A stretch of DNA of 64,000 nt, from positions 604 through 64,603 of the forward strand of contig JAGORG010000005.1 in NCBI GenBank assembly GCA_018062965.1. Reading direction: 5' to 3'. The notes under the pieces were generated by a model, which was not told the origin of the DNA, made no database searches, and worked only from the letters and a program-made list of their open reading frames with translations. The stretch comes from Minisyncoccota bacterium (lineage in GTDB: Bacteria > Patescibacteriota > Minisyncoccia > Phycocordibacterales > UBA5272). The translations under genes were made by a program, and so were the position numbers. Of this stretch, positions 1 to 64,000 are shown piece after piece (position 1 is the stretch's first letter; the number at the start of each line of letters is the position of its first letter).

Positions 1-1168
1 CATTGTTAATCCCTGGAAATGGTTGCGCATGGATTTTGTCTGTAGGAGCAAGTAGTGTTGATGGGCGGATAGTTATATCAACAAGATGTGTCCTTTCGTT
101 TTTTGAAAGGTACTTTTTAGACAGTGTATATTTTTGCCCCATGCGTTTTAGTTTTTCCAGTTCAAGCTCCAGAAAATCAATAGGACAACGTTTGATGGTT
201 AAGGTCGATTTTGTTACGATTGCTGCCGAGATAAAAAACATGCTCTCAATAGGGTCTTCGCTGTTGTAGTGTTCTACTGTGCAATTGATATCTTTTTTTC
301 CATGAATAACAAGTGTTGTTGTGCCTATACCATCAATACGAACACCAAATCGTTCAAGTAAAAAGCAAACATCTTGAACTTGGTAGTTAGGTGGAGCAAA
401 CTTTATAGTTGTAGTTCCGGGTAGTTTCGCTGCTGCAAGTAGTGCGGTAATTGCCCCTGTATCAGATGATTCATACAAAGGAATGGTTGCACCTGGTTTC
501 ATCTCTATGTGTGATATATCGTACTGGTTTTCACGTGTAGTCACGTCTATACCCAAGTACTCCAAAGCATATTTATGAGAAGCGACTGTTCGCTCTCCCA
601 TTTTACATCCACCAGAGTGGGGCAAGAAAAATGAAGGTGAGTAGTGCACAAATGCCCCAGCAAATGTAAATGATCTAATCCGAGCAGCGACATCTTTGTT
701 TATCTTTTTAAGCGAAAGTTTTTTACCAGGTGTGATTTCAAGAGAGGTGTCATTATTAATCCAGCGGATTTTTACGCCAACGCTTTCAAGAAGTTCTTTG
801 TAGCGATACACCTCTTCGATATGGGGAATGCCATGAAGGACTGTTGTTCCGTTGTTGATAAGCGCCGCAACCATCATGTTAACAGCACCGTTTTTTGATG
901 TATTAGTTTCTATTGAGCCAGAGAGTTTTCTCCCGCCTTCTACTTGAAAATCAATAGTATCATTGAGAGATAGAATAGGGCGCTTTAGAACTTCGCTTAT
1001 TTTTGAAAGCTGTTCTATGGTGATGTTTTGGTTACCGCTCTCAATACGAGCTATAACGCTTTGGGTTGTTTTAAGCTCCTTTGCAAACGACTCTTGGGTT
1101 AGTCCTTCAACTTCACGAAGGTGTTTAATAAATTGACCTATCTTTTCTATCTCGGTTGATTCACTCAT
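1..1168 (-). CDS. murA: UDP-N-acetylglucosamine 1-carboxyvinyltransferase (MurA) with an N-terminal HTH-XRE domain. The ORF is continuous and runs off the window start, so the C-terminus is missing.
   Basis: Minus-strand translation from the ATG at 1166-1168 begins MSESTEIEKIGQFIKHLREVEGLTQESFAKELKTTQSVIARIESGNQNITIEQLSKISEV, which is a Cro/C1-type HTH. It continues FQVEGGRKLSGSIETNTSKNGAVNMMVAALINNGTTVLHGIPHIEEV...LPHSGGCKMGERTV, matching the MurA N-terminus and the catalytic-Cys loop (E. coli LPGGCTIGARPVD). I checked the reading frame by hand down to nt 2, and the six-frame ORF track does not list this ORF. Confidence 0.75.
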   Translation of the reverse strand, partial: MSESTEIEKIGQFIKHLREVEGLTQESFAKELKTTQSVIARIESGNQNITIEQLSKISEVLKRPILSLNDTIDFQVEGGRKLSGSIETNTSKNGAVNMMVAALINNGTTVLHGIPHIEEVYRYKELLESVGVKIRWINNDTSLEITPGKKLSLKKINKDVAARIRSFTFAGAFVHYSPSFFLPHSGGCKMGERTVASHKYALEYLGIDVTTRENQYDISHIEMKPGATIPLYESSDTGAITALLAAAKLPGTTTIKFAPPNYQVQDVCFLLERFGVRIDGIGTTTLVIHGKKDINCTVEHYNSEDPIESMFFISAAIVTKSTLTIKRCPIDFLELELEKLKRMGQKYTLSKKYLSKNERTHLVDITIRPSTLLAPTDKIHAQPFPGINN

Positions 1169-1177
1169 AAAAAATAG

Positions 1178-1195
1178 TATAGCATATGTGCTATA
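1178..1195. promoter_or_regulatory. Perfect 18-bp palindrome TATAGCAtatgTGCTATA, 10-27 nt upstream of the HTH-MurA start. It is a candidate operator for the fused HTH domain and overlaps a TGcTATACT -10-like box.
   Basis: The 7-bp inverted arms separated by 4 nt were read directly from the sequence. The position is the divergent promoter region between the murA fusion gene (-) and the membrane protein gene (+). Confidence 0.5.
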
Positions 1196-1266
1196 TAAAA
1201 ATTATGTTGATTAGTAAGAGAAATTAGCATACTTGTATACCTTCAAATGATATACTATGTGGCAGT

Positions 1267-1800
1267 ATGCAGCGCTACAAGTACACCATTTTAATGGTTA
1301 TAACGTTTATTCTTGCCTGGGCTATTGGTAGCTTTAGTGCGATTGATGAGTTTGCTTCTTCTTTTGCTACAACCAATACCATAGTCTTTACTATCATAGC
1401 AGGGGCTATGTATTCGTTTTCGTTTACGGCTGGACTCGCTGTAGTGTTATTTGCTCACGTGCCAGTCGCGGCAGAAACACATATACAACTAGCACTCATC
1501 GGAGCTTTTGGAGGGCTGCTCGCAGACTTGCTGATATTTAGATTTATCAAAGACGTGATTCTTCATGAGTTGGGTAAAAAAGCCGAGGCGTTTATCGCTC
1601 GAGAGACTCGCTCGCGCGGTCGGCGCATTATTATGCAGATTATAGGCGCGATCATTATTGCTTCTCCATTCCCAGATGAAATAGGGCTCACGTTTATGGG
1701 CTTGTCTCATATCACCTTTTGGCGACTCGTTATCCTCACTTATGTCTTGGATGCTATAGGTATTTATATTCTTATTTCTGCAGTTACAAGTTTTGTGTAG
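1267..1800 (+). CDS. Small polytopic membrane protein of unknown function
   Basis: The 177-aa ORF has several hydrophobic segments (ILMVITFILAWAIGSF, LAVVLFAHVPVAA, IIGAIIIASPF, LVILTYVLDAIGIYILI). I recognised no motif. Confidence 0.45.
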   Translation: MQRYKYTILMVITFILAWAIGSFSAIDEFASSFATTNTIVFTIIAGAMYSFSFTAGLAVVLFAHVPVAAETHIQLALIGAFGGLLADLLIFRFIKDVILHELGKKAEAFIARETRSRGRRIIMQIIGAIIIASPFPDEIGLTFMGLSHITFWRLVILTYVLDAIGIYILISAVTSFV

Positions 1801-1801
1801 C

Positions 1802-3538
1802 TTATACCTGATGAGCAATCAAAGACTGGTAGTGCGATGATGTTTTGATAAGTTCCTCATGTGTTCCTTCGCCGACAATAACGCCTTTATCCATGACAAT
1901 TATTTTGTCAGCGTCTTTTACAGTAGAAAGACGATGCGCAATGATGATGGTTGTTTTACCTTTAGAAACATTATTAATAGCCTCCATGACTTTTGATTCG
2001 TTTTCTGTATCAAGCGCTGATGTTGCTTCGTCAAAGATAAGTATCTCTGGGTCTCTAATAATTGCACGCGCAATACCGATACGCTGACGTTCGCCTCCTG
2101 AGAGTTTGATGCCTCGTTCTCCGATAACGGTTTCAAACTTTGCTTCACCGAGGCGATGATAAAACTCTGTTATGCGTGCTTGTGTAGCAACCTGTTCTAA
2201 TTCCTTCTCTGCTTTTTTCTTTTGCTTATCATCAACACCCATCAAGATATTTTCTCTGATAGTTTCATCAAAAAGATCGACGTGTTGCTCTACGTATCCT
2301 ATATGTGAACGTAAATAAGATCCTTCTATCATTCGTAGTTCGTTATCTCCTAATCTAATAGACCCTTCTTGATAGTCATAGATGCGAAGAAGTAGTTTAA
2401 CGATAGTTGATTTTCCAGATCCAGAGCTTCCAACAAACGCAACTTTTTTGCCTTGTGGAATAGTAAATGAAAGGTTAGTAAAGAGGGGTGTGGTACTTGC
2501 TGGATAGCGGAAGCTTACTTGAGAAAAAACAATATCACCCGCTACCTGAGCTCGTTTCCCTGATTCTTCAAAGTGAGGTTGTGTATCAATAATATGAAGA
2601 TACTTTTCAAGTTCAGTAAAACGAAGCGGCATTTGACGAAGCGCTCGAATGATATTAAATATCTGACTGTTTGCTTCAGTTATGTATGACCAAATAGCAT
2701 AGATTGACCCAGCGGTGAGTGTGCCGATATAGGCAAGGTAAATAATCGCACATGTGCTCATTGCTCGTGTGATATTAAAGAACGCCCAGCGTTTATTGCT
2801 ATGAGCTATCTGTTTGTTCCAGACAAATTTCTTGTAGTCTAAAAATTCTTGGCGGTTATTGAGGTACTTTTTTATATAGAAGCTTTCAGCCCCAAGTGTT
2901 CTAATAAGGCTAAGGTGTTGGAATGATTCGGTGCGGATACGCTTCTGCTTGTCCCAATTGTCAACGTCTTGTTTTATGAACGGTCTGTGGTAGCTTGCAA
3001 AGTAGTTACTCCATAGTATTCCTATGACAAGTACACCCGCTGTGAAAAGTGCTATAGGAATTGAATAAAACCCAATAGCAATAACAGCAAAGAGGGTTTG
3101 GGTTACGGTTGGAAGTATGGTGAGTACTATTGTGGAAATGATTTCCTCCGCTGCACCTTCGCCACGGTTTACAACTTGCTCTTTTACGGCAGAGTGATCT
3201 TCTGAATATTGTGAAATATTGAGTTTGAAAATTTTCTCAAACGAGTACTTTTCTAAATGTTGTTGTATAGCAAAATCAATCTTGTTTTGCCCATGAAGAT
3301 CTGTGAAGTAGGATATAACAACACGCACAAGAATGATTACAAGATTAAAAGCTGTTATCTCTACAGCAAGTCTATAATCAGCGCCAATGATTGCATCAAG
3401 TGATTTTGCTACAAGGAAAATGCTAAAGATACCCATTGCTTGCTGAACAATAATTGAAGCAACTTGAATATAGAAGTCTTTGTGGAAATCCTTAAGTAAC
3501 CTCCATAGGCGAAGGATGAGAAAAAAATATTTTTTCAT
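1802..3538 (-). CDS. ABC exporter with fused permease and ATPase (MsbA/lipid A exporter-like)
   Basis: An N-terminal 6-TM region is followed by Walker A GSSGSGKST, the ABC signature LSGGERQRIGIARAI and Walker B ILIFDEATSALD. Confidence 0.85.
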   Translation of the reverse strand: MKKYFFLILRLWRLLKDFHKDFYIQVASIIVQQAMGIFSIFLVAKSLDAIIGADYRLAVEITAFNLVIILVRVVISYFTDLHGQNKIDFAIQQHLEKYSFEKIFKLNISQYSEDHSAVKEQVVNRGEGAAEEIISTIVLTILPTVTQTLFAVIAIGFYSIPIALFTAGVLVIGILWSNYFASYHRPFIKQDVDNWDKQKRIRTESFQHLSLIRTLGAESFYIKKYLNNRQEFLDYKKFVWNKQIAHSNKRWAFFNITRAMSTCAIIYLAYIGTLTAGSIYAIWSYITEANSQIFNIIRALRQMPLRFTELEKYLHIIDTQPHFEESGKRAQVAGDIVFSQVSFRYPASTTPLFTNLSFTIPQGKKVAFVGSSGSGKSTIVKLLLRIYDYQEGSIRLGDNELRMIEGSYLRSHIGYVEQHVDLFDETIRENILMGVDDKQKKKAEKELEQVATQARITEFYHRLGEAKFETVIGERGIKLSGGERQRIGIARAIIRDPEILIFDEATSALDTENESKVMEAINNVSKGKTTIIIAHRLSTVKDADKIIVMDKGVIVGEGTHEELIKTSSHYQSLIAHQV

Positions 3539-3557
3539 GAATGTTTACGGTTAAAAC

Positions 3558-4475
3558 TTAAGCGTGTAGGTGAAGGTAGATGTCTTCAAGAGCTCGTACG
3601 GCGTCTCCCGCTGCGATGTTGTTTTGATGATAGAGTACATCTGTACAATCTCCGGCAGCCCAGATACCTTGTACGCTTGTTTCTTGTGTGCGTGGGTTAA
3701 TAATAATATTTTTTGTTGGGCTAAGATCAAGAAGGTTTTCAACGAAAGATGTTGCGGGGATTTGCCCGATTTCAACAAACACTGCAGCAACAGGAAGTTT
3801 TATTTCTTCACCAGAACCATCTGTGTAGCTGAGCGACTCCACAAACACAGACCCTTCTACTTTTGTTGGAACAGCGTTTTCGATCAGTTTAAAGTTCGGG
3901 TGTCGTTTTAGTTTTTCTACGGTGATAGCGTCAGCTTTTGGTGCGCTGCGAGAAAGAAGAGTTACACTTTTGCAGTAGGCGAGCAGTTGAGCTGCAGATT
4001 CAAACCCAGCATTACCTCCACCAACCACAACAACATCCATGCCACCAAAAAGTGGTCCATCACATGACGCACAGTAGGTGAGACCTTTATGTTCAAACGT
4101 GTCAGCTCCAGGAACTTCAAGTTTTCTTCGTGCTGAACCAGTAGAGACGAGCACTGTTTTTGTTAGGTATGTTTCAGTGGTTGTTGTAACAGTAAAGTCC
4201 CCATCTGTTCCAGATATGGCACTCACTTCACCTTCTACAATAGATAGAATGTCTCCTTTGTATTCCTCAACGTGTGCACGGAGAGATGTTGCTAGCTGTG
4301 CCCCAGAGATGTGTGGTGTACCAATCCAGTTTTGAATATCGTCAGAGACGATAGACTGGCCTCCCCATTCCTTGAGAATGAGTAGTGTTTTGAGTTGTTT
4401 TCGAGCAGCATATACAGCTGCCGCAGTTCCAGCAGGGCCTCCACCGATAATAACAAGGTCGTAGATAGTAGACAT
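3558..4475 (-). CDS. trxB: Thioredoxin-disulfide reductase
   Basis: FAD motif IIGGGPAGTAAAVYAARK, redox-active CASCDG, and NADPH motif VVGGGNAGFESAAQL. The ORF-track start at 4493 is a GTG, and the internal ATG (MSTIYDLVIIGGG) at 4475 is the likelier start. Confidence 0.9.
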   Translation of the reverse strand: MSTIYDLVIIGGGPAGTAAAVYAARKQLKTLLILKEWGGQSIVSDDIQNWIGTPHISGAQLATSLRAHVEEYKGDILSIVEGEVSAISGTDGDFTVTTTTETYLTKTVLVSTGSARRKLEVPGADTFEHKGLTYCASCDGPLFGGMDVVVVGGGNAGFESAAQLLAYCKSVTLLSRSAPKADAITVEKLKRHPNFKLIENAVPTKVEGSVFVESLSYTDGSGEEIKLPVAAVFVEIGQIPATSFVENLLDLSPTKNIIINPRTQETSVQGIWAAGDCTDVLYHQNNIAAGDAVRALEDIYLHLHA

Positions 4476-4490
4476 AGAGTAACAGTGTAA

Positions 4491-4521
4491 CACATGAGCC
4501 GCCCGTAGGGCGGCTCATGTG
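4491..4521. promoter_or_regulatory. Perfect 14-bp-stem hairpin CACATGAGCCGCCC-tac-GGGCGGCTCATGTG in the trxB leader and ftsZ downstream region
   Basis: The inverted repeat was read directly from the sequence, and there is no U-tract on either strand. Two copies of a 13-15 bp palindrome ATTTTC(A/T)GAAAAT lie at 4532-4546 and 4642-4656. Confidence 0.4.
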
Positions 4522-4654
4522 TGCGAAACAGAATTTTCAGAAAATTGTTTTATATGTGAGGCGCGGGGGATGTTTCGACGGAGACGTAGATACTGCTACG
4601 TTGACCGAGAAACATGGGGCCCGCAACAAAGCAGATGAGACGATTTTCTGAAAA

Positions 4655-5908
4655 TTATTTCTTGCGGCGCAGGAATGGTGGAAGAGCCTCCCAGTCATCG
4701 TCTTCTTCCTCGTCATCGTCAAACTTAAATACAGGTTTCTTATTTGCTTTTCGGCGGTCCGCAGATTCAACTTCTTCCGTCGTTGCTGTTACGCTGTTAT
4801 CGATACGTTTGTCATCAGATTTGACCTCTTCTTTTGATTCTTCGATAGCTTCTTTGATAGTCTCACGCTTTTCAAGTCGTGGTTCAGGAAGTACTACTTC
4901 AGCATCTCGCTTCTCGCTTATAGATGACTGTGATGAATGTGAACGTCCAAATCCAGCAGGGAATCCAGTTGCGATAACAGTTACCTTCACCTCATCTTTC
5001 TTAAGTGTTGGATCAGATGCAATACCAAAGATAATCTTAGCGTCTTTATCAACAGATTCAGTGATAATCTTTGCTGCTTCTTGAACTTCAAGCATTCCTA
5101 GGTCTTCAGATCCATAAATTGCAAACAGTACACCTTTTGCTCCATGAATTGAAACATCAAGGAGAGGTGAGTTAACTGCAGCAGTTGCTGCTTCACGTGC
5201 ACGGTTTTCACCCATACCTCGCCCTACACCCATAAGCGCTGTTCCAGAATCCTTGAGAATCCGTTTGATATCTGCAAAGTCGAGGTTGATTGTTCCTGCT
5301 GTGCGGATAATATCTGAAATACCTTCTACGGCTTGCTTAAGAACCTCGTCACACATTTCAAACGCTTGCTTTACTGATGTATTTTTGTCGATAACAGAGA
5401 GGAGTCTGTCGTTTGGGATAACAATGAGAGCATCAACTTCTTTTTCAAGCTCTTCAAGTCCTCGTTCTGCGAGCTTCATGCGAGATGCACCTTCAAAGAA
5501 GAATGGCTTTGTTACTACACCAACCGTAAGGATGCCTTCGTTCTTTGCAATCGACGCAACTACCGGTGCTGCACCAGTTCCGGTTCCTCCACCCATACCA
5601 CCTGCGATGAATACCATGTCAGCGCCTTTGATGACATCTTGCACTTCTTCACGAGTTTCTTCCGCAGAACGTTTACCAATTTCTGGGTCCATGCCAGCCC
5701 CAAGACCTTTGGTGAGATTTTTTCCAATATGAATTTTCTTTTCTGCGAGTGAGTGATGAAGGTCTTGCGTGTCAGTGTTCATCGCGATGAACTCAACTCC
5801 TTGGAGTTTGGAGTTGATCATGTGATTGAGCGCGCCTTTTCCTGATCCACCGATACCGATGACTTTAATGCGGGCAAAACTTTCGATTTCTGGGTTTACT
5901 TTTGGCAT
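4655..5908 (-). CDS. ftsZ: Cell division protein FtsZ
   Basis: Tubulin signature GGGTGTGAAPVVA, and a C-terminal conserved peptide DDWEALPPFLRRKK after a low-complexity linker. Confidence 0.95.
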   Translation of the reverse strand: MPKVNPEIESFARIKVIGIGGSGKGALNHMINSKLQGVEFIAMNTDTQDLHHSLAEKKIHIGKNLTKGLGAGMDPEIGKRSAEETREEVQDVIKGADMVFIAGGMGGGTGTGAAPVVASIAKNEGILTVGVVTKPFFFEGASRMKLAERGLEELEKEVDALIVIPNDRLLSVIDKNTSVKQAFEMCDEVLKQAVEGISDIIRTAGTINLDFADIKRILKDSGTALMGVGRGMGENRAREAATAAVNSPLLDVSIHGAKGVLFAIYGSEDLGMLEVQEAAKIITESVDKDAKIIFGIASDPTLKKDEVKVTVIATGFPAGFGRSHSSQSSISEKRDAEVVLPEPRLEKRETIKEAIEESKEEVKSDDKRIDNSVTATTEEVESADRRKANKKPVFKFDDDEEEDDDWEALPPFLRRKK

Positions 5909-6007
5909 GGTGAGTACGTTAATTTAGTATGTAGTAACTATATCACTTTTAGGTGAGTTTTTGCAAAGATATTTTTCTAGCCAGAAATTCTAAAAAACCC
6001 TTGTAAA

Positions 6008-7174
6008 CTAAGGTAAAAATTGACCAAAGAAGCCCTTGACGCGAGCAAAAAATGATGTCAGTACCAAGCGTATAACCTCTACTTGAGACTCATGTGGAGC
6101 TAGAAATGTGAGGCCGTATGCGCGTGCCCATGTTGTGTCTCGCAAGCTGTCGTTAGATATGCGAGCAAGTTCATTTGTTGTGATGGTGATAGGTAGACGT
6201 AAATCACGACGTAGAAGAACGTCAAGGTTTGGTATATGCATGCTGCCACCAGTTACGATAACGCCAGCAGGGAGAAGTTCTTTGCGGTGAATGCGATCAA
6301 GTTCTTTATTTATTTTTATACAAAGATCTTCGATACGTGCTTCGATAATTTCTTCTAACTTCCTTCGTGCGTTTGTTTGTAGTTTTCCGCATTTGATGTC
6401 TTCAGCTTCTTGAAGAGATACTTTTAGCCCAAGAGCAATATCTTTTGTAATATCATCTCCTCCAACTGGAATCGTCGAAACAAGAAGAGGGACATTGTTC
6501 TCATAGACAAGTAATGATGTCACCCCAGATCCGATAGATAAAAGAAGAACACCGGCAACCTTTTGTTTTTTTGTAAGGAGTGCAACGCTTTCAGCAATTG
6601 GTCCTGCTACTATATCGGTTACGCGAATACGTCCTTCTTTAAGTGTCTCCTTGAACAGTTCCATGTGTGTTTCCGGATATGTTACAAAGAGGGTTTTTAC
6701 TTCGAGTTTGTTGCCATGCATACCAAGCACGTCCCCAGGTACATCATTTCCATCTAGTTTGTATTTAAGTGGAATTGTATGAATGATAGCTTTGTTTCGT
6801 ATATCAGGAACTCCTTTGTGAGCGTCTTTGATGGCGTTGTCGACATCGAGTTCTGTCACTTGCGCATCTCCACGTGTAACACGAGTGTGTCCGTTTGCGT
6901 GGTGTGACGATATAGGAACCGCAGACAAAGCAACAAGTGTATGGGCAATAGGGAGTTCGGTGTCTTTTGTTATTGAATCAAGAGCATCCTCAAGCATAAG
7001 GGCAACTTCGTCCTTGTCTTTGATTGCACCACGTTCTATGCCCTCAAGATGTTTTTTGTAGCTAGCAACAACGGTAGGGAATCTCTTGCCTTCTTCTTGG
7101 ATGCATCCTAAAGCACGTATATACGTGCTTCCGATATCAATACCGACAATGAGAGATTCTTTTCGTTTAGCCAC
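6008..7174 (-). CDS. ftsA: Cell division protein FtsA (actin-like ATPase)
   Basis: LIVGIDIGSTYIRAL phosphate-1 motif, GGDDITKD, VIVTGGSMHIPN, and a position adjacent to ftsZ. The start appears to be GTG. Confidence 0.9.
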   Translation of the reverse strand: MAKRKESLIVGIDIGSTYIRALGCIQEEGKRFPTVVASYKKHLEGIERGAIKDKDEVALMLEDALDSITKDTELPIAHTLVALSAVPISSHHANGHTRVTRGDAQVTELDVDNAIKDAHKGVPDIRNKAIIHTIPLKYKLDGNDVPGDVLGMHGNKLEVKTLFVTYPETHMELFKETLKEGRIRVTDIVAGPIAESVALLTKKQKVAGVLLLSIGSGVTSLLVYENNVPLLVSTIPVGGDDITKDIALGLKVSLQEAEDIKCGKLQTNARRKLEEIIEARIEDLCIKINKELDRIHRKELLPAGVIVTGGSMHIPNLDVLLRRDLRLPITITTNELARISNDSLRDTTWARAYGLTFLAPHESQVEVIRLVLTSFFARVKGFFGQFLP

Positions 7175-7188
7175 AAGTGGTGATTGGT

Positions 7189-7584
7189 TTATTTATGAAA
7201 AAATTGCTTGAGATGCTTTTCTTCCAGTGAGTCCATTGTACTACCATGGTCGTGTCCTTTCAAATGGAGACATCCATGAATAACAAGGAGATGAAGGAAT
7301 TGATCGTATGTCATGTCAAACTTTTTTGCATCTCTTCGGGCAATAGAAAGACAGATATAGATTTCACCTGTGCGTTCATCAAGCGGAAATGAAAGAATGT
7401 TTGTTGGATAGTCTTTGTCGCGATAGGTCTTGTTTCGATCCTGAGACTCTTGCGGTGTGCAAAATATAACTGTCAGGTCATAGGACTTTCCAAGGAGCTT
7501 ATCTTTAATCTCCAAAAACGGTACGTTTGGCAACGTACCGTTTTTTCGTATAACTGTGAGATTCTTTGTTTCTAGAATCGCCAT
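7189..7584 (-). CDS. ybeY: rRNA maturation endoribonuclease YbeY
   Basis: HGCLHLKGHDH zinc-binding motif, about 130 aa. Confidence 0.85.
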   Translation of the reverse strand: MAILETKNLTVIRKNGTLPNVPFLEIKDKLLGKSYDLTVIFCTPQESQDRNKTYRDKDYPTNILSFPLDERTGEIYICLSIARRDAKKFDMTYDQFLHLLVIHGCLHLKGHDHGSTMDSLEEKHLKQFFHK

Positions 7585-7590
7585 AGGGTA

Positions 7591-7836
7591 TTATCTGCGT
7601 TTCTTTTTTTCTACAAGCTTACCCATTCGCTTTGCAAGTTCGTATTTTTCTTTTCCAGCAAGCTTCTTCATCTTTGCTTTCTTTACTTTGAGGTCAGAAA
7701 GAGCTCGATCGCTGTAGCGAAGTGAGCGAACACGTGGGAGAACCCCAGATTCCTGAACCTTCTTCTGGAAACGACGAAGGAGAGAAAGAGCGTTTTCTCC
7801 ACCGTTCTTGATTACTTGTACGTTAACGTTTGACAT
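7591..7836 (-). CDS. rpsU: 30S ribosomal protein S21
   Basis: From the internal ATG: MSNVNVQVIKNGGENALSLLRRFQKKVQESGVLPRVRSLRYSDRALSDLKVKKAKMKKLAGKEKYELAKRMGK, which resembles bS21 (VxV..NE..E.ALRRFKR...G.L.E.R.R..Y.KP). TTATAAT lies 9 nt upstream. Confidence 0.8.
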   Translation of the reverse strand: MSNVNVQVIKNGGENALSLLRRFQKKVQESGVLPRVRSLRYSDRALSDLKVKKAKMKKLAGKEKYELAKRMGKLVEKKKRR

Positions 7837-7945
7837 AGTGGGCTCTATTATAACACAGCAAAAAGCGATTAGCAATTAGCTTTTAGAGGAAAATAAAAAG
7901 CCCCCATGTTCTTGGGTTGCTTTTGAAATGTGCTTAGCGTGATGT

Positions 7946-8395
7946 TTACTTGGTCTTTTTTGCAAGTTTGCCAACGGTAAGTCCTTTGGCTAAGAGTACC
8001 TCTCTGATTTCATTCAGGGATTTGCGCCCAAGATTCGCTATTTTTAATAGATCGTCCTCAGTTAGTTTGAGTAAATCGCCAATCGTTTGGATATTTTCCA
8101 TACGCAGAAGGTTGGCTGTTCTTACGGTTAGTTCAAGCCTGTCGATTGACTCAGCGGAAAAAGTCTCCTCTGAAGTCAAAGGGGCGGTTTGTCCTTTTAT
8201 CAAGGAGTCGAGGCGGTCGCGTTCTTTGGCGAGAGGAAGGACAACCTTACCTGCGGCCTTCTCTAGATCTTCATGTTCCTGTTGTAGTAATCCAATTTGG
8301 AGCTTGATTTCACCTTGTCGAGCTTTAATCCGGATGAGTTCCTCTTCCAGTTCTCTCAGGTTGAGAATTGGCACAGAGTTTCCTGTTGCTGCCAT
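7946..8395 (-). CDS. Standalone alpha-CTD-like protein (RNA polymerase alpha C-terminal domain fold) with an N-terminal coiled coil
   Basis: The C-terminal half, [59 protein letters not shown], aligns with E. coli RpoA alpha-CTD ([58 protein letters not shown]). The N-terminal half is heptad-like ([32 protein letters not shown]). A strong Shine-Dalgarno site, GGAGG, sits 6 nt before the ATG, which is unusual for this genome. Confidence 0.6.
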
Positions 8396-8509
8396 GAGTT
8401 GCCTCCTAAGTAATAATGAACAAATGTAAAATTCACACTACATGTAAAATGTAACATTGTCAATGAAATGTTTATTCGCTGAAAAGACTGTGAGCAGGGT
8501 AGAGTGTTG

Positions 8510-9835
8510 CTACTTCAAATGCTTGATGTAATCTGAGAGTGCGTCGATTTTCACAGTGTCTTGTGAGTGTGTAGACATGTTACGTACGATAACAGTGTTA
8601 TCCATAGCTTCTTTTTGTCCGAAGATAATACAATATGGTACTTCCATTTTTTCAGCGATTGCAAGCTGGGCCGAAAGAGAGTCTTTGGCAACGGATTGGT
8701 GTACTGGGATACGTGCCTTGCGCAATACCTCCATAATGCAAAGACTTTTTAGTTTTGCTTCAAAGCCAAGCTGAATAAAGTACACCTTTGGTGGCTTCAT
8801 AATACGTGGAGCGAGTGTTCTGCATTCTGGGAACATCATGATACGTTCAAAGCCAAGCGCTGTACCAACAGCAGGGACGTCTTTCTTTGATCCCATCATG
8901 CGACCGAGATAGTCATAGCGACCACCACCTGTAACAGTGATTTCTTTTTCTTTACCGTTTTCATCCACGTCAACTTTGATAACTTCAAACACGGTACGAG
9001 AGTAGTAGTCGAGTCCTCGAACAAGTGAGTTGTTGATACGATACGGAATCGCCATTTCTTCTAGATACTGGAGCACTTCTTTGAAGTGTGAGCGAGCATC
9101 GTTTGAAAGGTATGCAAGAGATGATGGAGCGTTTTCTTTAAACGGCTGACACTGTTCTTGTTTACAATCCAAAAGGCGAAGCGGATTTGTCTTGATGCGT
9201 TCGTGGCAGTCCTTGCACAAGTTTTCTAAATGCTTTTTGTAGTAATTGGTGAGTTCTTTGATAAACGCAGGTCGGGTTTCCTTGTCTCCCATTGAGTTGA
9301 TATCGACAATCAAATCCTTGAAACCAAATTCTTCAAGAATAGTAGTGAGTGTGCGGATGACGAGTGCGTCCGCAATAGATTTTTGAGTTCCAAGAATTTC
9401 CAAGTTGAATTGTCTGAACTGACGCAAACGTCCACGCTGTGGGTTTTCATGTCGGTATACAGGTCCGTATGAATAGAGTAGTACAGGCTGAGGAAGGTTT
9501 TGCATCCCATGTTCAAGATATGCGCGCATAACAGACGCAGTGAATTCAGGGCGTACTGCAATACGCTCACTTCCTTTTGTTCGAAAGGTGTACATCTCTT
9601 TGTCGATAATATCCGTTCCTTCTCCGTGAGCTGTTGTAAAAACCTCTTCGCGTTCAAGTACTGGAGTGTCTAGTGGTTTGAATCCATAGTACACAGCAAT
9701 TTCTTGTGCTTTTTCAAAAAGCCCTTGATAGGCATAGTATGTTTCTTCAGAAAGGTCGTGCATACCCTTAAGAGAAATAGGGGCTTCCTTTTTTGCATCA
9801 GCTTTTCCTTCTTTTTTTATATCTTTTTCATTCAT
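8510..9835 (-). CDS. hisS: Histidine--tRNA ligase
   Basis: Class II aaRS motifs, including the HisRS-specific GGGRYDYLG and GFERIMM. A Cys4 insertion (CKDCHERIKTNPLRLLDCKQEQC) lies in the middle. Confidence 0.9.
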   Translation of the reverse strand: MNEKDIKKEGKADAKKEAPISLKGMHDLSEETYYAYQGLFEKAQEIAVYYGFKPLDTPVLEREEVFTTAHGEGTDIIDKEMYTFRTKGSERIAVRPEFTASVMRAYLEHGMQNLPQPVLLYSYGPVYRHENPQRGRLRQFRQFNLEILGTQKSIADALVIRTLTTILEEFGFKDLIVDINSMGDKETRPAFIKELTNYYKKHLENLCKDCHERIKTNPLRLLDCKQEQCQPFKENAPSSLAYLSNDARSHFKEVLQYLEEMAIPYRINNSLVRGLDYYSRTVFEVIKVDVDENGKEKEITVTGGGRYDYLGRMMGSKKDVPAVGTALGFERIMMFPECRTLAPRIMKPPKVYFIQLGFEAKLKSLCIMEVLRKARIPVHQSVAKDSLSAQLAIAEKMEVPYCIIFGQKEAMDNTVIVRNMSTHSQDTVKIDALSDYIKHLK

Positions 9836-9854
9836 ACAAGTTTGCTAGTGTGGA

Positions 9855-10592
9855 TTATTTTTCGTACTGATAACGACCCGGCTCAAGACCAAACATCGAA
9901 AAGGGGAGAACGCGCAGGAGTACCTGTCCGCGTATCGCATGGGCTTCAAGTGGTCCCCAATCTCGACTATCGTAACTTTGTGATCTGTTATCTCCCATCA
10001 TAAAGTAATGGTCTCCATCAAGTATCCTGTCCACGGTCTTGCTCGTGTCTTTGTAGGTAACATATGGCTCATCGAGGATAAATCCATCAGGACTCTCCGT
10101 ATTATAAATAGTAGTTACTCCGCCTTTGATAACGATACGTTCACCAGGAAGACCTATGACACGCTTGATGAGGTGTTTGCCTCCATAAGGGTTGCCAGAC
10201 TCTTCTAGTTTAAACACCATAACATCGCCACGCTTTGGTTCGCCGAGGCGATATGACAACTTGTCTACCAAAAGAAATTCTTGGTTGTGAAAGGTTGGTA
10301 GCATCGATCCACCATCAACGATGAACGGTTGAACGATAAATGTCTGAAGGATTTTGACAATAAGCATCACTGCGACAATCCATAGAAGAAGAGATGATGG
10401 ACGCTCGTCCTCTTCGAGGAATCGTGCGCGAACAAGTGTGTCTCTCCAGCTTGGGAATATCATTGCGAATCCAAGCGATATGATAAGCAGTGTGAGGATA
10501 GAAAAGATGGTGAGAGAAATTGGATTTTGACTGACTTCTAGAAGAGAATCAGCGAGTGCACCACCAATCGAGGAGAGCGTCGTATCGAACAT
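9855..10592 (-). CDS. lepB: Signal peptidase I
   Basis: Catalytic box GGSMLPTF (Ser), box E GDNRSQSYDSRDWG, and an N-terminal TM segment. The start is likely the internal ATG at 10592 (MFDTTLSS), 7 nt after a TATACT box. The longer ORF-track N-terminus overlaps pth. Confidence 0.85.
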   Translation of the reverse strand: MFDTTLSSIGGALADSLLEVSQNPISLTIFSILTLLIISLGFAMIFPSWRDTLVRARFLEEDERPSSLLLWIVAVMLIVKILQTFIVQPFIVDGGSMLPTFHNQEFLLVDKLSYRLGEPKRGDVMVFKLEESGNPYGGKHLIKRVIGLPGERIVIKGGVTTIYNTESPDGFILDEPYVTYKDTSKTVDRILDGDHYFMMGDNRSQSYDSRDWGPLEAHAIRGQVLLRVLPFSMFGLEPGRYQYEK

Positions 10593-10657
10593 GTGAGTCA
10601 GTATATAGATTTGAATCTGTGTCTGCAAATTTTGCGTTCGTTTGATACACTGTGTGC

Positions 10658-11188
10658 ATGATATACACGCTCGTACCTCTTGGTAATCCTGGAAATGACT
10701 ATGCTCGCACTCGTCACAATGCTGCACGTATTGTGCTTTCACATATAACAGATGAACTAGTATCTACTTCAAATCTTGAAATATTCGTACCCGAAACCTA
10801 CATGAATGAAAGTGGTCGTGCAGTTGCAGAATATCTTCGTTACCATGAAGGGCGTGAGCTTGTTGTTATGTATGACGACAAAGATTTACCTCTTGGTAGT
10901 TTGCGTATTTCTCATGATAGAGGTGACGGAGGGCATAATGGAGTTAAAAGTATTATTGAGGCTCTCGGTACGCGAGAGTTTACACGAATTCGTATTGGTA
11001 TTGCACCGATTGCGGTGGACGGTGAAACAGCTGTTGCTCCACATGGAGATATGGTGCAAGGGTTCGTTATGGGGAAGGCAACAGAAGATGAAATGACTGC
11101 GTATAAAGCTGTCTCTTCAAAAGTCTTACGAGCGCTTCGAGATATTTGTGAGCATGGATATCAAAAGGCAATGGAAAGGAATAACTAA
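10658..11188 (+). CDS. pth: Peptidyl-tRNA hydrolase
   Basis: LVPLGNPGNDYARTRHNAARIVL, the canonical Pth N-terminal motif, and HNG later in the sequence. The ATG is at 10658. Confidence 0.9.
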   Translation: MIYTLVPLGNPGNDYARTRHNAARIVLSHITDELVSTSNLEIFVPETYMNESGRAVAEYLRYHEGRELVVMYDDKDLPLGSLRISHDRGDGGHNGVKSIIEALGTREFTRIRIGIAPIAVDGETAVAPHGDMVQGFVMGKATEDEMTAYKAVSSKVLRALRDICEHGYQKAMERNN

Positions 11189-11239
11189 CTCAATAAAAAA
11201 GCACCATATCTCTACAGCTAGTGTTTTGATTGGTGCGTG

Positions 11240-11428
11240 TTACTTGTACGTTGCAAGGGCAAGCTCAGTTGCTTGCCTCAAGATAGATTCTTTCGGTAAA
11301 TGAAGCTGATCTTCAATAGCCTGCAGTTCGTTCACTGCATCTTGTGAAGGTTGTGTGCTTTCTGCGGTAAGCATCGCATACCGCAGAATGAGTTTTTTTC
11401 TTTCAGAATTCATGATTGTTTTGTTCAT
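11240..11428 (-). CDS. Small hypothetical protein (62 aa)
   Basis: ORF only, but a hairpin plus T-run terminator lies downstream at about 11198-11233. Confidence 0.3.
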   Translation of the reverse strand: MNKTIMNSERKKLILRYAMLTAESTQPSQDAVNELQAIEDQLHLPKESILRQATELALATYK

Positions 11429-11442
11429 AACTAACTCCTTTC

Positions 11443-11892
11443 TTATTTTATAGTAACATGTAATCTATAAAAAGTCAATAAAGCAAATGTTGCGTATCCA
11501 GCTCTACCGTTTTCAACAAGTGGTCGCATCCATTCGATGTCTTTACCTTTCTTGTTAAGCTCTCTTGACATAAGATTTATAGAATCCATAAGAGCATTAT
11601 GAAGGTGGTGCCTGCGTTCATCTGTTTGTGCCAAAAGTTCTGCGTCTTCTCGAGTGTCCTCACCTTGCTCTCTTTTTTTAGCTAGTGCAATCTGTTCAAG
11701 CATCATAGAATATACGTCGTGCGCGTACCTGTGTACATACGTTTTCATGCTTGTAAAACATGTTTCAAGAGTAGGGTCTCCCGAACAAAGCGCTTCAAGT
11801 TCGTGCGGTAGTATAGATGGTTGCAGTTCACCATACCCAGAAGTTTCTAGCTTAGACACAAGACTGTTTGTTGTTTCAAGTTCGTGATGCAT
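11443..11892 (-). CDS. Hypothetical protein (about 149 aa from the internal ATG)
   Basis: ORF between pth and rpsA. I recognised no motif. Confidence 0.4.
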   Translation of the reverse strand: MHHELETTNSLVSKLETSGYGELQPSILPHELEALCSGDPTLETCFTSMKTYVHRYAHDVYSMMLEQIALAKKREQGEDTREDAELLAQTDERRHHLHNALMDSINLMSRELNKKGKDIEWMRPLVENGRAGYATFALLTFYRLHVTIK

Positions 11893-11960
11893 ATATATAA
11901 GTGTACACAAAAAACAAAAAAACACAGAAAGTTCTGTGTTTTTTGTTTTTGCTTAGGTCC

Positions 11961-13013
11961 TTACTTCACGTATGACAATGTCATGCGTTCTTCGTTTGCA
12001 TCAAAGAGAGTGATTGTAAACTTGTAGCTCTTTCCGAGTGAAAGCGCTTCGCGAAGTTTGCCTTCATCTCCGAAATCAGAAACATGCACAAGTCCAGCAA
12101 CACCTTCTTCTACAGAAACAAGAGCTCCGTGCTTGTTGAATTTGATAACAACACCTTCAACTTCGTCACCCTTCTTGTATTTCTGAGCGGCTTCCTTCCA
12201 TGGATTTTCCTTAAGAGCCTTAAGAGAAAGTGAAATCTTTCCGTCTTTTACTTCGATAATCTTAGCGCGAACTTTGTCTCCGACACGAGCGTGAGTCTTT
12301 GTGTCTTCAACGAGTCCCCAGTCGATTTCTGACTTGTGAACGAGTCCTTCGACACCGTCATCAAGTTTAACGAAGATACCGAACTCAACAACACCAGTTA
12401 CAGTACCGTTTACTTCGTCCCCAAGGGTGTAGTTACCAGAAACAATTTCCTTTGCTTCCTTTGTTCCACCATCTTTTTCAGAAAAGATAAGCTTACCTTC
12501 CTTTGGAATTGCATTGATGATTGAAACAGAAATACGCTTTCCGATCAATTTCTTCAATTCACGAAGGATCTTGTCCTTGTCTCCGTCTTCAACGCGAGGA
12601 TAGTTTTCTTCCTTAAGCTGTGAGGCTGGAAGGAATCCAGTGATACCTTGCCACTCCATAATAAGTCCACCTTTGTTTGCGTCCTTGACCACGAGGTCCA
12701 TGATACGCTTTTCTTTGATAGCAACTTCTGCATCGCTCCACATGAGGGCCTGACGAGCTTCCTTAAGAGAGAGTTCGATGTAACCTTCTTTGTTTTCGCG
12801 AACGATTACCTTTGCAGAAATCATGTCTCCGATGTTGATACGCTTGATCACATCGCGTGCATTCATGAATTCAGCACCATAAATAATACCTGTACCAGAA
12901 AGACCGAGGTCTACATACAGCGCCGCCTTTTCAATGGCTGCAACTGTACCTTCAACGATATCGTCCATACGGATGATTGTTGTTTCTTCTGTTGTTGTTT
13001 CGTTTGTTGTCAT
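11961..13013 (-). CDS. rpsA: 30S ribosomal protein S1 (short form, about 4 S1 domains)
   Basis: Repeated S1/OB motifs (GTVTGVVEFGIFVKLDDGVEGLVHKSEI; GDKVRAKIIEVKDGKISLSLK; GDMISAKVIVRENKEGYIELSLK). A terminator hairpin plus U-tract lies downstream at 11921-11950. Confidence 0.85.
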   Translation of the reverse strand: MTTNETTTEETTIIRMDDIVEGTVAAIEKAALYVDLGLSGTGIIYGAEFMNARDVIKRINIGDMISAKVIVRENKEGYIELSLKEARQALMWSDAEVAIKEKRIMDLVVKDANKGGLIMEWQGITGFLPASQLKEENYPRVEDGDKDKILRELKKLIGKRISVSIINAIPKEGKLIFSEKDGGTKEAKEIVSGNYTLGDEVNGTVTGVVEFGIFVKLDDGVEGLVHKSEIDWGLVEDTKTHARVGDKVRAKIIEVKDGKISLSLKALKENPWKEAAQKYKKGDEVEGVVIKFNKHGALVSVEEGVAGLVHVSDFGDEGKLREALSLGKSYKFTITLFDANEERMTLSYVK

Positions 13014-13149
13014 GAAAAAAAATAAATTCCCACACGAAAGGTGGGATTCACACCTTCGGTCTGTGCTCCGTCTATCGTTTGCTACGCATATACGGGGATT
13101 ACGCCAGAACGCTATCTATTAATGTAGATGGGTACAATACTACAACATA

Positions 13150-13200
13150 TCCGCCAAAAAGACAAATAAAAAGCCGCAGAGCACGAATGCTGCTGCGGCT
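13150..13200 (-). terminator. Rho-independent terminator for the GC-rich two-gene operon
   Basis: On the minus strand the hairpin AGCCGCAG...CTGCGGCT is followed by TTTTTATTTGTCTTTTT. Confidence 0.55.
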
Positions 13201-13223
13201 GGATGTGTCACCAACCTTGCTGG

Positions 13224-13592
13224 TTAGACAACGATTGGTGACGTTAGGGTTTTCATGCGGTAGTAGACGTATACCTTGTACCCCATCAGTTCGGTGGCAT
13301 GGTCGTGCAAAACAAACTGAACCCTATAGGTTTGGCTTTCCTTGGTGAGAAGGTTTGGAATCTTTCGTTCCAGTTCGTCCTTCTTAAGGAATGTCTTGAA
13401 GCCTTGTTTTATGGAGATACCTGTACCCGTTTTGATGCGGATGCCGTTGGTTGCGTTTTCGTTTGGCTCGCGAGTGCTAGAGCAGCGCGCGAACCAGCCA
13501 GCGACTTCCTCACCGTGAGCATGGAAGACCTCAAAGAGGATTCCATCCTCAACGAATGTACGCTCGAGGTTTCTGTAGTCATTCAGGTTCAT
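13224..13592 (-). CDS. Hypothetical protein (122 aa) in GC-rich island 1. The Shine-Dalgarno site GGAG lies upstream.
   Basis: The ORF starts 17 nt after the upstream ORF stop, its codon usage is GC-rich and unlike the host, and a terminator follows. I found no recognisable motif (HAHGEE is the only notable patch). Confidence 0.5.
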   Translation of the reverse strand: MNLNDYRNLERTFVEDGILFEVFHAHGEEVAGWFARCSSTREPNENATNGIRIKTGTGISIKQGFKTFLKKDELERKIPNLLTKESQTYRVQFVLHDHATELMGYKVYVYYRMKTLTSPIVV

Positions 13593-13609
13593 GTCCTTGC
13601 TCCTTGTTG

Positions 13610-14011
13610 TTAAACCGGAACGCTAACCGTGACCCGGACCGGAACCTTAATCGAGCAGTAGACCTGCTCGGTGAGGATCCCTGTTTCCAGCTCTCCAGGG
13701 TTATGGAAGGCGCGAATCTCAAAGATGCCTTCTTCTCCGCCGGTTGCAGCGGTGATTTTCTCACTAGGAATCTCAAGGGTGAGAATCTCGACGCTGGGAT
13801 CCTTATCGGATATTCCGACAACCGAGTGAGCTGGAGGTGACTGCCAGTTCTTGGGTTTCCCATTCGCGCCGACGAAGGCAAGAATAATGGGCAGCCCAGG
13901 GACCAGTTGCATGAGGGTACCAATGCGAGTCGTCTTGGTTTTAACGTTAACCACGGAAACGGTTGCTCCGTGAAGTTTTTGAGCAATTTGAAATGTCTTT
14001 GCGGTAGCCAT
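13610..14011 (-). CDS. Hypothetical protein (133 aa) in GC-rich island 1
   Basis: A canonical Shine-Dalgarno site (ttgaaAGGAGtgcatcATG) and GC-rich codons. I found no recognisable motif. Confidence 0.5.
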   Translation of the reverse strand: MATAKTFQIAQKLHGATVSVVNVKTKTTRIGTLMQLVPGLPIILAFVGANGKPKNWQSPPAHSVVGISDKDPSVEILTLEIPSEKITAATGGEEGIFEIRAFHNPGELETGILTEQVYCSIKVPVRVTVSVPV

Positions 14012-14202
14012 GATGCACTCCTTTCAATGGTGTGCGTGAACTATATTTCTAAGTAAGTATGGCAACCCCCTTAGAAACAACCCTGAGCAGTGCCAGAAAA
14101 AAAACTTTTTCTAAGCGCCGTCAGTAGCGTATATAATATAACATATTAATAAGTAAATGTCAATGTTCTCTTATTTTTCAGTTCAAGATATTTAGGATAT
14201 TA

Positions 14203-14232
14203 AAATAAAAAGCCCGCATCTTTCGATGCGGG
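14203..14232 (-). terminator. Rho-independent terminator after the 60-aa gene
   Basis: On the minus strand: CCCGCATC-gaaa-GATGCGGG followed by CTTTTTATTTT. Confidence 0.7.
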
Positions 14233-14249
14233 AGATGTGATGGGGTTGG

Positions 14250-14432
14250 TCAGCCTTTGCGGCCGGTACCCATCTTGATGGTGCGGGCCGAGCAAACAAA
14301 ATTACTCGGAGTGTTTGTGCGGGGGATTCCCACACTCAGCGGCTTCAGTCCGGGTCTGGCAGATGCCGGGGGCGGGCTGTAGTCCCGCATTTCGACTTCG
14401 CCATTGGCTTTCTTGAAAGTGACCTTGCACAT
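14250..14432 (-). CDS. Small protein (60 aa) of unknown function, apparently set up for high expression
   Basis: MCKVTFKKANGEVEMRDYSPPPASARPGLKPLSVGIPRTNTPSNFVCSARTIKMGTGRKG. The Shine-Dalgarno site GAGGAG sits 7 nt before the ATG at 14432. A consensus promoter (TTGACA-16-TATACT) lies upstream and a clean terminator lies downstream. Confidence 0.5.
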   Translation of the reverse strand: MCKVTFKKANGEVEMRDYSPPPASARPGLKPLSVGIPRTNTPSNFVCSARTIKMGTGRKG

Positions 14433-14494
14433 GTCTTTGCTCCTCAAAGTGTGCTTTTTCTATGCAGCTGACCACCAGCTACATTTCTCTCTAC

Positions 14495-14522
14495 AGTATA
14501 CATACTTTTACATATTTGTCAA
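14495..14522 (-). promoter_or_regulatory. Consensus sigma70-type promoter (TTGACA -35, 16-nt spacer, TATACT -10) driving the 60-aa gene
   Basis: On the + strand the sequence reads AGTATA (14495-14500) ... TGTCAA (14517-14522), so on the minus strand it reads TTGACA-16-TATACT. Confidence 0.6.
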
Positions 14523-14563
14523 GTGTTCCTAAAAAAGCGAGTAGCTGATACACTTTTGTAACT

Positions 14564-15199
14564 ATGATTATTACTCACTACGGACGACAGCATTTCAAAC
14601 TTCAGGTTGGAGATACAACTTTTGCTATCAATCCAGTTTCAAAAGAGGGGCGAGGAAAAACTGCAAAATATGGTGCAGATGTGTGTTTGGTTACTACAAA
14701 TCACCCAGACTATAACGGTATCGAGCAGGTGACACATGGAGAAAAAGTACCGTTTGTGATTTCTGGTGCAGGGGAATACGAAGTTGCAGGTATTTTTATC
14801 AAAGGGTTTGCAACAGAAGTAGAACTCAAAGAAGGAAAGACAGAAAAAACCTATCAAAACACAAGTTACTGTTTTACCTTTGACGGTATCCGTGTGACGT
14901 TTTTGGGTGCTCTTGGTAAGAAGCTTGAACCACATCACAAAGAAGTTATAGATGAAACAGACGTGTTGTTTGTTCCGGTTGGAGATGATTCATTTTTGCT
15001 TAACCCATACGATGCAGAAAAGTTGTCTGTTTCTCTTGAGCCAAAACTTGTTATTCCAATGGATTATGATGAACAATCGCTTCCTATTTTCCTCAAGGAA
15101 GCAGGTGCTGAAAAAGTGGAACCAGTTGAAAAGCTCACCATCAAAAAGAAAGACATAGAAGGCAAGAACGCTGAAGTGGTACTGTTCCACGAGATGTAA
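14564..15199 (+). CDS. Metallo-beta-lactamase-fold hydrolase (UPF0173/UlaG-like)
   Basis: The N-terminus MIITHYGRQHFKLQVGDTTFAINP matches the MBL-fold 'MKITWLGHACF.I..G..IL.DP' pattern, and the protein is about 210 aa. Confidence 0.6.
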   Translation: MIITHYGRQHFKLQVGDTTFAINPVSKEGRGKTAKYGADVCLVTTNHPDYNGIEQVTHGEKVPFVISGAGEYEVAGIFIKGFATEVELKEGKTEKTYQNTSYCFTFDGIRVTFLGALGKKLEPHHKEVIDETDVLFVPVGDDSFLLNPYDAEKLSVSLEPKLVIPMDYDEQSLPIFLKEAGAEKVEPVEKLTIKKKDIEGKNAEVVLFHEM

Positions 15200-15253
15200 T
15201 CATAGAGAGTACAACCAACCAGATAAGGTTGGTTTCTTTGTTATACTTGAACT

Positions 15254-15604
15254 ATGAAACTTTCTTGGGCAGGATATGTGCGATATTTACGGAGACAGTC
15301 AGTGCATGTTCAGCATATGCATGGACTTGTCTTTGCTGGTGTCATAACAGGTGTATTGGTGAGCTTTGTACTGTATACCCAGTACGGGTTTTTTCATGAA
15401 CAGTACACACGCGAAGAAACATCTCTTGTAGCTGCTACATCCACCATGCCCCAGTCTCCAACCGGAGTGCTCGAAAGCTTTATTATGGAAGGAAGTGCGC
15501 GTTTGCGGGCTGTATTTACGAGCACGTCAGCTCCTTTTGTTGACGATACGAATATGGACTACATACGCACAGAACAGGGTCCTGCATCATCCACAAAACC
15601 ATAG
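15254..15604 (+). CDS. Small single-TM membrane protein of unknown function
   Basis: TM segment LVFAGVITGVLVSFVLY. A TATACT box lies 6 nt before the ATG. Confidence 0.4.
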   Translation: MKLSWAGYVRYLRRQSVHVQHMHGLVFAGVITGVLVSFVLYTQYGFFHEQYTREETSLVAATSTMPQSPTGVLESFIMEGSARLRAVFTSTSAPFVDDTNMDYIRTEQGPASSTKP

Positions 15605-15656
15605 TATTCTAGAGCTGTTTATGGTATACTAAGAAGACTATTTTCATCTATATTGT

Positions 15657-18143
15657 ATGGCAAAAAAGAAAGTAATTGAGAGCGGAAACGAAGGAGAAGA
15701 GGCAGTTCCAGTAGCTGTACGAACAGGTGTTCAGGCAGTAAATATTTCAGAAGAAATGCGTACTGCGTACTTGGATTACGCGATGTCGGTGATCACGGCA
15801 CGTGCTCTTCCTGATGCTCGAGATGGACTGAAACCAGTGCATCGCCGTATTTTGTACTCGATGAATAACATGGGGCTAACTCCTGGGGCAAAGTTCCGCA
15901 AGTCTGCGACAATCGTGGGAGACGTACTTGGTAACTATCACCCACATGGAGATGCTTCTGTATATGACGCGATGGTGAAATCTGCTCAAGACTTTTCGTA
16001 TCGTTATCCGCTTGTGATGGGACAAGGAAACTTTGGTTCAATTGACGGTGATGGCGCAGCTGCGTACCGTTATACCGAAGCCAAGATGTCAAAAGTCTCA
16101 ATGGAGATGATGCGTGATATTGAAAAAGATACCGTTGAAATGGTTCCTAACTATGATGGAACAAAAAAGGAACCTCGCGTGCTTCCTACTGCTGTGCCTA
16201 ATCTTCTTTTAAACGGTACGCTTGGTATTGCGGTTGGTATGGCGACAAATATCCCTCCACATAACCTAAGTGAAGTGGTGGATGCGACAACGCACCTGAT
16301 CGACAACCCTCAAGCAACAAACGAAGACCTCTGTGAATACATCAAGGGACCTGACTTTCCAGTTGGAGGTATTGCGTTTGGTCAGTCTGATATCCGCGCG
16401 GCATATGCAACAGGTCGCGGTGGTGTGGTTGTGCGAGGTGAGGCAGAAATTTTTGAAACAAAAAACGGACAATTCCAAATCATCATCACGTCACTTCCGT
16501 TTCGTGTTGTGAAAAGTAATCTCATTGAAGGTATCGCTGACCTTGTGCGTGAAAAAAAGATTGAAGGTATCAAAGGGCTTCGTGATGAATCAACAAAAGA
16601 CATACGCGTTGTTATCGATCTCAAGTCTGGTGCACAGCCACAAAAAGTTTTGAACTATTTGTATAAACATACAGAATTAGAATCTACATTTCACTACAAC
16701 CTGGTTGCGCTCATTGATGGTATTCCACAAACACTCTCACTCAAGGTTGCACTCGATGCATTTATCGGTCACCGAAGAGAAGTGGTGCGTCGTCGAACAG
16801 AGTTTGATCTTCGTCGTGCACTTGAACGTGAACATATCTTGCTTGGGCTCAAGAAAGCGCTCGACCATATTGATGAGATTATTCAGACGATCAAGAAATC
16901 AAAAGATACACCGGATGCTCACGTACAACTGGTAAAGAAATTTAAGTTCTCAGATATCCAAGCAACTGCGATTCTTGAAATGAAGCTTCAGCGTCTCGCT
17001 GGACTAGAACGTAAGAAGATTGAAGATGACTTGAAAGCAGTACAAGCGCTCATCGCAGAATTGAAAGCAATTCTCGCTTCAGAAAAGAAAATGCTTTCGA
17101 TTATCAAGCAAGAGATGCAGGATATCAAAGACAAATACGGTGACGAACGTCGTACAAAGATTGTTAAACATAAAGCAAAAGAGTTTAACCCAGAAGATTT
17201 GATTGCAGATCAAGAACAGGTACTCGTGTACACATCAGGTGGATACGTAAAGCGTACTGATCCTGCAGAATTCCGCACACAAAAGCGCGGCGGGGTAGGA
17301 GTGGTAGACATGAACACAAAAGAAGAAGACTTTGTGACGATGTCTCTCACAACATCAACACATAGTGACCTTCTGTTCTTTACAGATAAAGGAAAGGCGT
17401 ATCAGATCAAGATGTATGATCTTCCAGAAGGAAAGCGTGCGACACGTGGAAAATCAATCATGAACTTTTTGCAGTTGGTAGATGGTGAAAAGGTGACGTC
17501 GATCCTTCCTATGTCAAAAGATGTGAAAGCACTTGTCGGTCAGTCACTTATGATGATTACAAAACAAGGAACAGTAAAGAAGTCATCTGCTGAGAGTTTC
17601 AAAGATGTACGTCGCAATGGTCTCATCGCTATCCGTCTTGAAGATGGAGATGAGCTTCTCGCTGCGCTCTTTGTAACAGGTGAAGACAATGTAATGCTCA
17701 CAACTCAAAATGGACAATCAATCCGCTTCAACCATACTGATGTTCGCGAAATGGGGCGTACCGCAGCTGGTGTTATCGGTATGAAGCTCGACAAAGATGA
17801 CCACATCGTAGCAGCAGATAAGATTCCACAGGGTGTGAAGGGCGCAGAACTTCTCGTGGTTACTGCAAATGGATATGGAAAGAAAACAAAACTTTCTGAG
17901 TACAAGACACAAAAGCGTGGAGGTTCTGGTATCAAGACAGTGAAGGTAACAACAAAGACAGGACCACTCATGGTTGCTCGTGTGGTTACCGCAGAAAACG
18001 AAGAGTTGCTCGCTGTATCAAAAGATTCGCAAGTGATTCGTACAGAAGTATCATCTATTCCAACACTTGGACGCGATACTCAAGGTGTGCGAGTTATGAA
18101 ATTGCGTGAAGGGGATTCGGTTGCGACATTTAACCTCCTCTAA
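15657..18143 (+). CDS. gyrA: DNA gyrase subunit A
   Basis: [28 protein letters not shown] (active-site Tyr region), GyrA-box-like repeats in the C-terminus, 828 aa. Confidence 0.95.
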
Positions 18144-18146
18144 TAC

Positions 18147-19001
18147 ATGGATTGGGTGTTCTATTCGATTATAGCCGCTATAACAGTCGGTATCTCTGTG
18201 GCATTGTTTAAAATGCCAACATTTAAAGGTTATAGTTCTCTTCACTCAACATTCTGGGTAAACATCTTTTCGCTCACAGTTGCTCTTATCGTATTCTTTG
18301 CTTTTACGGACGAAATACCGCTCACTACTATCTCTTGGTACGGGCTGATTTGGGGTGTGTTATTCGCTTTTACAACAGCCCAGCAGAAAATCTTATTAGG
18401 AAGAATGGAAACTAATATACTACTTCCTGTTACGTCATCGTTAAGCAACGTTCTTACAGTTTTCGCAGGAATTTTTATATTTTCTGAACAGTTATCTGGT
18501 CTTCAGTACGTTGCTACACTAATTATTCTTTTGTGCACCTTTCTATATTCTAGAAAGAAAGGAGGGCTAATACTCAATAGGTATGCAGTATTGTTTGGGC
18601 TTGGGATAATTATCTCTTCTACACTTGGTAAAGTTGTTCAGAAAACCGGAGCGGTACATGAATCAATTATTCATTTTGCAGTTTATCAGTATATAGGGGC
18701 AACTATATGTGCTTTTTTGCTTGTGTATTTGTTTCAGCCTTCTTCTTTAAAGCGACTACATAAAATTGAGGATACATGGAAAATCTCACTCGTAGCTGGT
18801 TTGTTTATGGCTATTGCTGGGTATGCATTTCTTTTAGCACTTGCCTCAGGTCCTCTCGCTGGAGTGTACTTGATAGCAGGGGCGTATACATTTGTAGCGG
18901 CACTTTTTGGAGTCTGGCTATACAAAGAAAAACTCACTAGGTATAAACTTTTTCTTATGGCGCTCGCATTCATCGGTATTATTCTCATGAAAATAGGGTA
19001 A
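18147..19001 (+). CDS. EamA/DMT-family-like 10-TM membrane transporter
   Basis: 284 aa with about 10 hydrophobic helices arranged in two halves. The start overlaps the gyrA stop. Confidence 0.5.
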   Translation: MDWVFYSIIAAITVGISVALFKMPTFKGYSSLHSTFWVNIFSLTVALIVFFAFTDEIPLTTISWYGLIWGVLFAFTTAQQKILLGRMETNILLPVTSSLSNVLTVFAGIFIFSEQLSGLQYVATLIILLCTFLYSRKKGGLILNRYAVLFGLGIIISSTLGKVVQKTGAVHESIIHFAVYQYIGATICAFLLVYLFQPSSLKRLHKIEDTWKISLVAGLFMAIAGYAFLLALASGPLAGVYLIAGAYTFVAALFGVWLYKEKLTRYKLFLMALAFIGIILMKIG

Positions 19002-19069
19002 AGTTTTTTATTCGTTCTGTGTAGTACCCACTAGTAACTATCAACTATTACCTATAAACTAGGTTTATT

Positions 19070-19591
19070 ATGTTTATTACTCCAGATCATCTTGTGCGGG
19101 AAATGTATTTGAAGCCAGGGGACAAGGTTGCAGATATTGGCTGTGGGACTGGTGCGTATACGATAGCACTCGCTCGCGAAGTGGGCGATATCGGACAGGT
19201 CTATGCAGTTGATGTGCACCGAGACATCTTGCATACCCTTGCAGGTACTCTTGCGAAACAGAACCTGCTAAACGTCGATGTTGTGTGGGCAGATATCGAA
19301 AAGAGTATTCCAATAGACAAGTACAGTCTTGATGCAGTTGTTGTATCAAATGTATTGTTCCAGCTTGAGGATGTCGATAGCGCACTACGTACGATTCACG
19401 AAATATTAAAACCAGAAGGTCAGATGCTCATCGTCGAATGGAGTAAATCTCATGGAGGTATTGGTCCACATACAGATCATGTTGTAGAAGAGTCTCGCGC
19501 TGAAGAATTGGCAAAGAAACACAACTTTAGAATCCTCAAGCGTCTTCCAGCTGGGGACTATCATTATGCGTTTGTGGCACTTTCTGTGTAA
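19070..19591 (+). CDS. Class I SAM-dependent methyltransferase
   Basis: Motif I VADIGCGTGAYTIALA, acidic post-I residue (YAVDV), and motif II-like VVVSNVL. Confidence 0.8.
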   Translation: MFITPDHLVREMYLKPGDKVADIGCGTGAYTIALAREVGDIGQVYAVDVHRDILHTLAGTLAKQNLLNVDVVWADIEKSIPIDKYSLDAVVVSNVLFQLEDVDSALRTIHEILKPEGQMLIVEWSKSHGGIGPHTDHVVEESRAEELAKKHNFRILKRLPAGDYHYAFVALSV

Positions 19592-19601
19592 ACTCTAAAG
19601 T

Positions 19602-20903
19602 ATGTCAATGTTCAAAATCATAATCTTTGGTGCAGCAATTGTTGCTGCGCTCCTGGCGATACTTATTTTCTCTGGGCGTATTCCAATCGGGGATGATGGA
19701 ACGATTGCTCCTACGGGACAGATATCGATGTGGGGAACTATTCCTGCAAACAGTGTTGGTCCAATCATTGGAGACTTTAATATTGAAGCACAAACCTATT
19801 CAGTTGGTTACCGTTATATACAAGAGTCAGATTTTTCACAGACACTCATTGAAGCGCTCGCAAACGGTGCGGGCCCTGATATGATTCTAGCCCCACATCA
19901 GATACTTTTAGAACAAGCTTCAAAAATTACACCATTTCCTGTGGCTTCGTTTAGCGACAAAGCATTTAAGGATAGGTATGTTGATGGTGCGAGTATCTTG
20001 CTAACTCCGCAAGGGTCTCTTGGGCTACCTGTTGCAATTGAACCTATGGTGCTGTTTTTCAACAGAACTATTTTGGCAAAGCGTGGAGTAGCAACTCCTC
20101 CTGTGTACTGGGATGATGTCACAACACTCGCTCCGACGTTGACACTTCTTTCACCAAGTCAGACACTTACTGAAAGCGCTATCGCGCTCGGTGCATATGG
20201 AAATGTTCCTCACGCAAAAGAAATTATCATGACGTTTATTTCTCAGCTCGGACAGTTTCCTGTGTTTAAATCTACCGAGTCAAACGTATACGAAGTGCTC
20301 GCTAATCAGCCTGTTGCAAAAGATGGAGATATACTGCCGCTAACAACAGCGCTTAGGTTTTATATGCAATTCGTAGACACAACTAAATCTACGTATACAT
20401 GGAATCAGTTTATGCAAAACGCACAAGATGCATTCGTTGCAGAGAAACTCGCACTATATATCGGGTATCTCGGTGAGGGTAAAGTGATACGTGAGAGAAA
20501 TCAAAAAGCAGATATCGACATGACGTACCTACCTCAAATCAAAGGGTATGACACATTTTCGACAAGTATGAAGTTACATGCAATTGCTACACTAAAGTCA
20601 ACCAAAAACATGAACGCTTCATTTGCTGCTCAAGCAGGACTGGCAAGTAGCAAATGGACAAGCCCGCTCGCTGCCAATATGGGAGTTGTTCCTGCAGAAA
20701 GGTCGTACTTTGCACAGCAGGGTGTTTCTGAAATTGTACGCAAGAGTACGCTCGTTGCACGAGGGTGGCAAGATATACAGCCTTCAAAGTCAAACGAACT
20801 TGTGCGAAGGATGGTAGAAGAGGTGACAAGTGGTAAAACATCCGTCACAGATGCCGCTCTATTGTTTGTAACCCGTCTCCAGTCCTTGTATACTGGATTC
20901 TAA
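19602..20903 (+). CDS. Membrane-anchored extracellular solute-binding protein-like (family 1/MalE-like fold)
   Basis: An N-terminal TM anchor is followed by GAGPDMILAPHQILLEQASKITPF...LGLPVAIEPMVLFFNRTILAKRGVATPPVYWDDV, which resembles the SBP family 1 core (G.aPDv...h..l.e.a....L.pl / lYyNkdl...g...P.tWde). No ABC permease or ATPase gene is adjacent. Confidence 0.5.
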   Translation: MSMFKIIIFGAAIVAALLAILIFSGRIPIGDDGTIAPTGQISMWGTIPANSVGPIIGDFNIEAQTYSVGYRYIQESDFSQTLIEALANGAGPDMILAPHQILLEQASKITPFPVASFSDKAFKDRYVDGASILLTPQGSLGLPVAIEPMVLFFNRTILAKRGVATPPVYWDDVTTLAPTLTLLSPSQTLTESAIALGAYGNVPHAKEIIMTFISQLGQFPVFKSTESNVYEVLANQPVAKDGDILPLTTALRFYMQFVDTTKSTYTWNQFMQNAQDAFVAEKLALYIGYLGEGKVIRERNQKADIDMTYLPQIKGYDTFSTSMKLHAIATLKSTKNMNASFAAQAGLASSKWTSPLAANMGVVPAERSYFAQQGVSEIVRKSTLVARGWQDIQPSKSNELVRRMVEEVTSGKTSVTDAALLFVTRLQSLYTGF

Positions 20904-20911
20904 TAGCATGT

Positions 20912-21649
20912 ATGACTCCGCGCTTTATCATATCTAACATCTTGGTTGCTCTCGTGCTTGTATTTGGTGGCGCGCATGCCGTCTTGGCTCAAGGCACAAC
21001 AGCGCCGCTTTCTGGGGATTCTGTATGTGGTAGTAGTACATCAACAATATGTAACCTTAAAGGTGACTTAGGAAATGTTATTCGTAATGCACTTGCGTTT
21101 TTTATAAAAATTGCAGTGCTATTTATGATTGTTATGTTTATGTGGACGGGGGTTATGCTCGCGATCTCTCGAGATAAAGCGGTTGCTTTAAAAGAAGCAA
21201 AAGGAAGTCTCGCTCGAGTTATTGTTGGCATATCTCTTGTAAGCATTGTTGCAACTGTCGGAACATATCTACTGCTACTTCAGTTTGCTGGGGTTAATGC
21301 GAACATCTTGCAGTTTATTGGTTCACTGTTTGCGTTTGTTCCAGGGGCATTTGTGATGCATGCATATGCGCAAGAGACAGCTTCATTATTGCCTAATGCT
21401 CTTGGTGTGACGGACTTGTACGATTTTTTGTTACTACTCATTCGTCTATTTGTCAGGTGGTTTGTATTTCCTGCCCTTGTATTTGCATGGCTCTATACTG
21501 GGCTACAGTTTGTATTTGCCCAAGGTAATCCTGGGAAAATAAAGGAAGCTCGTACATGGCTGTTGTGGGTGTTTATTGCAACGTTTATCATCATGTTATC
21601 TGAAGCGTTTGCGTTTGCTCTACGTTCGACTATTAACCAAATATTTTAA
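20912..21649 (+). CDS. VirB2/TrbC-like pilin-family membrane protein, an internally duplicated two-hairpin form (pilin paralog 1 of 4)
   Basis: A signal peptide (ALVLVFGGAHAVLAQG) is followed by two copies of a TM-loop-TM unit (IKIAVLFMIVMFMWTGVMLAISRDKAVALKEAKGSL...IVGISLVSIVATVGTYLLLL, then FVFPALVFAWLYTGLQFVFAQGNPGKIKEARTWLLWVFIATFIIMLSEA). Confidence 0.5.
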   Translation: MTPRFIISNILVALVLVFGGAHAVLAQGTTAPLSGDSVCGSSTSTICNLKGDLGNVIRNALAFFIKIAVLFMIVMFMWTGVMLAISRDKAVALKEAKGSLARVIVGISLVSIVATVGTYLLLLQFAGVNANILQFIGSLFAFVPGAFVMHAYAQETASLLPNALGVTDLYDFLLLLIRLFVRWFVFPALVFAWLYTGLQFVFAQGNPGKIKEARTWLLWVFIATFIIMLSEAFAFALRSTINQIF

Positions 21650-21657
21650 TACCACTT

Positions 21658-22308
21658 ATGTCTCGCTTACTCACTCTTTGTTCATCGCTTATCCTTGCTT
21701 GCGGTGTCGCATACGCTCAGACGTCATTTACTGGGCTTAAAGGGTTTATCGATAGTATCACCACAAATATCGTTGCGTCTCTCGGGTATTTAGCACTTGC
21801 CTCAGCTACTGTAGTGTTTTTCTTTGGTATTGTGCAGTTTATTTGGGCAGCACGCAGTGGGGAAGCAAAAGCGATGGAAGAGGGAAAGAGCTTTATGGTG
21901 TGGGGACTCATCGCACTCTTTGTGATGTTCTCTGTATGGGGAATAGTTCGGTTTGCGCAGGAGGCTATCGGTAGTAGGTACTTCCAAGATGGAGATATTA
22001 TTGTCCCAAGGATTCGTTTTGGAGACAGTGGTGGTAGCACTAGCCAGCAACAGACTAGTCCACTTGGTACCGGAGGTCAGTCTACAACAGGAACTGCTTC
22101 TCGGGCAGATGGTACACCGTGCGCATACTATCCAGGCGATCCAGATGGTGGTGTGTATAGGAATGGTCAATGTGTTTTGAAACCAGCTGAACGACAACAT
22201 ACCACATGCTTAGCTTTCGGTGTTGGAACTGGGTGTACTGGCACAAATGCCGCAGGGACTACATTTTCTGGTAAATGTAACACGTTTAATCAATGTGTAC
22301 CTCAGTAA
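21658..22308 (+). CDS. VirB2/TrbC-like pilin-family protein with a Gly/Thr/Cys-rich C-terminal extension (paralog 2)
   Basis: A signal peptide (LILACGVAYAQT) is followed by ATVVFFFGIVQFIWAARSGEAKAMEEGKSFMVWGLIALFVMFSVWGIVRFAQEAIG, which is paralogous to the next gene. It is then followed by GSTSQQQTSPLGTGGQSTTGT and an 8-Cys tail. Confidence 0.55.
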   Translation: MSRLLTLCSSLILACGVAYAQTSFTGLKGFIDSITTNIVASLGYLALASATVVFFFGIVQFIWAARSGEAKAMEEGKSFMVWGLIALFVMFSVWGIVRFAQEAIGSRYFQDGDIIVPRIRFGDSGGSTSQQQTSPLGTGGQSTTGTASRADGTPCAYYPGDPDGGVYRNGQCVLKPAERQHTTCLAFGVGTGCTGTNAAGTTFSGKCNTFNQCVPQ

Positions 22309-22377
22309 TTAATAGTGTTCACAAGCTTCTTGCACATATTGTCTAACGAGCTATACTTATACGTATAACCAAATATT

Positions 22378-22743
22378 ATGAAAAAACTACTTATCACTTT
22401 ATCACTTGGAGCATCGACACTTGCGGTTGCATTTGCTCAGGCTGCACCTGCTCAAAACCTTAAAGCGCTTATCGCTACAGTTCAAACAATTGTAACTCAG
22501 CTCCTTCCGCTTTCTGTAGGACTTGCTGTTGTTGCATTCTTCTTTGGGCTTGTGATGTTTATCGTCAAAGGCCGTGAAGGAGCAGAACATGCAAAGTGGC
22601 TTCAGTTTATGGGTATGTCTATCCTCGCACTTTTTGTGATGGTATCTATTTGGGGACTCGTAGCATTTATTAATGGAGTGTTTGGTATTACTTCAGGTGG
22701 AACTGCTCCAGAGATTGGAATTCCATCAGGCCCTAGAAACTAA
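22378..22743 (+). CDS. VirB2/TrbC-like pilin (paralog 3): a cleavable signal peptide followed by two TM helices separated by a short charged loop
   Basis: MKKLLITLSLGASTLAVAFAQA | ...LSVGLAVVAFFFGLVMFIVKGREGAEHAKWLQFMGMSILALFVMVSIWGLVAFINGVFG. The promoter TTGCAC-16-TATACT lies at 22330-22357, and a terminator lies at 22772-22795. Confidence 0.6.
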   Translation: MKKLLITLSLGASTLAVAFAQAAPAQNLKALIATVQTIVTQLLPLSVGLAVVAFFFGLVMFIVKGREGAEHAKWLQFMGMSILALFVMVSIWGLVAFINGVFGITSGGTAPEIGIPSGPRN

Positions 22744-22771
22744 CTATAAAGTTAGTGGTGTACATACAAAC

Positions 22772-22795
22772 ATGACCCGAAAGGGTCATTTTTGT
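22772..22795 (+). terminator. Rho-independent terminator after pilin paralog 3
   Basis: ATGACCC-gaaa-GGGTCAT followed by TTTTTG. Confidence 0.6.
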
Positions 22796-22811
22796 ATGAT
22801 ATACTTTTTGC

Positions 22812-23117
22812 ATGCAAGATATCAGCATGACATCAACCATCACAGATGGAGAGGCTATTTTTGAAAACGTCGTAACGTATCTCTTGTCTCCAATCTTTCA
22901 GCTTATTGTAGGTATTGCGGTCGTTTATTTTTTTTATGGTGTTGTGATGTTCCTCCTTTCTTTTAATAAAACAGGTGGAGGGGATGGTGAATCTATGAGT
23001 AAAGAGCAAGGCAAGAAGCATTTGGTGTACGGCTTGTTTGGGTTAATTATCATTTTCTCAATCAACGGCATCCTTATCATCATCAACGAGCTAGTTGGAG
23101 GGCTTTTCCAGTATTAA
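22812..23117 (+). CDS. VirB2/TrbC-like pilin-family protein with no obvious signal peptide (paralog 4)
   Basis: LIVGIAVVYFFYGVVMFLLSFNKTGGGDGESMSKEQGKKHLVYGLFGLIIIFSINGILIIINELVGG has the same TM-charged loop-TM layout and shares the FF.G.V.F motif with paralogs 2 and 3. TGaTATACT lies 6 nt before the ATG. Confidence 0.5.
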   Translation: MQDISMTSTITDGEAIFENVVTYLLSPIFQLIVGIAVVYFFYGVVMFLLSFNKTGGGDGESMSKEQGKKHLVYGLFGLIIIFSINGILIIINELVGGLFQY

Positions 23118-23142
23118 TTGCTCTGTGGTAGAATCAAACATC

Positions 23143-24519
23143 ATGACAGAACCTAAAAAAGTACCAGATATGGAAGCAATCGTCTCGCTCTGTAAGCGCA
23201 GGGGGTTTATTTTCCCTGGTTCTGAGATTTATGGAGGTCTCGCAGGAACGTGGGACTACGGACCATACGGTGTAGCACTTCGTAACAATATTAAAACGAT
23301 GTGGTGGAAATTCTTTGTTGATGGACGTACTGATATGTATGGAGTAGACGCCGCAATTCTCATGAATCAAAATGTTTGGAAATCTTCAGGGCATGTTGGC
23401 GGCTTCAATGATCCTCTTGTGGAAGACATTAAAACCAAGAAGCGCTATCGCGCTGACCATCTTCTCGAAGACGCAGGCATTGACCCAAAAGGGATGACTG
23501 TAGCTGCGATGGATGCGCTTATCAAGGAAAAGAAACTACAGAGTCCAGATAAAAATCCTCTTGGTGATGTGCGACAGTTTAATATGATGTTTGCAACCAA
23601 AACTGGTGCAGCAGATGACGATTCGGCTACTGTATATCTTCGCCCAGAAACAGCGCAAGGAATGTTTGTGAACTTTAAAAATATTCTAGACACATTTCAT
23701 CCGCGTCTTCCATTTGGTATGGCGCAAATCGGTAAAGCGTTTCGTAATGAAATTGCGCCGGGGAATTTTATCTTTCGACTTCGTGAACTTGAGCAGATGG
23801 AGATTGAATATTTCGTAAAACCAGATGAGTGGAGAAAGTCATTTGATGAACTTCTCGCATTACAAAAAGAATTTCTTATAAACCTTGGATTGCCTGAATC
23901 AAAAATTCATCAAGTGGAAATTCCAGAAGCTGACCGTGCTCACTACTCAAAGTGGAGTGTTGACACAGAATTTGATTTTCCGATTGGACAAAAAGAACTT
24001 CTTGGAATTGCGTACCGCACTGATTTTGATCTTAACGCTCACAAAACTGGATCAGGAGTTGATCTCTCCTTTTTTGATGAGGAAACAAAAGAACGCTATG
24101 TTCCACATTGTGTAGAGCCGACGTTTGGACTCGACCGTCTTATGCTTGCAGTACTATCATCTGTCTATGATGAAGAAGAGGTTGAAGGGGAAACTCGTAC
24201 CGTGCTTCGCTTCAAACCAACAGTGGCCCCAGTTCAAGTTGCAGTGCTCCCACTTTCAAAGAAAGAAGAGCTCAGTGTTCCTGCACAAAAAATTGCCCAG
24301 GATTTGAAGAAAATAGCACGTGTCGCATACGACGAAACTCAGTCAATTGGTAAGCGCTATCGTCGACAGGACGAGATTGGTACACCATTTTGCGTGACGG
24401 TTGACTTTGACACACTCGAAGACAACGCGGTAACTGTGCGTGACCGAGACACTATGAAGCAGGAGCGTGTCCCTGTATCTGAGCTTGCTTCATATATTGC
24501 TGCTAAAATAGCTGCATAA
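23143..24519 (+). CDS. glyQS: Glycine--tRNA ligase (dimeric alpha2 type)
   Basis: The N-terminus LCKRRGFIFPGSEIYGGLAGTWDYGPYGVALRNNIK is typical of alpha2-type GlyRS, together with class II aaRS motifs and a C-terminal anticodon-binding domain. The ATG at 23143 (MTEPKK) is the likely start. Confidence 0.9.
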   Translation: MTEPKKVPDMEAIVSLCKRRGFIFPGSEIYGGLAGTWDYGPYGVALRNNIKTMWWKFFVDGRTDMYGVDAAILMNQNVWKSSGHVGGFNDPLVEDIKTKKRYRADHLLEDAGIDPKGMTVAAMDALIKEKKLQSPDKNPLGDVRQFNMMFATKTGAADDDSATVYLRPETAQGMFVNFKNILDTFHPRLPFGMAQIGKAFRNEIAPGNFIFRLRELEQMEIEYFVKPDEWRKSFDELLALQKEFLINLGLPESKIHQVEIPEADRAHYSKWSVDTEFDFPIGQKELLGIAYRTDFDLNAHKTGSGVDLSFFDEETKERYVPHCVEPTFGLDRLMLAVLSSVYDEEEVEGETRTVLRFKPTVAPVQVAVLPLSKKEELSVPAQKIAQDLKKIARVAYDETQSIGKRYRRQDEIGTPFCVTVDFDTLEDNAVTVRDRDTMKQERVPVSELASYIAAKIAA

Positions 24520-24564
24520 ATAAAAGTTGCCAAAACCCTGTAAATAGAGTATAATTCCAAAACT

Positions 24565-24726
24565 ATGTCAAAGATCCAGGACAATCTCATCATCATCAAA
24601 AACAAGGAAACTGGTGAGGTTTATCATACCCGCAAAAACAAAAGAAAGGTAACTCGTAAAATCGAGCTCAAGAAATACTCAAAGAAACTTCGAAAGCATA
24701 TAACTTTCAAGGAATCAAAGAAGTAG
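24565..24726 (+). CDS. rpmG: 50S ribosomal protein L33 (zinc-free form)
   Basis: MSKIQDNLIIIKNKETGEVYHTRKNKRKVTRKIELKKYSKKLRKHITFKESKK (53 aa) matches the bL33 pattern (IIxLxCxxxxxxxYxTxKNKRNxPxRLELKKYxPxxRKHxxHKExK). The ORF is below the ORF-track size cut-off and I found it by eye. TATAAT lies 9 nt upstream. Confidence 0.8.
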   Translation: MSKIQDNLIIIKNKETGEVYHTRKNKRKVTRKIELKKYSKKLRKHITFKESKK

Positions 24727-24794
24727 TAAAATCTACTTTCAACAAAAACCTGTGCATCGCACAGGTTTTTGTTTTGTGTTAGAATCGTACGCAC

Positions 24795-24865
24795 GGGCCT
24801 ATAGTTTAGTGGTAGAACAACGGCCTCCAAATCCGTTGGTCGAGGTTCGATTCCTCGTGGGCCCG
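24795..24865 (+). tRNA. trnW: tRNA-Trp (anticodon CCA)
   Basis: GGGCCTATAGTTTAGTGGTAGAACAACGGCCTCCAAATCCGTTGGTCGAGGTTCGATTCCTCGTGGGCCCG folds as a 7-bp acceptor stem (one G-U pair), a D arm GTTT/GAAC, an anticodon loop CUCCAAA, a T arm CGAGG-TTCGATT-CCTCG and discriminator G. No 3' CCA is encoded. There is one mismatch at positions 31-39. Confidence 0.8.
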
Positions 24866-24873
24866 CAGAAAAC

Positions 24874-24907
24874 AAAATCCCTGGATTTAATCCAGGGATT
24901 TTGTTTT
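24874..24907 (+). terminator. Rho-independent terminator after rpmG and tRNA-Trp
   Basis: AAAATCCCTGGAT-ttaa-ATCCAGGGATTTT followed by GTTTTCC. Confidence 0.75.
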
Positions 24908-24995
24908 CCAGGGTTCACAGAAAGTGAACCGCTTCACTTTTGTGAGGATAGGGGGTTTTTCCAAATAAAAATCGCAGCGACGCTGCGATAATGCT

Positions 24996-25343
24996 TCATT
25001 TTGTTTTCCTGTCGTTTGGGTTAAACGGAGGAGAGTTGATGGCGAGAAGTCTGAGCTGCTTTTTCCCCTCAACTTCCCAAAAGTACTCCTCTCCCTTTTT
25101 AATGGAGATGATATCTCCTGGTTTAACTCGGGTTTGAACGTTACCTGCTCGATGTAACCAGCCTTTCCCACTGAGTACGGCAACGACCATGTCAGATGTT
25201 AAACAGCTGTATCCTTCAGTCGGATATCTTGTTGTTACATATGCAATGGCAATGCTCATCGATGTGATATCGAGAGGGATTTCAGCTAGTGCAAAGTTTC
25301 CTGAGAAGACGTACGGCTTTTGCGTAATATGATGATTTTCCAT
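24996..25343 (-). CDS. Cupin-domain protein
   Basis: A 115-aa beta-barrel pattern (VAVLSGKGWLHRAGNVQTRVKPGDIISIKKGEEYFWEV) typical of cupin_2. Confidence 0.5.
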   Translation of the reverse strand: MENHHITQKPYVFSGNFALAEIPLDITSMSIAIAYVTTRYPTEGYSCLTSDMVVAVLSGKGWLHRAGNVQTRVKPGDIISIKKGEEYFWEVEGKKQLRLLAINSPPFNPNDRKTK

Positions 25344-25440
25344 GGAGCCTCCTTGAACAATTTGACGTTATTCTACTCTTTCTCGAAATTTTGGCAACCA
25401 TCCACAGAAAGATCAACGCAGAGCAAGGTATACTTCATGT

Positions 25441-26493
25441 ATGGATAAAAAACTTCGTGTTGGAATAAATGGTTTTGGGCGTATTGGAAGGGCTTTCTTT
25501 AAAGTTGCTTCAATGCGAGACGATATGGAGGTTGTTGCAGTGAACGATCTTGGTGATATTCACAACCTTGCATATCTTCTTCAATATGACACGGTATACA
25601 AAGTGGCTCCGTATGATGTGCACGCAGAAGTTCATGAAGATGAACAATATATCGTCACAGAAGGCGATGTTGATGCTCGGGTGCGAGTGTTTCAGGAAAA
25701 AGATCCAAGTGCTATTCCGTGGGGTACTCTTAATGTGGATGTGGTTGTAGAATCAACTGGGTTATTTACGGCGTATGATAAAGCATCAGCTCATCTTGTT
25801 GGTGGCGCAAAGCGAGTGGTTATATCTGCTCCTGCAAAGTCCGGTGAAGATGTAAGCGTGAAGGGCGAAACTATTTTGCTTGGAGTAAACGAAGAAAAAT
25901 TTGGCACATGTGATGTTACTTCAAATGCATCATGTACAACAAACGCATCATCTCCTGTGATTGCTATTTTAGATGAAGCTATCGGTATCGAAAAAGCTAT
26001 TCTTAACACGGTGCACTCATACACCGCATCGCAGTCAATTGTGGACGGTCCAAACAAAAAAGATTTTCGTGAGGGACGTGCCGCAGCGCAAAATATCGTA
26101 CCGTCTTCAACCGGAGCTGCTATTGCTGTGACAAAAGCTTTTACAGCTCTTGAAGGGCTGTTTGATGGTATTTCTATTCGTGTACCAACTCCGGCTGGAT
26201 CTATTGCTGATATTACATTTATCTCGAAGCGTCCAACAACTGTAGAAGAGGTGAATCAAATACTAAAAGATGCATCACTCACAGAAAGGTGGTCAACTAT
26301 TTTTCAAGCAACAGAAGAAGAGCTTGTATCGAGCGATATCATAGGGCTCCCATATGCTTCTATCGCAGACCTAAAAATGACACGTGTTGTTGGTGGAAAT
26401 TTGGTCAAAGTCCTCGCGTGGTATGATAATGAAATGGGGTACACGCACACATTGGTAGAACATGTAGCAAAAGTGGGTGCAACTATACGTTAA
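25441..26493 (+). CDS. gap: Glyceraldehyde-3-phosphate dehydrogenase
   Basis: VGINGFGRIGR NAD-binding N-terminus and the catalytic ASCTTNA. A TATACT box lies 6 nt before the ATG. Confidence 0.95.
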   Translation: MDKKLRVGINGFGRIGRAFFKVASMRDDMEVVAVNDLGDIHNLAYLLQYDTVYKVAPYDVHAEVHEDEQYIVTEGDVDARVRVFQEKDPSAIPWGTLNVDVVVESTGLFTAYDKASAHLVGGAKRVVISAPAKSGEDVSVKGETILLGVNEEKFGTCDVTSNASCTTNASSPVIAILDEAIGIEKAILNTVHSYTASQSIVDGPNKKDFREGRAAAQNIVPSSTGAAIAVTKAFTALEGLFDGISIRVPTPAGSIADITFISKRPTTVEEVNQILKDASLTERWSTIFQATEEELVSSDIIGLPYASIADLKMTRVVGGNLVKVLAWYDNEMGYTHTLVEHVAKVGATIR

Positions 26494-26505
26494 AACAATA
26501 CAAGT

Positions 26506-26967
26506 ATGACAATTTATCTAGCTACGGATCACGCAGGGTTTGAATTAAAAGAAAAGATTAAAATCTACCTAGAAGAGCTAGGTGGGCATGAAGTCTATGA
26601 CTGCGGAGCGCTTACCCTTGAACCAGGGGATGATTATCCAGAATATATCGCACGAGCAGCAGAAAAAGTGCAGTTTGATGCACTGCATGAACCTGCTATG
26701 GCGGTTGTGTTCGGAGGATCTGGCGTAGGTGAAGCTATTGTAGCGAATAGATTTAGACATGTGCGTGCAGTTGTGTATGCTGGCGGTCCACTTGATGTGA
26801 TTAAGCTTTCTCGAGAACATAACGATGCAAACGTACTTTCACTTGGTGCGCGATTTGTAACAGAAGCTGAAGCAAAGCAAGCGGTGGACTTATTTTTTGC
26901 TACACCGTTTTCTCATGCAGAACGTCACGCTGATCGTGTTATTCAAATTGACGATATTACACAATAG
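26506..26967 (+). CDS. rpiB: Ribose-5-phosphate isomerase B
   Basis: MTIYLATDHAGFELKEKIKIYLEELGGHEVYDCG matches the RpiB/LacAB N-terminus, about 150 aa. Confidence 0.85.
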   Translation: MTIYLATDHAGFELKEKIKIYLEELGGHEVYDCGALTLEPGDDYPEYIARAAEKVQFDALHEPAMAVVFGGSGVGEAIVANRFRHVRAVVYAGGPLDVIKLSREHNDANVLSLGARFVTEAEAKQAVDLFFATPFSHAERHADRVIQIDDITQ

Positions 26968-26975
26968 GGTTGGGT

Positions 26976-27824
26976 ATGAAAGAATTTGAGTTTACACCTC
27001 CAGAAATTCCGGAGCCAAAGGAAGAGTTGTTTATGGAAGAGCTGGTCCACTATGATGATATGCCTGATGGAGTTACAGTTAAAAGTCTGTCGCCATCAGG
27101 TGCTGATGAGTACAAAAAGTGTATGATATTTAGTGGGCACAGATATCGTGTTTCATTTGTGCGTGTTGGTGTGGGTGACGATGCAGAATTTAAAATTCGT
27201 TTCGGTTTAGCTATGACAGAGCGTGCCCCTGTAACAAACTCAGGGCTTGATGTGTTTCGAAAACTTACCCACGAAATGCATGCTGTCTATGAAGACATTG
27301 TAAATGTGGAGAGTGTTAAAGCCCTAAGGTTTTACGCCTCAAATGACGGACCTTTGGAAGAGGTAAAAACAACGGTTGCAGACACTTTGCGAAGTAGTCC
27401 GGAAAAACTAAATGGTTTTTTGTTTAATGATGAAATGTCTAGATTCGTTGTGCGTACCCAAGATGGAACAGTTAGTATTGATATTAATAACCCGTACGGA
27501 GTTGTTTCAAAAACATTTCCGGTTGACGAGCATATGCTTGATGCTATCGCTGCGGTAGTTGAGAAGATAGATAGTATTCGTTTGGTATACGATCTATTTG
27601 AGTACATTCAAGAGTCAGATGAGGAAGTAAATGTTACGCGTAAAGAGCAACGTCTTAAGCTTTACTTGTTTTACATGCGTAAGCAGTTTCCAGAGTTTGA
27701 CTACAACGTAGAAACTGTAATGGAAGGAAACAGAAAAGTTGTTAAGTTTGAAAAAGATGAAAATGGCGAACCATATGTACGAGCTATTCTTCATAAAGAG
27801 ACTACACCTCACGCACAAGGATAA
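26976..27824 (+). CDS. Hypothetical protein (about 282 aa) embedded in the pentose-phosphate gene cluster
   Basis: An ORF with an ATG at 26976 (MKEFEFTPP), and I recognised no motif. It sits between rpiB and rpe. Confidence 0.4.
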   Translation: MKEFEFTPPEIPEPKEELFMEELVHYDDMPDGVTVKSLSPSGADEYKKCMIFSGHRYRVSFVRVGVGDDAEFKIRFGLAMTERAPVTNSGLDVFRKLTHEMHAVYEDIVNVESVKALRFYASNDGPLEEVKTTVADTLRSSPEKLNGFLFNDEMSRFVVRTQDGTVSIDINNPYGVVSKTFPVDEHMLDAIAAVVEKIDSIRLVYDLFEYIQESDEEVNVTRKEQRLKLYLFYMRKQFPEFDYNVETVMEGNRKVVKFEKDENGEPYVRAILHKETTPHAQG

Positions 27825-27839
27825 GGTATACTGCATACT

Positions 27840-28493
27840 ATGAATATCGTACCAGCAATTTTGCCACATTCTTTTGAAGAGCTTACAGAAAAACTATCTC
27901 GCATAGACGGTCTTTCAAGAGATGTACAAATAGATATATGTGATGGTAAGTTTGGCCGAGAGGTGACATGGATTCCAGATGGAACCGAAACACTACCGCA
28001 AGGGTTTGTATACGAATTTGATCTTATGGTCGCAGATTGTCAGTCAGTTGTACAAGCTGCACTTACTCTTGGTGCAAAGCGCATTGTGATCCATGCGGAT
28101 TCGATGTCAGAAGAACAGATGCGAGAATGCGCTCAGATGGTGGTTGCGCAAGGTGCTTCTGTTGGGGTTGCTGTTTCAAATGATCAAACTATTGATGAGC
28201 ATGTAGCAATGCTTCGCGCTGCAAGAAACGTAGATTCTCAGGCATATGCTCAAGTGATGGGAATACGATCTATCGGAGAACAGGGGCAAATTTTTGATGA
28301 AGAAACTCCAGCAAGAATAGTTGCGCTCAAACAGCAGGTTGGGGACGTGCTTGTTCAAGTAGATGGTGCGATGAATCCAACGAATGCCCCACGAGTTCTT
28401 GAAGCTGGTGCTGAGACCCTTGTTGTTGGTTCGTATATTTTTGGTGACAACGATCCAGGAACTGCTCTTGCTACGATGAACAATCTTGCATAA
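27840..28493 (+). CDS. rpe: Ribulose-phosphate 3-epimerase
   Basis: VPAILPHSFEEL...DVQIDICDGKFG...VQVDGAMNPTN...LVVGSYIF follows the RPE (ribulose-phosphate binding barrel) pattern (IAPSILSADF...D.MDG.FVPN...VDGG....AGA...V.GSA.F). Confidence 0.75.
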   Translation: MNIVPAILPHSFEELTEKLSRIDGLSRDVQIDICDGKFGREVTWIPDGTETLPQGFVYEFDLMVADCQSVVQAALTLGAKRIVIHADSMSEEQMRECAQMVVAQGASVGVAVSNDQTIDEHVAMLRAARNVDSQAYAQVMGIRSIGEQGQIFDEETPARIVALKQQVGDVLVQVDGAMNPTNAPRVLEAGAETLVVGSYIFGDNDPGTALATMNNLA

Positions 28494-28542
28494 GTGTGTA
28501 CTAGGTGTGAAGTTGGTTGAAACTTCACGCTATACTGTGTGT

Positions 28543-29403
28543 ATGTATTCCATCACCGATGTCGAAGTAAAAGCGCTTGAACTGCGAGCCCAAGATATTC
28601 GCGAGAGTATTGTAAAAATGCTCCTAGCTTCTGGTTCAGGACATACTGCGGGACCACTTGGTATGGCAGATATTTTTACAGCGCTTTATTTTAGAGTGCT
28701 TAACCATAATCCTCGTCACGCTCTTTGGAAAGAGCGTGACAGGCTTATTTTGTCCAACGGGCATATTGTACCTGTTCAGTATGCGGCTCTTGCACACGCT
28801 GGGTACTTTCCTATTTCTGAACTTCGAACATTGCGTCAGTTTGGGTCACGTTTGCAGGGGCATCCACATAGAGAGTCGTTGCCTGGACTTGAAACAACGT
28901 CTGGTCCACTTGGGTGTGGGCTTTCTCAAGCTATTGGTATGGCGCTCATCGACAGGTTAGAAGAACATAAACCACCACGGTATTTTTATTGTGTTATGGG
29001 TGACGGAGAAATGAACGAAGGGCAAGTATGGGAGTCGTTGCTACTACTTGGAAAATATAAACTGACAAACGTTATTCCAATCATCGATAGAAACACTATT
29101 CAGATAGATGGTTTTACGGAAGATGTGTTACCGCTTGAGCCACTTGCAAACAAGTTAGAATACTTTAACCTGCATGTTGTTGAAATTAACGGACATGATT
29201 TTCGAGACATTGTTCGTGGAATAGCAACTGCAAAAAGCTCACTCGATAAGCCAACTGTTATCATCGCACACACAATCCCAGGTAAAGGGGTGACAGAGTT
29301 CGAAGGTGACTACAAGTTACACGGAATGTTTCCAAACAAAGAAGCAGGACTTGTAGCGCTCAAAGAATTGAGAACCATGAGGGGTAAAATAAAGAATGAC
29401 TAG
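28543..29403 (+). CDS. tkt: Transketolase, N-terminal (TPP-binding) subunit of the split enzyme
   Basis: GSGHTAGPLGMADIFTALYF matches transketolase GSGHPGGSLSMAD, and GDGEMNEGQVWE matches the TPP motif GDG...EG. A TATACT box lies 6 nt before the ATG at 28543. Confidence 0.9.
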   Translation: MYSITDVEVKALELRAQDIRESIVKMLLASGSGHTAGPLGMADIFTALYFRVLNHNPRHALWKERDRLILSNGHIVPVQYAALAHAGYFPISELRTLRQFGSRLQGHPHRESLPGLETTSGPLGCGLSQAIGMALIDRLEEHKPPRYFYCVMGDGEMNEGQVWESLLLLGKYKLTNVIPIIDRNTIQIDGFTEDVLPLEPLANKLEYFNLHVVEINGHDFRDIVRGIATAKSSLDKPTVIIAHTIPGKGVTEFEGDYKLHGMFPNKEAGLVALKELRTMRGKIKND

Positions 29404-30391
29404 CATGTTACGAAAAACACTATTTACGCTTAATGAAGAAGAAATGGCCACCCGAGAAGGATTCGGTACTGGTCTTGTTGAGAGCGCAAAAGAACATCCA
29501 CAGGTTGTTGCGATATGTGCAGACCTAACTGAAAGCACCAAGATGGACGCCTTCAAGAAAGTTTTTCCAGATAGATTCTTTGAAGTTGGTATAACAGAGC
29601 AGGCGATGTCTGGGGTGGCATCAGGGATGGCTGCGATGGGGTATAAACCGTTTATGGCGAGCTATGCGATGTTTTCTCCTGGAAGAAACTGGGAACAGAT
29701 ACGCACAACTATTTGTTATAACAATCAGCCTGTGACGATTGTGGGGGCTCATGCCGGTATTTCTGTTGGGCCAGATGGAGCAACACATCAGGCGCTCGAA
29801 GACATCGCTATCATGCGTACATTACCTAACATGACAGTCCTCGTTCCGCTTGATGCTGTTGAAGCGCATGCGATGACACATTTCCTTGCAACATACAAAC
29901 ATCCTGCATATATACGTCTCGGACGTGAAAAGACACCTGTCATGTTGCCAGATGGGCATACGTTTAATTTTGGAAAGGCTACAATTATTTCTCTTCCAGA
30001 AGCAAAGCACGGGAAAGAGTTTATGTACAAAGTAGGGGTTATTGGTTGTGGTCCGATTATCTATGAAGCACTCTTGGCTGCAAAAGAATTAGAAAAAGAA
30101 GGTATTGGAGTAACTGTTGTTAACAGTTCAACAGTCAAACCTCTTGATACTGGTTTCTTGTTGCGGTTTGCAAAAGACGTGAAAGCATTTGTTACAGTTG
30201 AGGAAGCTCAAATAGCTGGAGGGCTCGGGAGTGCTATTGCAGAGTACATGAGTGAACATCATCCTATGAAGGTAATTAAAGTTGGTATACAGGACAGATT
30301 TGGTCAAAGCGGTAAACCAAAAGAACTATACCAAGAATACAACTTGACTAAGGATGATATAAAGCAAGCAATCTATCGTGCGATACAGTAG
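29396..30391 (+). CDS. tkt: Transketolase, C-terminal (pyrimidine-binding and C-terminal domains) subunit
   Basis: REGFGTGLVE...FFEVGITEQAMSGVASGMA...QALEDIAIMRTLPNMTV matches the transketolase middle and C-terminal domains. It overlaps the N-terminal subunit gene by 8 nt. Confidence 0.9.
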   Translation: MTSMLRKTLFTLNEEEMATREGFGTGLVESAKEHPQVVAICADLTESTKMDAFKKVFPDRFFEVGITEQAMSGVASGMAAMGYKPFMASYAMFSPGRNWEQIRTTICYNNQPVTIVGAHAGISVGPDGATHQALEDIAIMRTLPNMTVLVPLDAVEAHAMTHFLATYKHPAYIRLGREKTPVMLPDGHTFNFGKATIISLPEAKHGKEFMYKVGVIGCGPIIYEALLAAKELEKEGIGVTVVNSSTVKPLDTGFLLRFAKDVKAFVTVEEAQIAGGLGSAIAEYMSEHHPMKVIKVGIQDRFGQSGKPKELYQEYNLTKDDIKQAIYRAIQ

Positions 30392-30393
30392 GT

Positions 30394-31380
30394 TTATATG
30401 ATTGCAAGTTTGTAATCAGAAGGAGCTTTTTTGAGGTGACTTTCAATTGCTTCGTCCGAAAGTAACCCTTCTTGTGCGCCTATGTGTTGTACAACGTTCA
30501 TGCTGTTGATAGGTGCTCTTGTGATTGCGTAGCTTGGGTCAAATCCTTTTACAAGGTATGAGACAAACGTAGAAAAGAATGCATCTCCTGCGCCTGTTCG
30601 TTCAAGAGGTGGGGCGATATCTGGATATATTGGCATAAAGAAATATGTATTTTCATGCTTCATATATGATCCATGAGGCCCGTCTGTAACGATCACTATC
30701 TTTGAACCAAGAGCTGCTAAGCCGTCAAGGAGAATTTTGAAGTCAGTTTCAGGAGTCGATAGAAGTTGCTGTGCTTCTTCTTTATTCATACATACAACAT
30801 GTGTTTGTTTGTATAGGTCAGCAAGTTGCATACCCATCTTGAGTTGGAATGTTCCAGGTTGAAATGCAAGGTGCACGTCTTTGTTTTTTTCTAGATACTC
30901 TATGATGTCACTATGAAATGTTTCTGTTCCTGCGCCCAGAGAAGAGAGGTATATCCACTTTGGTGGCGTGAGGTTTTCTGGAAGTTTTTCGTGAAAATCA
31001 GAGTGTTTGATGAGTATCGTTCTATCGTCTCCATACCACAGAACATAGTGATAGTTCGTCGGCGTTCCTTCTTCTTGTGTTATGAATTCTGTACTTACAT
31101 GCTCTTGTTGTAGTTTCGCTAAACAGGCGTTACCGTGATCATCTTTTCCTAAAAAAGAAATAAGAGCAGTTGATAGCCCTAAACGAGAAGCAGAAACTGC
31201 TGCATTTGCGCTGTTGCCTACCGCTGGAAGAAGTGTTGCGTTATCGTAGGGGATTTTGCTTCCATATGGAATACAAAGTTCTGGACCTACGGCAGATTCT
31301 TGTACACGACCTGCAGATAGTTTGATGAATACGTCCATCACTGTGTCTCCAATTGCTATTAGATCATAAGGCTTTTCCAT
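30394..31380 (-). CDS. PfkB-family carbohydrate kinase (ribokinase/fructokinase-like)
   Basis: The N-terminus LIAIGDTVMDVF and the C-terminal anion-hole motif TGAGDAFFSTFV. The internal ATG at 31380 is the likely start. Confidence 0.8.
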   Translation of the reverse strand: MEKPYDLIAIGDTVMDVFIKLSAGRVQESAVGPELCIPYGSKIPYDNATLLPAVGNSANAAVSASRLGLSTALISFLGKDDHGNACLAKLQQEHVSTEFITQEEGTPTNYHYVLWYGDDRTILIKHSDFHEKLPENLTPPKWIYLSSLGAGTETFHSDIIEYLEKNKDVHLAFQPGTFQLKMGMQLADLYKQTHVVCMNKEEAQQLLSTPETDFKILLDGLAALGSKIVIVTDGPHGSYMKHENTYFFMPIYPDIAPPLERTGAGDAFFSTFVSYLVKGFDPSYAITRAPINSMNVVQHIGAQEGLLSDEAIESHLKKAPSDYKLAII

Positions 31381-31421
31381 GTGAATATGGTACCACGTAA
31401 AATACGATATACTGTGTTGAT

Positions 31422-32312
31422 ATGAAACTACTGCCTCACCAATCTCCTCTGTATCTCGATACTGTCCTGCAAGCAAAATCTGATGGGCACGCTATTGCAC
31501 ACTTTAATATTTCAAATCTAGATCAAGCGCGCGCCATCGCTCAGGTTGCAGAAGAGCTCAAACAACCGGTGATTATCGGAGTGAGTGAAGGAGAGCGTGA
31601 CTATATCGGTGTTGCAATGGCGCGCACCCTCATCGACGAGCTTAATCAAGAATACTCTGTACCAATTTTCTTAAATGCAGATCATACGTATTCGCTTGAA
31701 AAGGTGATGGAAGTTGTAGAAGCAGGGTATGACAGTGTAATTGTTGATGGTGCAAAACTATCGTACGAAGAAAATGTTGCTCTTGTAAAAACCTGTGTTG
31801 ATTATGTACGTGCCTATGAAGCAAAAACTGGTAAGCGCATTTTGGTTGAAGCAGAGCTTGGGTATATCGGTCAATCATCTTCTCTTAACACAGAACTACC
31901 TGAGGGTGTAACTGAGGCAAACATAACAACTGTAGATCAAGCGCGAGATTTTGTATTGCGTACTGGGGTGGATATGTTTGCTCCTGCAGTTGGAAACATC
32001 CACGGAATGCTTGTGGACGCTCCAGAGCCAAAACTACATATCGATCGTTTACGAGAGATAACAGCTATAGTTGATATACCACTTGTTTTGCATGGAGCTA
32101 GCGGAAACACGGATGAAGATTTGAAATCTGCGATTGACGCAGGGATTGCTATTATTCATATTAATACCGAAATCAGAAAAGCATTTCGAGATGGAGAAAT
32201 GAACTACTTGGAAGAGCATCCACAAGAAGTTGCGCCGTATAAGTTTGGAAAAGAGGGACAGGAAGAAATGAAAAAGGTGGTTAAGTCTAAGATGTTATTG
32301 TACATGAAGTAG
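31422..32312 (+). CDS. fba: Fructose-bisphosphate aldolase, class II
   Basis: AIAHFNISNL...PVIIGVSEGERDYIG...LNADHTYS...LHGASG match the class II FBA motifs. Confidence 0.9.
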   Translation: MKLLPHQSPLYLDTVLQAKSDGHAIAHFNISNLDQARAIAQVAEELKQPVIIGVSEGERDYIGVAMARTLIDELNQEYSVPIFLNADHTYSLEKVMEVVEAGYDSVIVDGAKLSYEENVALVKTCVDYVRAYEAKTGKRILVEAELGYIGQSSSLNTELPEGVTEANITTVDQARDFVLRTGVDMFAPAVGNIHGMLVDAPEPKLHIDRLREITAIVDIPLVLHGASGNTDEDLKSAIDAGIAIIHINTEIRKAFRDGEMNYLEEHPQEVAPYKFGKEGQEEMKKVVKSKMLLYMK

Positions 32313-32314
32313 TT

Positions 32315-33205
32315 ATGATGGAAAGAATGCGAGAATCTTTAGTCGAAGAGAAATCAGTTTCTACGCAAGAGGCTGTATTAGAACTGCCAAAGCATCTGGA
32401 TGTCTCAGAAGTTATGAAGGACAAGAATGCTTTCTTTGTACACATGATTCAAGTGACTGACCAGTTTGATGTTTCTGTTACCAATAAAAGCATAAATACT
32501 AACAAACTCTCTGTTAGTCAAAAGTTAGATCTTGTATACGGACTTTCTCCAACTTTGTCGGCTAGTACTATTCGACCTCATAAGAACGATGAAACTTTCA
32601 ATGGAGGGTTTGGGGTTATTTTTTCTCATGGAGAGATTGCGCATGCCCATCAAGGCGATGCTGCGACTCGCGCCGTATCTCTTAAGGAAAGAGATGTTTT
32701 AACTGGGGTTAAAAAAGAAAAACAGGACGTTGATAATGCAATTGAAAAAGAAACCGCTTCTTACAACGAATTTGTGCTTAAAAATCCTGAAGTTGCTGGA
32801 GGTTTTATGAAGCTAGCTACGTTTAACGATCGGATTACGTATGAAGAAGAGGAGGTTGTTCATTACAATGGAGAGATTGAGGTAACAAAAATTGGTGTTA
32901 TTGATTTGTCTAATCCACTCGACAGACTTGGGCGTGCAACAGGGGCGAATTACGACAAACCTCTCTCTGTGCTTATAGAAATGCAAAAACGAGGAAAAGT
33001 ATTTGTAATGAATGAAGGTAATGAAATGTATATTGTTCGTAATATTAACGAAGCGGAGAGGAGTGTAGAATTTGTTGCCGCACCAATAGATCCTACTACT
33101 TTTGCTAAAAGTTACGGTGCCGAGCGCATGAATATGTATCATAAAAAGGAAATCGCAGATCGTTTCGAGGAAAGTTTGAAACAAAAAGGAATAGCGCTAC
33201 ACTAA
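32315..33205 (+). CDS. Hypothetical protein (296 aa) between fba and malic enzyme
   Basis: ORF only, with no recognisable motif. It is probably co-transcribed with the metabolic cluster. Confidence 0.4.
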   Translation: MMERMRESLVEEKSVSTQEAVLELPKHLDVSEVMKDKNAFFVHMIQVTDQFDVSVTNKSINTNKLSVSQKLDLVYGLSPTLSASTIRPHKNDETFNGGFGVIFSHGEIAHAHQGDAATRAVSLKERDVLTGVKKEKQDVDNAIEKETASYNEFVLKNPEVAGGFMKLATFNDRITYEEEEVVHYNGEIEVTKIGVIDLSNPLDRLGRATGANYDKPLSVLIEMQKRGKVFVMNEGNEMYIVRNINEAERSVEFVAAPIDPTTFAKSYGAERMNMYHKKEIADRFEESLKQKGIALH

Positions 33206-33211
33206 GCTTCT

Positions 33212-34354
33212 ATGTCACACGATTACAACAAAGAATCAATTGAACTACATAAGAAACACAACGGAAAGATAGAGCTTTCAGTTAAAGTACCGATGAATGA
33301 CCGGGACGATCTCTCTCGTGCATACACTCCAGGTATTGCAGAAATTTCTCGCGAGATCGCTCGTGATCCATCGCTTGCTCGTGACTATACATTGAAACGA
33401 AATACGGTTGCAATCGTGTCTGACGGCTCTGCAATTTTAGGGCTTGGAAATCTTGGAGCACTCGCTGCAATTCCGGTTATGGAAGGAAAGGCTGCGATAC
33501 TCAAATCATTTGCTAATGTGGATGCATTTCCTATTTGTTTGGATACGCAAGATACAGAAGAAATCATTCAAGCAGTTAAACACATAGCTCCAGTGTTTGG
33601 TGCCATTAACTTAGAGGACATCGCAGCTCCTAAATGTTTTGAGATTGAAGAACGTTTGCGTGCAGAGTTATCTATTCCTGTGATGCATGATGACCAGTGG
33701 GGGACAGCAACAGTTGTCCTCGGGGGGCTTATCAATGCGCTTACAGTTACTGGTCGCGGAGAAGGAAAAGAATCGGTTATCGTAATAAACGGTGTTGGTT
33801 CAGCCGGTGTTGCAACATCTCGACTTCTTCTTGCGTACGGTTTTAAGCATATTATTTTCTGTGACAGTCAGGGGATTATTCATGAAGGGCGTGCAGATCT
33901 TACAAAAGAAAAGAAAGAATTGCTCGAAGCAAGTGATCTTCATCCAGAACCAGGAACACTAACGGACGCTGTTGTTGGGGCTGATGTGTTTGTGGGTGTT
34001 TCAAAAGCTGGAGTACTCACTCCTGAAATGGTACAAGCCATGAACAAAGATTCGATTGTGTTTGCGCTTGCAAATCCAGTTCCAGAAATTATGCCAGATC
34101 TTGCTCGTGATGCAGGTATTGCGGTTATTGCAACAGGACGAAGTGACTTTCCAAACCAACTCAATAACTCGCTCATCTTCCCAGGACTCTTTAAAGGGGT
34201 TCTTGACGCTCATATTAAGCAGTTTGAAATTTCAATGTTTACGAAAGCTGCACTTGCGCTCGCAGGGCATGTTAAAAATCCAACAAGAGACGAAATACTT
34301 CCAACGATGTTTGATAAAGAGCTCGTTGATGTTATCGCTGCTACAGTAAAATAA
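33212..34354 (+). CDS. NAD(P)-dependent malic enzyme (short form)
   Basis: DLSRAYTPGIAEISREIARDP...VINGVGSAGVATSRLL (Rossmann), and ALANPVPEI, matching the malic enzyme family. Confidence 0.85.
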   Translation: MSHDYNKESIELHKKHNGKIELSVKVPMNDRDDLSRAYTPGIAEISREIARDPSLARDYTLKRNTVAIVSDGSAILGLGNLGALAAIPVMEGKAAILKSFANVDAFPICLDTQDTEEIIQAVKHIAPVFGAINLEDIAAPKCFEIEERLRAELSIPVMHDDQWGTATVVLGGLINALTVTGRGEGKESVIVINGVGSAGVATSRLLLAYGFKHIIFCDSQGIIHEGRADLTKEKKELLEASDLHPEPGTLTDAVVGADVFVGVSKAGVLTPEMVQAMNKDSIVFALANPVPEIMPDLARDAGIAVIATGRSDFPNQLNNSLIFPGLFKGVLDAHIKQFEISMFTKAALALAGHVKNPTRDEILPTMFDKELVDVIAATVK

Positions 34355-34358
34355 AAAT

Positions 34359-34383
34359 AAGGGAGTCCTTGAGGGACTCCCTT
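34359..34383. terminator. Bidirectional terminator hairpin AAGGGAGTCC-ttga-GGGACTCCCTT
   Basis: It is flanked by an A-run on the + strand and, on the minus strand, is followed by TTATTTTTATTTT. It sits after the lipoprotein gene. Confidence 0.65.
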
Positions 34384-34401
34384 AGTGGGGAAAGCCGAGT
34401 A

Positions 34402-35175
34402 TTAGCTTGTGAGCTTCATCAGCTGTTTTTGGCTCCAGCGGGCGAACTTGTCGCCGCCGTTCATGTGACGACGATGCAGGAACTGCGTCATCCAGGCGGC
34501 ATTGCTGTCGAGCCGGCCTTCACTGTATGTGACGCCGAACTTCTCTGCTTCCTTGTGGCAATCTTCCGGCGCGGTCGTGGTTTGTGAGCAGCTGAGAAGG
34601 ACTTCGAACGACTTTTCGCTGTAGGGCGTCGCGAGGATCTTGTGCAGCTTGCGCAGCTCTTGAATCAGGTCTGCTTTTGTGCGCAGGGCAGGTACCATGC
34701 TGTCGATGATCTTTTCGGCGACAGCTGGATGCTGTTGCATCCACACCAAGATACCGGAAGCGAGGCGCAGTCGCTGCTCGTTTTCATTGCTTGTGTAGTC
34801 CTGTGTGCCAGCATCTTTTTTCATGATGTTGTACCAGGTGCGGCCGGCGACTGCGCCGAGGTATTGGGCGCTGTAGATGGCTTCGGCAATTTCCTGGGCA
34901 TCAGTTGGCAGTGCTCCAGCTTTCATGTCGGAGATTTTCTGCAGCCGGGTCGTGACACCTGCTTCCATGGCTTTGTCAGCCGCGAGCTCCTTCTCTTTGG
35001 CAGTTTTTTCAGCTGCAATCCTGTCTTTCTCAGCCTTCTCGGCTGCAGTTTTGGCGTCCCGTTCGGCTTGGGTTGGCCCTTTGACGACAGGCGCTGGCGC
35101 AGGAGGAGGTTCATTCTTGTTGCAGCCGGTCAAAGCTGTCAGACAAATCAGAATCGAAATCAATGTGCTTTTCAT
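34402..35175 (-). CDS. Lipoprotein of unknown function, in GC-rich island 2
   Basis: A signal peptide with the lipobox LTALTGC, an Ala/Lys/Glu-rich linker, and about 58 % GC with CTG/GCC/CGC/GGC codon preference unlike the host. The Shine-Dalgarno site AAGGAG lies 8 nt before the ATG. Confidence 0.6.
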   Translation of the reverse strand: MKSTLISILICLTALTGCNKNEPPPAPAPVVKGPTQAERDAKTAAEKAEKDRIAAEKTAKEKELAADKAMEAGVTTRLQKISDMKAGALPTDAQEIAEAIYSAQYLGAVAGRTWYNIMKKDAGTQDYTSNENEQRLRLASGILVWMQQHPAVAEKIIDSMVPALRTKADLIQELRKLHKILATPYSEKSFEVLLSCSQTTTAPEDCHKEAEKFGVTYSEGRLDSNAAWMTQFLHRRHMNGGDKFARWSQKQLMKLTS

Positions 35176-35248
35176 GGTGTTTTCTCCTTGTAGAGTTGCT
35201 GCCCACCAAGGCAGGGGATTATATCCCTTGGGTTGAAATACAATATAT

Positions 35249-35276
35249 ATTATAACATTTTATAACTTTTAGTCAA
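35249..35276 (-). promoter_or_regulatory. Consensus promoter TTGACT-16-TATAAT for the lipoprotein gene
   Basis: On the + strand the sequence reads ATTATA (35249-35254) ... AGTCAA (35271-35276), which is TTGACT-16-TATAAT on the minus strand. Confidence 0.55.
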
Positions 35277-35282
35277 GTTTTA

Positions 35283-35316
35283 TTTTTTAATAAAATGACC
35301 TCACGAGGAGGTCATT
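35283..35316 (-). terminator. Terminator hairpin AATGACCTC-ctcgt-GAGGTCATT plus a U/A tract, overlapping the stop codon of the upstream small gene
   Basis: Inverted repeat at 35294-35316, with the minus strand followed by TTATTAAAAAAT. Confidence 0.5.
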
Positions 35317-35545
35317 GTCGAGTTTTTTGTTTTGTTTTTGGTTTACCCCTTGTTGGCCAGCGGTCTAGGGTAAACTTCGTCTGTTCTGATTCAGGGGTAA
35401 ACCCCTTACGTGGTAGGTTTCTTTTTAGTTTGTCGTGAAAGCAACGAAGTGCATCTTTACTGAATGTTTGTTTTTTTCCATCCACTACGAAACAGGCGAC
35501 GAAACCCTGTCCATGCCCTTGAAAGCCTTTGAAGATAAGTGGCAC
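35312..35545 (-). CDS. Small basic protein (77 aa) with a GTG start, in island 2. Alternatively it is the 3' part of a frameshifted gene.
   Basis: The Shine-Dalgarno site tagaAGGAGtgcacaGTG lies 6 nt upstream and is nearly identical to the island 1 site AGGAGtgcatcATG. The stop codon is embedded in the terminator hairpin. It overlaps the upstream ORF by 89 nt in another frame. Confidence 0.35.
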   Translation of the reverse strand: MPLIFKGFQGHGQGFVACFVVDGKKQTFSKDALRCFHDKLKRNLPRKGFTPESEQTKFTLDRWPTRGKPKTKQKTRQ

Positions 35546-35711
35546 TGTGCACTCCTTCTATATGAATGTAATCAAGTGGATCCTTTCTCAATATGAAGCA
35601 TGTACCACAAAAGATAAGTATGGTAAGACATGCAACAATGAGCGCCGGGCCTGCAATGCAAGCAAAGAATGCCCAACGAACGACAGTTGGCAACGAAAAG
35701 CCTTTTCTCAT
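35457..35711 (-). CDS. Small membrane protein (84 aa) in island 2
   Basis: MRKGFSLPTVVRWAFFACIAGPALIVACLTILIFCGTCFILRKD..., with the Shine-Dalgarno site GGAGG 8 nt before the ATG at 35711. Confidence 0.4.
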   Translation of the reverse strand: MRKGFSLPTVVRWAFFACIAGPALIVACLTILIFCGTCFILRKDPLDYIHIEGVHSATYLQRLSRAWTGFRRLFRSGWKKTNIQ

Positions 35712-35817
35712 AGAACTATCCTCCATAAAATGTCTTCTCGTATCCTACGTGGTTTGAACGAAAAAGTCTACATTCTTAGTATTTTAAGCTGTGCCCTTGA
35801 TATGGTAGTATCAAGTC

Positions 35818-37059
35818 ATGTCATTTTCTTTTGAAATACAGAAGCGCTCAGATGAAGCGCCTCTTGCTCGTGCAGGGGTTATCCATACACCACACGGAGA
35901 TATCAAAACACCAGCCTTTATAACGGTAGGAACAAAAGCAACCGTGAAAGCACTTACACCTGAGCAGGTTCGTGACTATGTTGGCGCGCAAGCTGTTCTT
36001 GCAAATACGTATCACCTATACCTTCAGCCAGGGGACGAGGTTGTGGTCGAGCATGGTGGGTTTCCAAAGATGATGGGGTGGCACGGCCCGTCATTTACTG
36101 ATTCTGGAGGGTTCCAGGTGTTTTCGCTTGGGCAAGCTCTTGGACACGGCGTGAGCAAGATAGCAACATCAGAAGAAATATCACAAGCAGAAGTAGAGCA
36201 AAGTAAACGCGACACAGACGAAGAATCTCGTGGCAAAGTTCATGAAAAAATGGCAACTATAGATGACGACGGGGTGACGTTTAAATCTGTTATTGACGGC
36301 AGTGAGCATCGGTTTACTCCAGAAAAGAGTATGCAGATACAACACAACCTCGGTGCAGATATATTCTTTGCATTTGATGAATGCACAAGCCCACTTGCAC
36401 CTATCCCGTACCAACGAGAGGCAATGAATAGAACTCATACCTGGGCAAAGCGATGTATCGACGAACATAAACGTCTCGGGGTATCTGCTGCAACAGGGGA
36501 AATGCAGGCACTATTCGGTGTTGTGCAAGGTGGTGCGTATGAAGAGCTGCGCCGTGAGTCGGCGCGTATATTGGGCGCTATGGACTTTGACGGATTTGGT
36601 ATCGGGGGTAGTTTTACAAAAGAAGATATGGGAACTGCAGTGAGATGGGTATGTGAAGAACTACCAGAGGGAAAACCTCGACACTTGCTTGGTATTGGGG
36701 AACCTCTTGATATCTTACTCGCTATTGAAAACGGTATAGATACGTTTGATTGTGTTGCGCCTACTCGTATAGGGAGAAATGGAGCATTGTATACACTTGA
36801 TGGTCGTATCAATATCACTAATGCAAAATACGCACATGATATGTCTCCTATTTCAGATGACGAATCATGGTACACGCATCAGTTTACAAAAAGTTATTTG
36901 TCACATTTGTTTAAAGCAGACGAAATGCTTGCCGGAACACTCGCATCAATTCATAACCTAAAGTTTTTAACCAAGCTTGTTGATGATGCACGAGAAGCAA
37001 TTTTAGATGGTACGTTTAACGAGTTTAAGGAGACTTTTATCAAAAGGTATTACAAATAA
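35818..37059 (+). CDS. tgt: Queuine tRNA-ribosyltransferase
   Basis: HTPHGDIKTPAFITVGTKATVKALTPEQ, ANTYHLYLQPG, and a Zn site CVAPTRIGRNG...H match the TGT family. It has an insertion compared with E. coli. Confidence 0.9.
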   Translation: MSFSFEIQKRSDEAPLARAGVIHTPHGDIKTPAFITVGTKATVKALTPEQVRDYVGAQAVLANTYHLYLQPGDEVVVEHGGFPKMMGWHGPSFTDSGGFQVFSLGQALGHGVSKIATSEEISQAEVEQSKRDTDEESRGKVHEKMATIDDDGVTFKSVIDGSEHRFTPEKSMQIQHNLGADIFFAFDECTSPLAPIPYQREAMNRTHTWAKRCIDEHKRLGVSAATGEMQALFGVVQGGAYEELRRESARILGAMDFDGFGIGGSFTKEDMGTAVRWVCEELPEGKPRHLLGIGEPLDILLAIENGIDTFDCVAPTRIGRNGALYTLDGRINITNAKYAHDMSPISDDESWYTHQFTKSYLSHLFKADEMLAGTLASIHNLKFLTKLVDDAREAILDGTFNEFKETFIKRYYK

Positions 37060-37060
37060 A

Positions 37061-37149
37061 AAGCGCGCCCGTACAGGACTGCGATTTCAAAAGATTGACT
37101 ACAATCTAAGAAATCGGGAGCCATACGGGCGCGCTTGCGTTTTTCTTTT
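37061..37149. terminator. About 73-nt multi-tier hairpin (12-bp outer stem AGCGCGCCCGTA/TACGGGCGCGCT, then 7-bp and 5-bp inner stems) flanked by T/A runs, acting as a bidirectional terminator
   Basis: Read directly from the sequence. On the + strand it is followed by TGCGTTTTTCTTTTTT. It lies between tgt (+) and a small minus-strand ORF. Confidence 0.55.
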
Positions 37150-37371
37150 TTAACTGAAGATGATGATCGCCAGAATGACGGCGACCATAATGACGATGTC
37201 TTGAATGCCATTAGGCTCTTTAGATTGACTCTTCTTTTTGCTGCTGTTGTTTGCGAACAACATTTCCCAGATAAAGATGAACCACACGAATGAATCCTTC
37301 AGGTTTGTCTTGTTTTTTACTTCGACCTCGTCACCGAATACGTTACGAGGTTTATACTGCTTTGTTGCCAT
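37150..37371 (-). CDS. Small hypothetical protein with a C-terminal TM helix (73 aa)
   Basis: ORF only (MATKQYKPRNVFGDEVEVKNK...IVIMVAVILAIIIFS). Confidence 0.25.
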   Translation of the reverse strand: MATKQYKPRNVFGDEVEVKNKTNLKDSFVWFIFIWEMLFANNSSKKKSQSKEPNGIQDIVIMVAVILAIIIFS

Positions 37372-37425
37372 TGTGCCCTCCAGGCTGAGTTACTTTCACG
37401 ATTATGCTATAATGTACCATTAATC

Positions 37426-39471
37426 ATGTCAAGTAAACACGAAGGAACTTTTAACATCAAAGGGTTTATCCCAGCAGGTGATCAGCCAAAAGCAATCGCC
37501 GGTCTTGTTGATGGCATCAAACAAGGTATGTCTCGGCAGACTCTTCTTGGTGCAACAGGAACTGGTAAGACGTTTACTATGGCAAACGTGATACAGCAGA
37601 TACAAAAACCGACACTTGTTATTGCCCACAATAAGACACTTGCCGCTCAGCTTGCCCAAGAGTTTCGTACATTTTTCCCAGATGCTGCGGTGCATTACTT
37701 TGTGTCGTATTACGACTATTACCAGCCAGAGGCGTACATGCCTGTGACAGATACCTATATAGAAAAAGACGCACAGATAAACGAAGAAATCGATCGTCTT
37801 CGTCACGCTTCAACTCAAGCTCTCCTAACTCGCAAGGATACAATCATTATTGCATCTGTGTCATGTATCTATGGTCTTGGTTCTCCAAAGGACTATGAAC
37901 GTGAAAACATGCGACTTACAGTTGGTGATCCTGCAACTAAAGTTGACCTCATGCAAAAGTTTGTAAATATTTATTACGAACGTACAAACGCTGACCTATC
38001 TCCTGGAACATTTCGTGCACTTGGAAATCGTATTGATATCATGCCTATTTCGGAAACAGTGATGCTTCAAATAGAAATAGCTGCTGGTAAAATAAGTCAT
38101 CTACAAATTGTAGACCCAGTATCTATGCGAGTTATGAAAGAAGTTGCTGACTACTTTATCTTTCCTGCAAAGCACTTTATTTCTGACGTTCCTACTCGAG
38201 AGCGCGCCGTGCAAACTATACAAGCAGAACTTGAAGAAAGACTAAAAGAGCTCGATAAGGATGGAAAAATTCTTGAAGCAGAGCGTCTGAAGCGCCGAAC
38301 ACGATATGATGTTGCGATGATTAAAGAAGTTGGCTTTTGTCAGGGTGTCGAAAACTATTCTCGACATCTTTCTGGAAAACAACCAGGAGAAGCACCTGAC
38401 ACATTGCTTGAATATTTTCCTCACGATAAAGATGGGAACCCAGATTTTCTTACTATTATTGATGAATCTCATGTGACACTTCCGCAGCTACACGGTATGT
38501 ATGCGGGGGATCAGTCACGAAAAAATACACTTGTTGAGTTTGGTTTTCGTTTGCCATCTGCAAAAGATAACCGACCATTACGCTATGAAGAGTTTGAAAA
38601 ACGTATTGGGCAGGTGGTGTATGTCTCTGCAACTCCTGGTGCATACGAGCGTACAGAGTCAGCGCAAATCGTTGAACAGATTATTCGCCCAACTGGACTT
38701 CTTGATCCAGTTCTTGATGTTCGCAAAGTACAAGAGTCTGGTGCGTATAAAGGGCAAGTACATGATTTTATCGCAGAAGCTGCAAAAGATATCAAATCAG
38801 GTGGACGTGTTTTGGCAACCACACTCACAAAGAAAATGGCGGAAAACCTTTCTGAATATCTCAAAGAACAAGGCATGAAAGCAGAGTATCTCCACAGTGA
38901 TATCAAAACCATGGAACGTATTCAGATTTTGACTAGATTTAGAAAAGGTGAATTTAATTGTCTTGTTGGAGTTAACTTGCTTCGTGAAGGTTTGGATTTG
39001 CCAGAAGTAACGCTCATTGGTATCTTAGATGCTGACAAAGAGGGATTCCTTCGATCTGAAACATCGCTCATCCAAACAATCGGTCGTGCCGCGCGTAACG
39101 CTCGTGGGCGCGTGATTCTCTATGCAGATGTTATGACAGGGTCACTTGAACGTGCTATAGCAGAAACAAATCGCCGCCGAACTATTCAGGAAACATACAA
39201 TACAAAGCACGGTATCACTCCGACAACTATCGAGAAAAATATCAAAGATATTACCGAGGAGTTACAAAGCACACATGCAAAAGCGGTGAATGAAGAATTA
39301 CGAATCGATCAGAAGTTATTTGCAAAAAATCCAGACAAGCTGCTACGTCTCAAAGAAAAGCAAATGAAAGAAGCGGTTAAGGTTCTCGATTTTGAAACAG
39401 CTGCTATTTTGCGTGATGAACTTGAAGTTTTGCGTAACAAAGTCGCTGACAAATCTGACACACCACTCTAA
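37426..39471 (+). CDS. uvrB: Excinuclease ABC subunit B
   Basis: Walker A GATGTGKTFTMANVI, helicase motifs, and the C-terminal UvrB/UvrC interaction domain. The extended -10 TGcTATAAT lies at 37404-37412. Confidence 0.95.
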   Translation: MSSKHEGTFNIKGFIPAGDQPKAIAGLVDGIKQGMSRQTLLGATGTGKTFTMANVIQQIQKPTLVIAHNKTLAAQLAQEFRTFFPDAAVHYFVSYYDYYQPEAYMPVTDTYIEKDAQINEEIDRLRHASTQALLTRKDTIIIASVSCIYGLGSPKDYERENMRLTVGDPATKVDLMQKFVNIYYERTNADLSPGTFRALGNRIDIMPISETVMLQIEIAAGKISHLQIVDPVSMRVMKEVADYFIFPAKHFISDVPTRERAVQTIQAELEERLKELDKDGKILEAERLKRRTRYDVAMIKEVGFCQGVENYSRHLSGKQPGEAPDTLLEYFPHDKDGNPDFLTIIDESHVTLPQLHGMYAGDQSRKNTLVEFGFRLPSAKDNRPLRYEEFEKRIGQVVYVSATPGAYERTESAQIVEQIIRPTGLLDPVLDVRKVQESGAYKGQVHDFIAEAAKDIKSGGRVLATTLTKKMAENLSEYLKEQGMKAEYLHSDIKTMERIQILTRFRKGEFNCLVGVNLLREGLDLPEVTLIGILDADKEGFLRSETSLIQTIGRAARNARGRVILYADVMTGSLERAIAETNRRRTIQETYNTKHGITPTTIEKNIKDITEELQSTHAKAVNEELRIDQKLFAKNPDKLLRLKEKQMKEAVKVLDFETAAILRDELEVLRNKVADKSDTPL

Positions 39472-39476
39472 ATAAT

Positions 39477-39501
39477 AAAACCGCGCATAGCGCGGTTTTT
39501 T
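39477..39501. terminator. Bidirectional terminator AAAACCGCGC-atag-GCGCGGTTTT
   Basis: Perfect hairpin with an A-run before it and a T-run after it. Confidence 0.75.
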
Positions 39502-40457
39502 CATAGCACTCTAACCATTTCTTCTGCATCAGCAACGAGCTTCATGTAACTCTGAGCAGTTTCTCGGGCTACTCTGTGTATTCTTCTGAGTGCACGTTTT
39601 TTGTCTTCTTCAGGAATCTCTCGTGTGCGAATGAGTATCTCAATCGAAAACTGCGCCCCGCTAAATAGACTTCTTCCTCCACAGATCATTTCGATAATTG
39701 AGACGACCCACGCTTCAACTATTTTATCTTTTTGCTCCTTGTTATTGGCGGCCATCATAAAAGCAAGCGATAGGTAGCGAAATCTTCCGTGACTTCTTGG
39801 TTCACTTTGACAGAGCTTGCTAAAGCGGTCGATAATTTCATCGAGGTTCACGTTTTCGGGGTATGCACCCTGATAAGCAAACGCAATAAGTGAAGCAACT
39901 TTCCCGTTAACATTTGAAAATGTTTCGCCGGTTTTTTCAAACCAGTATTTCAGAAATGTTTCGCTACAACGTACAGGGTTGTTCTGGTTATAGAACCAGT
40001 GCTTGAAAAAGAGCTCCAAATCAACATGATGTACATCAAGAACTGCATCAGCAAGCCCAAGTATCTCATCCTGAGAGAACCACAACATGGGAAGCAAGTC
40101 AGTTTCTTTTTTCTTTGGGAAAGCACGTTGAGGAATCGCCCACATGTCAGACAGGGTGATCAAGTTGCCACCACGTTTTTGTCCATTGAACTGTGTGAGG
40201 TACAAACTGACCAAGTCTGATTTTTCGACAAGTCGCTTCTTTAGACCTTCTGCAAGTAGGCGTGGAATAAAGTCACGATTACCAAATGCATGCATTGAGA
40301 GAATGAATCCAAAAAGCTGTTTTTTGGTAGTGACATTAAACCTCTCCATGAGTCCTGCTGCACCATCTTCAAGGTCGAAGGACTCATTGTCAAAAAGTGA
40401 GGGGTCCATGAGTGGCAACGGAATAATTGCCGGGAGGTTGGTTTTGGGTGTTGCCAT
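39501..40457 (-). CDS. Hypothetical protein (318 aa) with a Shine-Dalgarno site, between uvrB and uvrA
   Basis: The ORF has the Shine-Dalgarno site GGAG 6 nt before the ATG. The product is predicted cytoplasmic and helical. The C-terminal segment KKRALRRIHRVARE contains an R-x5-H spacing reminiscent of HEPN motifs. That is speculative. Confidence 0.45.
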   Translation of the reverse strand: MATPKTNLPAIIPLPLMDPSLFDNESFDLEDGAAGLMERFNVTTKKQLFGFILSMHAFGNRDFIPRLLAEGLKKRLVEKSDLVSLYLTQFNGQKRGGNLITLSDMWAIPQRAFPKKKETDLLPMLWFSQDEILGLADAVLDVHHVDLELFFKHWFYNQNNPVRCSETFLKYWFEKTGETFSNVNGKVASLIAFAYQGAYPENVNLDEIIDRFSKLCQSEPRSHGRFRYLSLAFMMAANNKEQKDKIVEAWVVSIIEMICGGRSLFSGAQFSIEILIRTREIPEEDKKRALRRIHRVARETAQSYMKLVADAEEMVRVL

Positions 40458-40546
40458 GATTGGCTCCTATAAGGTTCAACTTACTCAATAGTCTCTTTTT
40501 CGGCACATGTTGTCAAAGCCTTTACAGGTGCCAGACTATGTGTCTT

Positions 40547-40582
40547 TAAAGAATATAAAAACACGGCTATTACCGTGTTTGT
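40547..40582 (-). terminator. Terminator after the 160-aa gene
   Basis: On the minus strand: AACACGG-taatag-CCGTGTT followed by TTTATATTC. Confidence 0.5.
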
Positions 40583-40589
40583 GTGGGGT

Positions 40590-41072
40590 TTAATCCTCTA
40601 GAGTCAGTTTGCGTTTTTTAAGGTTTGCGGTAACTTCAATTCGTACGTCATCTGGAAGAGCTTGAACACTAAACATCCCTCCTGTTCCGCAAAAGAATGC
40701 GTACAGTTCGACGATGAGCTCAAGTCTTCGTGCTGACAATGCTTTCATTTCATTTATTTTTTCATTGAGACCCGCTGTAACTTTTTTGGGGTCTGTCGGA
40801 CCACTCCAGTCAAGTAAATCGTGAACGGTGAGTGTATGAGACAGTAGTCCGTAGTACATGACTGCGTTCTCGAGCTGAAGAATGTGACGCTCGTGTGTTG
40901 TGAGCTCGTCTGCTCGAGGAGGAACGAGGCTTGCATTGATTTGACTGTAGACACCTAAACGCTTAAAGGCTTCAGTGAGCAAGGCTATTTCTTCAGGTTT
41001 TGTTAGACTTTTTTGGAGTGCTGAGAGACCATTGACGATGTCTCGGGTAGATGCTTTTTCCAAGTCGGTCAT
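40590..41072 (-). CDS. Hypothetical protein (160 aa) with a Shine-Dalgarno site
   Basis: The ORF has AAGGA 6 nt before the ATG and carries its own terminator. I recognised no motif. Confidence 0.45.
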   Translation of the reverse strand: MTDLEKASTRDIVNGLSALQKSLTKPEEIALLTEAFKRLGVYSQINASLVPPRADELTTHERHILQLENAVMYYGLLSHTLTVHDLLDWSGPTDPKKVTAGLNEKINEMKALSARRLELIVELYAFFCGTGGMFSVQALPDDVRIEVTANLKKRKLTLED

Positions 41073-41205
41073 GGTGATTCCTTTCGTTGTGAACTATGAC
41101 TGACCTCAATACTACACCTCAATAATAATTAGTCAAAAGGTCTTTACATAGGTTATATTTCATGTTTTTGCGCGCTTGAGTGGGAAAGCATATACTGGGC
41201 TTCAT

Positions 41206-41733
41206 ATGAAAACATACATAGCAATTCTAGTGGGAGTAGTTGCTCTTTTTGGGGTGGTATTTGTTGGTTACAAACTAACGTCTGATATCAAGAAAAATCC
41301 AGAAACAAAGACACCTAACGCGCAGATTCAAACAGTTAATGGGGAGGTTAAGCGTATTTTTGAAGGAGATAATGTGCTTGCGTATCAGTTTGATGCACCA
41401 ATAGAAGCAACGGTTTCTTCTCAGATGGAGGGTGCGCTTGTGCAAGTTGCTAAAAGTAACGACCTCCGCACGTCAGTCTACTTTAGTTTTGAAGGCGGAC
41501 GAGGGTATTCTGCGTCTGACTATATCGCAAACGTTATCGCCCCTAAAGTAAGTGTTGTGAATCCTACAGGGACAACAACGCTCGGTGCTCACGATTGGCA
41601 GGGCATAGAATCGACATACTCAGAGTGGTTTATCACTCCAGTGCTCAACGGTGAATGGCTAGTTATCGTAGAGAACAAAAAACTCTTCCACGAAGATACA
41701 GTCAACCTCCTTGAGACGTTTAGTGTTAAGTAA
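41206..41733 (+). CDS. Membrane-anchored (single N-terminal TM) secreted-domain protein of unknown function
   Basis: MKTYIAILVGVVALFGVVFVGYKL is followed by a hydrophilic beta-rich domain of about 150 aa. A TATACT box lies 9 nt before the ATG at 41206. Confidence 0.4.
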   Translation: MKTYIAILVGVVALFGVVFVGYKLTSDIKKNPETKTPNAQIQTVNGEVKRIFEGDNVLAYQFDAPIEATVSSQMEGALVQVAKSNDLRTSVYFSFEGGRGYSASDYIANVIAPKVSVVNPTGTTTLGAHDWQGIESTYSEWFITPVLNGEWLVIVENKKLFHEDTVNLLETFSVK

Positions 41734-41752
41734 ATTGAGTACAAGTTATAGT

Positions 41753-41780
41753 AAAAACCAAGCCGTATGGCTTGGTTTTT
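41753..41780 (+). terminator. Rho-independent terminator AAAAACCAAGCC-gtat-GGCTTGGTTTTT
   Basis: Perfect hairpin followed by a U-tract. Confidence 0.75.
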
Positions 41781-41844
41781 ACTATAGTGCATATGCTTTG
41801 CAATTTTTGAAAAGTCTTGTCAAATATGGTATAATTCATTAGTT

Positions 41845-44466
41845 ATGGCAACAAAAAAGTCTCAAAAAATAGAAGCGGTGGATAATATTATCGTTAGAGG
41901 TGCTCGTACGCATAATCTCAAAAACATCACTGTTGAGATGCCGCGTCACAAGATGATTGTTTTTACAGGACTTTCTGGAAGCGGAAAGTCTTCTCTTGCA
42001 TTTGATACTATTTTTGCCGAAGGACAACGTCGCTATGTGGAGTCTCTGTCTGCATATGCTCGTCAGTTTTTGAATCAAATGCAAAAACCAGATGTGGACG
42101 AAATCGTTGGACTTTCTCCTGCAATCTCTATAGACCAAAAATCAGCTGGACGAAACCCTCGCTCAACTGTTGCTACGATAACTGAAATTTATGACTACCT
42201 ACGTGTGCTCTACGCTCGTGTGGGTAAACCTTACTGTGTTGACTGCGGACATAAAATTGAAAAGCTTTCAAATGAAGAAATAATGAATTTCATTTTAGAG
42301 AAAGTAAAAGCAGTTGATTATAAAAAGGTAAAGAAAGAAATGCTAGGCGTTGAGTTTTCTCATGAAGAGGTTCACGTTTTATCTCCACTTGTGCGTGGAA
42401 GAAAAGGGGAATACTATCAAATGCTCTATGACATGCTCGGCAAAGGGTACACAGAAGCGCTTGTTGACGGTAAACGCCACAGTCTTCGTGAGCAAATTGT
42501 CCTCGACAAAAATAAAAAGCACGAAATATCTATTGTTGTTGACTCTATTGCAATCGATGACTTCCGCCGAAAGGAGACACAAAAAGATGCACTCATACGA
42601 CTTTCAGAAGCAATTGAACGAGCAACCACTGAATCTGATGGGTTACTTGAAATTGACTTGCTCGACGAACGTACTGTGATGAGTAGTAAGTTCATGTGTG
42701 CTCACTGTGGTTTTTCTTTCCCAGAAATAGAGCCGCGGTTGTTCTCTTTTAACTCACCATATGGAGCGTGCCCAACATGTAATGGTCTTGGAACAAAGTA
42801 TTTTGGAGGACTCGACGAATGTGATGACTGTCACGGCAAGCGTCTTCGCCCCGAAGCACTGAATGTATTTTTGGATGATACTGAAAAGATCAACATTGTT
42901 GATATCACTGCGCTATCTATCAATGATGCAAAGAAGTATTTTGAAAAACTACCTCTTACTAAAAAAGAGCAGGAAATTGCAGCTGTTGTGATTCGTGAAG
43001 TTGAGTCTCGACTAGATTTTATGCTCAACGTCGGGCTAGACTATTTAGCGCTTAATCGAAAAGCAGATACGCTCTCGGGTGGAGAGGCTCAGCGTATTCG
43101 TCTGGCAAGTCAGCTTGGTAGTCAGCTTGTGGGGGCGCTCTACGTGCTTGACGAGCCTACTATTGGACTTCACCAACGAGACAATGACCGCCTCATCAAA
43201 ACACTTACTCACTTGCGAGACATTGGAAATACGATCATTATCGTAGAACACGATGAAGACACAATATACGCATCAGATTATATTGTTGACATTGGTCCAA
43301 AGGCGGGAGTTCATGGTGGAGAGGTTATTGTTTCAGGGTATCTAGATGAACTTCTCACTGCACCTCGCAACAAATCTGGCTCAGTAACCCTTGCGTATCT
43401 TCGAGGAGAAAAAGAAATCCCTGTACCGGTACGCAGACAAACAGACAAAGGCTCACTTCGTGTAACAGGTGGACATATTTTTAACATTAAAAATCTAAAT
43501 GCAACCGTCCCACTTGGGCGTATGACCGCCATCACGGGAGTGTCTGGTTCTGGAAAGAGTTCGTTTATGTACGAGATTCTCCACAGAAACCTCTTGGCAC
43601 GTTTAGAGCGAAAGCACCGTACGGTGCAGATATTTAACTGCGAATCATTCACCGGAACTGAGTATGTCTCACGTGTTGTATTGATAGATCAGTCAGCAAT
43701 TGGTCGTACGCCACGATCAAACCCAGCAACATACACTGGATCATGGACGCATATTCGTGATCTCTTTGCAGAAACAGAAGAAGCGCGTATTCGTGGTTGG
43801 AAGGCTTCACGTTTTTCATTTAACGTAAAAGGTGGTCGGTGTGAAGCATGTCAGGGGAATGGTGAAATAGCAGTTGAAATGCACTTTTTGCCTACGGTGT
43901 ATGTACAGTGCGATGTCTGCCAAGGAAAGCGCTTTATGAAAGAAACGCTTGAAGTTAAATGGAAAGGGAAAAACATCTACGATATTTTATGCATGACAGT
44001 AGAAGAGGCTCTTACCTTTTTCCAAGATATTCCAGCTATTCACGACAGAATCAAGACGCTTAACGATGTAGGTCTTGGGTATCTTGAACTCGGCCAGTCT
44101 GCTACGACGCTCTCAGGTGGAGAAGCTCAGCGTGTAAAGATCTCAAGCGAGCTCTATCGTCCTCACGTTGAGAAGACTATCTACTTGCTCGATGAGCCTT
44201 CAATTGGGCTTCACTATGAAGATATACTCAAGCTTATCGAAATCTTGAACAAGCTTGTCGACAAGGGAAACACTGTTGTACTGATTGAACACAATCTAGA
44301 TATTGTAAAATCTGCTGACCATGTCATCGATATCGGTCCAGAAGGTGGAATAGGTGGTGGAAATGTTGTTGCAACAGGAACCCCAGAACAAGTAGCAAGT
44401 AACGAAAAGTCATACACCGGACAATACTTGAAGAAAATGTTGAAGAAATCTAAATCAAATAAATAG
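41845..44466 (+). CDS. uvrA: Excinuclease ABC subunit A (compact, 873 aa)
   Basis: GLSGSGKSSLAFDTIFAEGQRRY, two ABC modules (a second Walker A GVSGSGKSS, and signature LSGGEAQR twice), and zinc-finger Cys clusters. The promoter TTGAAA-17-TATAAT lies at about 41799-41827. Confidence 0.95.
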   Translation: MATKKSQKIEAVDNIIVRGARTHNLKNITVEMPRHKMIVFTGLSGSGKSSLAFDTIFAEGQRRYVESLSAYARQFLNQMQKPDVDEIVGLSPAISIDQKSAGRNPRSTVATITEIYDYLRVLYARVGKPYCVDCGHKIEKLSNEEIMNFILEKVKAVDYKKVKKEMLGVEFSHEEVHVLSPLVRGRKGEYYQMLYDMLGKGYTEALVDGKRHSLREQIVLDKNKKHEISIVVDSIAIDDFRRKETQKDALIRLSEAIERATTESDGLLEIDLLDERTVMSSKFMCAHCGFSFPEIEPRLFSFNSPYGACPTCNGLGTKYFGGLDECDDCHGKRLRPEALNVFLDDTEKINIVDITALSINDAKKYFEKLPLTKKEQEIAAVVIREVESRLDFMLNVGLDYLALNRKADTLSGGEAQRIRLASQLGSQLVGALYVLDEPTIGLHQRDNDRLIKTLTHLRDIGNTIIIVEHDEDTIYASDYIVDIGPKAGVHGGEVIVSGYLDELLTAPRNKSGSVTLAYLRGEKEIPVPVRRQTDKGSLRVTGGHIFNIKNLNATVPLGRMTAITGVSGSGKSSFMYEILHRNLLARLERKHRTVQIFNCESFTGTEYVSRVVLIDQSAIGRTPRSNPATYTGSWTHIRDLFAETEEARIRGWKASRFSFNVKGGRCEACQGNGEIAVEMHFLPTVYVQCDVCQGKRFMKETLEVKWKGKNIYDILCMTVEEALTFFQDIPAIHDRIKTLNDVGLGYLELGQSATTLSGGEAQRVKISSELYRPHVEKTIYLLDEPSIGLHYEDILKLIEILNKLVDKGNTVVLIEHNLDIVKSADHVIDIGPEGGIGGGNVVATGTPEQVASNEKSYTGQYLKKMLKKSKSNK

Positions 44467-44474
44467 CAGAGATA

Positions 44475-44501
44475 GAAAGCGGCGCCTACGGCGCCGCTTT
44501 C
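44475..44501 (+). terminator. Terminator GAAAGCGGCGCC-tac-GGCGCCGCTTTC after uvrA
   Basis: Perfect 12-bp stem. Confidence 0.7.
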
Positions 44502-44508
44502 TATACAA

Positions 44509-44540
44509 TAAAAAACCGCCCACGATTGCTCGGGGCGGCG
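44509..44540 (-). terminator. Terminator for the GC-rich 138-aa gene
   Basis: On the minus strand: CCGCCCC-gagcaatcgt-GGGCGG followed by TTTTTTATTG. Confidence 0.55.
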
Positions 44541-44554
44541 GGGTGAGGTGAACT

Positions 44555-44971
44555 CTACATATGGCCAAGCTCTTGCAGGGCCAGCTGGAGAGATTTGCGC
44601 TCAACCGATAGCAGTTTTACGGCAGGTTTGCCCAGCATATTGTTGCCTGTAAGCCTCAGTGTTACCCACTGGGCTCTGCCGTTTTTTACGGCTTCAAGCA
44701 GGAGAGGTACAGAGACTTCATGCCCAATGTCCATCATCACGTTTTTGAACTTGCAAAAGCCGGGCTTATGCAGGCGGATAACTGTGACACGGAACTGAAG
44801 TTGCTCGATCTTTGCCGAGATTTCTGACCTCTGCGGTAAAGGTGCGATGGTGACGTTATGTTGTCCTGGCCTCCTCATAAGGCCAATCATTTTTTTCTGT
44901 CCCCAGGCCCTAACCATTTCGGTAGGAGATAAGGCTTGGGGCTTTTCTAATACTTCGCTTTCTTGGCTCAT
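44555..44971 (-). CDS. Hypothetical protein (138 aa), forming GC-rich island 3
   Basis: About 52-55 % GC, the Shine-Dalgarno site GAGG 6 nt before the ATG, and its own terminator. I recognised no motif (MSQESEVLEKPQALSPTEMVRAWGQKKMIGLMRRPGQHNVTIAPLPQRSEI...). Confidence 0.45.
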   Translation of the reverse strand: MSQESEVLEKPQALSPTEMVRAWGQKKMIGLMRRPGQHNVTIAPLPQRSEISAKIEQLQFRVTVIRLHKPGFCKFKNVMMDIGHEVSVPLLLEAVKNGRAQWVTLRLTGNNMLGKPAVKLLSVERKSLQLALQELGHM

Positions 44972-45105
44972 CTTGTCCTCGTAAAGTACTTCTTGTGATT
45001 GACCTTGTTACAGGTCTCGATTTGCTCATTGTAGAGCTAATTTCCCGCTTTAGTTCAAACAGGTTACTAGTTGCAAAGGCAAGAATATATTGTACAATAG
45101 AATCA

Positions 45106-46350
45106 ATGAAAAGGCAAGACCTACAAAAAGCTGAATTGCCTGAAGTTCCTGGAGTATATTTTTTCCGGGACAAAGAAGGAAATATCCTCTATATAGGAAA
45201 AGCTACTAGTCTACGCGACCGTGTGCGTAGTTATTTCAATCCGGACCTCATGAAAGCCCGTGGGCTTCGTTTAGTGAGCATGGTTACCATTGCAGATACG
45301 GTAACATTTCAAACAACAGAAAGCGTACTTGAGGCACTTCTTCTTGAAAGTAAGCTCATCAAAAAACATAATCCTCCGTATAATGCAAAAGAAAAAGATA
45401 ACAAGAGCTTTAGCTGTGTTGTGATAACCAAAGAGCAGTTCCCTCGGGTGCTTATTATGCGTATCAGAGACTATGAAAAGCGCTACACAAAGAAAGACGT
45501 TCAGGTTGTCTATGGACCATTTGCTTCACTGCAAACGCTCAGGGACGCCATGAAGATTATCCGTAAACTGTTTCCGTATCGAGATAGATGCGAACCTTGT
45601 ATAGTAGATGGTGTTTATGGGCTACGCACATCGTGCAAGCCATGCTTCAATACCCAGATAAAACTCTGCCCAGGGGTCTGTTACGGTGCAATTTCTGAGC
45701 AGGAATATAAAAGACATATATCCAATGTGCAGAAACTCCTCGAAGGTAAAAAGACAGAAATAAAAAAGAGTCTAGAGAAAGAGATGAAAGACTATGCCAA
45801 AAAAGAGGCTTTTGAAAAAGCTGCACATGTCCGTAATACCTTGTGGGCGCTTGATCATATAAAAGACACTAGCCTTATTAAGGAAGATGAAATATTGTCT
45901 TTTAAACATGCCGCATTTCGTATTGAGGCGTATGATGTTGCACACATCTCTGGCACATCTCGAGTAGGGGTCATGGTTGCTCTTGAGGGAAAGGAAAAGA
46001 TGAAAGAGGATTACCGCAAGTTTAAGCTCCCAGAAAAAACAAACGACGATTATGCTGGATTACGTGAAATCCTAACTCGCCGTTTTGCTCATACTGAGTG
46101 GCGATATCCAGACCTTATTGTGATAGATGGGGGACTGGCTCACAAGCAAACTGCAGAAAAAGTACTCGCCACACTCGGACTTAGTATCCCATGTGTTTCG
46201 GTTGTGAAAGATAAAGGACATAAAGCAAAAGACATACTTGGAACCAAGCTTCATGTGGATAACCATACAAAGGAAATACTTTTAGCTAACGCTGAGTCTC
46301 ACCGTTTTGCAATCGGCTACCACAAACTCTTACGAAATAAGGTTGCATAA
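45106..46350 (+). CDS. uvrC: Excinuclease ABC subunit C (short form lacking an obvious C-terminal (HhH)2)
   Basis: GIY-YIG domain GVYFFRDKEGNILYIGKATSLRDRVRSYF, a Cys cluster (CEPC...C..C...C..C), and an RNase H-like endonuclease region. The promoter TTGCAA-16-TACAAT lies 7 nt before the ATG at 45106. Confidence 0.85.
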   Translation: MKRQDLQKAELPEVPGVYFFRDKEGNILYIGKATSLRDRVRSYFNPDLMKARGLRLVSMVTIADTVTFQTTESVLEALLLESKLIKKHNPPYNAKEKDNKSFSCVVITKEQFPRVLIMRIRDYEKRYTKKDVQVVYGPFASLQTLRDAMKIIRKLFPYRDRCEPCIVDGVYGLRTSCKPCFNTQIKLCPGVCYGAISEQEYKRHISNVQKLLEGKKTEIKKSLEKEMKDYAKKEAFEKAAHVRNTLWALDHIKDTSLIKEDEILSFKHAAFRIEAYDVAHISGTSRVGVMVALEGKEKMKEDYRKFKLPEKTNDDYAGLREILTRRFAHTEWRYPDLIVIDGGLAHKQTAEKVLATLGLSIPCVSVVKDKGHKAKDILGTKLHVDNHTKEILLANAESHRFAIGYHKLLRNKVA

Positions 46351-46476
46351 TCGCATGCCCCAGTACGTGTCAAGGGTAACTCTTGACACCAAATTCTTGG
46401 ACAAAAAAGATGGCTTTTTCTAGGTGCTTAGGTACACTGGATTCATTACAAATCCAACTAAAAATGATACGCGTGT

Positions 46477-49434
46477 ATGTCAATGCTACAAGTTATTAAG
46501 AAGCGAAACGGGGATGTTGTTCCATTTGAATTAGATAAAATTGAGCTTGCTATCAAGAAAGCTTTTGTGAGTATTTTGCGTGATGAGAAGCCTCTCGTTG
46601 CAAAGCATATTTCTGAGCTGGTTGCTAAAGAGCTTGAACTTGAAGCTCTCACTCGAGATGGGTATGTGCCGAGTGTTGAACACACTCAGGATTTGGTGGA
46701 AAAGCACATCATGGGTGCAGGTTTCTTTGACGTAGCAAAAGCGTACATCATTTATCGTTATGAGCGTTCAAAAGAACGAGAAGAAAAGAAGTTGGAAACT
46801 CTTGAAAAAGTGGAAGAGGGTGGACTCTACATTACAAAGCGCGACGGAACACGTCAAAAGTTCGACATAGCTAAAGTTCGCGCAAGTGTTCAGTATGTTG
46901 CTCATGGATATGAAGATGTCATCAATATTGATCAAATCATCAACCAGGTGAAGCTCGAAGTCTTTGAAGGGATGACAACAAAGGAGATCAAAAAAGCAAT
47001 CATCATGACAGTTCGTGCACTTATCGAACAAGACCCAGCGTATTCATATGTGGCTTCACGCTTGGTTCTTGCTCAAATCAACGAAGATCTACTCGGGTCT
47101 TCTATTAATTACGAGCAGATTGAAACTCAGTACAAAGAAGCTTTTGTTAAAGGTATCACTCGTGGTGTGGAGCGCGGTCTTTTGGATGACCGCATGAAGC
47201 ACTTTGACCTTGCTCGCCTCGCAGAGTCTCTTGTGCGCTCTCGAGATGAGCTCTTTATGTATCTCGGTTCTCAAACATTGTATGAGAGATACTTGGTTCG
47301 AGATGTAGAAGGTGATGGACAGATCATTGAACATATCCAAGGATTCTGGATGCGTGTTGCCATGGGTATCGCTCTTGCAGAAAAGGAGCTCGATCGTACA
47401 ACAAAGGCGATTGAATTTTATGAAGCGATGTCACAGCTTCGTTTCGTACCGTCATCGCCAACTCTTTTCCACGCTGGGACAAAGCATCCTCAGCTTTCAA
47501 GTTGCTATCTCAACACAGTAGGAGACTCACTCGAGTCTATCTTTAAGGTGTACTCAGATAACGCACAGCTTTCAAAGTGGGCAGGGGGTATCGGAACTGA
47601 CTGGACACACGTACGTGCATCAGGTTCCCTTGTAAAGAAATCAGGTATCAAATCAAACGGTATTATTCCATTTCTTAAAATCGCAAACGACGTAACTGTT
47701 GCTATTAACCGTTCGGGTCGCCGCCGTGGAGCGACCTGTGTGTATCTCGAAAATTGGCACTACGACGTAGAAGAATTTCTAGAACTTCGTAAAAACACTG
47801 GAGATGATCGCCGCCGAACACATGATATGGACACAGCGCTCTGGATTTCTGACCTCTTTATGAAGCGTGTGAAAGAAGATGGAGATTGGACACTGTTCAC
47901 GCCGGATGAAGTGCCAGAACTTCCAGAAACATACGGAGCTACATTTGAATCACACTATGTTCGCTACGAAAATCTTGCAAAAGAAGGCAAGATGAAAGTG
48001 TACAAGCAGATGAAAGCTCGTGAACTGTGGCGAAAGCAAATCACGATGCTGTACGAAACAGGTCACCCATGGATTACATGGAAGGATCCATCAAATGTCC
48101 GTTCACCACAGGATCATGTTGGAGTTGTTCACAACTCAAACCTCTGTACAGAGATCACACTAAACAACTCTACAGAAGAAACAGCTGTGTGTAACTTGGG
48201 TTCACTCAACTTCCAGCGTCTTATGCGAGACGGAAAGTTTGATGTAGACCTCGTAGCTGCAACAGCGCGTACTGCTATGCGTATGCTCGATAACGTTATC
48301 GACGTAAACTACTACCCAACAATAGAAGCAAAGCGATCAAACTTCCGCCATCGTCCAGTTGGTCTTGGGCTTATGGGCTTCCATGACGCTCTCTATATGA
48401 TGGATATCAACTTTGACTCTGATGAAGCGGTAAAGTTTGCTGACGAATCAATGGAACTCATCTCATATCACGCTATCTGGGCGTCTGCTGACCTTGCTCG
48501 TGAACGAGGGTCATACGAAACATTCAAGGGATCAAAATGGGATCGAGGTATTTTCCCAATTGATACACTCGCTCTCCTTGAAAAGGAACGCGGGCTTGCT
48601 ATTGATGTACAAAAAGGTGGACGACTCGACTGGACTCCTGTTCGTCAGGCTGTTGCACAGTACGGCATGCGTAACTCCAACACTATGGCGATGGCACCAA
48701 CTGCAACCATCTCAAACATTGTTGGTTCAGTTCCAACGATTGAGCCTATCTACAAGAATATCTATGTAAAGGCAAACATGAATGGTGACTTTATCATCAT
48801 CAACCCATACCTCGTACAAGATTTGAAGGCACTCAAGCTTTGGGATTTTGAAATGATAGGACTCCTTAAATATCATGATGGTTCTGTGCGTGATATCCCA
48901 TCAATCCCAGCTCATCTGAAAGATAAGTACAAAGAAGTGTTCCAGATTGATCCGTCATGGCTTATCAAATCAGCTGCTGCTCGCGGAAAGTGGGTGGATA
49001 TGTCACAGTCGCTCAACATTTACTTTGCTGGTACATCAGGGCGTGAACTCGCTGGTATCTACGAATACGCTTGGAACCAAGGTCTCAAGACTACGTACTA
49101 CCTACGATCACTCGGTGCATCTCAAGTTGAAAAGTCTACTGTAAACGCATCAGAATTTGGTTCTACACACAAGCGTGAAGCCGGGTCTTCACAAACAACA
49201 TCAGCTGTTAGTACGGAAGCTGTTCCAAGTCCAGTAAGTATTGCTCAGGCGGTTGCAGTAGCTACACCTGCAGTAGAGGTTGTCGCAGAAGTAACTCAAG
49301 CCCCAGTTATGTCGACATATGTAAATCAGTCTCCTGTTGAAATGAAAGAACAGGTAACTGTACCTGTAACTGTTCCAAATCAAAAGTTTAAGATTACGGT
49401 AATGCCAGAAGCGATGTGTGACGGGTGCCAGTAA
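46477..49434 (+). CDS. nrdA: Ribonucleoside-diphosphate reductase alpha subunit (class I) with two N-terminal ATP-cone domains
   Basis: Two ATP-cone repeats (VIKKRNGDVVPFELDKIELAIKKA and ITKRDGTRQKFDIAKVRASVQY), RNR large-subunit core (NLCTEI, catalytic Cys/Glu region) and a C-terminal redox tail ...CDGCQ after a low-complexity Ala/Val/Thr-rich extension. Confidence 0.95.
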   Translation: MSMLQVIKKRNGDVVPFELDKIELAIKKAFVSILRDEKPLVAKHISELVAKELELEALTRDGYVPSVEHTQDLVEKHIMGAGFFDVAKAYIIYRYERSKEREEKKLETLEKVEEGGLYITKRDGTRQKFDIAKVRASVQYVAHGYEDVINIDQIINQVKLEVFEGMTTKEIKKAIIMTVRALIEQDPAYSYVASRLVLAQINEDLLGSSINYEQIETQYKEAFVKGITRGVERGLLDDRMKHFDLARLAESLVRSRDELFMYLGSQTLYERYLVRDVEGDGQIIEHIQGFWMRVAMGIALAEKELDRTTKAIEFYEAMSQLRFVPSSPTLFHAGTKHPQLSSCYLNTVGDSLESIFKVYSDNAQLSKWAGGIGTDWTHVRASGSLVKKSGIKSNGIIPFLKIANDVTVAINRSGRRRGATCVYLENWHYDVEEFLELRKNTGDDRRRTHDMDTALWISDLFMKRVKEDGDWTLFTPDEVPELPETYGATFESHYVRYENLAKEGKMKVYKQMKARELWRKQITMLYETGHPWITWKDPSNVRSPQDHVGVVHNSNLCTEITLNNSTEETAVCNLGSLNFQRLMRDGKFDVDLVAATARTAMRMLDNVIDVNYYPTIEAKRSNFRHRPVGLGLMGFHDALYMMDINFDSDEAVKFADESMELISYHAIWASADLARERGSYETFKGSKWDRGIFPIDTLALLEKERGLAIDVQKGGRLDWTPVRQAVAQYGMRNSNTMAMAPTATISNIVGSVPTIEPIYKNIYVKANMNGDFIIINPYLVQDLKALKLWDFEMIGLLKYHDGSVRDIPSIPAHLKDKYKEVFQIDPSWLIKSAAARGKWVDMSQSLNIYFAGTSGRELAGIYEYAWNQGLKTTYYLRSLGASQVEKSTVNASEFGSTHKREAGSSQTTSAVSTEAVPSPVSIAQAVAVATPAVEVVAEVTQAPVMSTYVNQSPVEMKEQVTVPVTVPNQKFKITVMPEAMCDGCQ

Positions 49435-49492
49435 TTATTACTACACAAACTACAAAACCTTATAAACCAATTACAAACTAATACGTATTCCT

Positions 49493-50605
49493 ATGCCACC
49501 ACTTAACAATCCACAACCAACAGTTTCAACATCCGCCGCAAATCCTCCGTTTGGCGATCCTGGACATCGTCCAATCATTCAACGTGGAGCCGGAAGAGTC
49601 GATGTGAATGACCGAAAAATCATCAACGGTGGTGGTGCTGATGTGGTGCAGTTGTGGCCGATCAAGCACAAGTTTGCATGGGACGCGTACAACGTAGGAA
49701 ATGCGAATCACTGGCTTCCAACAGAAATCAGTATGCAGTCAGATATCGAGCAGTGGAGATCTCAAAACGTTCTCACAGAAGACGAACGTCACGCGCTTCG
49801 TATGGTGCTCGGGTTCTTTACTACAGCAGACTCAATCGCAGCGAACAACTTGGTGCTCGCATTCTATAAGCACATAACATCTCCAGAGACACGTCTATAC
49901 CTTCTCCGTCAGGCCTATGAAGAGGCGATTCACACACAAGCGTATCAGTACATTGTGGAATCTCTTGGGCTAGATGGAACAGAGATCTTTAACATGTATC
50001 GCGAGGTTGATGCGATTTACGACAAGGAAGAGTTTATACTGTCTTTCAATGAAGGTATCTTTGACCCACATTTCAAAACAGGAACATTTGAAGCGGATCA
50101 AAAGTTCTTGGAAAACATCTGCGTATTCTCACTTATCCTTGAAGGAATATTCTTCTACTCGTCATTTGCGGTTATGTTTGGCTTCCAGCGACAAAACAAA
50201 CTGATTGGTTCTGCAGAACAGATTCAGTACATTATGCGTGATGAAAGTAATCACATGAACTTCGGTATTGATATGATTAATACAATCAAGGAGGAACAGC
50301 CAGAATTGTGGACACCACAGTTTGTGGAGCGTATTACTAATCTTGTAAAGAAAGCTGTTGTGCTCGAATACCAGTTTGCTGTGGATGTATTTCCAAAAGG
50401 AATATTTGGATTGAACGCTGAAGGTTTCAAGCAGTACATCGAACATATCGCAGATAGACGATTGTCACGTGTTGGTATCAACCCTATCTACGGTTCAGCA
50501 AATCCGTTCCCATGGATGTCAGAAGCGGTGGATTTGAGTAAGGAGAAGAATTTCTTTGAGACTCGAGTTACTGAGTATAAGACTGGTGGCACGTTGGATT
50601 GGTAG
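49493..50605 (+). CDS. nrdB: Ribonucleoside-diphosphate reductase beta subunit
   Basis: Ferritin-like di-iron ligand motif EEAIHTQAY, a second ...MRDESNHMNFG (E..H), and a tyrosyl radical region. Confidence 0.9.
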   Translation: MPPLNNPQPTVSTSAANPPFGDPGHRPIIQRGAGRVDVNDRKIINGGGADVVQLWPIKHKFAWDAYNVGNANHWLPTEISMQSDIEQWRSQNVLTEDERHALRMVLGFFTTADSIAANNLVLAFYKHITSPETRLYLLRQAYEEAIHTQAYQYIVESLGLDGTEIFNMYREVDAIYDKEEFILSFNEGIFDPHFKTGTFEADQKFLENICVFSLILEGIFFYSSFAVMFGFQRQNKLIGSAEQIQYIMRDESNHMNFGIDMINTIKEEQPELWTPQFVERITNLVKKAVVLEYQFAVDVFPKGIFGLNAEGFKQYIEHIADRRLSRVGINPIYGSANPFPWMSEAVDLSKEKNFFETRVTEYKTGGTLDW

Positions 50606-50796
50606 TCTGCTTCCACTTTTAGCGAATTTCCTCGTTGTCTTTGCTTGCTCACACCTCAATGTACTACATGTGCATCTTCAGTGTTCGCAAGCTAGACGCC
50701 TCGAACTTCATCTAAAACTCAAAGCTTGAATCTAGTCACCTTTATCTACATGGTGTAAGTATCTGCTTCTACGAGTGTGTTTGATATACTATCTAT

Positions 50797-51732
50797 ATGA
50801 AAATTCCTCAGGCTAATTTGCCAAAAGTTGCCGTACTGCGCGGGGGAAATGTTAAGCGAGAAACATCTCTTAGTGAAGGTGCTCTTTTGTTGTCATCTCT
50901 GTCGAAGATAGGGTACGAACCATATGATGTTTTGATTGAAGAGGATGGCACATGGGTGCATCGTGGTATGCCGACAGATCCACATGCTGTGTTTACTCGT
51001 GTTGATGGGTATGTTGATACAACACGAACCAACAAAGAAATCTATCACGATCTAGCGTCTCGCATGGGGATACCGGACGTCCTTCGTGGACACGAGCTTC
51101 CTCATGATGAAGACAGCGAGACAACATTTCGTATTTTGCGCCAAGCAGGTATCGCTGTTCCTGAGACAGCAGTTATACGCGCACGAGGTGCAGTTGTAGA
51201 TGAACACTTGTATGAACTGTGGCGCACTATGCATACGCCGCTTCTCGTGAGGTCGCTTTCTCCACAGAGAAGTGAATCGGCAAAGCTTGTGCGCTCTCTT
51301 AAAACATTGCGTGACACCATTAACTCATTTTTAGAAAAACAAGAAGACGTGCATATTTTGACGTATACAGATGTTCCAACGTACAGTATCGCAGTACTTC
51401 CTGCGTACAGAGGAGAACCTTACTACACACCATTTCCCGTGTTCACTAAAGGCACAAAAGGTGAGGTGCCACACGGAGCATCAAAGCTCTACGGATACAC
51501 TGACGGCTCACCTGAAGATCGTATGCGTATTGCTTCTCTCGCACAAGAGGTTGCGAAAGCTTTGTCAGTAGCAACACCCGTTACGGTGGATATTATAAAA
51601 GATAAAGATGTATACAAAGTAGTTCGTGTTGATGTTGCTCCATCATTGCGTCCGGAAGGAAGATTTCTTTCATCACTTGCAACAACCGGGGTTGATATAG
51701 GCCACTATATTCACAGTAAATTATTTATATAA
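50797..51732 (+). CDS. D-alanine--D-alanine ligase-like ATP-grasp protein (divergent, possibly non-canonical)
   Basis: The N-terminus KVAVLRGGNVKRETSLSEGALL matches Ddl [20 protein letters not shown]. Further matches are PLLVRSLSPQRSESAKLV~PVIVKPSREGSSVGMSKV, VRVDV and the APSLRPEG region ~RIDVML...EANTSPGMT. Several catalytic positions appear substituted. A TGaTATACT box lies 6 nt before the ATG. Confidence 0.6.
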   Translation: MKIPQANLPKVAVLRGGNVKRETSLSEGALLLSSLSKIGYEPYDVLIEEDGTWVHRGMPTDPHAVFTRVDGYVDTTRTNKEIYHDLASRMGIPDVLRGHELPHDEDSETTFRILRQAGIAVPETAVIRARGAVVDEHLYELWRTMHTPLLVRSLSPQRSESAKLVRSLKTLRDTINSFLEKQEDVHILTYTDVPTYSIAVLPAYRGEPYYTPFPVFTKGTKGEVPHGASKLYGYTDGSPEDRMRIASLAQEVAKALSVATPVTVDIIKDKDVYKVVRVDVAPSLRPEGRFLSSLATTGVDIGHYIHSKLFI

Positions 51733-51733
51733 T

Positions 51734-51817
51734 ATGACACAACGTGATCGAATGCTCATTGCGTACATCTTTGCACTTCCTGTGATTGGGGTCATTGTTA
51801 TTCTTTTGTTTAAGTAA
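51734..51817 (+). CDS. Possible 27-aa hydrophobic micro-protein, translationally coupled 1 nt after the ddl-like stop
   Basis: MTQRDRMLIAYIFALPVIGVIVILLFK, with an ATG 1 nt after the upstream TAA. A strong bidirectional terminator lies at 51855-51889. Confidence 0.25.
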   Translation: MTQRDRMLIAYIFALPVIGVIVILLFK

Positions 51818-51854
51818 ATCTATAGATAGGTTGCATTAGATTGTTTCCCAAACA

Positions 51855-51889
51855 AAAAAGCGCTCCTCTGGTAAGTTAGCGCTTTTTTG
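51855..51889. terminator. Bidirectional terminator AAAAAAGCGCT-cctctggtaagtt-AGCGCTTTTTT
   Basis: Hairpin flanked by an A-run and a T-run. Confidence 0.7.
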
Positions 51890-52156
51890 TTTCTGCGAGT
51901 TGCCTCGAGACGTCTTTGTTTGATGCGTTTATTCGTGAGCATGTCTTTCGATTGCTTCCCAGTTGTTTTTGAAGCCGCATCTACTTTTTTATCGGCTTCG
52001 ATAGTTAATCGGCACAACACTCGGTATCTGTATAGATTCAAAGTAATTGTCGTCTTTATACTATTAAAAGCTGATAACCAAACAACTGCCTAACACCCAG
52101 TGTAGCAAGCCCGCGTGGTATACTCAAGTCATTACAAGAGAGTTATTCACACTTTT

Positions 52157-52555
52157 ATGTCATACATCGGAAGCATAGAACAATTAGGGGTGAAGAACGA
52201 CAACTTTCGCGAAGTTGTCTTTACGGGTACAAAGTCACAACTTGTTGTGATGTCAATTCCAGTTAACACTGATGTAGGAGAAGAGACTCACGAGTTTGTT
52301 GAACAGACACTCTATATTATTTCTGGAGTTTGCAAGGTTATGTTAAATGATGAAGAGCACATCGTAAGTGGGGGAGATGTGGTTGTTGTTACACCTGGAA
52401 CAAAACATAATTTTATAAACGTAGGTGAAGACGTTGTAAAAATTATCACAACGTATTCGCCACCAAACCATATCGATGGTCGTGTTCATGTAACAAAAGA
52501 AGATGCAGACAATGATACAGAAGATGAAGCATTTGGACACCAGTACACAAGCTAA
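52157..52555 (+). CDS. Cupin-domain protein
   Basis: From the ATG at 52157: MSYIGSIEQLGVKNDNFREVVFTGTKSQLVVMSIPVNTDVGEETHEFVEQTLYIISGVCKVMLNDEEHIVSGGDVVVVTPGTKHNFINVG, which is a cupin_2 pattern (G(X)5HXH...G...P.G..H). The GTG start at 52115 in the ORF track overlaps the TATACT box and is unlikely. Confidence 0.55.
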   Translation: MSYIGSIEQLGVKNDNFREVVFTGTKSQLVVMSIPVNTDVGEETHEFVEQTLYIISGVCKVMLNDEEHIVSGGDVVVVTPGTKHNFINVGEDVVKIITTYSPPNHIDGRVHVTKEDADNDTEDEAFGHQYTS

Positions 52556-53330
52556 CGATAGGGCTTTTATACAAGCTGTTACGTCGCATTATAAAAAATC
52601 TGGCAGGCACGATCTTCCTTGGCGTAGAGGTTTTTTGGCGTATGAAATACTAGTGAGCGAACTCATGCTTCAACAAACACAAGTGTCTCGTGTTATTTCA
52701 AAATATGAAATGTGGATGAAAACATACCCAACACTGGCCAAGCTTAAAAAAGCGAGCTTGCAAGATATTTTGGTTATGTGGCAAGGTCTCGGATATCAGC
52801 GTCGCGCAAAAGCGCTGTATGAAATTGCACAAAAATGTTCGAGCATTCCAAAAACATACAATGAGCTCATCGAGCTTCCTGGAATTGGTCCATACACTGC
52901 TTCCGCTATCATGGCATTTGCGTATAACACCCTCGGACATCCATTGGTTGAAACAAATATACGCACAGCGCTCATTGAGTATTTTCATGTTGGTAAAGAA
53001 AGTGTGACAGATACTATGCTTATGGAAGATTTGAAACGACTTGAGTTATATGTGTCTGTGAAGCGACAAGGTGCACGCCAGTGGTATCTTGCATGTATGG
53101 ACTACGGATCGTATCTGAAGACGCACAAAATATCACACAATCAAAAAGTAAAAGGCTACACCAAACAATCACCATACAAAGGATCTTTACGAGAACTTCG
53201 TGCACAGGCTTTATTTGCTATTACACACAAGAAACCTCTCCCGCAAGACAAACGACTGACCACTGTTCTCGCGCAGCTTCTGCAAGAGGGTTTTATTGTC
53301 GCCCAAGGAAAAACATATAAGATTGCTTAA
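52503..53330 (+). CDS. mutY: HhH-GPD DNA glycosylase, MutY-like (adenine glycosylase family), apparently lacking the 4Fe-4S Cys cluster
   Basis: LPWRRGFLAYEILVSELMLQQTQVSRVISKYEMWMKTYPTLAKLKKASLQDILVMWQGLGYQRRAKALYEIAQKC...ELPGIGPYTASAIMAFAYN aligns with the E. coli MutY N-domain (LPWQ...[32 protein letters not shown]...LGYYARARNLH...ALPGVGRSTAGAILS). The true start is probably an internal ATG (MKHLD, about 52524). The 5' end overlaps the cupin gene. Confidence 0.7.
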   Translation: MQTMIQKMKHLDTSTQANDRAFIQAVTSHYKKSGRHDLPWRRGFLAYEILVSELMLQQTQVSRVISKYEMWMKTYPTLAKLKKASLQDILVMWQGLGYQRRAKALYEIAQKCSSIPKTYNELIELPGIGPYTASAIMAFAYNTLGHPLVETNIRTALIEYFHVGKESVTDTMLMEDLKRLELYVSVKRQGARQWYLACMDYGSYLKTHKISHNQKVKGYTKQSPYKGSLRELRAQALFAITHKKPLPQDKRLTTVLAQLLQEGFIVAQGKTYKIA

Positions 53331-54016
53331 TCAAGACCAAGTTCTTTAAGTAGTGTGGTTACTTGTCGAGGTGAAAGCACGTGTGATTTACCAGATGTTA
53401 GTCCGTGTATCAAGAAAGACATAATACGAATTCTTTTGAGACTGACAATGGTTAAGTTAAGTGCGTTCATCATACGACGTATCTCATGTTTCTTGCCTTC
53501 AGTTAGGATGATACGTAGACGATGACCATCTTCATAAATTTTTATATCTTTTACAGGAGCATACTGTGCTTCCTGAGTTCGTATTCCTTTTTTGAGCAGT
53601 GTTTCAACACGTGGTGTTGCTTTCTCTCGTATAACCACTTCGTATTCTTTTTCTCGGGCGTGTAGCGGGTTAAGTAATGCATCGATAACACGATAGTCGT
53701 TAGTATATAAAAGTAAACCCTCACTTTCTTTATCGAGTCTTCCAACTGGTTCACACCCAGGGAGGTCTGAGACTTTACCGGTTACTTGTCCACGAGGTTT
53801 GTAGTACAGAGCGTACACAGGGCTGTGACCAGGCAGTTGCATGGTTACGACGTCTTTGTTTTTTACCTTGTCACCAAGTACCGCTACACGGTCATTTATC
53901 ATAACCAAACCCAAAGAGATAAGCGAATCAGCTTTTCTTCTCGAGACAACACCACTATCACTCAGATATTTATTAAGTCGAATAAGTTCTTTGCTCTCTA
54001 CGGTAAATGTTTTCAT
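53327..54016 (-). CDS. rsuA: Pseudouridine synthase, RsuA/RluB family, with an N-terminal S4 domain
   Basis: S4 domain IRLNKYLSDSGVVSRRKADSLISLGLVMINDRVA, and catalytic Asp motif GRLDKESEGLLLYTNDY. Confidence 0.85.
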   Translation of the reverse strand: MKTFTVESKELIRLNKYLSDSGVVSRRKADSLISLGLVMINDRVAVLGDKVKNKDVVTMQLPGHSPVYALYYKPRGQVTGKVSDLPGCEPVGRLDKESEGLLLYTNDYRVIDALLNPLHAREKEYEVVIREKATPRVETLLKKGIRTQEAQYAPVKDIKIYEDGHRLRIILTEGKKHEIRRMMNALNLTIVSLKRIRIMSFLIHGLTSGKSHVLSPRQVTTLLKELGLD

Positions 54017-54026
54017 GGGTTAGTTT

Positions 54027-55196
54027 TTATCGGGTGTCTTTAATAGGAATAATATATGTGATGCCGTAGAGTATCATGAGTGCGAGTAAGAGAAACATCA
54101 ACCCAGGGTAGGAAACAAGAATTGGGCTTACCAAGACCCCCAATGCGGCAATTGATATGGTTGCGAGGCTACGAATATTTCCAAATAAAGCAGTGAGTGA
54201 AACATCTTCGGCGTCTACTTTCTTAAAGAAGTATGTAAATATCATTGTCTCTGTACATGCTGCCCCAATACGAGAGAAGAGGAGTATACCAACCCACACT
54301 AGCACATTACTGCTCTGTGTAACAATAATCGCAAGTAAAGAAAGAACCATAATGAGTAATCCTACAATCAGAATTTCTTTTTCTCCATATCGTCTGTCTG
54401 CTATGCGTCCAAGCTCATATGGCAAGAGAATAAGTGGGATAAGAGCAATAGGCATAATAACCGACAGGTAAACAGCAAGAGGTATTCCAAGAGATGTGAT
54501 ATATATTGGAGAGTAGATAACCATAACCGCATAGAAGCTTTCAAGTAAAAACATAGCAACAAGGGCACCTCGTAGATTTTTATTTCTCCAGGCACGTTTA
54601 GCTGCTTCTAGCATGTCTATTGTATGGTATGCAGGGTCGCGTACATGCTTCATGTATCCATGCAAAAAATAAAGGAATGGGATAAGCGCAAGAGAAGCAA
54701 CAATATAAAGCGCCTCAAAACCTTCTCGTGAGAGGAATGTTCCACCAATAAGAGGTGCTATCAAAATACCAAGGTTAAGTAGTGTCAAAAATATTCCACG
54801 AACTGCACCGGTTTCTGCATGTTTGGTAAATGTTTCGATAAAAATATTTAGGATGATATAAATCATCGCCTGAATACAAAAATGAAGCACGAAAAATAAA
54901 CCAATGAGAAGCGGGTTTTTTGAAAGCGCAAAAAGTAAGGTTACAGCTATTTCTGCAAGCACAAGTCCAACCGTAAAATGATACGTATGATATCGTCTGA
55001 TGTATCGAGTTACACGAAGTGAAACAAGAAGCGTCAAAATACTCCCAGCAACATATAAAGCACTAACAGTTGTGGAGCTAAAATATGTAGCAAGAAATGA
55101 TGAGGTTGCATACAGAGGTATGCCGTAGTGAAGGGCATACAAGAGCGTCATAATAAATGTCGCAAGGAGAAGTTTGTTTCGCGTAATCGCGTGCAT
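54027..55196 (-). CDS. MFS-type transporter (about 12 TM)
   Basis: 389 aa with two 6-TM halves. A TATACT box lies 6 nt before the ATG at 55196. Confidence 0.65.
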   Translation of the reverse strand: MHAITRNKLLLATFIMTLLYALHYGIPLYATSSFLATYFSSTTVSALYVAGSILTLLVSLRVTRYIRRYHTYHFTVGLVLAEIAVTLLFALSKNPLLIGLFFVLHFCIQAMIYIILNIFIETFTKHAETGAVRGIFLTLLNLGILIAPLIGGTFLSREGFEALYIVASLALIPFLYFLHGYMKHVRDPAYHTIDMLEAAKRAWRNKNLRGALVAMFLLESFYAVMVIYSPIYITSLGIPLAVYLSVIMPIALIPLILLPYELGRIADRRYGEKEILIVGLLIMVLSLLAIIVTQSSNVLVWVGILLFSRIGAACTETMIFTYFFKKVDAEDVSLTALFGNIRSLATISIAALGVLVSPILVSYPGLMFLLLALMILYGITYIIPIKDTR

Positions 55197-55243
55197 ATAA
55201 GGATAGTATATAGCAGGAGGCTATTAGTTAGTAGTGGGTAGCA

Positions 55244-55274
55244 ATAAGCCCAAGCCAAAGGCTTGGGCTTATTG
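55244..55274. terminator. Hairpin AATAAGCCCAAGCC-aaa-GGCTTGGGCTTATT downstream of the RNase J gene
   Basis: Perfect 14-bp stem. A U-tract is weak or absent. Confidence 0.5.
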
Positions 55275-55298
55275 TATGTGTATGTAGGTTACTAATGC

Positions 55299-57164
55299 TT
55301 ATACACTAATAATCACCGGGATAATAACTGGACGTTTAGCAGTTTTTTGAAGCAAGAACTTCGTTGTTGATTCTGCAACATCTTGTTTTAGTTGGTCGAG
55401 GTTGTTGTATCCTCCTCGAGCTAGTCCATCCTCGATAATTTTCTTTGTAAGAAGACGTGTCTGGTACAAAAGGTCTTGAGACTCTTTGAGGTATACAAAT
55501 CCTCGTGAAATAAGGTCAGGAGATTTTTTAAGAGCGTGTGTTTGGCTATCAATAACACCGATAACAACAAACATACCATCCTCTGCAAGCATTTGACGAT
55601 CACGCATGACAACATCTTGGATTTTACCAACAGATGTTCCGTCAACCACAATCATGTCTCCAGGAGCTTTTTCTTTGAGTTGTACTATCTTGTTTCCACC
55701 GTCTTGAATTTCAATCACCATACCGTTATCAGGGATGATGATATTTTCTTCTGGCATACCGAGCTTGCGTTCGATATCAGCATGCACACGAAGCATGTAG
55801 TGATAACCGTGTACTGGAATAAAGAATTTTGGATGAATCTTTCGGTGTATCCAAACAATTTCATCATGGTTAGCATGGCCCGATGAGTGTACGTCAGATG
55901 TTTTGTAGTGAATGAGGTGAGCGCCTTGGCGAGAAAGTTTGTCTTTCAAGTTCTGCACTGCTCGTTCATTTCCTGGTACAACAGATGAAGACATGAGAAT
56001 CGTGTCACGAGGGGTGAGACGAATAAACTTATGTGTTTTATTTGCTATGCGTCCAAGAGCAGCAAATTCTTCACCCTGAGCTCCTGTTGCTAAGATGACT
56101 AACTTGTTGTCAGGATAGCGAGTCATATCTTCCAAAGGGATAAGTGTCTCAGGTTTAACCTTGAGCATATTTGCTAGTTTTGCAACTTCTACGTTTGTCT
56201 TCATGCTTCGCCCTTCGACAACTACTTTCTTGCCGTATCGTTCAGCTGTTTCGAGCATGTAGAGCATGCGTTCTACTTGAGATGCAAATGTTGAAACAAT
56301 GAGTCGTCCGGTGGTGTCTGCAATAACATTTTCAATATTTTTGTATACAACACGATCAGAAATAGAAAACCCTGGGTTTTCACAGTTTGTCGAGTCGGTC
56401 ATGAGTAGAAGCGTTGTGCGGTTCTCAAAAAATTTGTAACGCTCAACCTCTTCATCTGTTGGTACACCGTCGTCATGATCAAGGCGCAGGTCTCCTGTGT
56501 GGACGATGTCTCCGTAAGGAGTTTCAATAATAACACCCATAGAATCTGGAATAGCATGAGTTACACCAAAGAATCGAACTTTCAAATCACCAAGAGTTAC
56601 AGCATCTCCTTTTTCAATTACATTAATTGTTAGAGGTGAAAGATGAGGAAATTCTTCCTGACGCTTTTTTATCATAAGAGACGTAAAGAATCGTGCATAT
56701 AGTGGTGGGTTATCTATGCGAGGCATGATATAAGGAATAGCTCCGATGTGGTCGAGGTGTCCGTGTGTGATAAACACACCTTTTATCTTGTGCTTGTGCT
56801 CTTCAAGATAGCGTGTGTTTGGAAGAATGAAATCAATACCAGGGGTTGTTGTTTCTGTGAACTGAACACCACAGTCTACGATAACAATTGTATCTTTGTA
56901 TTCAACCATACTCATGTTACGTCCGATTTCTTCAACGCCACCAAGGTGTATGACACGAATGTCGCCATCTTTGAGTGGTGGAATATGGTCAGTTTCTCGT
57001 TTACCTGTTACGGTCGTGTCAAAACGTGGTCCGTGTGTTGGACGTGCTGGGCGGTTTGAGCGTGACGCTCCTGACCTGCGCGGGCGATCAAATCGTGGCT
57101 TGCGATCTCCTTGCGGTTGAGACGCTGGTACTTGCTGGTTTGTAGGTTGTGATGTTGGGTTCAT
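55299..57164 (-). CDS. rnj: Ribonuclease J
   Basis: Metallo-beta-lactamase motif ITHGHLDHIGA, a beta-CASP region, and the RNase J C-terminal domain. About 70 aa of Arg/Pro/Gln-rich N-terminal extension. Confidence 0.9.
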   Translation of the reverse strand: MNPTSQPTNQQVPASQPQGDRKPRFDRPRRSGASRSNRPARPTHGPRFDTTVTGKRETDHIPPLKDGDIRVIHLGGVEEIGRNMSMVEYKDTIVIVDCGVQFTETTTPGIDFILPNTRYLEEHKHKIKGVFITHGHLDHIGAIPYIMPRIDNPPLYARFFTSLMIKKRQEEFPHLSPLTINVIEKGDAVTLGDLKVRFFGVTHAIPDSMGVIIETPYGDIVHTGDLRLDHDDGVPTDEEVERYKFFENRTTLLLMTDSTNCENPGFSISDRVVYKNIENVIADTTGRLIVSTFASQVERMLYMLETAERYGKKVVVEGRSMKTNVEVAKLANMLKVKPETLIPLEDMTRYPDNKLVILATGAQGEEFAALGRIANKTHKFIRLTPRDTILMSSSVVPGNERAVQNLKDKLSRQGAHLIHYKTSDVHSSGHANHDEIVWIHRKIHPKFFIPVHGYHYMLRVHADIERKLGMPEENIIIPDNGMVIEIQDGGNKIVQLKEKAPGDMIVVDGTSVGKIQDVVMRDRQMLAEDGMFVVIGVIDSQTHALKKSPDLISRGFVYLKESQDLLYQTRLLTKKIIEDGLARGGYNNLDQLKQDVAESTTKFLLQKTAKRPVIIPVIISV

Positions 57165-57194
57165 AGTTGGTTTGTTAGTTGTTGTTTGTAATTC

Positions 57195-58904
57195 CTAGTG
57201 AATACTATTTTGTAATATGGTTAGTAGTGGTTTGTAATACGTGTTCTTCCAAACTCGCTCAGTGTAGCGATACCATTCTGTGCTACGAGTAAATCTTGAA
57301 GATGTATCAAGACTCGTGGCGGGGAGTGGTGTCGTTATCTTGTCGCGAGTTATGTAAATAAGTGAAGGCGCAAATAAAAATATTCCCGGAGTCTCTTCAT
57401 AAAATTCATCCTTCACTGACGTGTAAGCCTCTGCTCGAGCCACAGGATCGATTTCGTTTCGAAGTGTTGTAAGGTCGGTATCTAATGAGTTACTTACGTA
57501 GTTTGAGATATTGAGTCCTGGATAGTTGCGTTGGCTTGAGTGCCAAAATGCATACAAGTCAGTAGGGGAAGATGAGATGGTTCCAAACAAAAGTGCTTGG
57601 TAGTTTCTGTCTCTAATAACAGACTGGTTAAGGTCAGCGTATTCGTATACGGCTAGCTCTGTGGTAACCCCAATTTTTGCCCAGTCAGCTTGTATCATTT
57701 CGGCAACTCGACGCATATCATCACTATTCCCAGTTGCTAGTGTTATAGAAAGCGTGCTTGATGCTTTAGGTGCGTACTTAGTTGTAGCAAGGAGTTTCTC
57801 GGCTTCTTCTGGGTTATAGGCCGGCGCTGGCTGGTCTGTGTCGAAAGGGTAAGGTGTTTCAACCACTTTTCCGTAACCAAGCAGTACTGTATCTACAATG
57901 GCTTGCTTGTCGATTGCCATATTAAGAGCTCGTCTAACTGTTTTATCAGAAAGAAAATCTGCTTTGTTTGGATTGAAGAATACGGTAAACGTTCTTGGTA
58001 GGAGAGATGTTTGAATGCTTGAAGTTGAAACATCAAGAGACATAACTTTTTCTGGTGTAATGCTATGAATACGGTCTATGTCTCCGTCTTTGAAAGCTTG
58101 CAGTGCATAGCGTTCATTTTGGTATGTTGTAATAGATATTTTGTCTATATACGGTCGTCCAAGTGTGTAGCGTTTATATGAAGATAACTCAAACATAACA
58201 GGGATCCCTGCATCAGTTATTACCTTGTCGATCTTAAATGGTCCACTACCTATAGCGTTAATGTTGTAACTACTTAGACTAAATTGTTCATCTGTTAGAT
58301 TTTTCCATACGTGTTTTGGAAGGATGCCTAGGGTGAAGATATTCATCGCAAGCGGGTACGGCTTTCTAAAAGAAATACTAAACTCAGTGTCTGACTTCTT
58401 TTCCAGAGTAACTCCTTCCCACTCAACACGGTGTGGGCTTTTAATATTTGGATTTTGTACAAGTCCGATAGTGTATATAATATCGTCCGCTGTCACTCGT
58501 GTACCGTCATGAAAAGCTGCATCTGGTTTGAGTGTCACATCAAATCGCAACCCATCTTCACTTGAAATAATCGAAGACGCTAGATCAAGAACAATTTCCT
58601 CTCCGTCATTTCGTTTTGTTAGCCCTGCGTATACAAGTGTTGTTAAGTTATTGTCTTGCTCTGTTGTTGCAAGGACAGGGTTAATAAAACGAGGTGTGCC
58701 TATGATACCTTCACGTACTGTTCCACCAAATGTCGGTACGACATCTGTATAACGCATAAGCATAAGGATACAAGCGCTAATAAGTGTGATAGCAGATAAA
58801 GCAAGTAATGTCCAAACCACCAAAACTCGCTCAGGAGAAAGCGTTCTGTAAATAGACTGTAAAGATGTGATATGCGCACGTAGTTTTATGCGAAAAGATT
58901 CCAT
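57195..58904 (-). CDS. Membrane-anchored extracellular solute-binding protein, family 5 (OppA/DppA-like)
   Basis: An N-terminal TM anchor is followed by GGTVREGIIGTPRFINPVLATTEQDNNLTTLVYAGLTKRNDGEEIVLDLASS...AFHDGTRVTADDIIYT, which is SBP_bac_5-like. No permease or ATPase gene is adjacent. Confidence 0.8.
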   Translation of the reverse strand: MESFRIKLRAHITSLQSIYRTLSPERVLVVWTLLALSAITLISACILMLMRYTDVVPTFGGTVREGIIGTPRFINPVLATTEQDNNLTTLVYAGLTKRNDGEEIVLDLASSIISSEDGLRFDVTLKPDAAFHDGTRVTADDIIYTIGLVQNPNIKSPHRVEWEGVTLEKKSDTEFSISFRKPYPLAMNIFTLGILPKHVWKNLTDEQFSLSSYNINAIGSGPFKIDKVITDAGIPVMFELSSYKRYTLGRPYIDKISITTYQNERYALQAFKDGDIDRIHSITPEKVMSLDVSTSSIQTSLLPRTFTVFFNPNKADFLSDKTVRRALNMAIDKQAIVDTVLLGYGKVVETPYPFDTDQPAPAYNPEEAEKLLATTKYAPKASSTLSITLATGNSDDMRRVAEMIQADWAKIGVTTELAVYEYADLNQSVIRDRNYQALLFGTISSSPTDLYAFWHSSQRNYPGLNISNYVSNSLDTDLTTLRNEIDPVARAEAYTSVKDEFYEETPGIFLFAPSLIYITRDKITTPLPATSLDTSSRFTRSTEWYRYTERVWKNTYYKPLLTILQNSIH

Positions 58905-58968
58905 ACAAGATATGGGTCGTATCTATGCATCGTTCGTGATATAACGCGTAACCTAGAGTGTATCAGGG

Positions 58969-59193
58969 TTAGCCGATAAATATGTGGGCAGCAAGAGATG
59001 CAACAAAAGCAATACTTACAAGAATAGTAAGTCTATGAAGGAGTTTTTCACCTCCGCGCTTTTCGAGAACTGCTCCACTTCCTCCGTCAGCACCAAGAGC
59101 TCCTGAAGCGTCTGTGTTTGCGCGCTGGAGAAGAACGAGGGCTATAAGGAGAACGGCTAGCGTTAATTGCACAAAAGATAGCAGATGAACCAT
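58969..59193 (-). CDS. secG: Preprotein translocase subunit SecG
   Basis: 74 aa with two TM helices flanking a Gly-rich loop (LQRANTDASGALGADGGSGAVLEKRGGEKLLHRLT), which is the SecG pattern. TGcTATACT lies 5 nt before the ATG. Confidence 0.75.
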   Translation of the reverse strand: MVHLLSFVQLTLAVLLIALVLLQRANTDASGALGADGGSGAVLEKRGGEKLLHRLTILVSIAFVASLAAHIFIG

Positions 59194-59387
59194 ATACTTA
59201 GTATAGCATAAGCCTTTTGCTAAGGCAAAGTGGTTTTATTGGTTGGAGGTTTGGGTTGGTTTTTGGGCTTGTGTAACTTGCACCTTTTTCAAAAACAAGG
59301 TACACAGATATGTATGGGGGCATTACACAAAAACCCGTGTGCAATGTCTGAATTATTAATCTAAAAACAATAAATAATCCGTACTAT

Positions 59388-59924
59388 ATGAATCTAGAAA
59401 TTAAACGTGTTCCAGATGTTGTGTTCAAAACTCGTGTTCGTGACGAGTCTGTAGAGGGTCCTAATCCATATCGTTGGCAAGACAAGACAACGGCCGATAT
59501 CTTCGGAGGTAAAAACATCGTACTGTTTGCTTTGCCTGGAGCTTTTACTCCTACATGTTCTAGTACGCACGCGCCAGGTTATGAACAGCACTACGAAGAC
59601 TTTAAAGCTCTTGGTGTTGATGAAGTGATTTGTCTTTCTGTAAATGATGCTTTTGTCATGTTCAAGTGGGCAAAAGATCTAGGTGTTGAAAAGGTGTTTA
59701 TGCTTCCTGATGGAAACGCAGAGTTTACTGAAAAGATGGGGATGCTTGTCGACAAATCAAATCTCGGTTTTGGTAAACGTTCATGGAGATACTCTATGCA
59801 CGTTGTCGATGGTGAAATCAAGAAGATATTTTCTGAAGAAGGTTTTTCAGATAACTGCCCAACAGATCCGTTTGAAGTTTCTGATGCAGATACAATGCTC
59901 TCATACTTGAAGGACAACAAGTAA
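59388..59924 (+). CDS. Peroxiredoxin, Prx5-like subfamily
   Basis: FALPGAFTPTCSSTHAPGY contains the peroxidatic Cys motif of Prx5-type peroxiredoxins (PGAFTPTCS). Confidence 0.85.
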   Translation: MNLEIKRVPDVVFKTRVRDESVEGPNPYRWQDKTTADIFGGKNIVLFALPGAFTPTCSSTHAPGYEQHYEDFKALGVDEVICLSVNDAFVMFKWAKDLGVEKVFMLPDGNAEFTEKMGMLVDKSNLGFGKRSWRYSMHVVDGEIKKIFSEEGFSDNCPTDPFEVSDADTMLSYLKDNK

Positions 59925-59957
59925 GCTGTATTAGCTAGTCAGTGAATTATAGAGCTA

Positions 59958-59998
59958 AAGACAGAAAGCGCGCACCGTAGGTGCGCGCTTTCTGTCTG
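59958..59998. terminator. Strong bidirectional terminator (19-bp stem GACAGAAAGCGCGCACC / GGTGCGCGCTTTCTGTC) between prx and dnaE
   Basis: Perfect inverted repeat read directly from the sequence. Confidence 0.8.
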
Positions 59999-60016
59999 AG
60001 TAGATCGGTTACTGAG

Positions 60017-63000
60017 TTATCGTGTTAAAAGTTTAACTTCGTCTATTACGATTGTTTTCTCACCGTTACGAGTTGAAACTTTTCCACGAACAACGATAGG
60101 TATATCCATAACAAGTTTATCTTTGTAACGTTTATATGTTTCAGGAAAAACTGCTACCTCTATAGAGCCGCGGTAGTCACGAAGTGTGACAAGCCCCATC
60201 TTGTCTCCTTTTTTAGTTGTAGTTACTTTAATGTGTTCTATGATGACAGCAAGAGAGACTTCTTTTCCGTCAGGCACTGTATGATGCACTTCGTCTATAT
60301 CAATTCCTCGAGCTAGAATTTTTTCTTTCCATGGGTCAAGGGGGAATCCAGAAACAAAGAGACCAAGAAGTTCTTTCTCCCAACCAAGACGCTCTTCTTG
60401 AGTTGCCGGTGGAGCAGGTTTAAGAGTAAACGGCATTGTAGAACTCATATCAAAAAGACTTCCTTGATTTGCATTGTCCTTCACTGTTTTTTTATGAAAC
60501 TCAAGGATTGCATCCATGTTTGCAAGAATTTGTCCTCGTTCTGCAAACTCATCAAGTGCTCCACAACGAGTGAGGGACTCAATAGATTTTTTATTTAGAT
60601 TTTTGTGATGTATTCGCTGAATAAAGTTTTCAAATGAAGTGTATGGTCCATGAGCTTTTCTTTCAGCAATGATTGCATCTGCAATGTCTTTTCCTAAGTT
60701 TTTTATTGTGTATAGCCCAAAGCGTATCTCTTCTTTTTCTCCACTTGCATCCTTAACGATAGAAAAACCTCCTTCACTTTTGTTCACATCTGGTGGAAGT
60801 ACTGGGATTTGTAAACGCTTACACTCAGAAACAATTTCAGCAATTTTTTCCACATCACCGGACTCGTTACTCATAATAGCTGTCATGTATGCAACAGGGT
60901 AGTTTGCTTTCATGTACGCTGTTTGGTATGCCACTCGCCCATAACTTGCCGCGTGAGCTTTGTTGAATCCATATGCCGCAAACGGTTCGATAAGGCTCCA
61001 AAGTTGGTCGGCCTTTTTTTGTGATAATCCGTGTTCGATGAAACCTTTCAGAAGTTTTTCTTTCTGTGCTTGCATTTCAGCTGGAATTTTTTTACCCATC
61101 GCTTTACGTAACTTGTCAGCTTCAAGCCATGAATATCCAGCAAGGTGAATCGCAATAAGCATCACATCGTCTTGGTATGTGATAACACCAAAAGATTGAT
61201 CAAGAATTGTTTCTAGTCGAGAGTCCAAATAACTAACAAGTGAAGGGTTATGTTTTCGCGCAATGTATTCTGGAATCATTTCAAGTGGTCCTGGACGATA
61301 CAAGGCAACCATCGCGTTGATGTCAAAAATAGTTGAAGGTTTTAGCTCTTTCAAAAACCGTGTCATACCAGAACCGTTTAATTGAAAAAGTCCCATCGTC
61401 TCTCCGCGTGCTAGCATTTCAAATGTCTTTTTATCTTCCAAGGGTACGTTTTCAATATCTACGTCAACGCCGTATCTATCGTGCACAAGAGTGATAGCAT
61501 CTCCGAGTATTGTTAGGTTTCTAATCCCAAGGAAGTCAAATTTAAGAAGACCAGCGTCTTCAATGGTATACATATCGTATTGAGTGATAACCTTGCCTCC
61601 TTTAGGGTCTTTTTGTATTGGTGTAAAGTCCCATAGCGGAGAAGGTGAAATAACTGTACCTGCGGCGTGCACAGAAATATGTCGGGCACACCCTTCAACT
61701 TGTTGAGCCATGTCGAGTATTGTTTGAACTTCACGATCGGTATCGTAGAGTTCTTTTAGTTCAGGCACTTCTGCAAGTGCTCCAGCAATGGTTACAGGGA
61801 ATCCTTGTCGTGGAGGTGGAATCATTTTACTGATACGATCTCCAACAACGTACGGATACTTCATAGCTCGAGCGACGTCTTTAACAGCACCTCGTGCCAT
61901 CATAGTTCCAAATGTTCCTATCTGTGCTACATTGTCTATCCCATATTTTCTACGAGCATAGTCTATTACTTCATCGCGCCGGGTATCAGCATAGTCCATG
62001 TCGATATCTGGAGCTGATGGTCGTTCAGGGTTAAGGAAGCGTTCAAAGGGAAGCTTGTAAACAAAGGGGTCTACGTTGGTAATACGTAATAGGTAGGTGA
62101 CAAGTGACCCCGCAACAGAACCTCGAATATTTGTAAGGATTTTGTTTTCTCGAGCAAAACGCAGCAGGTCATACACAACCAAAAAGTAGGGAGAATACCC
62201 TTTGTCCGCAATCACTTTTAGTTCGTATTCAAGGCGAGTTACAACAGCATCAGTTTTTTCCATTCCACGAACTATTAGTCCGGCGTATGCAAGTTCGCGC
62301 AGGTCTTCGTTGTAGTTTTTCTTGAACTCAATATTTGGAAATACCCAAGCACCAAGGTTGATCGTGAGGTTTACGCGATCTACAAGTTTAGTTGTGTTTT
62401 CTACTGCCTCTGGAATATCCGCAAAGATTTTTTCTGTGGTAGGTATATCTGCGAAATAGAACTCTCCTTTTTGAAATTTATGGTTGTACAAGTCGTTAGA
62501 TCCTTGATCTCCATGCACCATGAAAAGTGTCTTGTGGGCAGACTTGTCTTGAGGTAAAAGATAGTGGCTATTCCAAGTTGCAACAAGAGGTATAGAATAT
62601 TTTTTAGCAAGAGCTATTGTCTTTTCGCGCATCTCTTGCCCTCGCTCCATAAAGGTGTGTGGGCTTACTTCAAGGTAGTAGCGGTCACCAAAAATTGCTA
62701 GGTACTCTTTGAGTCTATCTTCAGCTTTCTGTTCATCGATTGTGAGTAAATTACTTACGTCTCCCCAAGGTCCACCAGAGAGTACGATTAAACCTTCTTG
62801 ATACGTGACTAGTGTTTCAAACCTAAGAATAGGGTGTTCTGGGTCTTCCATGTTAACTATCGAAGTTATTCTCATGAGATTTTTGTACCCAGCTTCATCA
62901 AGAGCGATGAGAACAATCGCAAACTCTCGTTCCTGATATGCCACAGAAAACTCAACACCAATAATTGGTTTTATTTCTGCCTTTTGGCATGCTTGATAAA

Positions 63001-63145
63001 ACTCAATTGTTCCGTACATGTTTGCGTAATCAGTTAAAGCAAGAGCAGGCATCCCAAGTTCTTTTGCTCGTTTTACTAGGGCGGGTACTTTGGGGACAGC
63101 ATTCAAGAGGGAGTAGTGGCTATGCGTACGGAGATGAATAAACAT
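60017..63145 (-). CDS. dnaE: DNA polymerase III alpha subunit (DnaE-type)
   Basis: An N-terminal PHP domain (FIHLRTHSHYSLLNAV), a polymerase core with a PDxD motif region, and a C-terminal OB fold. 1042 aa. TGaTACACT lies 6 nt before the ATG. Confidence 0.95.
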   Translation of the reverse strand: MFIHLRTHSHYSLLNAVPKVPALVKRAKELGMPALALTDYANMYGTIEFYQACQKAEIKPIIGVEFSVAYQEREFAIVLIALDEAGYKNLMRITSIVNMEDPEHPILRFETLVTYQEGLIVLSGGPWGDVSNLLTIDEQKAEDRLKEYLAIFGDRYYLEVSPHTFMERGQEMREKTIALAKKYSIPLVATWNSHYLLPQDKSAHKTLFMVHGDQGSNDLYNHKFQKGEFYFADIPTTEKIFADIPEAVENTTKLVDRVNLTINLGAWVFPNIEFKKNYNEDLRELAYAGLIVRGMEKTDAVVTRLEYELKVIADKGYSPYFLVVYDLLRFARENKILTNIRGSVAGSLVTYLLRITNVDPFVYKLPFERFLNPERPSAPDIDMDYADTRRDEVIDYARRKYGIDNVAQIGTFGTMMARGAVKDVARAMKYPYVVGDRISKMIPPPRQGFPVTIAGALAEVPELKELYDTDREVQTILDMAQQVEGCARHISVHAAGTVISPSPLWDFTPIQKDPKGGKVITQYDMYTIEDAGLLKFDFLGIRNLTILGDAITLVHDRYGVDVDIENVPLEDKKTFEMLARGETMGLFQLNGSGMTRFLKELKPSTIFDINAMVALYRPGPLEMIPEYIARKHNPSLVSYLDSRLETILDQSFGVITYQDDVMLIAIHLAGYSWLEADKLRKAMGKKIPAEMQAQKEKLLKGFIEHGLSQKKADQLWSLIEPFAAYGFNKAHAASYGRVAYQTAYMKANYPVAYMTAIMSNESGDVEKIAEIVSECKRLQIPVLPPDVNKSEGGFSIVKDASGEKEEIRFGLYTIKNLGKDIADAIIAERKAHGPYTSFENFIQRIHHKNLNKKSIESLTRCGALDEFAERGQILANMDAILEFHKKTVKDNANQGSLFDMSSTMPFTLKPAPPATQEERLGWEKELLGLFVSGFPLDPWKEKILARGIDIDEVHHTVPDGKEVSLAVIIEHIKVTTTKKGDKMGLVTLRDYRGSIEVAVFPETYKRYKDKLVMDIPIVVRGKVSTRNGEKTIVIDEVKLLTR

Positions 63146-63183
63146 GGCTGTAGTGTATCAAAGATAGAGGGTATACTCATCTG

Positions 63184-63825
63184 ATGAAAAGTCTCGAAGT
63201 AATTGGTATAGATGAAGTCGGTAGAGGTCCTATTGCTGGCCCTGTAACGGTCTGTGCTTTTTACACAAATAACGAAAAGCTTCTAAAAAAGATTATTTTT
63301 AATAATACTATTAGAGATTCTAAAAAACTTACTAAACAATTAAGAAATAACATTTATTTAACTATTCGTAATTTACGAAAGAATAAAACAAAAGATTTAG
63401 AGATAGAATACAGCATTATTTCCCGCTCTGCAGAATATATTGATCGCCATGGAATAAATAAAGCAATACAGAGTTGTATCGCTACAGCTCTACGTAACCT
63501 ACAAGTAAAGTATAGTCATATTGAAAGGGTTATCTATAAGCTCGATGGAGGTTTAAAGCTTCCTATTCAATATATAAATCAGTCAACATACATACGAGGT
63601 GACGAAAATCATGCATCAATAGCCTTAGCATCCATTATGGCTAAAGTAACCAGGGACAGATATATGGAAAAAATGTCTAAAGAAAACACAGGGTATGATT
63701 GGCAAAACAATGTTGGATATGGTACCAAAAAACATTATGTAGGTATTAGTACATATGGATTATCAAAACTACACAGAGCAAGCTTTATAAGAGTATCAAA
63801 TACTTCGAATAAACAGAAAAATTAA
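63184..63825 (+). CDS. rnhB: Ribonuclease HII
   Basis: IGIDEVGRGPIAGPVTVCA matches RNase HII GIDEAGRGPLAGPVV. An AT-rich, Lys/Asn-rich insertion lies in the middle. A TATACT box lies 6 nt before the ATG. Confidence 0.8.
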   Translation: MKSLEVIGIDEVGRGPIAGPVTVCAFYTNNEKLLKKIIFNNTIRDSKKLTKQLRNNIYLTIRNLRKNKTKDLEIEYSIISRSAEYIDRHGINKAIQSCIATALRNLQVKYSHIERVIYKLDGGLKLPIQYINQSTYIRGDENHASIALASIMAKVTRDRYMEKMSKENTGYDWQNNVGYGTKKHYVGISTYGLSKLHRASFIRVSNTSNKQKN

Positions 63826-64000
63826 AAAACAACTTTATAATCACCAAGTTTAGATACTATAAGGGCATTTTCGTAGCGAGTTTTAATTGAAATATCAGCT
63901 TATTTTATAAGGTTTGTGTACAAAAATTATTGGTTCGTATTGTGAGTGGTCTGTCTATTTAGGGTGACATTTTTCAAACAAAACAGTTTTCTTTTTAAGC

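Follow-up and report, generated by a model that had tools for sequence, protein, structure and literature searches.

The window analysed here comprises 64,000 nt of contig JAGORG010000005.1 of an uncultured Minisyncoccota bacterium (Paceibacteria, CPR), within which we examined the interval 13014–14525, a slot flanked by two divergently transcribed genes, one encoding an MBL-fold protein and the other being rpsA. As the initial annotation had described, three minus-strand ORFs of 60, 133 and 122 amino acids (orfA, orfB and orfC) occupy this slot, accompanied by the promoters, leaders and terminators collected in Table 1. Overlapping ORFs of similar length are also present in other frames (e.g. 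13579–13986, 135 aa). Among 62 species, the gap between the MBL gene and rpsA spans 185 bp to 4 kb and is frequently GC-richer than its own locus.

Table 1. Features of the MBL–rpsA interval, in coordinates of the window.
Feature	Position	Strand	Remarks
orfA promoter, TTGACA-16-TATACT	14495–14522	-	11/12 to consensus; inside motif ACTTGACAAA
orfA 5′ UTR, ~60 nt	14427–14494	-	fold z = -3.4
orfA, 60 aa	14250–14432	-	basic, pI 10.4; GC 57.9%, GC3 0.67
orfA intrinsic terminator	14213–14232	-	8-bp stem with 6 GC pairs, then U-tract
orfB-orfC cassette missing from L011	13144–14202	-	blastn of L011 against the window
orfB-orfC promoter, TTGACA-17-TATATT	14135–14163	-	11/12 to consensus; extended -10 TG
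Structured 5′ leader of the orfB-orfC operon, ~120 nt	14012–14128	-	three predicted hairpins, P1–P3
orfB, 133 aa	13610–14011	-	GC3 0.56; fast-evolving
orfC, 122 aa	13224–13592	-	GC3 0.61
orfC intrinsic terminator	13162–13200	-	GCCGCAGC...GCUCUGCGGC, then UUUUUAUUU; fold z = -4.3
Native rpsA leader	13014–13142	-	not part of the island

The interval had been regarded as an island of roughly 55–60% GC, a figure that proved too high: overall GC is 47.9% against a comparison value of 42.3%, the richest 300-nt window reaches 53%, and GC content is 52.2% for orfB, 48.5% for orfC and 37% for the spacer at 14012–14249. The compositional anomaly stands at third codon positions, where the three ORFs (GC3 0.56–0.67) lie ~3.3 to 5 standard deviations above the native mean of 0.35 (sd 0.06). 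This displacement arises chiefly from an excess of C3, with some G3 too, and it goes beyond the mild C3 bias of rpsA. By GC3, the composition deviates from that of the host genome in the manner of a genomic island. The ORFs, Shine-Dalgarno (SD) sites, promoter and terminators first reported for this stretch were thus recovered and the GC percentage was not, and the distinctness from the surrounding genome in composition and signals is borne out by GC3 and the SD sites.

All three ORFs are coding, with dN/dS of 0.12–0.24 relative to the relative L008, and in-frame indels preserve their reading frames among relatives. In the same comparison, the flanking MBL and rpsA genes have dS of 0.21–0.28; orfC falls with them (dN/dS 0.15, dS 0.23), and dS for orfA and orfB (0.58–0.71) is above the flanks, not below. 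In the case of orfB (dN/dS 0.24, dS 0.71), amino-acid identity is 72% where the flanks reach 98–99%.

orfA is monocistronic, and both the promoter and the clean terminator that had been attributed to this gene were located (Table 1). The promoter and 5′ UTR are near-invariant between strains, whereas the coding sequence varies. The alleles are mosaic, with L010 carrying a block of ~75 bp swapped in frame, and 18 synonymous and nine non-synonymous changes separate the window from L008 (dN/dS 0.12), the C-terminal two thirds showing synonymous changes exclusively. Variation in the style of a diversity-generating retroelement was considered for orfA and orfB and set aside, as the variation takes the form of block replacement and is not adenine-specific, and no template repeat was seen in the interval. 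Within the 5′ UTR, a 5′ hairpin is predicted at ~14483–14463, followed by a predicted hairpin GCACA...GAGGAG...AUGUGC (14454–14427) that encloses the SD and pairs both the start codon and the Cys codon. The same GCACA/UGUGC hairpin was predicted for L097, L050, L054 and L048, all of the further species that were folded.

In at least eight species, plus L097, the MBL–rpsA gap holds SD-led ORFs that begin ATGTGC ('MC'). Their translation start reads AAGGAG followed by ATGTGC, the ACTTGACAAA -35 context precedes them as well, their GC3 is 0.5–0.83 and their pI 9.9–11.0, and the orfA-like ORFs of other species extend up to 169 aa. orfA has the traits of this set, namely slot, strand, ACTTGACAAA promoter, GCACA/UGUGC initiation hairpin and a pI of ~10–11. 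Other members match one another at E = 1e-6 to 2e-12; the sequence-level link to orfA is weak, with the best protein pair (the L008 allele versus L016) at E = 0.026. An HMM of the other species' 'MC' proteins gives the orfA of the window no score, and an nhmmer search from the sequence upstream of orfA yielded no significant recovery, its sole DNA-level match being L016 at E = 1.4. Synteny, composition, the promoter, the initiation hairpin and the MC at the N-terminus nevertheless make it most likely that orfA represents, at this locus, a set of small basic 'MC...' proteins found across the clade, and the orfA-like proteins are a probable third new family beside those of orfB and orfC.

orfB and orfC form the tight pair that had been claimed, 17 nt apart and with their own terminator, and share one promoter and one terminator; the spacing is 4 nt in L093, a 775-kb Paceibacterota contig. 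Their promoter, a second one with 11 of 12 consensus positions, is absent from the initial annotation. An equivalent promoter precedes the L093 pair. The orfC terminator falls at ~13200–13172 within the span given in Table 1, and its tail GGCTTTTTATTT is a repeat of the one that closes the orfA terminator, at a distance of 1039 nt upstream. AF2 models of orfB (three-sequence alignment, pLDDT 37) and orfC (single sequence, pLDDT 33) were unusable.

The leader of this operon folds, as predicted, into a long hairpin (P1), a second hairpin with the core AGGGTTGTTTCTRARGGGGTKGYCATACT from 14084 (P2), and a third (P3, 14035–14015) in which GCAC pairs with GUGC around the SD AAGGAG, both in the window and in L093. 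The 39-nt core is identical at 30 of 39 positions between these two, although the encoded proteins are just 33% identical, and each leader, folded by itself, forms all three hairpins (z = -2.8 and -4.2). Aligned over three sequences from two independent lineages, the leader has 88.9% of cells paired, versus 38–52% when the alignment is slid, and six pairs are altered on both sides. No Rfam match at E ≤ 10 overlaps the leader on its strand, and a motif scan of JGI metagenomes returned the known contig and nine chance matches but no third lineage. With two lineages the covariation statistics are thin, and the leader is a candidate cis-regulatory RNA absent from Rfam.

The distinct, accessory nature of orfB-orfC is indicated by L011, a close relative that lacks the pair. 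L011 matches the window at 14643–14203 and 13143–12600, with ~45 nt of other sequence in place of the ~1.06-kb cassette, such that orfA is directly followed by the rpsA leader. Every other strain, and L008 too, has orfB-orfC, and none of them, L011 included, lacks orfA. The only repeat flanking the cassette is the 12-nt tail common to the two terminators, and the L011 empty site is not a simple excision product. A target-site-duplication model based on this 12-nt repeat was accordingly rejected, as the empty site differs from the predicted product. No integrase, transposase or att repeats were found at the cassette borders. In L093, orfB-orfC occurs with the same leader beside tRNA-Leu and parB and without orfA; the orfC homologue is immediately preceded there by the orfB homologue (133 aa, 33–35% identity, E = 7e-14 to 8e-17), and a search for att-like repeats around this cassette gave just one promoter-like 14-mer.

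Among 1.84 billion representatives, orfC has 13 full-length relatives of 109–126 aa with 29–44% identity. Most of these stand alone, as cassettes at differing loci that each bring a promoter and a terminator. Conserved positions of the family include C..S.RE.N..GTNG.R and LDDE.T, and GC3 is high in nearly all distant family members, in different host genomes, the exception being L097_C (0.40 versus 0.39). The three proteins, which the initial annotation could not place in a known family, likewise had no meaningful match in searches of Pfam, PHROGs, NCBIfam, PADLOC and PDB sequences; the orfC family alignment gave no match to Pfam, PHROGs, PADLOC or PDB sequences, and the literature search found no description of these genes. 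Two weak PHROG matches of orfC (E = 0.017 and 0.073) are not shared by other family members and were set aside as chance. Judged by sequence comparison, orfB and orfC are two new protein families, orfC being the founder of a small one.

Between orfC and rpsA lies a further structured RNA of ~117 nt (13014–13130), unrecognised in the initial annotation, whose promoter has a -10 element TAGTAT at 13142–13137. Its terminator hairpin (13046–13028) ends in a U-tract adjoining the rpsA ATG at 13013, and an upstream GUGG segment could compete for the 5′ arm of this terminator. With this leader as query, nhmmer returned 37 matches in 36 related species, each 5′ of rpsA. A covariance model gave 46 matches in 953 kb, without exception 5′ of rpsA, and the window yielded only one. 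Compensatory switches in stem P1 of this leader are CG to UA, UA to CG and GC to AU. Rfam provided no match to this leader, and Rfam scans of the window and interval (gathering and E-value thresholds) returned nothing relevant, such that a known non-coding RNA was rejected as an explanation. The segment 13014–13130 is predicted to be a native attenuator-type rpsA leader absent from Rfam, and it is the better supported of the two candidate cis-regulatory RNAs.

The SD sites claimed for orfA, orfB and orfC are present as the cores GAGGAG, AAGGAG and AAGGAG, respectively, 6–8 nt before the starts. The native genes had been described as SD-poor and leaderless-looking, which agrees with an SD-like core in 4 of 50 and a -10-like hexamer 4–11 nt before the start in 21 of 50 (12% at random positions). 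All five GC3-rich ORFs possess an SD-like core, compared to those 4 of 50 native genes (Fisher p = 3.6e-5), and across 45 related loci SD use is 32% for GC3-rich genes versus 7% for others (odds ratio 6.5, p = 1.7e-7). Pfam matched no SD-led gene among those tested. The anti-SD motif was found in just 48% of Parcubacteria (PMC9297842). Because SD sites are apparently rare in this organism, the role of an 'SD' here is uncertain.

Taken together, these results make it probable that the interval is a variable MBL–rpsA slot of three independent units and not one imported module. The single three-gene module of the initial annotation is contradicted by the separate promoter-to-terminator units of orfA and orfB-orfC, by the occurrence of orfA without the pair in L011 and of the pair without orfA in L093, and by orfA-like genes that stand alone in at least eight other species. 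orfA would be a monocistronic gene for a strongly basic, rapidly evolving protein, with a 5′ UTR hairpin that may occlude both SD and start codon; a nucleic-acid-binding role is suggested for this small protein, whose translation would depend on whether the initiation hairpin opens. orfB-orfC would be a self-contained accessory operon in which the last leader hairpin sequesters the SD, encoding two presumably cytoplasmic proteins of new families. This operon may have been gained, lost or relocated by recombination, with orfC-family genes usually moving alone as monocistronic cassettes, and its strain-variable and post-transcriptionally controlled products would probably act in conflict or host interaction. 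The rpsA leader would be a native attenuator-type unit, and all three protein genes would belong to an SD-led, GC3-rich, Pfam-less class in an SD-poor, often leaderless lineage. The anatomy, the coding status, the separability of the units, their presence or absence, the family distributions, the conservation of the leaders and the association of SD use with GC3 are direct results, whereas the biochemical roles of the products, and what the leaders sense, are inferred.

A more specific role for orfB-orfC would be that of a conflict system (toxin–antitoxin, abortive infection or toxin–immunity), with the orfC family as orphan immunity or antitoxin cassettes. The tight operon with 4–17 nt between its genes, the presence/absence polymorphism, the divergence of orfB against its flanks, the solo occurrence of orfC at varied loci and the strong private promoter of each copy are all compatible with such a function. 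However, neither family resembles entries of PADLOC, Pfam or PDB or shows a recognisable secretion or toxin domain, and dN/dS remains below 0.3 with no overall sign of positive selection. Type II toxin–antitoxin operons autoregulate transcription and do not typically carry a structured, SD-sequestering leader. We regard this assignment as doubtful.

Somewhat less probable still is the origin first proposed, in which a single three-gene module was recently transferred from a GC-richer host or phage and is not yet ameliorated. The high GC3, the SD sites inside an SD-poor genome, the promoters and terminators that the genes bring with them, the absence of orfB-orfC from one relative and its position next to a tRNA gene in another genome would each be expected of imported DNA. 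Nonetheless, dS of orfC relative to L008 equals that of the flanks, such that the cassette is older than that split, and GC3 is raised in family members that are just 29–44% identical and reside in different genomes; a recent, unameliorated acquisition is thus not supported. A host bacterium or phage as donor fares no better, as relatives occur solely on related CPR contigs: none was found beyond them in 5.8 billion proteins or the 1.84 billion representatives, in IMG/VR, in INPHARED phages or PLSDB plasmids (tblastn/blastn), or in PHROGs, and a JGI metagenome scan with orfC returned nothing. Further evidence against import includes the orfA-like genes with the same promoter type in the same slot of many species, the separability of orfA from orfB-orfC, and the lack of integrase, att repeats or mobile-element genes. 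A CPR phage or plasmid that the databases do not sample may nonetheless serve as a mobile reservoir. Of the original interpretation, the distinctness of the genes from their genome and their resistance to placement in a family are supported, and orfB-orfC is accessory, while the single module, the recent import, the donor and the precursor peptide are not.

That precursor peptide can be read as part of a RiPP-like system, with orfA as the peptide and orfB and orfC as modifying or partner proteins, a proposal suggested by a small ORF with a strong promoter beside two unplaced proteins. A terminator and a second promoter separate orfA from orfB, the two units are found independently, orfA-like ORFs elsewhere reach 169 aa, and neither orfB nor orfC has an enzyme-like domain (no Pfam or NCBIfam match). 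With no operon link or co-occurrence, and with orfA conservation (variable N-terminus, conserved C-terminus) opposite to that of a RiPP precursor, we consider this reading very unlikely. Equally improbable is a reading in which structured non-coding RNAs account for the GC-rich segments and the ORFs arise merely from a scarcity of stop codons. Structured RNAs are often marked by GC-rich islands in AT-rich genomes, the interval does contain two structured leaders, and similar-length ORFs overlap in other frames; for the ORF bodies, however, this reading is refuted by substitutions that mostly hit the third codon position in the annotated frames (dN/dS 0.12–0.24), and it also conflicts with in-frame indels and block replacement that keep the frame, with the 13 full-length protein-level relatives of orfC, and with the lack of Rfam matches. 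Finally, an assembly chimera of two organisms, which only the shift in composition would suggest, can be dismissed, because the same arrangement spans both junctions at 97–100% identity in at least seven independent assemblies (seven contigs from independent samples and assemblers) and the junctions are also present in the more divergent relatives L008 and L010.

Returning to the slot of independent units, its resemblance to hypervariable intergenic islets lies in a position between core genes (MBL and rpsA) with content that varies by species and strain, and in genes that are ORFans of atypical composition. Acquired DNA is usually AT-richer; unlike those of usual islets, the slot genes exceed the genome in GC, every gene or pair comes as a full promoter–UTR–terminator unit, the slot lacks an integrase, transposase or att site, and the composition and SD signature persist across species with no decay. 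Knowledge of CPR bacteria comes mainly from their genomes, in which ORFans make up a large share of the genes. In one Paceibacteria clade, such ORFans are marked by a shared, persistent signature: GC3 is high, the SD sites are genuine, the 5′ UTRs are long and structured, and the terminators are private. This signature offers a practical handle on accessory genes that are probably related to symbiosis or conflict. The yield for this interval is two new protein families, a probable third, and two candidates for cis-regulatory RNAs that Rfam lacks.

With regard to the RNAs, the orfB-orfC leader is comparable to SD-sequestering leaders (riboswitch platforms, RNA thermometers and r-protein leaders) in that its predicted final hairpin pairs the SD region, downstream of two hairpins that recur in both lineages with putatively compensatory changes; in the orfA UTR, SD and AUG are both predicted to be paired. 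Unlike the described examples, the orfB-orfC leader is outside Rfam and occurs in just two independent lineages. The rpsA leader, for its part, recalls r-protein leaders and attenuators (E. coli rpsA, S4-Fusobacteriales) in being specific to its gene, conserved with covariation, and terminated by a predicted intrinsic terminator immediately 5′ of the gene. In contrast to Rfam leaders, it has no sequence or structure match, the best weak match of the interval lying elsewhere (E = 2.3). Control of S1 in E. coli is translational, whereas the design predicted here is terminator-based and hence transcriptional.

Because anti-SD loss has been reported for this lineage, the SD usage raises the testable question of whether translation is initiated in two modes. 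One speculative and rather improbable answer is that the core genome has largely abandoned the SD and that the GC3-rich, Pfam-less cassettes form a distinct translational regulon with AAGGAG locked in conserved hairpins, the orfB-orfC leader being a new riboswitch-like sensor. Such a regulon would be on only when the SD/start hairpins open or the ribosomal anti-SD becomes available, and it would encode the fast-evolving interaction or conflict functions of the lineage. SD-poor translation of the Bacteroidia type, with its few SD-led special genes, provides a parallel, in that this genome is almost devoid of SD sites (4 of 50 genes) and a small set of genes has a strong AAGGAG, yet the SD-led genes here are GC3-rich ORFans and not a ribosomal protein gene. 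The same SD-led, GC3-rich class also includes a 257-aa lipoprotein at 34.4 kb and a 138-aa ORF at 44.6 kb of the window.

The evidence best supports reading the interval between the MBL-fold hydrolase gene and rpsA as a variable slot occupied by independent, self-contained cassettes of small genes from CPR-specific families, in each of which the SD or start codon would be gated post-transcriptionally. ORF analysis recovered the three minus-strand ORFs (orfA, orfB and orfC) where the initial annotation had placed them, and a consensus scan bore out the TTGACA-16-TATACT promoter described there while adding a second that had been overlooked. The orfC terminator folds strongly (z = -4.3), with a loop too long for the terminator scan. 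An exact copy of the orfB protein occurs in seven contigs that derive from independent samples and assemblers. These contigs are 97–100% identical to the window and keep the order MBL–orfA–orfB–orfC–rpsA throughout; the chimeric assembly raised initially as a concern is therefore excluded. One source attributes the orfC protein to a ‘Candidatus Pacebacteria’ MAG.

Features of the MBL–rpsA interval and of other GC3-rich or SD-bearing genes in the window
Feature	Position	Strand	Basis or remarks
rpsA leader RNA, ~117 nt	13014-13130 (with promoter, 13014-13142)	-	nhmmer, covariance model
rpsA leader intrinsic terminator	13046-13028	-	
orfC, 122 aa	13224-13592	-	ORF call
orfB, 133 aa	13610-14011	-	ORF call
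sigma-70 promoter TTGACA-17-TATATT with TG	14163-14135	-	consensus scan, 11/12
orfA terminator	14232-14213	-	consensus scan
orfA, 60 aa	14250-14432	-	ORF call
sigma-70 promoter TTGACA-16-TATACT	14522-14495	-	consensus scan, 11/12
‘native’ gene, 62 aa	11240-11428	-	clear SD
GC-rich gene, predicted lipoprotein, 257 aa	34402-35175	-	signal peptide, lipobox LTGC
‘native’ gene, 318 aa	39501-40457	-	clear SD
‘native’ gene, 160 aa	40590-41072	-	clear SD; C3 bias raised
GC3-rich ORF, 138 aa	44555-44971	-	GC3 0.55, SD GAGGA

The three genes had been described as a single module, but orfA and orfB–orfC are distinct promoter-to-terminator units. In L011, a locus from a close relative (rpsA 97.6% identical), the rpsA leader comes ~45 nt after orfA and its terminator, and the 1.06 kb corresponding to window positions 14202 to 13144 (orfB–orfC) is absent. 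An exhaustive HMMER search returned 13 full-length orfC relatives (109–126 aa, 29–44% identity), mostly solo, monocistronic cassettes, each with its own promoter, SD and terminator, at loci with no relation to one another, such as behind a cupredoxin-like gene or beside MBL. On a 775-kb Paceibacterota contig (L093/L094/L111), a 133-aa orfB homologue (33–35% identity, E = 7e-14 to 8e-17) lies 4 nt upstream of an orfC homologue, and the L093 pair stands between tRNA-Leu on its upstream side and parB on its downstream side. The orfB–orfC pair is therefore conserved as a unit that moves between loci, and orfC is able to stand alone. This separation of orfA from orfB–orfC also leaves the proposed precursor peptide with partner proteins unsupported. 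In L093 (3797–6363), where an att-type repeat was sought and not found, tRNA-Leu(CAA) lies ~210 nt upstream of the pair, and beyond the tRNA are three small ORFs of 93, 88 and 116 aa with raised GC3 (0.48, 0.63 and 0.55, respectively), which by eye look like winged-helix DNA-binding proteins.

The three proteins, deemed unplaceable at the outset, matched nothing in Pfam, PHROGs, NCBIfam, PADLOC or PDB sequences, nor did the orfC family alignment in Pfam, PHROGs, PADLOC or PDB, and the AlphaFold2 models of orfC and orfB (pLDDT 33 and 37) were unusable. No relatives of the genes were present in IMG/VR, INPHARED or PLSDB, so a host bacterium or phage as donor finds no support. We infer that orfA is probably a basic nucleic-acid-binding protein, and that orfB–orfC probably serve conflict or interaction in a strain-variable way.

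The compositional anomaly held at third codon positions, although not at the overall GC of 55–60% initially claimed: GC is 47.9% in the interval (13014–14525) versus 42.3% in the window, does not exceed 53% in any 300-nt window, and is 37% in the orfA–orfB spacer. GC3 is 0.67, 0.56 and 0.61 for orfA, orfB and orfC versus 0.35 ± 0.06 in native ORFs of 150 aa or more, an excess chiefly of C3 and partly of G3 that is larger than the mild C3 bias of rpsA. An SD-like core precedes all five GC3-rich ORFs in the window compared with 4/50 native genes (Fisher's exact test, p = 3.6e-5), and a -10-like TAnnnT hexamer lies 4–11 nt before the start codon in 21 of the 50 native genes, as against 12% of random positions. 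The earlier observation of SD-led ORFs among mostly SD-less genes is thus upheld with strong statistical backing, and the hexamer frequency points to frequent leaderless mRNAs in an apparently SD-poor genome. In a published survey, the anti-SD motif was detected in only 48% of Parcubacteria (PMC9297842). The 257-aa lipoprotein gene (GC 55%, GC3 0.65, AAGGAG SD) has no Pfam match and no homologue among 80 related loci, and the 138-aa ORF has no significant Pfam match. The only other clear SD sites in the window belong to the 62-, 318- and 160-aa genes, for which no Pfam family was found; within the window, SD use accompanies ORFan status. Across 45 related loci, an SD-like motif occurs upstream of 32% of GC3-rich ORFs versus 7% of others (odds ratio 6.5, p = 1.7e-7), and in nearly all genomes examined the GC3 of orfC relatives is above that of their neighbours (0.48–0.67 versus 0.17–0.41; the exception is L097_C, 0.40 versus 0.39). 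High GC3 with SD use is a persistent property of one gene class in the clade; recurring across the window, related loci and orfC relatives, the signature is therefore not the fading mark of a single recent import. Selection, biased conversion, or repeated exchange via an unsampled CPR-specific mobile pool are candidate sources of the GC3 richness.

Substitution analysis against L008, from a more distant relative, gave dN/dS of 0.12, 0.24 and 0.15 (dS 0.58, 0.71 and 0.23) for orfA, orfB and orfC, which are therefore all coding and under purifying selection; the MBL and rpsA flanks gave dN/dS < 0.02 (dS 0.21–0.28). Against the recent acquisition suggested earlier, orfC diverges in step with the flanks, so that the cassette predates the split from L008. 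Synonymous divergence of orfA and orfB is two to three times that of the flanks, the excess being concentrated in orfB, the 5′ third of orfA and the start of orfC. The orfA alleles are mosaic: that of the related locus L010 equals the window's except for a roughly half-diverged, in-frame ~75 bp block (~215–300 versus window 14353–14270) altering the C-terminal third, which indicates allelic recombination. Near-identical 15-mers lie at the initiation regions of orfC (13590–13604, AGGAGCAAGGACATG) and orfA (14430–14444, AGGAGCAAAGACATG; both minus strand). An equal match count arose in 2/100 shuffles, and since L008 lacks the similarity, it probably reflects chance or local conversion.

Among 80 related species from a genome scan with rpsA, tblastn detected no homologues of orfA, orfB or orfC. 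The MBL–rpsA gap measures between 185 bp and about 4 kb and frequently has a higher GC content than its own locus; in at least eight of these species it holds an orfA-like ORF on the rpsA strand starting ATGTGC (‘MC’; 60–169 aa, pI 9.9–11.0, GC3 0.5–0.83), preceded by AAGGAG and a ACTTGACAAA-type promoter. Several MC proteins match one another (E = 1e-6 to 2e-12) and have in common the C-terminal motif [KR]P.YKD[RH]R..G[ST]G. In MFE folds from the window and four other species, GCACA upstream of the SD pairs with the UGUGC that spans the start and Cys codons, which may explain the conservation of ‘MC’. Window orfA has all the locus-level features, but its protein similarity to other MC proteins is not significant (best E = 0.026, L008 allele versus L016), the MC family HMM did not score it, and a DNA-level search matched only L016 (E = 1.4); its membership is therefore graded probable. 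A ninth MC ORF, basic and outside the rpsA scan (L097 2944–3162, 72 aa, C-terminus ...SSARCGIVPTGRGHRRLIRGSAGF), occurs in L097, a locus from a more distant relative that was fetched via its orfC homologue. The L097 MBL locus also carries that homologue, solo and of 120 aa, so orfC-type and MC-type genes recur in one neighbourhood. Other GC-rich slot ORFs differ: those in L014 (5411–5770) and L019 (5361–5597) have a common motif, CEFC..GH..H..ACP, that suggests a small zinc-binding protein family, and L013 and L042, for instance, hold a 95-aa membrane protein and a 201-aa ORF, respectively.

The ~120-nt 5′ UTR of orfB–orfC is conserved far above the encoded proteins, with 30 of 39 core nucleotides and the entire SD context AAAGGAGTGCA identical between the window and L093. 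Folded independently, these leaders form the same three hairpins (z = -2.8 and -4.2), in the last of which GCAC pairs with GUGC around the SD. In a three-sequence alignment from two independent lineages, 88.9% of cells pair versus 38–52% with partners slid, and six pairs are changed on both sides. No third lineage emerged when JGI metagenomes were scanned for the motif, and Rfam gave no match. The leader is read as a candidate translational control element.

The rpsA leader is a separate, native element that starts from a conserved TAGTAT promoter. It consists of stem P1, in which compensatory changes are clear, then a variable hairpin, and last an intrinsic terminator with its U-tract directly against the rpsA ATG. 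Searches placed the leader 5′ of rpsA in 36 species (nhmmer) and at 45 loci (covariance model), with no occurrence away from the rpsA 5′ side in 953 kb and no Rfam match. Competition for the terminator arm could come from a GUGG segment lying upstream, and the leader is a candidate S1 autoregulatory attenuator. Between terminator and start codon, the window (~13014–13020) is short of ~80 nt present in relatives (L008 2811–2894, L011 617–699; containing CTGAGGAGGTCGCGG), so that rpsA starts directly after the U-tract, without an SD. In one related species, two tandem leader copies precede rpsA (L053 3778–3909 and 3929–4046).

Follow-up and report, generated by a model that had tools for sequence, protein, structure and literature searches.

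Tandem arrays of VirB2-like pilin genes have already been described in Patescibacteria (Wang 2023, PMC10633639; Quinonero-Coronel 2025, PMC12102498). In Southlakia epibionticum, six genes of the PF18895 (T4SS_pilin) family, SEML1_0014-0019, adjoin VirB4-, PrgI- and VirB6-like genes, and every one of the six was scored essential in a Tn-seq table (PMC10633639); because all are individually essential, these genes are not redundant. Arrays of 2-11 such pilin genes, 441 in all with a mean identity of 25%, have been reported from 383 Patescibacteria assemblies, and of 1948 assemblies only 1135 had the pilin gene close to virB4 (PMC12102498). Several divergent virB2-like genes also stand in tandem in the T4SS loci of Bartonella, Anaplasma and Rickettsia, where the paralogs are regarded as versions of a single subunit that serve immune evasion; such a role in variation, proposed for the multiple VirB2 copies of Bartonella and Anaplasma, has been suggested for Patescibacteria as well (PMC12102498). 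No pilus built of PF18895-type proteins was reported for any organism in the literature searched.

The locus described here lies in a 64-kb stretch of DNA (the window) whose gene content is that of the housekeeping chromosome of a Paceibacteria (Parcubacteria/Nomurabacteria-like) bacterium. Between gyrA and glyS, and after a methyltransferase gene, five consecutive plus-strand ORFs encode a MalE-like solute-binding protein (SBP) and four proteins, P1 to P4, all homologous helical-hairpin membrane proteins (Table 1). The array is like the patescibacterial PF18895 arrays in its Pfam family, its tandem same-strand genes (~100-190 aa) of low mutual identity, its combination of signal peptide and helical hairpin, and its place on the chromosome of an ultra-small bacterium that the literature gives as monoderm; its four genes, holding five hairpin units, are inside the 2-11 range. 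Unlike the S. epibionticum array, it stands outside a T4SS cluster, one of its genes fuses two units, and one unit bears a disulfide-rich tail. We are confident that P1-P4 are members of the PF18895 family in a conserved operon. With modest confidence, we further favor the view that this locus represents the patescibacterial VirB2-like pilin set in its Paceibacteria form, encoding non-redundant subunits of one surface assembly that is probably T4SS-built.

Table 1. Features of the SBP-pilin locus (window coordinates; PF18895 scores in bits)
Feature	Position	Strand	Description
Class I SAM-dependent methyltransferase	19070..19591	+	173 aa; 10-nt gap to SBP gene
Membrane-anchored MalE-like (SBP_bac_1/SBP_bac_8) solute-binding protein	19602..20903	+	433 aa
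P1, fused two-unit pilin-like protein, types A + B	20912..21649	+	245 aa; PF18895 27.2 in two stretches
P2, type C pilin-like protein	21658..22308	+	216 aa; PF18895 30.2
P3, type D pilin-like protein	22378..22743	+	121 aa; PF18895 20.8
Intrinsic-terminator-like hairpin ATGACCC-GAAA-GGGTCAT, then TTTTTG(T)	22772..22795 (stem-loop 22772-22789)	+	between P3 and P4
P4, type E pilin-like protein	22812..23117	+	101 aa; PF18895 30.7

An earlier note on this DNA had called the four proteins VirB2/TrbC-like pilin paralogs, and this core assignment holds. P1, P2 and P4 score above the PF18895 Pfam cut-off of 26.6 bits; P3 falls below it, but its unit is 42% identical to that of P2 (identity among the window paralogs is low, 11-42%), and some P3 homologs have precomputed PF18895 matches. 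Pilin-family profile matches were thus found: 69 of the 73 units from the window array and related arrays matched PF18895, and nine matched TrbC/VirB2 (PF04956) at E <= 0.01, the best at 9e-6. The sole window protein to match PF04956 was P4, below threshold at 15.2 bits and E 0.025. DUF4134, which we take to be a Bacteroides conjugative pilin-like family, gave similarly weak but repeated profile similarity, and solved pilins were matched neither by a profile of the 73 units nor in a fold search. Like VirB2/TrbC/TraA pilins, the window proteins are small and have a short basic loop between two hydrophobic helices and, P4 excepted, a signal peptide predicted to be cut after A-x-A, but none reaches the PF04956 cut-off and neither VirB5 nor outer-membrane components were found in the window. 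Judged by these profiles, the relationship of PF18895 to true VirB2/TrbC pilins is remote. The pilin-like conjugal transfer protein of the Mycoplasma ICE Mbov_0395 family (NF045849), from a monoderm conjugation system, is also a small two-helix membrane protein, and was matched by P2 (E 0.0095, 15.6 bits) and P4 (E 0.11, 12.2 bits), both scores far short of the cut-off of 40; that family is encoded by one gene on a mobile element, in contrast to the chromosomal five-type set of the window. As for the features said to unite all four proteins, the two transmembrane helices are present throughout, but P4 lacks the signal peptide, and the motif VV.FFFG.V.F...(K/R)..E, by reading, fits P3 best, P2 and P4 approximately, and both P1 units poorly.

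P1 carries a signal peptide (residues 1-27, ..VLA/QG, the slash marking the cleavage site), a disulfide motif SGDSVCG..C (Cys39 and Cys47), hairpin A (residues 49-130, nt 21056-21301), a linker that closes with a relic signal-peptidase motif (MHAYA/QE, residues 150-156, then LPNAL..LYDF), and hairpin B (residues 156-245, nt 21377-21646). The unit does occur twice, as had been noted, with two Pfam stretches and two local-HMM domains (i-E 5e-27 and 8e-27), but the supposed internal duplication joins different types: in two related loci (L053 and L075), types A and B are encoded by two neighboring genes, and both products carry a signal peptide. From this arrangement, P1 is a fusion of two genes still separate in distant relatives. 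Both units are retained in the P1 orthologs of three other loci (L004, L005 and L007), and the linker motif P-H-A-Y-A-(Q/A) is kept across ~40 fused orthologs. It is possible, if on the unlikely side, that the ..P-H-A-Y-A/Q site is still cleaved, giving two pilins per precursor.

P2 combines a signal peptide (residues 1-20, ..AYA/QT) and a hairpin (residues 25-105, nt 21730-21972) with a Gly/Thr/Ser/Gln linker and Cys-containing modules, the final one with four Cys (residues 184-216, nt 22207-22305); the core motif FMLWGLIALFVMFSVWGI is common to its homologs. The tail (residues 106-216) is indeed rich in Gly and Thr (19 G and 15 T per 111 residues) and in Cys, but it holds six Cys (155, 172, 184, 193, 207 and 213) and not the eight first counted, the other two (Cys8 and Cys15) being inside the signal peptide and replaced by Leu and Phe in a close relative. 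The AF2 model comprises a signal-peptide helix, a helical hairpin (helices 27-67 and 70-103, pLDDT 74-87) and an extracellular tail, with residues 113-148 disordered and residues 190-216 forming a small beta module (pLDDT about 90). Tails of type C homologs span 55-303 aa with 0-26 Cys and contain the repeat module C-x5-8-C-T-x-x-[DN]-A-x-G-x-x-V-S-G-x-C-N-x3-Q-C-V-P. Only this Cys-rich tail shifts quickly in length and sequence: dN/dS is 0.043 for the P2 core vs 0.224 for the tail, whose dN is 8 times that of the core, with frequent indels. Such fast evolution, and the predicted C-terminus-out topology, fit the proposed role of the module as a surface-exposed tip or adhesin-like domain.

P3 consists of a signal peptide (..AFA/QA), a hairpin and a short Gly/Pro-rich C-terminal tail, and its proposed terminator was confirmed as a hairpin with a 7-bp stem (4 G-C pairs), a loop of 4 and a T-run. 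P4, for which other gene callers start at M6 (ATG at 22827, 96 aa), opens with ~18 acidic/polar residues ahead of its hydrophobic hairpin; by hydropathy its only hydrophobic segments are residues 19-53 and 70-99, and it ends in ..GGLFQY. In most arrays its ortholog (80-97 aa) closes the series of pilin-like genes, and the orthologs carry a C-terminal aromatic residue plus Tyr. A separate promoter for each paralog, as the earlier note had it, is unsupported: only 8 nt separate the SBP gene from P1 and P1 from P2, and the region has no more sigma-70-like matches than shuffled sequence does (8 vs 9.0 +/- 3.3). The upstream sequence said to be shared by the paralogs, AACCAAATATT, has just two copies in the window (21635 and 22367), preceding P2 and P3 only, and the first copy falls within P1, coding its conserved C-terminus ..NQIF.

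The block of methyltransferase, MalE-like SBP and pilins is kept in 54 of 56 related species, counted as loci with at least 3 kb downstream that have three or more units in the 6 kb following the SBP gene. Every unit in the related loci is on the SBP strand, the median gap from SBP gene to array is 25 nt, and unit density is 0.86 per kb downstream of the SBP gene vs 0.016 per kb upstream. The order A·B, C (with its variable Cys-rich tail), D (1-3 copies, the only multi-copy type) and E is fixed in about 60 species, and each window paralog has a recognizable same-position ortholog in them. The block persists where the downstream context switches from glyS to Band_7/IF-2/ClpB, and where transposase, AIPR or EamA genes sit between gyrA and the methyltransferase. 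However, upstream synteny (S1, Lactamase_B_3, gyrA) is kept about as well as the SBP-pilin link, so in this lineage conserved adjacency is weaker evidence of functional coupling than elsewhere. When compared with a relative whose SBP is 93% identical, all four genes had dN/dS of 0.04-0.15 at dS 0.3-1.0 (P1 0.074, P3 0.111, P4 0.043), and hairpin cores 0.04-0.11. These ratios show purifying selection on all four, so P1-P4 are real genes.

The SBP-like gene upstream, previously treated as a mere neighbor, does encode a membrane-anchored SBP and is the most constant partner of the array. Its product has an N-terminal signal-anchor helix (~residues 5-25, within a single hydrophobic segment at residues 1-31) and an extracellular ectodomain; all 62 sequences keep the anchor residue Phe23, and the anchor is as conserved as the ectodomain. 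The window SBP itself had no Pfam match and only a weak NCBIfam match to MalE (7.9e-5). Most of the homologs listed, one at 93% identity and the others at 44-56%, have precomputed PF01547 and/or PF13416 matches, and a profile of 14 homologs matched PDB carbohydrate SBPs (4qrz, 2.7e-10; MalE; SmoF; GNB/LNB-binding; trehalose/maltose-binding protein) in alignments that cover query residues 50-183 only. The protein thus belongs to the superfamily of carbohydrate ABC-transporter SBPs (MalE, UgpB-type), but unlike these it has no neighboring ABC permease or ATPase genes, either in the window or in related loci with inspected gene tables. We give even chances to its ligand being a carbohydrate. Loose analogies are PrgZ of pCF10, an OppA-type peptide-binding SBP encoded beside conjugation-type genes, and the Sulfolobus 'bindosome', with membrane-anchored SBPs beside pilin-like genes; the bindosome is assembled by way of type IV pilin-like signal peptides and not with VirB2-like proteins. 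In 63 of 66 related loci a methyltransferase homolog immediately precedes the SBP gene, a position it keeps even where a transposase, EamA or AIPR gene is inserted between it and gyrA; the identical gene in two loci (L001/L002) has Methyltransf_11/12/25/31 Pfam matches. Its position hints at a possible role connected with the array.

Pfam scans of 50 window ORFs returned housekeeping genes only, which bears out the reported lack of VirB4, VirB6 and VirD4 in the 64-kb window and extends it to PrgI. Window ORFs unscanned or without a Pfam match are all <=318 aa, and among them only one 177-aa ORF has more than one TM-like segment (four). A six-frame search of the window found no pilin units beyond the array. 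T4SS motor genes were likewise absent from the called-gene tables of ten related loci (+/-10 kb flanks) and from six scanned downstream ORFs of L065 and L069; the flanks of the other ~60 related loci were checked for pilin units and nine window genes only. Because no VirB4, VirB6, PrgI or VirD4 occurs in the window or the inspected loci, physical linkage between array and T4SS is absent here.

This setting gives some weight to a rather unlikely alternative, in which the hairpins and the anchored SBP form a T4SS-independent membrane complex, either a c-ring-like ring or tube or a 'bindosome'-like assembly, that captures host-derived carbohydrate and hands it to, or across, the membrane. It is the SBP gene, not virB4, that the array accompanies, no conventional transporter partner is encoded next to the SBP in the inspected loci, and the conservation of its anchor, with the invariant Phe23, suggests intramembrane contacts. 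Family members also fuse 2-8 hairpins in one chain, as occurs in c-rings, and the linkers inspected in relatives with 6-8 units per polypeptide have no A-x-A sites, so a membrane-embedded oligomer fits these fusions as well as a filament does. ATP synthase subunit c is among the weak structural matches, and an ECOD match to it was reported for SEML1_0018 (PMC10633639). Against this stand the PF18895 genes within the S. epibionticum T4SS cluster and near virB4 in the 1135 assemblies, the repeated profile similarity to TrbC/VirB2 and DUF4134, and a relative that carries the orthologous array (L005/L030) and encodes VirB4 (GCA_003518045.1, listed as Paceibacteria); adjacency to the SBP gene may also be owed in part to a gene order that is very stable in this region.

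It is improbable that the four genes are interchangeable major-pilin variants for antigenic or host-range variation. Their identity is similar to the mean reported for patescibacterial arrays, the tails of type C (and of A·B in other species) differ greatly in length and Cys content, and type D varies in copy number. However, same-position orthologs in about 60 species, strong purifying selection on the hairpin cores, the essentiality of each S. epibionticum gene, and the different architectures of the types (fused double unit, tail, no signal peptide) all argue against interchangeability. The diversified repertoire pictured in the earlier note, if taken as recent and interchangeable, thus gives way to five ancient, distinct hairpin types with a conserved order and under purifying selection, whereas the Bartonella, Anaplasma and Rickettsia paralogs are seen as variants of one subunit. 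That the ORFs are chance hydrophobic frames or decaying remnants without function, as the sub-threshold P3 score and the short, compositionally biased proteins might suggest, is refuted by ordered orthologs in more than 60 species and dN/dS far below 1, alongside several significant Pfam matches and exact or near-exact copies in independent assemblies.

Under the preferred reading of a T4SS-related pilin set, the proteins would enter the cell membrane by the Sec pathway, and signal peptidase I (lepB lies at 9855-10742) would cut after A-x-A, mostly leaving an N-terminal Gln, at A-x-A/Q sites seen by reading the sequences. The predicted final topology has the N-terminus out, the basic loop in the cytoplasm and the C-terminus out, which P4 would attain although it has no signal peptide to cleave. 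The five types, which likely form a non-redundant heteromeric set, would then assemble as a hetero-oligomeric surface structure. Because type D is the sole type varying in copy number, it is the likely bulk subunit; type E, without a signal peptide and usually last, is a possible base or initiator subunit; and type C, with A·B in many relatives, would present variable disulfide-bonded modules for host-cell contact. The most likely machine to extract and polymerize the subunits would be a VirB4-type Gram-positive-like T4SS, encoded elsewhere in most Paceibacteria and often near dnaA, although we hold a T4SS-dependent pilus only tentatively, at just short of an even chance. The presumably co-transcribed sugar-type SBP, anchored beside the structure, may bind carbohydrate supplied by the host envelope or by the medium. 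The literature searched contained no description of a fixed five-type order or an SBP partner for PF18895 arrays. The new detail for this lineage is therefore a fixed order of five subunit types, in an array that always follows an SBP gene and lies far from any secretion motor.

P1 to P4, the four consecutive pilin-like genes of the window, were compared with the Pfam families PF18895 (T4SS_pilin; gathering cut-off, 26.6 bits) and PF04956 (TrbC/VirB2; cut-off, 27.9 bits). Whole-protein scores of P1 (27.2 bits), P2 (30.2 bits), and P4 (30.7 bits) passed the PF18895 cut-off, which upholds the assignment to a VirB2/TrbC-like pilin family made in the earlier note. P3 alone stayed under it, at 20.8 bits; its hairpin is 42% identical to the unit of P2 (a unit being one helical hairpin). 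When the window and related arrays were taken together, 69 of 73 units matched PF18895 at E ≤ 0.01. None of the four proteins belongs to PF04956 by its cut-off, as the only match in the window was a sub-threshold one of P4 (15.2 bits, E 0.025); among the related units, 9 of 73 matched this family at E ≤ 0.01 (best, 9.3e-6). On these scores, the PF04956 likeness of P4 and related units is a remote similarity only. A profile of the 73 units retrieved nothing below E 0.35 from PDB sequences, and fold searches with the monomer did not bring up a solved pilin either.

The earlier note had also given each protein a signal peptide followed by two helices. Hydropathy and A-x-A↓Q sites (the arrow marking predicted cleavage) support this arrangement for P1, P2, and P3, but P4 has the hairpin without a signal peptide. 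The AlphaFold2 (AF2) model of P2 shows confident hairpin helices at residues 27-67 and 70-103. The note is largely correct, its family assignment standing while several of its details needed correction. Predicted sites usually leave Gln as the mature N-terminus, in P1, P2, and P3 and in most A-D type proteins of the related loci L053-L075; this residue could carry a pyroglutamate or another modification. The Agrobacterium T-pilin likewise begins with Gln once its signal peptide is removed.

Features of the array and its surroundings, with window coordinates
Feature	Position	Strand	Description
SBP gene	19602-20903	+	433 aa, one N-terminal hydrophobic anchor
P1	20912-21649	+	245 aa, two units (Pfam and local HMM)
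P2	21658-22308	+	216 aa, hairpin and Cys-containing tail
P3	22378-22743	+	121 aa
Terminator-like hairpin	22772-22789		followed by T-run, between P3 and P4
P4	22812 or 22827 to 23117	+	101 or 96 aa
EamA transporter	18147-19001		between gyrA and methyltransferase gene
ORF downstream of glyS	24565-24726		53 aa
tRNA-Trp (CCA)	24795-24866		downstream of glyS
Transketolase, split	28486-29403 and 29396-30391		two overlapping genes
Lipoprotein-like ORF	34402-35175	-	257 aa, signal start ..LTALTGC, no Pfam match
Other ORFs without Pfam match (examples)	26970-27824, 32315-33205, 39501-40457, 50797-51732		
MFS transporter	54027-55196	-	
RNase J	55299-57164	-	
SBP_bac_5 protein	57195-58904	-	569 aa, peptide/oligopeptide type

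Type-specific HMMs sorted the units into five subunit types. Type A consists of a signal peptide, an SGD-x-x-CG...C motif, and the hairpin; type B has an LPNPL..LYDF motif and a hairpin with an A-Q-G-N-P-x-K loop; type C has the core FMLWGLIALFVMFSVWGI followed by a tail; type D has a signal peptide, the hairpin, and a short Gly/Pro tail; and type E lacks a signal peptide and ends in an aromatic residue and Tyr. P1 combines A and B, and P2, P3, and P4 are of types C, D, and E, respectively. Loci of the closer clade nearly always follow the order A·B, C, D (1-3 copies), and E. No further unit was found in the six-frame translation of the window with an HMM built from the five units.

The two units of P1 had been read as an internal duplication. 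We found that two distant loci, L053 and L075, encode A and B in two neighbouring genes, both with a signal peptide of their own, and P1 is therefore a gene fusion of A and B rather than a duplication. About 40 aligned fused P1 orthologs keep the linker motif P-H-A-Y-A-(Q/A), which resembles the c-region of B's ancestral signal peptide. An intact internal signal peptide, formed by the hydrophobic stretch before HAYAQ, was rejected on the same alignment of about 40 orthologs, since conservation is confined to the c-region (P-H-A-Y-A) and the segment ahead of it is amphipathic rather than a TM helix. In several species, Cys-rich domains have been inserted directly behind the linker motif, a pattern that fits an extracellular site and, possibly, ongoing cleavage; cleavage of P1 at HAYAQ is an idea in which we place low confidence. 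The relic site (HAYA↓Q) conforms to the A-x-A↓Q pattern.

The gaps between SBP (the gene of the membrane-anchored, MalE-like solute-binding protein) and P1, P1 and P2, P2 and P3, and P3 and P4 measure 8, 8, 69, and 68 nt. Separate promoters for each paralog, as proposed earlier, are not borne out, because consensus matches do not exceed shuffle expectation and two of the gaps are too short. The 11-mer AACCAAATATT, described as a shared upstream motif, occurs only twice, before P2 and before P3, and its first copy lies inside the P1 coding sequence, where it encodes the conserved P1 C-terminus; it was rejected as a common regulatory element on these grounds. The terminator placed after P3 is matched by a clean terminator-like hairpin with a T-run.

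The tail of P2 had been credited with eight cysteines. It has six, as Cys8 and Cys15 lie within the signal peptide and are not conserved. Among relatives, the type C tail is 55 to 303 residues long and has 0-26 cysteines, with a recurring 4-Cys module as its building block. In the AF2 model of P2, a disordered linker leads to a C-terminal beta module that is small and confidently predicted. Measured against one relative whose SBP is 93% identical, dN/dS was 0.074 for P1, 0.111 for P3, 0.043 for P4, 0.057 for SBP, and 0.02-0.08 for housekeeping neighbours. Against the same relative, the P2 core gave 0.043 and the P2 tail 0.224, with dN in the tail eight-fold above the core and additional indels. 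Hairpin cores are constrained like housekeeping genes, and the fast part is the exposed tail only.

Using SBP as an independent handle, we gathered 66 loci from different species and several metagenome loci. For 56 loci the sequence reached at least 3 kb downstream; in 54 of them, at least three same-strand units lie within 6 kb after the SBP gene, and the median distance from the SBP stop to the first pilin gene start is 25 nt. Unit density is 0.86 per kb downstream of the SBP gene versus 0.016 per kb in the upstream flanks. Moreover, 63 of 66 loci have a class I methyltransferase gene ahead of the SBP gene. A change of the downstream neighbour from glyS to Band_7, IF-2, aminotransferase, or ClpB genes leaves the methyltransferase-SBP-pilin block unbroken, as does the insertion of EamA, AIPR, a pilin-fusion gene, or a Y1 transposase between gyrA and the methyltransferase gene. 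This linkage is to be read against a gene order that is generally stable in the region, since the upstream S1, Lactamase_B_3, and gyrA positions are about as well conserved as the block. The gyrA-methyltransferase gap is a variable insertion spot within this very stable order, holding EamA in the window, nothing in some relatives, an AIPR abortive-infection-type protein in L003/L004, and a Y1 transposase in L079/L081. Some relatives have in this gap an extra gene that runs in the direction of the main array and contains a pilin-like unit (in L005, 7707-9077, 456 aa, unit near the N-terminus); units upstream of the SBP gene were also detected in L015, L025, L030, L035, L048, and L051.

Homologs of the 433-aa SBP bear Paceibacterota, Nomurabacteria, or Parcubacteria labels, and the source is accordingly assigned to the Paceibacteria (CPR). 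Precomputed matches to PF01547 (SBP_bac_1) and/or PF13416 (SBP_bac_8), the families to which we assign the upstream gene, are present in most of the listed homologs (one at 93% identity, the others at 44-56%). The window SBP by itself gives only a weak MalE NCBIfam match; the subfamily profile matches carbohydrate SBPs of the PDB (4qrz at 2.7e-10, MalE, SmoF, and others). An AF2 model from a 14-sequence alignment reached a pLDDT of 57.5, too low to test the fold, and the sequence profile against the PDB was used instead of a fold search. Among the GTDB species representatives searched, the best SBP identity was 52%, and the source species is not one of them. A second binding protein, of the SBP_bac_5 family, is encoded elsewhere in the window beside RNase J and an MFS transporter. 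Neither an ABC permease gene nor an ATPase gene adjoins it, and orphan binding proteins may be typical of this genome.

The window is a stretch of housekeeping chromosome. Pfam scans of 50 ORFs identified ftsZ, ftsA, hisS, lepB, rpsA, gyrA, glyS, gap, pentose-phosphate and glycolysis genes, tgt, uvrABC, nrdAB, RNase J, and dnaE, and none of VirB4, VirB6, and VirD4, in line with their earlier reported absence. Window ORFs that were unmatched or unscanned are all at most 318 aa long, and only one (177 aa, four segments) has more than one TM-like segment. T4SS motor genes were likewise missing from the called-gene tables of ten related loci and from six scanned ORFs that follow the arrays of L065 and L069, where only housekeeping genes (IF-2, aminotransferase, ClpB, Band_7) were present. 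No VirB4, VirB6, or VirB3/PrgI gene thus accompanies the array in the 64-kb window or in the related loci examined. VirB4 is listed as present in GCA_003518045.1, a genome with an orthologous array (L005/L030). Two short metagenome contigs, L001 (7.7 kb) and L002 (6.7 kb), encode an identical P2 protein; P3 of L001 (GCA_020047435.1, JAHZTN010014900.1) is only 98% identical to that of the window, which therefore comes from a very close, non-identical strain or assembly. Downstream of glyS, relatives have a 53-aa Ribosomal_L33 gene where the window has its 53-aa ORF. One gene of the split transketolase encodes the N-terminal TPP-binding part and the other the pyrimidine-binding and C-terminal parts.

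Arrays of this kind have been described, so the kind of feature is known. Wang et al. (PMC10633639) scored SEML1_0014-0019 of S. epibionticum, PF18895 proteins encoded next to VirB4-, PrgI-, and VirB6-like genes, as each essential. From a search of 3,035 Patescibacteria genomes with PF18895 and PF04956, Quinonero-Coronel et al. 2025 (PMC12102498) reported 383 assemblies with arrays, 441 in all and of 2-11 pilin genes each; a pilin gene was near virB4 in 1135 of 1948 assemblies. They define an array as 2-11 such genes of a Patescibacteria genome, in tandem or with one non-pilin gene between, and the window has four adjacent same-strand genes holding five units. Mutual identity is 11-42% in the window, compared with a mean of 25% and a maximum of 54% in their arrays. 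A T4SS-like system and its series of pilins are essential for epibiotic growth in the only patescibacterium that is genetically tractable, in a role described as completely unknown (PMC11665869, PMC12857230), and a 2025 review calls patescibacterial systems unique among monoderms in their potential for conjugative pili (PMC12857230). The window feature is a member of the known patescibacterial VirB2-like pilin arrays. We did not find described the five-type order, the A·B fusion, or the lineage-wide coupling to a MalE-like SBP away from a secretion motor; PMC10633639, PMC12102498, and PMC12857230 make no mention of a solute-binding protein beside pilin arrays.

Together, these results support that P1-P4 are non-redundant subunits of a single envelope structure, consistent with the finding that each of the six S. 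epibionticum genes is essential on its own. The data thus favour five distinct subunit types in a fixed set over a repertoire of interchangeable variants. From hydropathy, A-x-A↓Q sites, and basic loops, the hairpins would have the N-terminus out, the loop in, and the C-terminus out, which would place the Cys-rich modules outside the cell. Family membership and literature from another class suggest, as the likeliest assembler of the array proteins, the VirB4-type T4SS, which lies elsewhere in the genomes of most Paceibacteria.

Alternatively, the hairpins and SBP could capture carbohydrate as a complex that does not depend on the T4SS. The SBP is a constant partner without adjacent transporter genes: no BPD_transp-type permease or importer ATPase was found in Pfam scans of the window ORFs, and in related loci with inspected gene tables no such gene adjoins the SBP gene, which is followed by pilin-like genes instead. 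Furthermore, the TM anchor of the SBP is conserved and its Phe23 is invariant. A broader proposal, which we consider rather unlikely, is that the methyltransferase, the MalE-like SBP, and the five-type block make up a self-contained, lineage-wide host-interaction organelle of Paceibacteria, a hairpin tube or ring with an anchored SBP that takes up host-derived carbohydrate, either T4SS-independent or using a T4SS for assembly only. If this nutrient-capture reading were true, the array would be a pilin-based device, not a secretion or conjugation pilus, and fused genes (P1, and those with up to eight units elsewhere) would encode pre-linked oligomer neighbours.

Searching 1.84 billion representatives with a profile of the five window units retrieved 11,744 clusters (50% identity) at E ≤ 1e-3. 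Fused members include P0287 (8 units, 820 aa), P0298 (7 units, 606 aa), and P0314 and P0330 (6 units in about 555 aa each), and many others have two or three units. Inspection of P0287, P0298, and P0314 revealed no A-x-A signal-peptidase sites in their linkers of about 25-35 aa. Such many-unit proteins resemble polytopic 2n-helix chains, comparable to fused ATP-synthase c subunits, and fit any oligomer that has units as neighbours, whether tube or ring.

The locus is no new kind of system, and comparison with about 60 relatives gives three handles on it. Rather than a pool of variants, the array comprises five fixed subunit types, which argues for a hetero-oligomeric structure. Contact with the host is most likely made by the fast-evolving, disulfide-rich tails. 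In the largest patescibacterial class, the set has a sugar-type SBP, and not a secretion ATPase, as its partner, which suggests a testable link between pilins and carbohydrate recognition or uptake. Should this link exist, it would have a bearing on how these bacteria, devoid of most biosynthetic capacity, obtain nutrients from their hosts.

Follow-up and report, generated by a model that had tools for sequence, protein, structure and literature searches.

The window, the whole 64-kb stretch of DNA that was analysed, is from a Candidatus Paceibacteria MAG. Between tgt and the malic-enzyme gene, in housekeeping surroundings (tgt, malic enzyme, uvrB), lies a lipoprotein gene with its own signals, and two small overlapping genes are adjacent to it. 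The features are listed below by window position, and related loci are given L numbers.

34359..35291, minus strand: lipoprotein cassette, a 933-bp segment present or absent among relatives and made up of terminator, CDS, leader and promoter
34358..34384, both strands possible: hairpin terminator of the lipoprotein gene (11-bp stem with 6 G-C pairs, then a T-run)
34402..35175, minus strand: ORF of the 257-aa lipoprotein (GenBank MBP9782681.1, annotated 'hypothetical protein')
35176..35238, minus strand: 5′ leader with two hairpins, P1 and P2
35189-35184, minus strand: Shine-Dalgarno site AAGGAG within the leader
35214-35210 paired with 35203-35199, minus strand: leader hairpin P2
35227-35223 paired with 35219-35215, minus strand: leader hairpin P1
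35249..35276, minus strand: sigma-70-type promoter TTGACT-16-(TG)TATAAT (11 of 12 positions match; TG-extended -10)
35293..35317: hairpin AATGACCTC-CTCGT-GAGGTCATT, which holds the stop codon of the 77-aa gene
35312..35545, minus strand: 77-aa basic protein (GTG start, Shine-Dalgarno GGAGTG), missing from the GenBank record
35457..35711, minus strand: 84-aa small membrane protein (GGAGG site, ATG start), identical to GenBank MBP9782682.1

Borders of the cassette and the resident small genes

The sequence-only reading had described a GC-rich island composed of the lipoprotein gene and both small genes, and the individual signals that it listed are almost all present: the 257-aa ORF with a lipobox (LTALTG|C, Cys18), its AAGGAG site (8 nt upstream of the ATG), its TTGACT-16-TATAAT promoter and its hairpin terminator, the 84-aa (GGAGG) and 77-aa (GTG) ORFs that overlap by 89 nt in different frames, and the TGA of the 77-aa gene inside a hairpin. 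A terminator scan did not list this last hairpin, probably on account of its short T-run. The terminator of the lipoprotein gene lies back to back with the stop codon of the malic-enzyme gene and could serve either strand; L002, L003 and L105 have a hairpin equivalent to it, in which changes compensate one another, and both promoter hexamers are kept in L001, L002, L003, L105, L110 and L116.

The borders of the cassette are defined by relatives that do not have it. L098-L104, with Tgt 96-97% identical, are missing precisely 34359-35291; the blastn match to them ends at window position 34358 and restarts at 35292, and in L102 the two flanks are only 3 nt apart. When filled and empty sites are aligned, the empty-site sequence reads ...ACAGTACAATAAAAATGACCTCGCGAGGAGGTCATT. 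The only repeated element at both ends of the cassette is AATAAAA, which is of low complexity and not diagnostic. The 933-bp indel is the kind of presence or absence among close relatives, with defined junctions, that is expected of a genomic island; neither an integrase nor a transposase is encoded within the 933 bp, no att site or tRNA target accompanies it, and the sole tRNA of the 64-kb window is at 24795.

The small genes are not part of the proposed island, as they have host-like composition (43% GC, GC3 0.35-0.37) and are in the same position in the lipoprotein-less relatives, where the hairpin AATGACCTC/GAGGTCATT directly follows the malic-enzyme stop codon, between two convergent genes. 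The 84-aa protein has homologs in L001 (89% identical) and in L098-L104 (65-66%), where the overlap is kept too, and those of the 77-aa protein, which has no accession in NCBI nr, are 90% (L001), 69-74% (L098-L104) and 44% (L004) identical. The 77-aa gene has a dN/dS of 0.21 relative to L098, and the part unique to this ORF differs from L001 by seven synonymous and three non-synonymous changes.

Two explanations that would remove part of this arrangement can be weighed here. The sequence-only reading had allowed for a single frameshifted gene, and an ORF pair split by a sequencing error or a real frameshift, or joined by programmed frameshifting, would be in keeping with an overlap (the last 89 nt of the 84-aa gene) that is unusually long for bacterial genes and with the absence of the 77-aa ORF from the GenBank annotation. 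However, neither ORF depends on the other for a Shine-Dalgarno site or start codon, the same arrangement of two ORFs overlapping by 86-89 nt is found in L001, L098 and L101 (independent assemblies), and in-frame indels relative to L001, of 6 nt in the 77-aa ORF and 9 nt in the 84-aa ORF, leave both frames intact. In L004 the two genes overlap by 49 nt and their frame offset is the opposite one, such that there is no conserved shift site, and four other lineages, in independent assemblies, retain an overlap. We therefore consider a single gene very unlikely: the conserved overlap, the substitutions and the in-frame indels argue for two real, resident overlapping genes that are older than the cassette and unrelated to it. 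It is more improbable still that the lipoprotein gene is a binning or assembly artefact, with a GC-rich fragment of another organism fused into the MAG contig. The compositional step at the CDS borders is abrupt, as such a fusion would predict, but the same junctions are present in separate samples and assemblers (L001 and the contigs carrying P0001, P0008 and P0009), and in L111 and L114 the host flanks run on without a break into the leader and promoter.

A common origin with a first GC-rich island of the window had also been proposed, from similar Shine-Dalgarno contexts. The matching 9-mer AGGAGTGCA does exist at 35548-35556 and 14014-22, and it occurs three times against 0.44 expected, a count reached by 3 of 100 shuffles; it is weak evidence because it is mostly Shine-Dalgarno core. 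Moreover, it belongs to the resident 77-aa gene and not to the GC-rich cassette, the proteins of the two islands are unrelated, and no homology of the 77-aa protein to the island-1 proteins was found, leaving the proposal unsupported.

The lipoprotein and its base composition

The N-terminus of the 257-aa product (MK-STLISILICLTA-LTG|C18) has the basic n-region, hydrophobic h-region and lipobox of a lipoprotein signal. A lipobox is present in every full-length family member aligned and its Cys is invariant in 22 aligned members (alignment A6, otherwise too divergent for finding loci by sequence pattern), and the protein is predicted to be lipidated and exposed at the surface. The signal peptide and lipobox are followed by a Pro/Ala spacer, a 47-residue helix and a helical head with conserved Cys196 and Cys206 and an RR..GG..F..Q motif. 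The AF2 model is all helical (pLDDT 87, pTM 0.73); an earlier model from five sequences had a pLDDT of 54 and was unusable. The dN/dS is 0.18 relative to L001 and 0.18-0.33 across comparisons, against 0.03-0.07 for the flanks; these ratios show the pattern of a functional gene under weaker constraint than its flanks and, being below 1, give no sign of overall positive selection.

The family is tiny, with 21 matches among 1.84 billion cluster representatives, and its members were found solely on Paceibacteria-type contigs. No copy was found in the GTDB species genomes scanned with the lipoprotein, no relative in viral, phage and plasmid collections, and no match among PDB sequences by profile search; when the pLDDT-87 model was compared with PDB and BFVD by Foldseek, no hit was below E = 0.3 and TM-scores were ≤ 0.30. 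Searches of Pfam, NCBIfam, PHROGs and PADLOC with the three products gave only sub-threshold matches, to the signal peptide or to an Ala/Glu/Lys-rich helix. One of these, to the Rz1/LysC o-spanin (NF038368; 15.8 bits with a cut-off of 27), is limited to residues 8-34, covering the signal peptide and lipobox, and was rejected, as was the name SRP GTPase that JGI gives to P0001, which has no domain backing it. As modelled, this is a small, unannotated, all-helical lipoprotein family.

The base composition of the gene sets it apart. The CDS is 55.0% GC, somewhat below the 58% given in the sequence-only reading, and its GC3 of 0.64 compares with ~0.33 in the neighbours and a window mean of 0.37 (z = 3.1), the highest value among the credible genes of the window. 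The claim that codon usage is unlike that of the host is borne out, with GCC, GGC, GTC, AGC and CTG preferred, which is not the choice of the host genes. Deviant composition and codon usage are thus properties of the lipoprotein unit (34359-35291), for which the description as a GC-rich island stands, and not of the two small genes. The step in composition at the CDS borders is sharp, and no GC3 rise is seen in the remaining long ORFs of the window, among them housekeeping genes. An excess of GC3 over the neighbours (+0.12 to +0.31) is also seen in seven of eight host backgrounds, recurring in hosts with GC3 from 0.33 to 0.72 and even in one of 59% GC (L105). One family member (L117) is not GC-rich and has no leader.

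A conserved leader upstream of the lipoprotein gene

The leader is conserved, and covariation supports its pairing. A 21-nt block is identical in the window, L001, L002 and L003, where the proteins are only 48% identical. In an alignment registered by hand to the proposed structure (seven distinct sequences from about four lineages), pairing holds in 97% of cells, and both sides have changed in 5 of 15 pairs; the covariation score was reached by none of 500 shuffles, and controls slid along the sequence pair at 38-59%. The z-scores for single-sequence folding are modest (-0.75 to -1.56). RNAalifold on an automatic alignment recovered P2 and not P1, because MAFFT misregistered P1. A model of the leader (R1) matches lipoprotein leaders only, within 907 kb, and an exact leader 19-mer is present in 14 metagenome contigs, all in unrelated coding contexts.

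The loop of P2 (UGGUG, 35208-35204) has its complement in CACCA (35179-35175), a stretch that takes in the A of the AUG. A regulatory role in translation is suggested by this arrangement, and the second hairpin or its loop may compete for, or pair with, the start-codon region. In the preQ1-II and SAM-II riboswitches the expression platforms are pseudoknot leaders that mask the start codon or Shine-Dalgarno site, and the leader resembles them in being short, in the potential of a hairpin loop or strand to pair with the ribosome-binding region, and in covariation that supports this pairing. It differs in that the start codon would be paired and not the Shine-Dalgarno site, in having no match to any Rfam model, and in being seen before one lipoprotein subfamily only. 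A preQ1 or other known riboswitch beside tgt was rejected for want of an Rfam hit. The freshwater-2 RNA (RF02980) also has successive small hairpins followed by AAGGAGAAAACA..AUG; its match to the window leader is weak (17.5 bits with a gathering score of 49.9) and carried by the Shine-Dalgarno region, and there is no match in the L110 leader.

Probable allele exchange at the tgt–malic enzyme slot

Most other alleles are in the same chromosomal slot, with six of the seven that have an informative contig lying between tgt and the malic-enzyme gene. The lipoprotein gene adjoins the malic-enzyme gene in L002, L003, L108, L110, L113 and L116, and in these loci malic enzyme is 78-83% identical whereas the lipoprotein is only 30-49% identical. 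Two pairs of loci have histories discordant with their flanks. In one, diverged genomes have one allele: between L002 and L003 the dS is 0.18 for the lipoprotein gene and far higher in tgt (2.3) and the malic-enzyme gene (2.0), and nucleotide identity is 0.91-0.97 over ~1.1 kb as compared with 0.72-0.82 in the flanks. In the other, L111 and L114 are 99-100% identical throughout their flanks, promoter and leader among them, with a CDS of 45-65% identity, lipoproteins of only 39% identity and a malic-enzyme gene whose final ~600 bp are mosaic. Each of these signatures is drawn from a handful of loci, all of them metagenome assemblies. Because the same allele is found in diverged genomes, and alleles with 39% identity are found within near-identical flanks, the data point to exchange of alleles through homologous recombination. 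Together with the exact 933-bp presence or absence, this discordance supports the view that the lipoprotein unit is a compositionally foreign, self-contained and horizontally mobile transcription unit.

We consider it probable that the slot of this Paceibacteria (CPR) chromosome is a variable one, holding an autonomous promoter-leader-CDS-terminator cassette, with a strong promoter, for a variable surface lipoprotein with a translation-controlling leader, and that homologous recombination adds, removes and replaces alleles there. Of the two crossovers, one would be within the conserved promoter and leader or beside them, or at the start of tgt, and the other in the 3′ part of the malic-enzyme gene. 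Such crossovers in the flanks would therefore uncouple the history and base composition of the gene from those of the host chromosome. The product would be anchored in the membrane and face outwards, a flexible Pro/Ala spacer being followed by a long single helix and then by a compact head that is also helical, and we infer that it is a variable surface determinant in contact with a host cell, phage or neighbour, with divergent alleles kept in the population.

Two other accounts of the cassette have evidence in their favour. A classical foreign island, in which the lipoprotein gene and possibly the small genes were imported once from a distant GC-rich donor and are slowly ameliorating, is consistent with the GC3 of 0.64 beside 0.33, the codon choice of a GC-rich type, the exact indel relative to close relatives, and the possession of promoter and terminator. 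Yet every relative found is on a Paceibacteria-type contig, mostly in the same slot, none was found on a phage, plasmid or viral contig, the GC3 excess is repeated in hosts of GC3 0.33 to 0.72 and so is not fully explained by import, and the small genes are host-like and predate the cassette; a single distant donor is too simple for this distribution and we regard it as quite unlikely. The alternative is a native, vertically inherited and fast-evolving gene whose high GC3 results from selection on the CDS (for expression or mRNA stability) or from GC-biased gene conversion, which is described in bacteria (PMC4450053), at a recombination hot spot. In favour of this, family-level relatives have kept the slot, a promoter close to consensus and a strong Shine-Dalgarno site suggest high expression, the GC3 offset tracks host GC3, and recombination at the locus is demonstrated. 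The sequence-only reading had taken homologs of the same arrangement and the same GC in related genomes as the sign of a native region: homologs so placed are indeed found, and the agreement in GC with their hosts is not. Vertical descent, however, cannot yield a dS of 0.18 beside flanks at a dS of 2, nor alleles of 39% identity within flanks of 99-100% identity; the preferred codons differ from those of host genes, the other long ORFs of the window, housekeeping included, have no elevated GC3, and spill-over of gene conversion into the malic-enzyme gene was rejected, as its recombining 3′ quarter has no GC3 rise and hence no gradient. A native gene is accordingly an unlikely explanation, if one with a little more to be said for it than a single import. 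Recombining alleles in a variable slot remain the reading that we prefer. A stronger version of it is more speculative and improbable as a whole: that the slot is a strain-specific recognition determinant, an orphan-fold lipoprotein with ancient alleles under frequency-dependent selection (for example in episymbiont-host attachment or phage evasion) that are shuffled between species by transformation and recombination, with translation gated by a new class of riboswitch-like, start-masking leader.

A life attached to other cells is assumed for CPR/Patescibacteria, and both the surface molecules that set partner specificity and the ways in which these tiny genomes vary are barely characterised. 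Here a single, precisely bounded locus joins allele replacement at the strain level, sharing across species, and presence or absence. The tgt–malic enzyme locus is a concrete candidate for a determinant of partner specificity and could be used as a marker of recombination in uncultured lineages. It also adds to the catalogue an uncharacterised protein family with a confident model and no known structural neighbour, and a small candidate regulatory RNA before the lipoprotein gene. For annotation, we note that GC-rich 'islands' in such MAGs can be real recombining cassettes and not binning errors, and that a conserved 77-aa gene is absent from the GenBank record.

The cassette has similarities to two known types of locus. 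Phage morons are additional genes that lie between conserved ones, deviate from them in composition, have a promoter and a terminator to themselves and often encode an envelope protein. The cassette likewise has autonomous signals and a deviant GC and is lodged between two conserved genes, although these flanks (tgt, malic enzyme, uvrB) include no prophage and no phage or viral relative was found. The OspC-type loci of Borrelia are polymorphic and encode lipid-anchored, largely helical proteins from a single copy at a fixed locus. These properties, the lipid anchor as a prediction, are shared by the cassette, as a likeness of organisation and not a test of homology, as are the coexistence of very divergent alleles in otherwise near-identical genomes (L111 and L114) and allele exchange by recombination with breakpoints in conserved flanks (also L002 and L003). 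The cassette differs in being from a CPR organism that has no cultured representative and in having no similarity of sequence or fold (no PDB match), and relative to OspC-type loci it adds the presence or absence polymorphism and the excess of GC3.

A lipoprotein cassette beside two overlapping small genes

The GC-rich feature described in the sequence-only reading does exist, but with other limits and another meaning: an autonomous lipoprotein cassette of 933 bp occupies a recombination-prone slot between the tgt and malic-enzyme genes and adjoins two overlapping small genes of an ordinary kind. The region is organised as follows.

Features of the cassette region (window coordinates)
33212-34354, plus strand: malic enzyme, one flank of the cassette
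34359-35291, minus strand: cassette, comprising terminator hairpin, lipoprotein CDS, leader and promoter
35312-35545, minus strand: 77-aa basic protein, GTG start
35457-35711, minus strand: 84-aa membrane protein, GGAGG site
35818-37059, plus strand: Tgt, the other flank

The expected features of the lipoprotein unit were all located: a 257-aa ORF with lipobox LTALTG|C, an AAGGAG Shine-Dalgarno site 8 nt before the ATG, a TTGACT-16-TATAAT promoter (11/12 positions match, with a TG extension), and an 11-bp hairpin terminator downstream. Its limits are defined by contigs of relatives (L098-L104), reached through homologs of the 77-aa protein, that share 95-97% identity with the window in Tgt and malic enzyme and in which the small-gene pair is present but the lipoprotein is absent. 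The blastn homology ends at 34358 and restarts at 35292, and in L102 the two flanks are only 3 nt apart, so that 34359-35291 constitutes a single presence/absence unit. Where the cassette is missing, the hairpin containing the stop of the 77-aa gene comes immediately after the malic-enzyme stop. There is an AATAAAA at each end of the insert, although it is not diagnostic, being of low complexity and also lying in the T-run of the terminator, and the 933 bp contain no mobility gene. A chimeric assembly is ruled out because an independently assembled relative, L001 (~91% DNA identity to the window), has the same filled arrangement.

The small genes had been counted as part of the GC-rich island, but they are host-like (43% GC, GC3 0.35-0.37; the window is 42.3% GC) and only the lipoprotein unit is GC-rich. 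They overlap by 89 nt, and the TGA that ends the 77-aa ORF is embedded in a hairpin, both as proposed. The suggestion that they might be one frameshifted gene does not hold, as the pair and its overlap are kept in L001 (89-90% identity) and in L098 and L101 (65-74%), with in-frame indels in both ORFs. Relative to L001, the part unique to the 77-aa gene has seven synonymous and three non-synonymous changes and a 6-nt indel, and that unique to the 84-aa gene has three of each and a 9-nt indel; dN/dS for the 77-aa gene against L098 is 0.21. Both are genuine resident genes. Within the overlap, the substitutions change residues encoded in the 84-aa frame, Gly to Trp among them, and the end of the 84-aa product is probably read-through under no constraint. 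In L004, a 72-aa homolog (44%) of the 77-aa protein follows a small membrane ORF of another kind; the two overlap by 49 nt, and their frames are offset in the opposite sense. Neither small-gene product matches a family.

GenBank holds identical proteins from a 'Candidatus Pacebacteria bacterium' MAG (KBC50_03060, lipoprotein; KBC50_03065, 84-aa protein; KBC50_03070, Tgt); the 77-aa gene has no protein accession in that record, probably because it overlaps the annotated 84-aa gene. The closest GTDB genomes by Tgt are Paceibacteria/Nomurabacteria-type CPR MAGs (≤85% identity). UvrB is also encoded nearby, and between tgt and uvrB is a 73-aa small membrane ORF (37150-37371, minus strand), for which L098-L104 have a 77-aa ORF call at the same position and L001 a product 67% identical. 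L001 has an additional 156-aa Clp_N-domain gene (4592-5062, corresponding to about window 33190) between the malic-enzyme gene and a 296-aa gene.

The lipoprotein family and allele exchange at its slot

A search of 5.8 billion proteins returned only four relatives of the lipoprotein, and a profile search of 1.84 billion cluster representatives returned 21. All but one are 249-314 aa long, the weakest match being a 174-aa fragment, and the lipobox is present in 22/22 aligned members. Cys18, Pro162, Cys196, Cys206, Phe232, Arg235, Arg236, Phe244 and Gln249 are invariant in this alignment, from which AlphaFold gives a confident all-helical model (pLDDT 87, pTM 0.73) in which a disordered spacer is followed by a 47-residue helix and then a helical head. 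The family has no sequence match in Pfam or PDB, and Foldseek finds no neighbour of the model in PDB or BFVD. This CPR lipoprotein family is uncharacterised, and its alleles are exchangeable and unusually divergent.

Six members (P0003, P0004 and P0024-P0027) are 30-49% identical to the window allele and adjoin a malic-enzyme gene whose product is 78-83% identical. P0023 (in L105) and the distant P0034 (in L109) are located outside the slot; P0023 is followed at L105 7610-7690 by a terminator and an apparent tRNA gene, an integration context unlike the tgt–malic slot. Elsewhere among the relatives the slot is empty or contains either an HD-domain gene or the small-gene pair alone. The HD-domain gene (LHDxxED motif, ~210-260 aa, on the lipoprotein's strand) occupies it in many relatives (L005-L007, L009-L011 and L023), and sometimes co-occurs with the lipoprotein, as in L110 (4934-5692).

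Allele exchange is seen in three signatures, one of which is the exact 933-bp indel. Another is one allele shared by diverged genomes: in the comparison of L002 with L003, dS is 0.18 for the lipoprotein but 2.3 for tgt and 2.0 for the malic-enzyme gene, and nucleotide identity is 0.91-0.97 over ~1.1 kb, a tract that takes in ~80 nt at the start of tgt and ~40 nt at the end of the malic-enzyme gene, against a background of 0.72-0.82. The third is distinct alleles on one background: L111 and L114 share 99-100% identity across tgt, the HD gene, promoter and leader, fall to 45-65% across the lipoprotein CDS (39% protein identity), and become mosaic (80-95%) in the final ~600 bp of the malic-enzyme gene. 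The window lineage, too, has a malic-enzyme gene whose history is unlike that of tgt and the lipoprotein: compared with L001, its dS is 0.70, against 0.14 for tgt and 0.18 for the lipoprotein, a contrast that points to a mosaic history. Taken together, the patterns are consistent with homologous recombination at the slot, with one crossover in the conserved leader/promoter or tgt and the other in the malic-enzyme gene, and this mechanism is well supported. Lipoprotein dN/dS is 0.18-0.33 (flanks, 0.03-0.07), which shows a gene that is functional but less constrained than its flanks. The lipoprotein may be a surface-variation determinant.

Base composition and other GC-rich orphan genes

The codon usage of the lipoprotein is indeed unlike the host's; its CDS is 55% GC and not the ~58% claimed. 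GC3 is 3.1 sd above the window mean, and codon choice (preferring GCC, GGC, GTC, AGC, CTG, TTC and TAC) is sharply unlike that of 46 long host ORFs. Lipoprotein GC3 exceeds that of the neighbours in seven of eight backgrounds.

GC3 of the lipoprotein and of its neighbours
Window: 0.64, 0.33
L002: 0.86, 0.55
L105: 0.84, 0.72
L109: 0.60, 0.42
L110: 0.60, 0.39
L113: 0.59, 0.37
L116: 0.64, 0.34
L117 (exception): 0.32, 0.42

A simple gene-conversion gradient (for the concept see PMC4450053) is one candidate explanation, but the GC3 step is sharp at the CDS borders and the recombining end of the malic-enzyme gene has no GC3 rise, which argues against it. Ordinary codon adaptation is likewise disfavoured because the other long ORFs in the window, housekeeping genes among them, show no such bias. 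The best fit is import from a pool of GC-richer alleles within the clade, although this does not account for the recurrence of the GC3 excess.

A shared origin with island 1, another GC-rich region of the window, had been proposed from a matching Shine-Dalgarno context. The shared 9-mer sits at the resident 77-aa gene and not at the GC-rich cassette, it occurs three times versus 0.44 expected (equalled in 3/100 shuffles), and the 77-aa and 133-aa island-1 proteins are unrelated on comparison; common origin is thus not supported by these sequence comparisons. Island 1 (13224-14447, minus strand) has three small GC3-rich ORFs; sigma-70-like promoters lie ahead of them, and the first and last are each followed by a hairpin terminator.

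Island-1 ORFs
14250-14447, minus strand: 60-65 aa
13610-14011, minus strand: 133 aa
13224-13592, minus strand: 122 aa

None matches Pfam, PHROGs or PADLOC, and they look like more autonomous cassettes in the style of the lipoprotein unit. A 138-aa ORF (44555-44971, minus strand; GC3 0.55) forms a third GC-rich orphan cassette; it sits between uvrA and uvrC, on the strand opposite to theirs, and has a GC-rich hairpin terminator to itself. All of the GC3-rich orphan genes (13224-14447, 34402-35175, 44555-44971) are on the minus strand; their immediate neighbours run the other way, and the rising cumulative GC skew also favours the other strand.

The conserved leader of the lipoprotein gene

The window-type and L002-type lipoproteins are only 48% identical (dS 1.45), but the promoter hexamers, a 21-nt block (TCCCCTGCCTTGGTGGGCAG C) and the SD-to-ATG region are kept, and the leader element also precedes P0023, P0025, P0026 and P0027. 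It has two hairpins: P1 varies in sequence (GGGAU/AUCCC, GGGAU/GUCCC, GGGAC/GUCCC, GAGC/GCUC), and P2 is CUGCC/GGCAG (CUGCU/AGCAG in L116; one pair deleted in L105). A segment of the P2 loop is complementary to the 4-5 nt up to and including the first base of the AUG (UGGUG:CACCA), becoming UGAUG:CAUCA in the L110, L113 and L116 types. In a hand-registered alignment, fitted to the structure and comprising seven distinct sequences from ~4 lineages, 97% of cells pair, 5/15 pairs are changed on both sides, and the covariation score is 0.283 (0.128 in shuffles; reached by 0/500), with slid controls pairing at only 38-59%. No Rfam family matches the leader (freshwater-2, 17.5 vs 49.9 bits), and in 907 kb of related DNA its covariance model matches only these leaders. 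Minimum-energy folds contain both hairpins for the window, L110 and L116 leaders, and a start-masking helix instead for those of L002 and L105. This pattern fits a two-state translational control element, the role that we infer for this candidate new regulatory leader. We note that gene callers misplace three starts, in L110 (6001), L116 (472) and L113 (950): P0025 and P0027 are called from an ATG within P2, adding ~10 spurious residues, and P0026 is called too late, with loss of its signal peptide.
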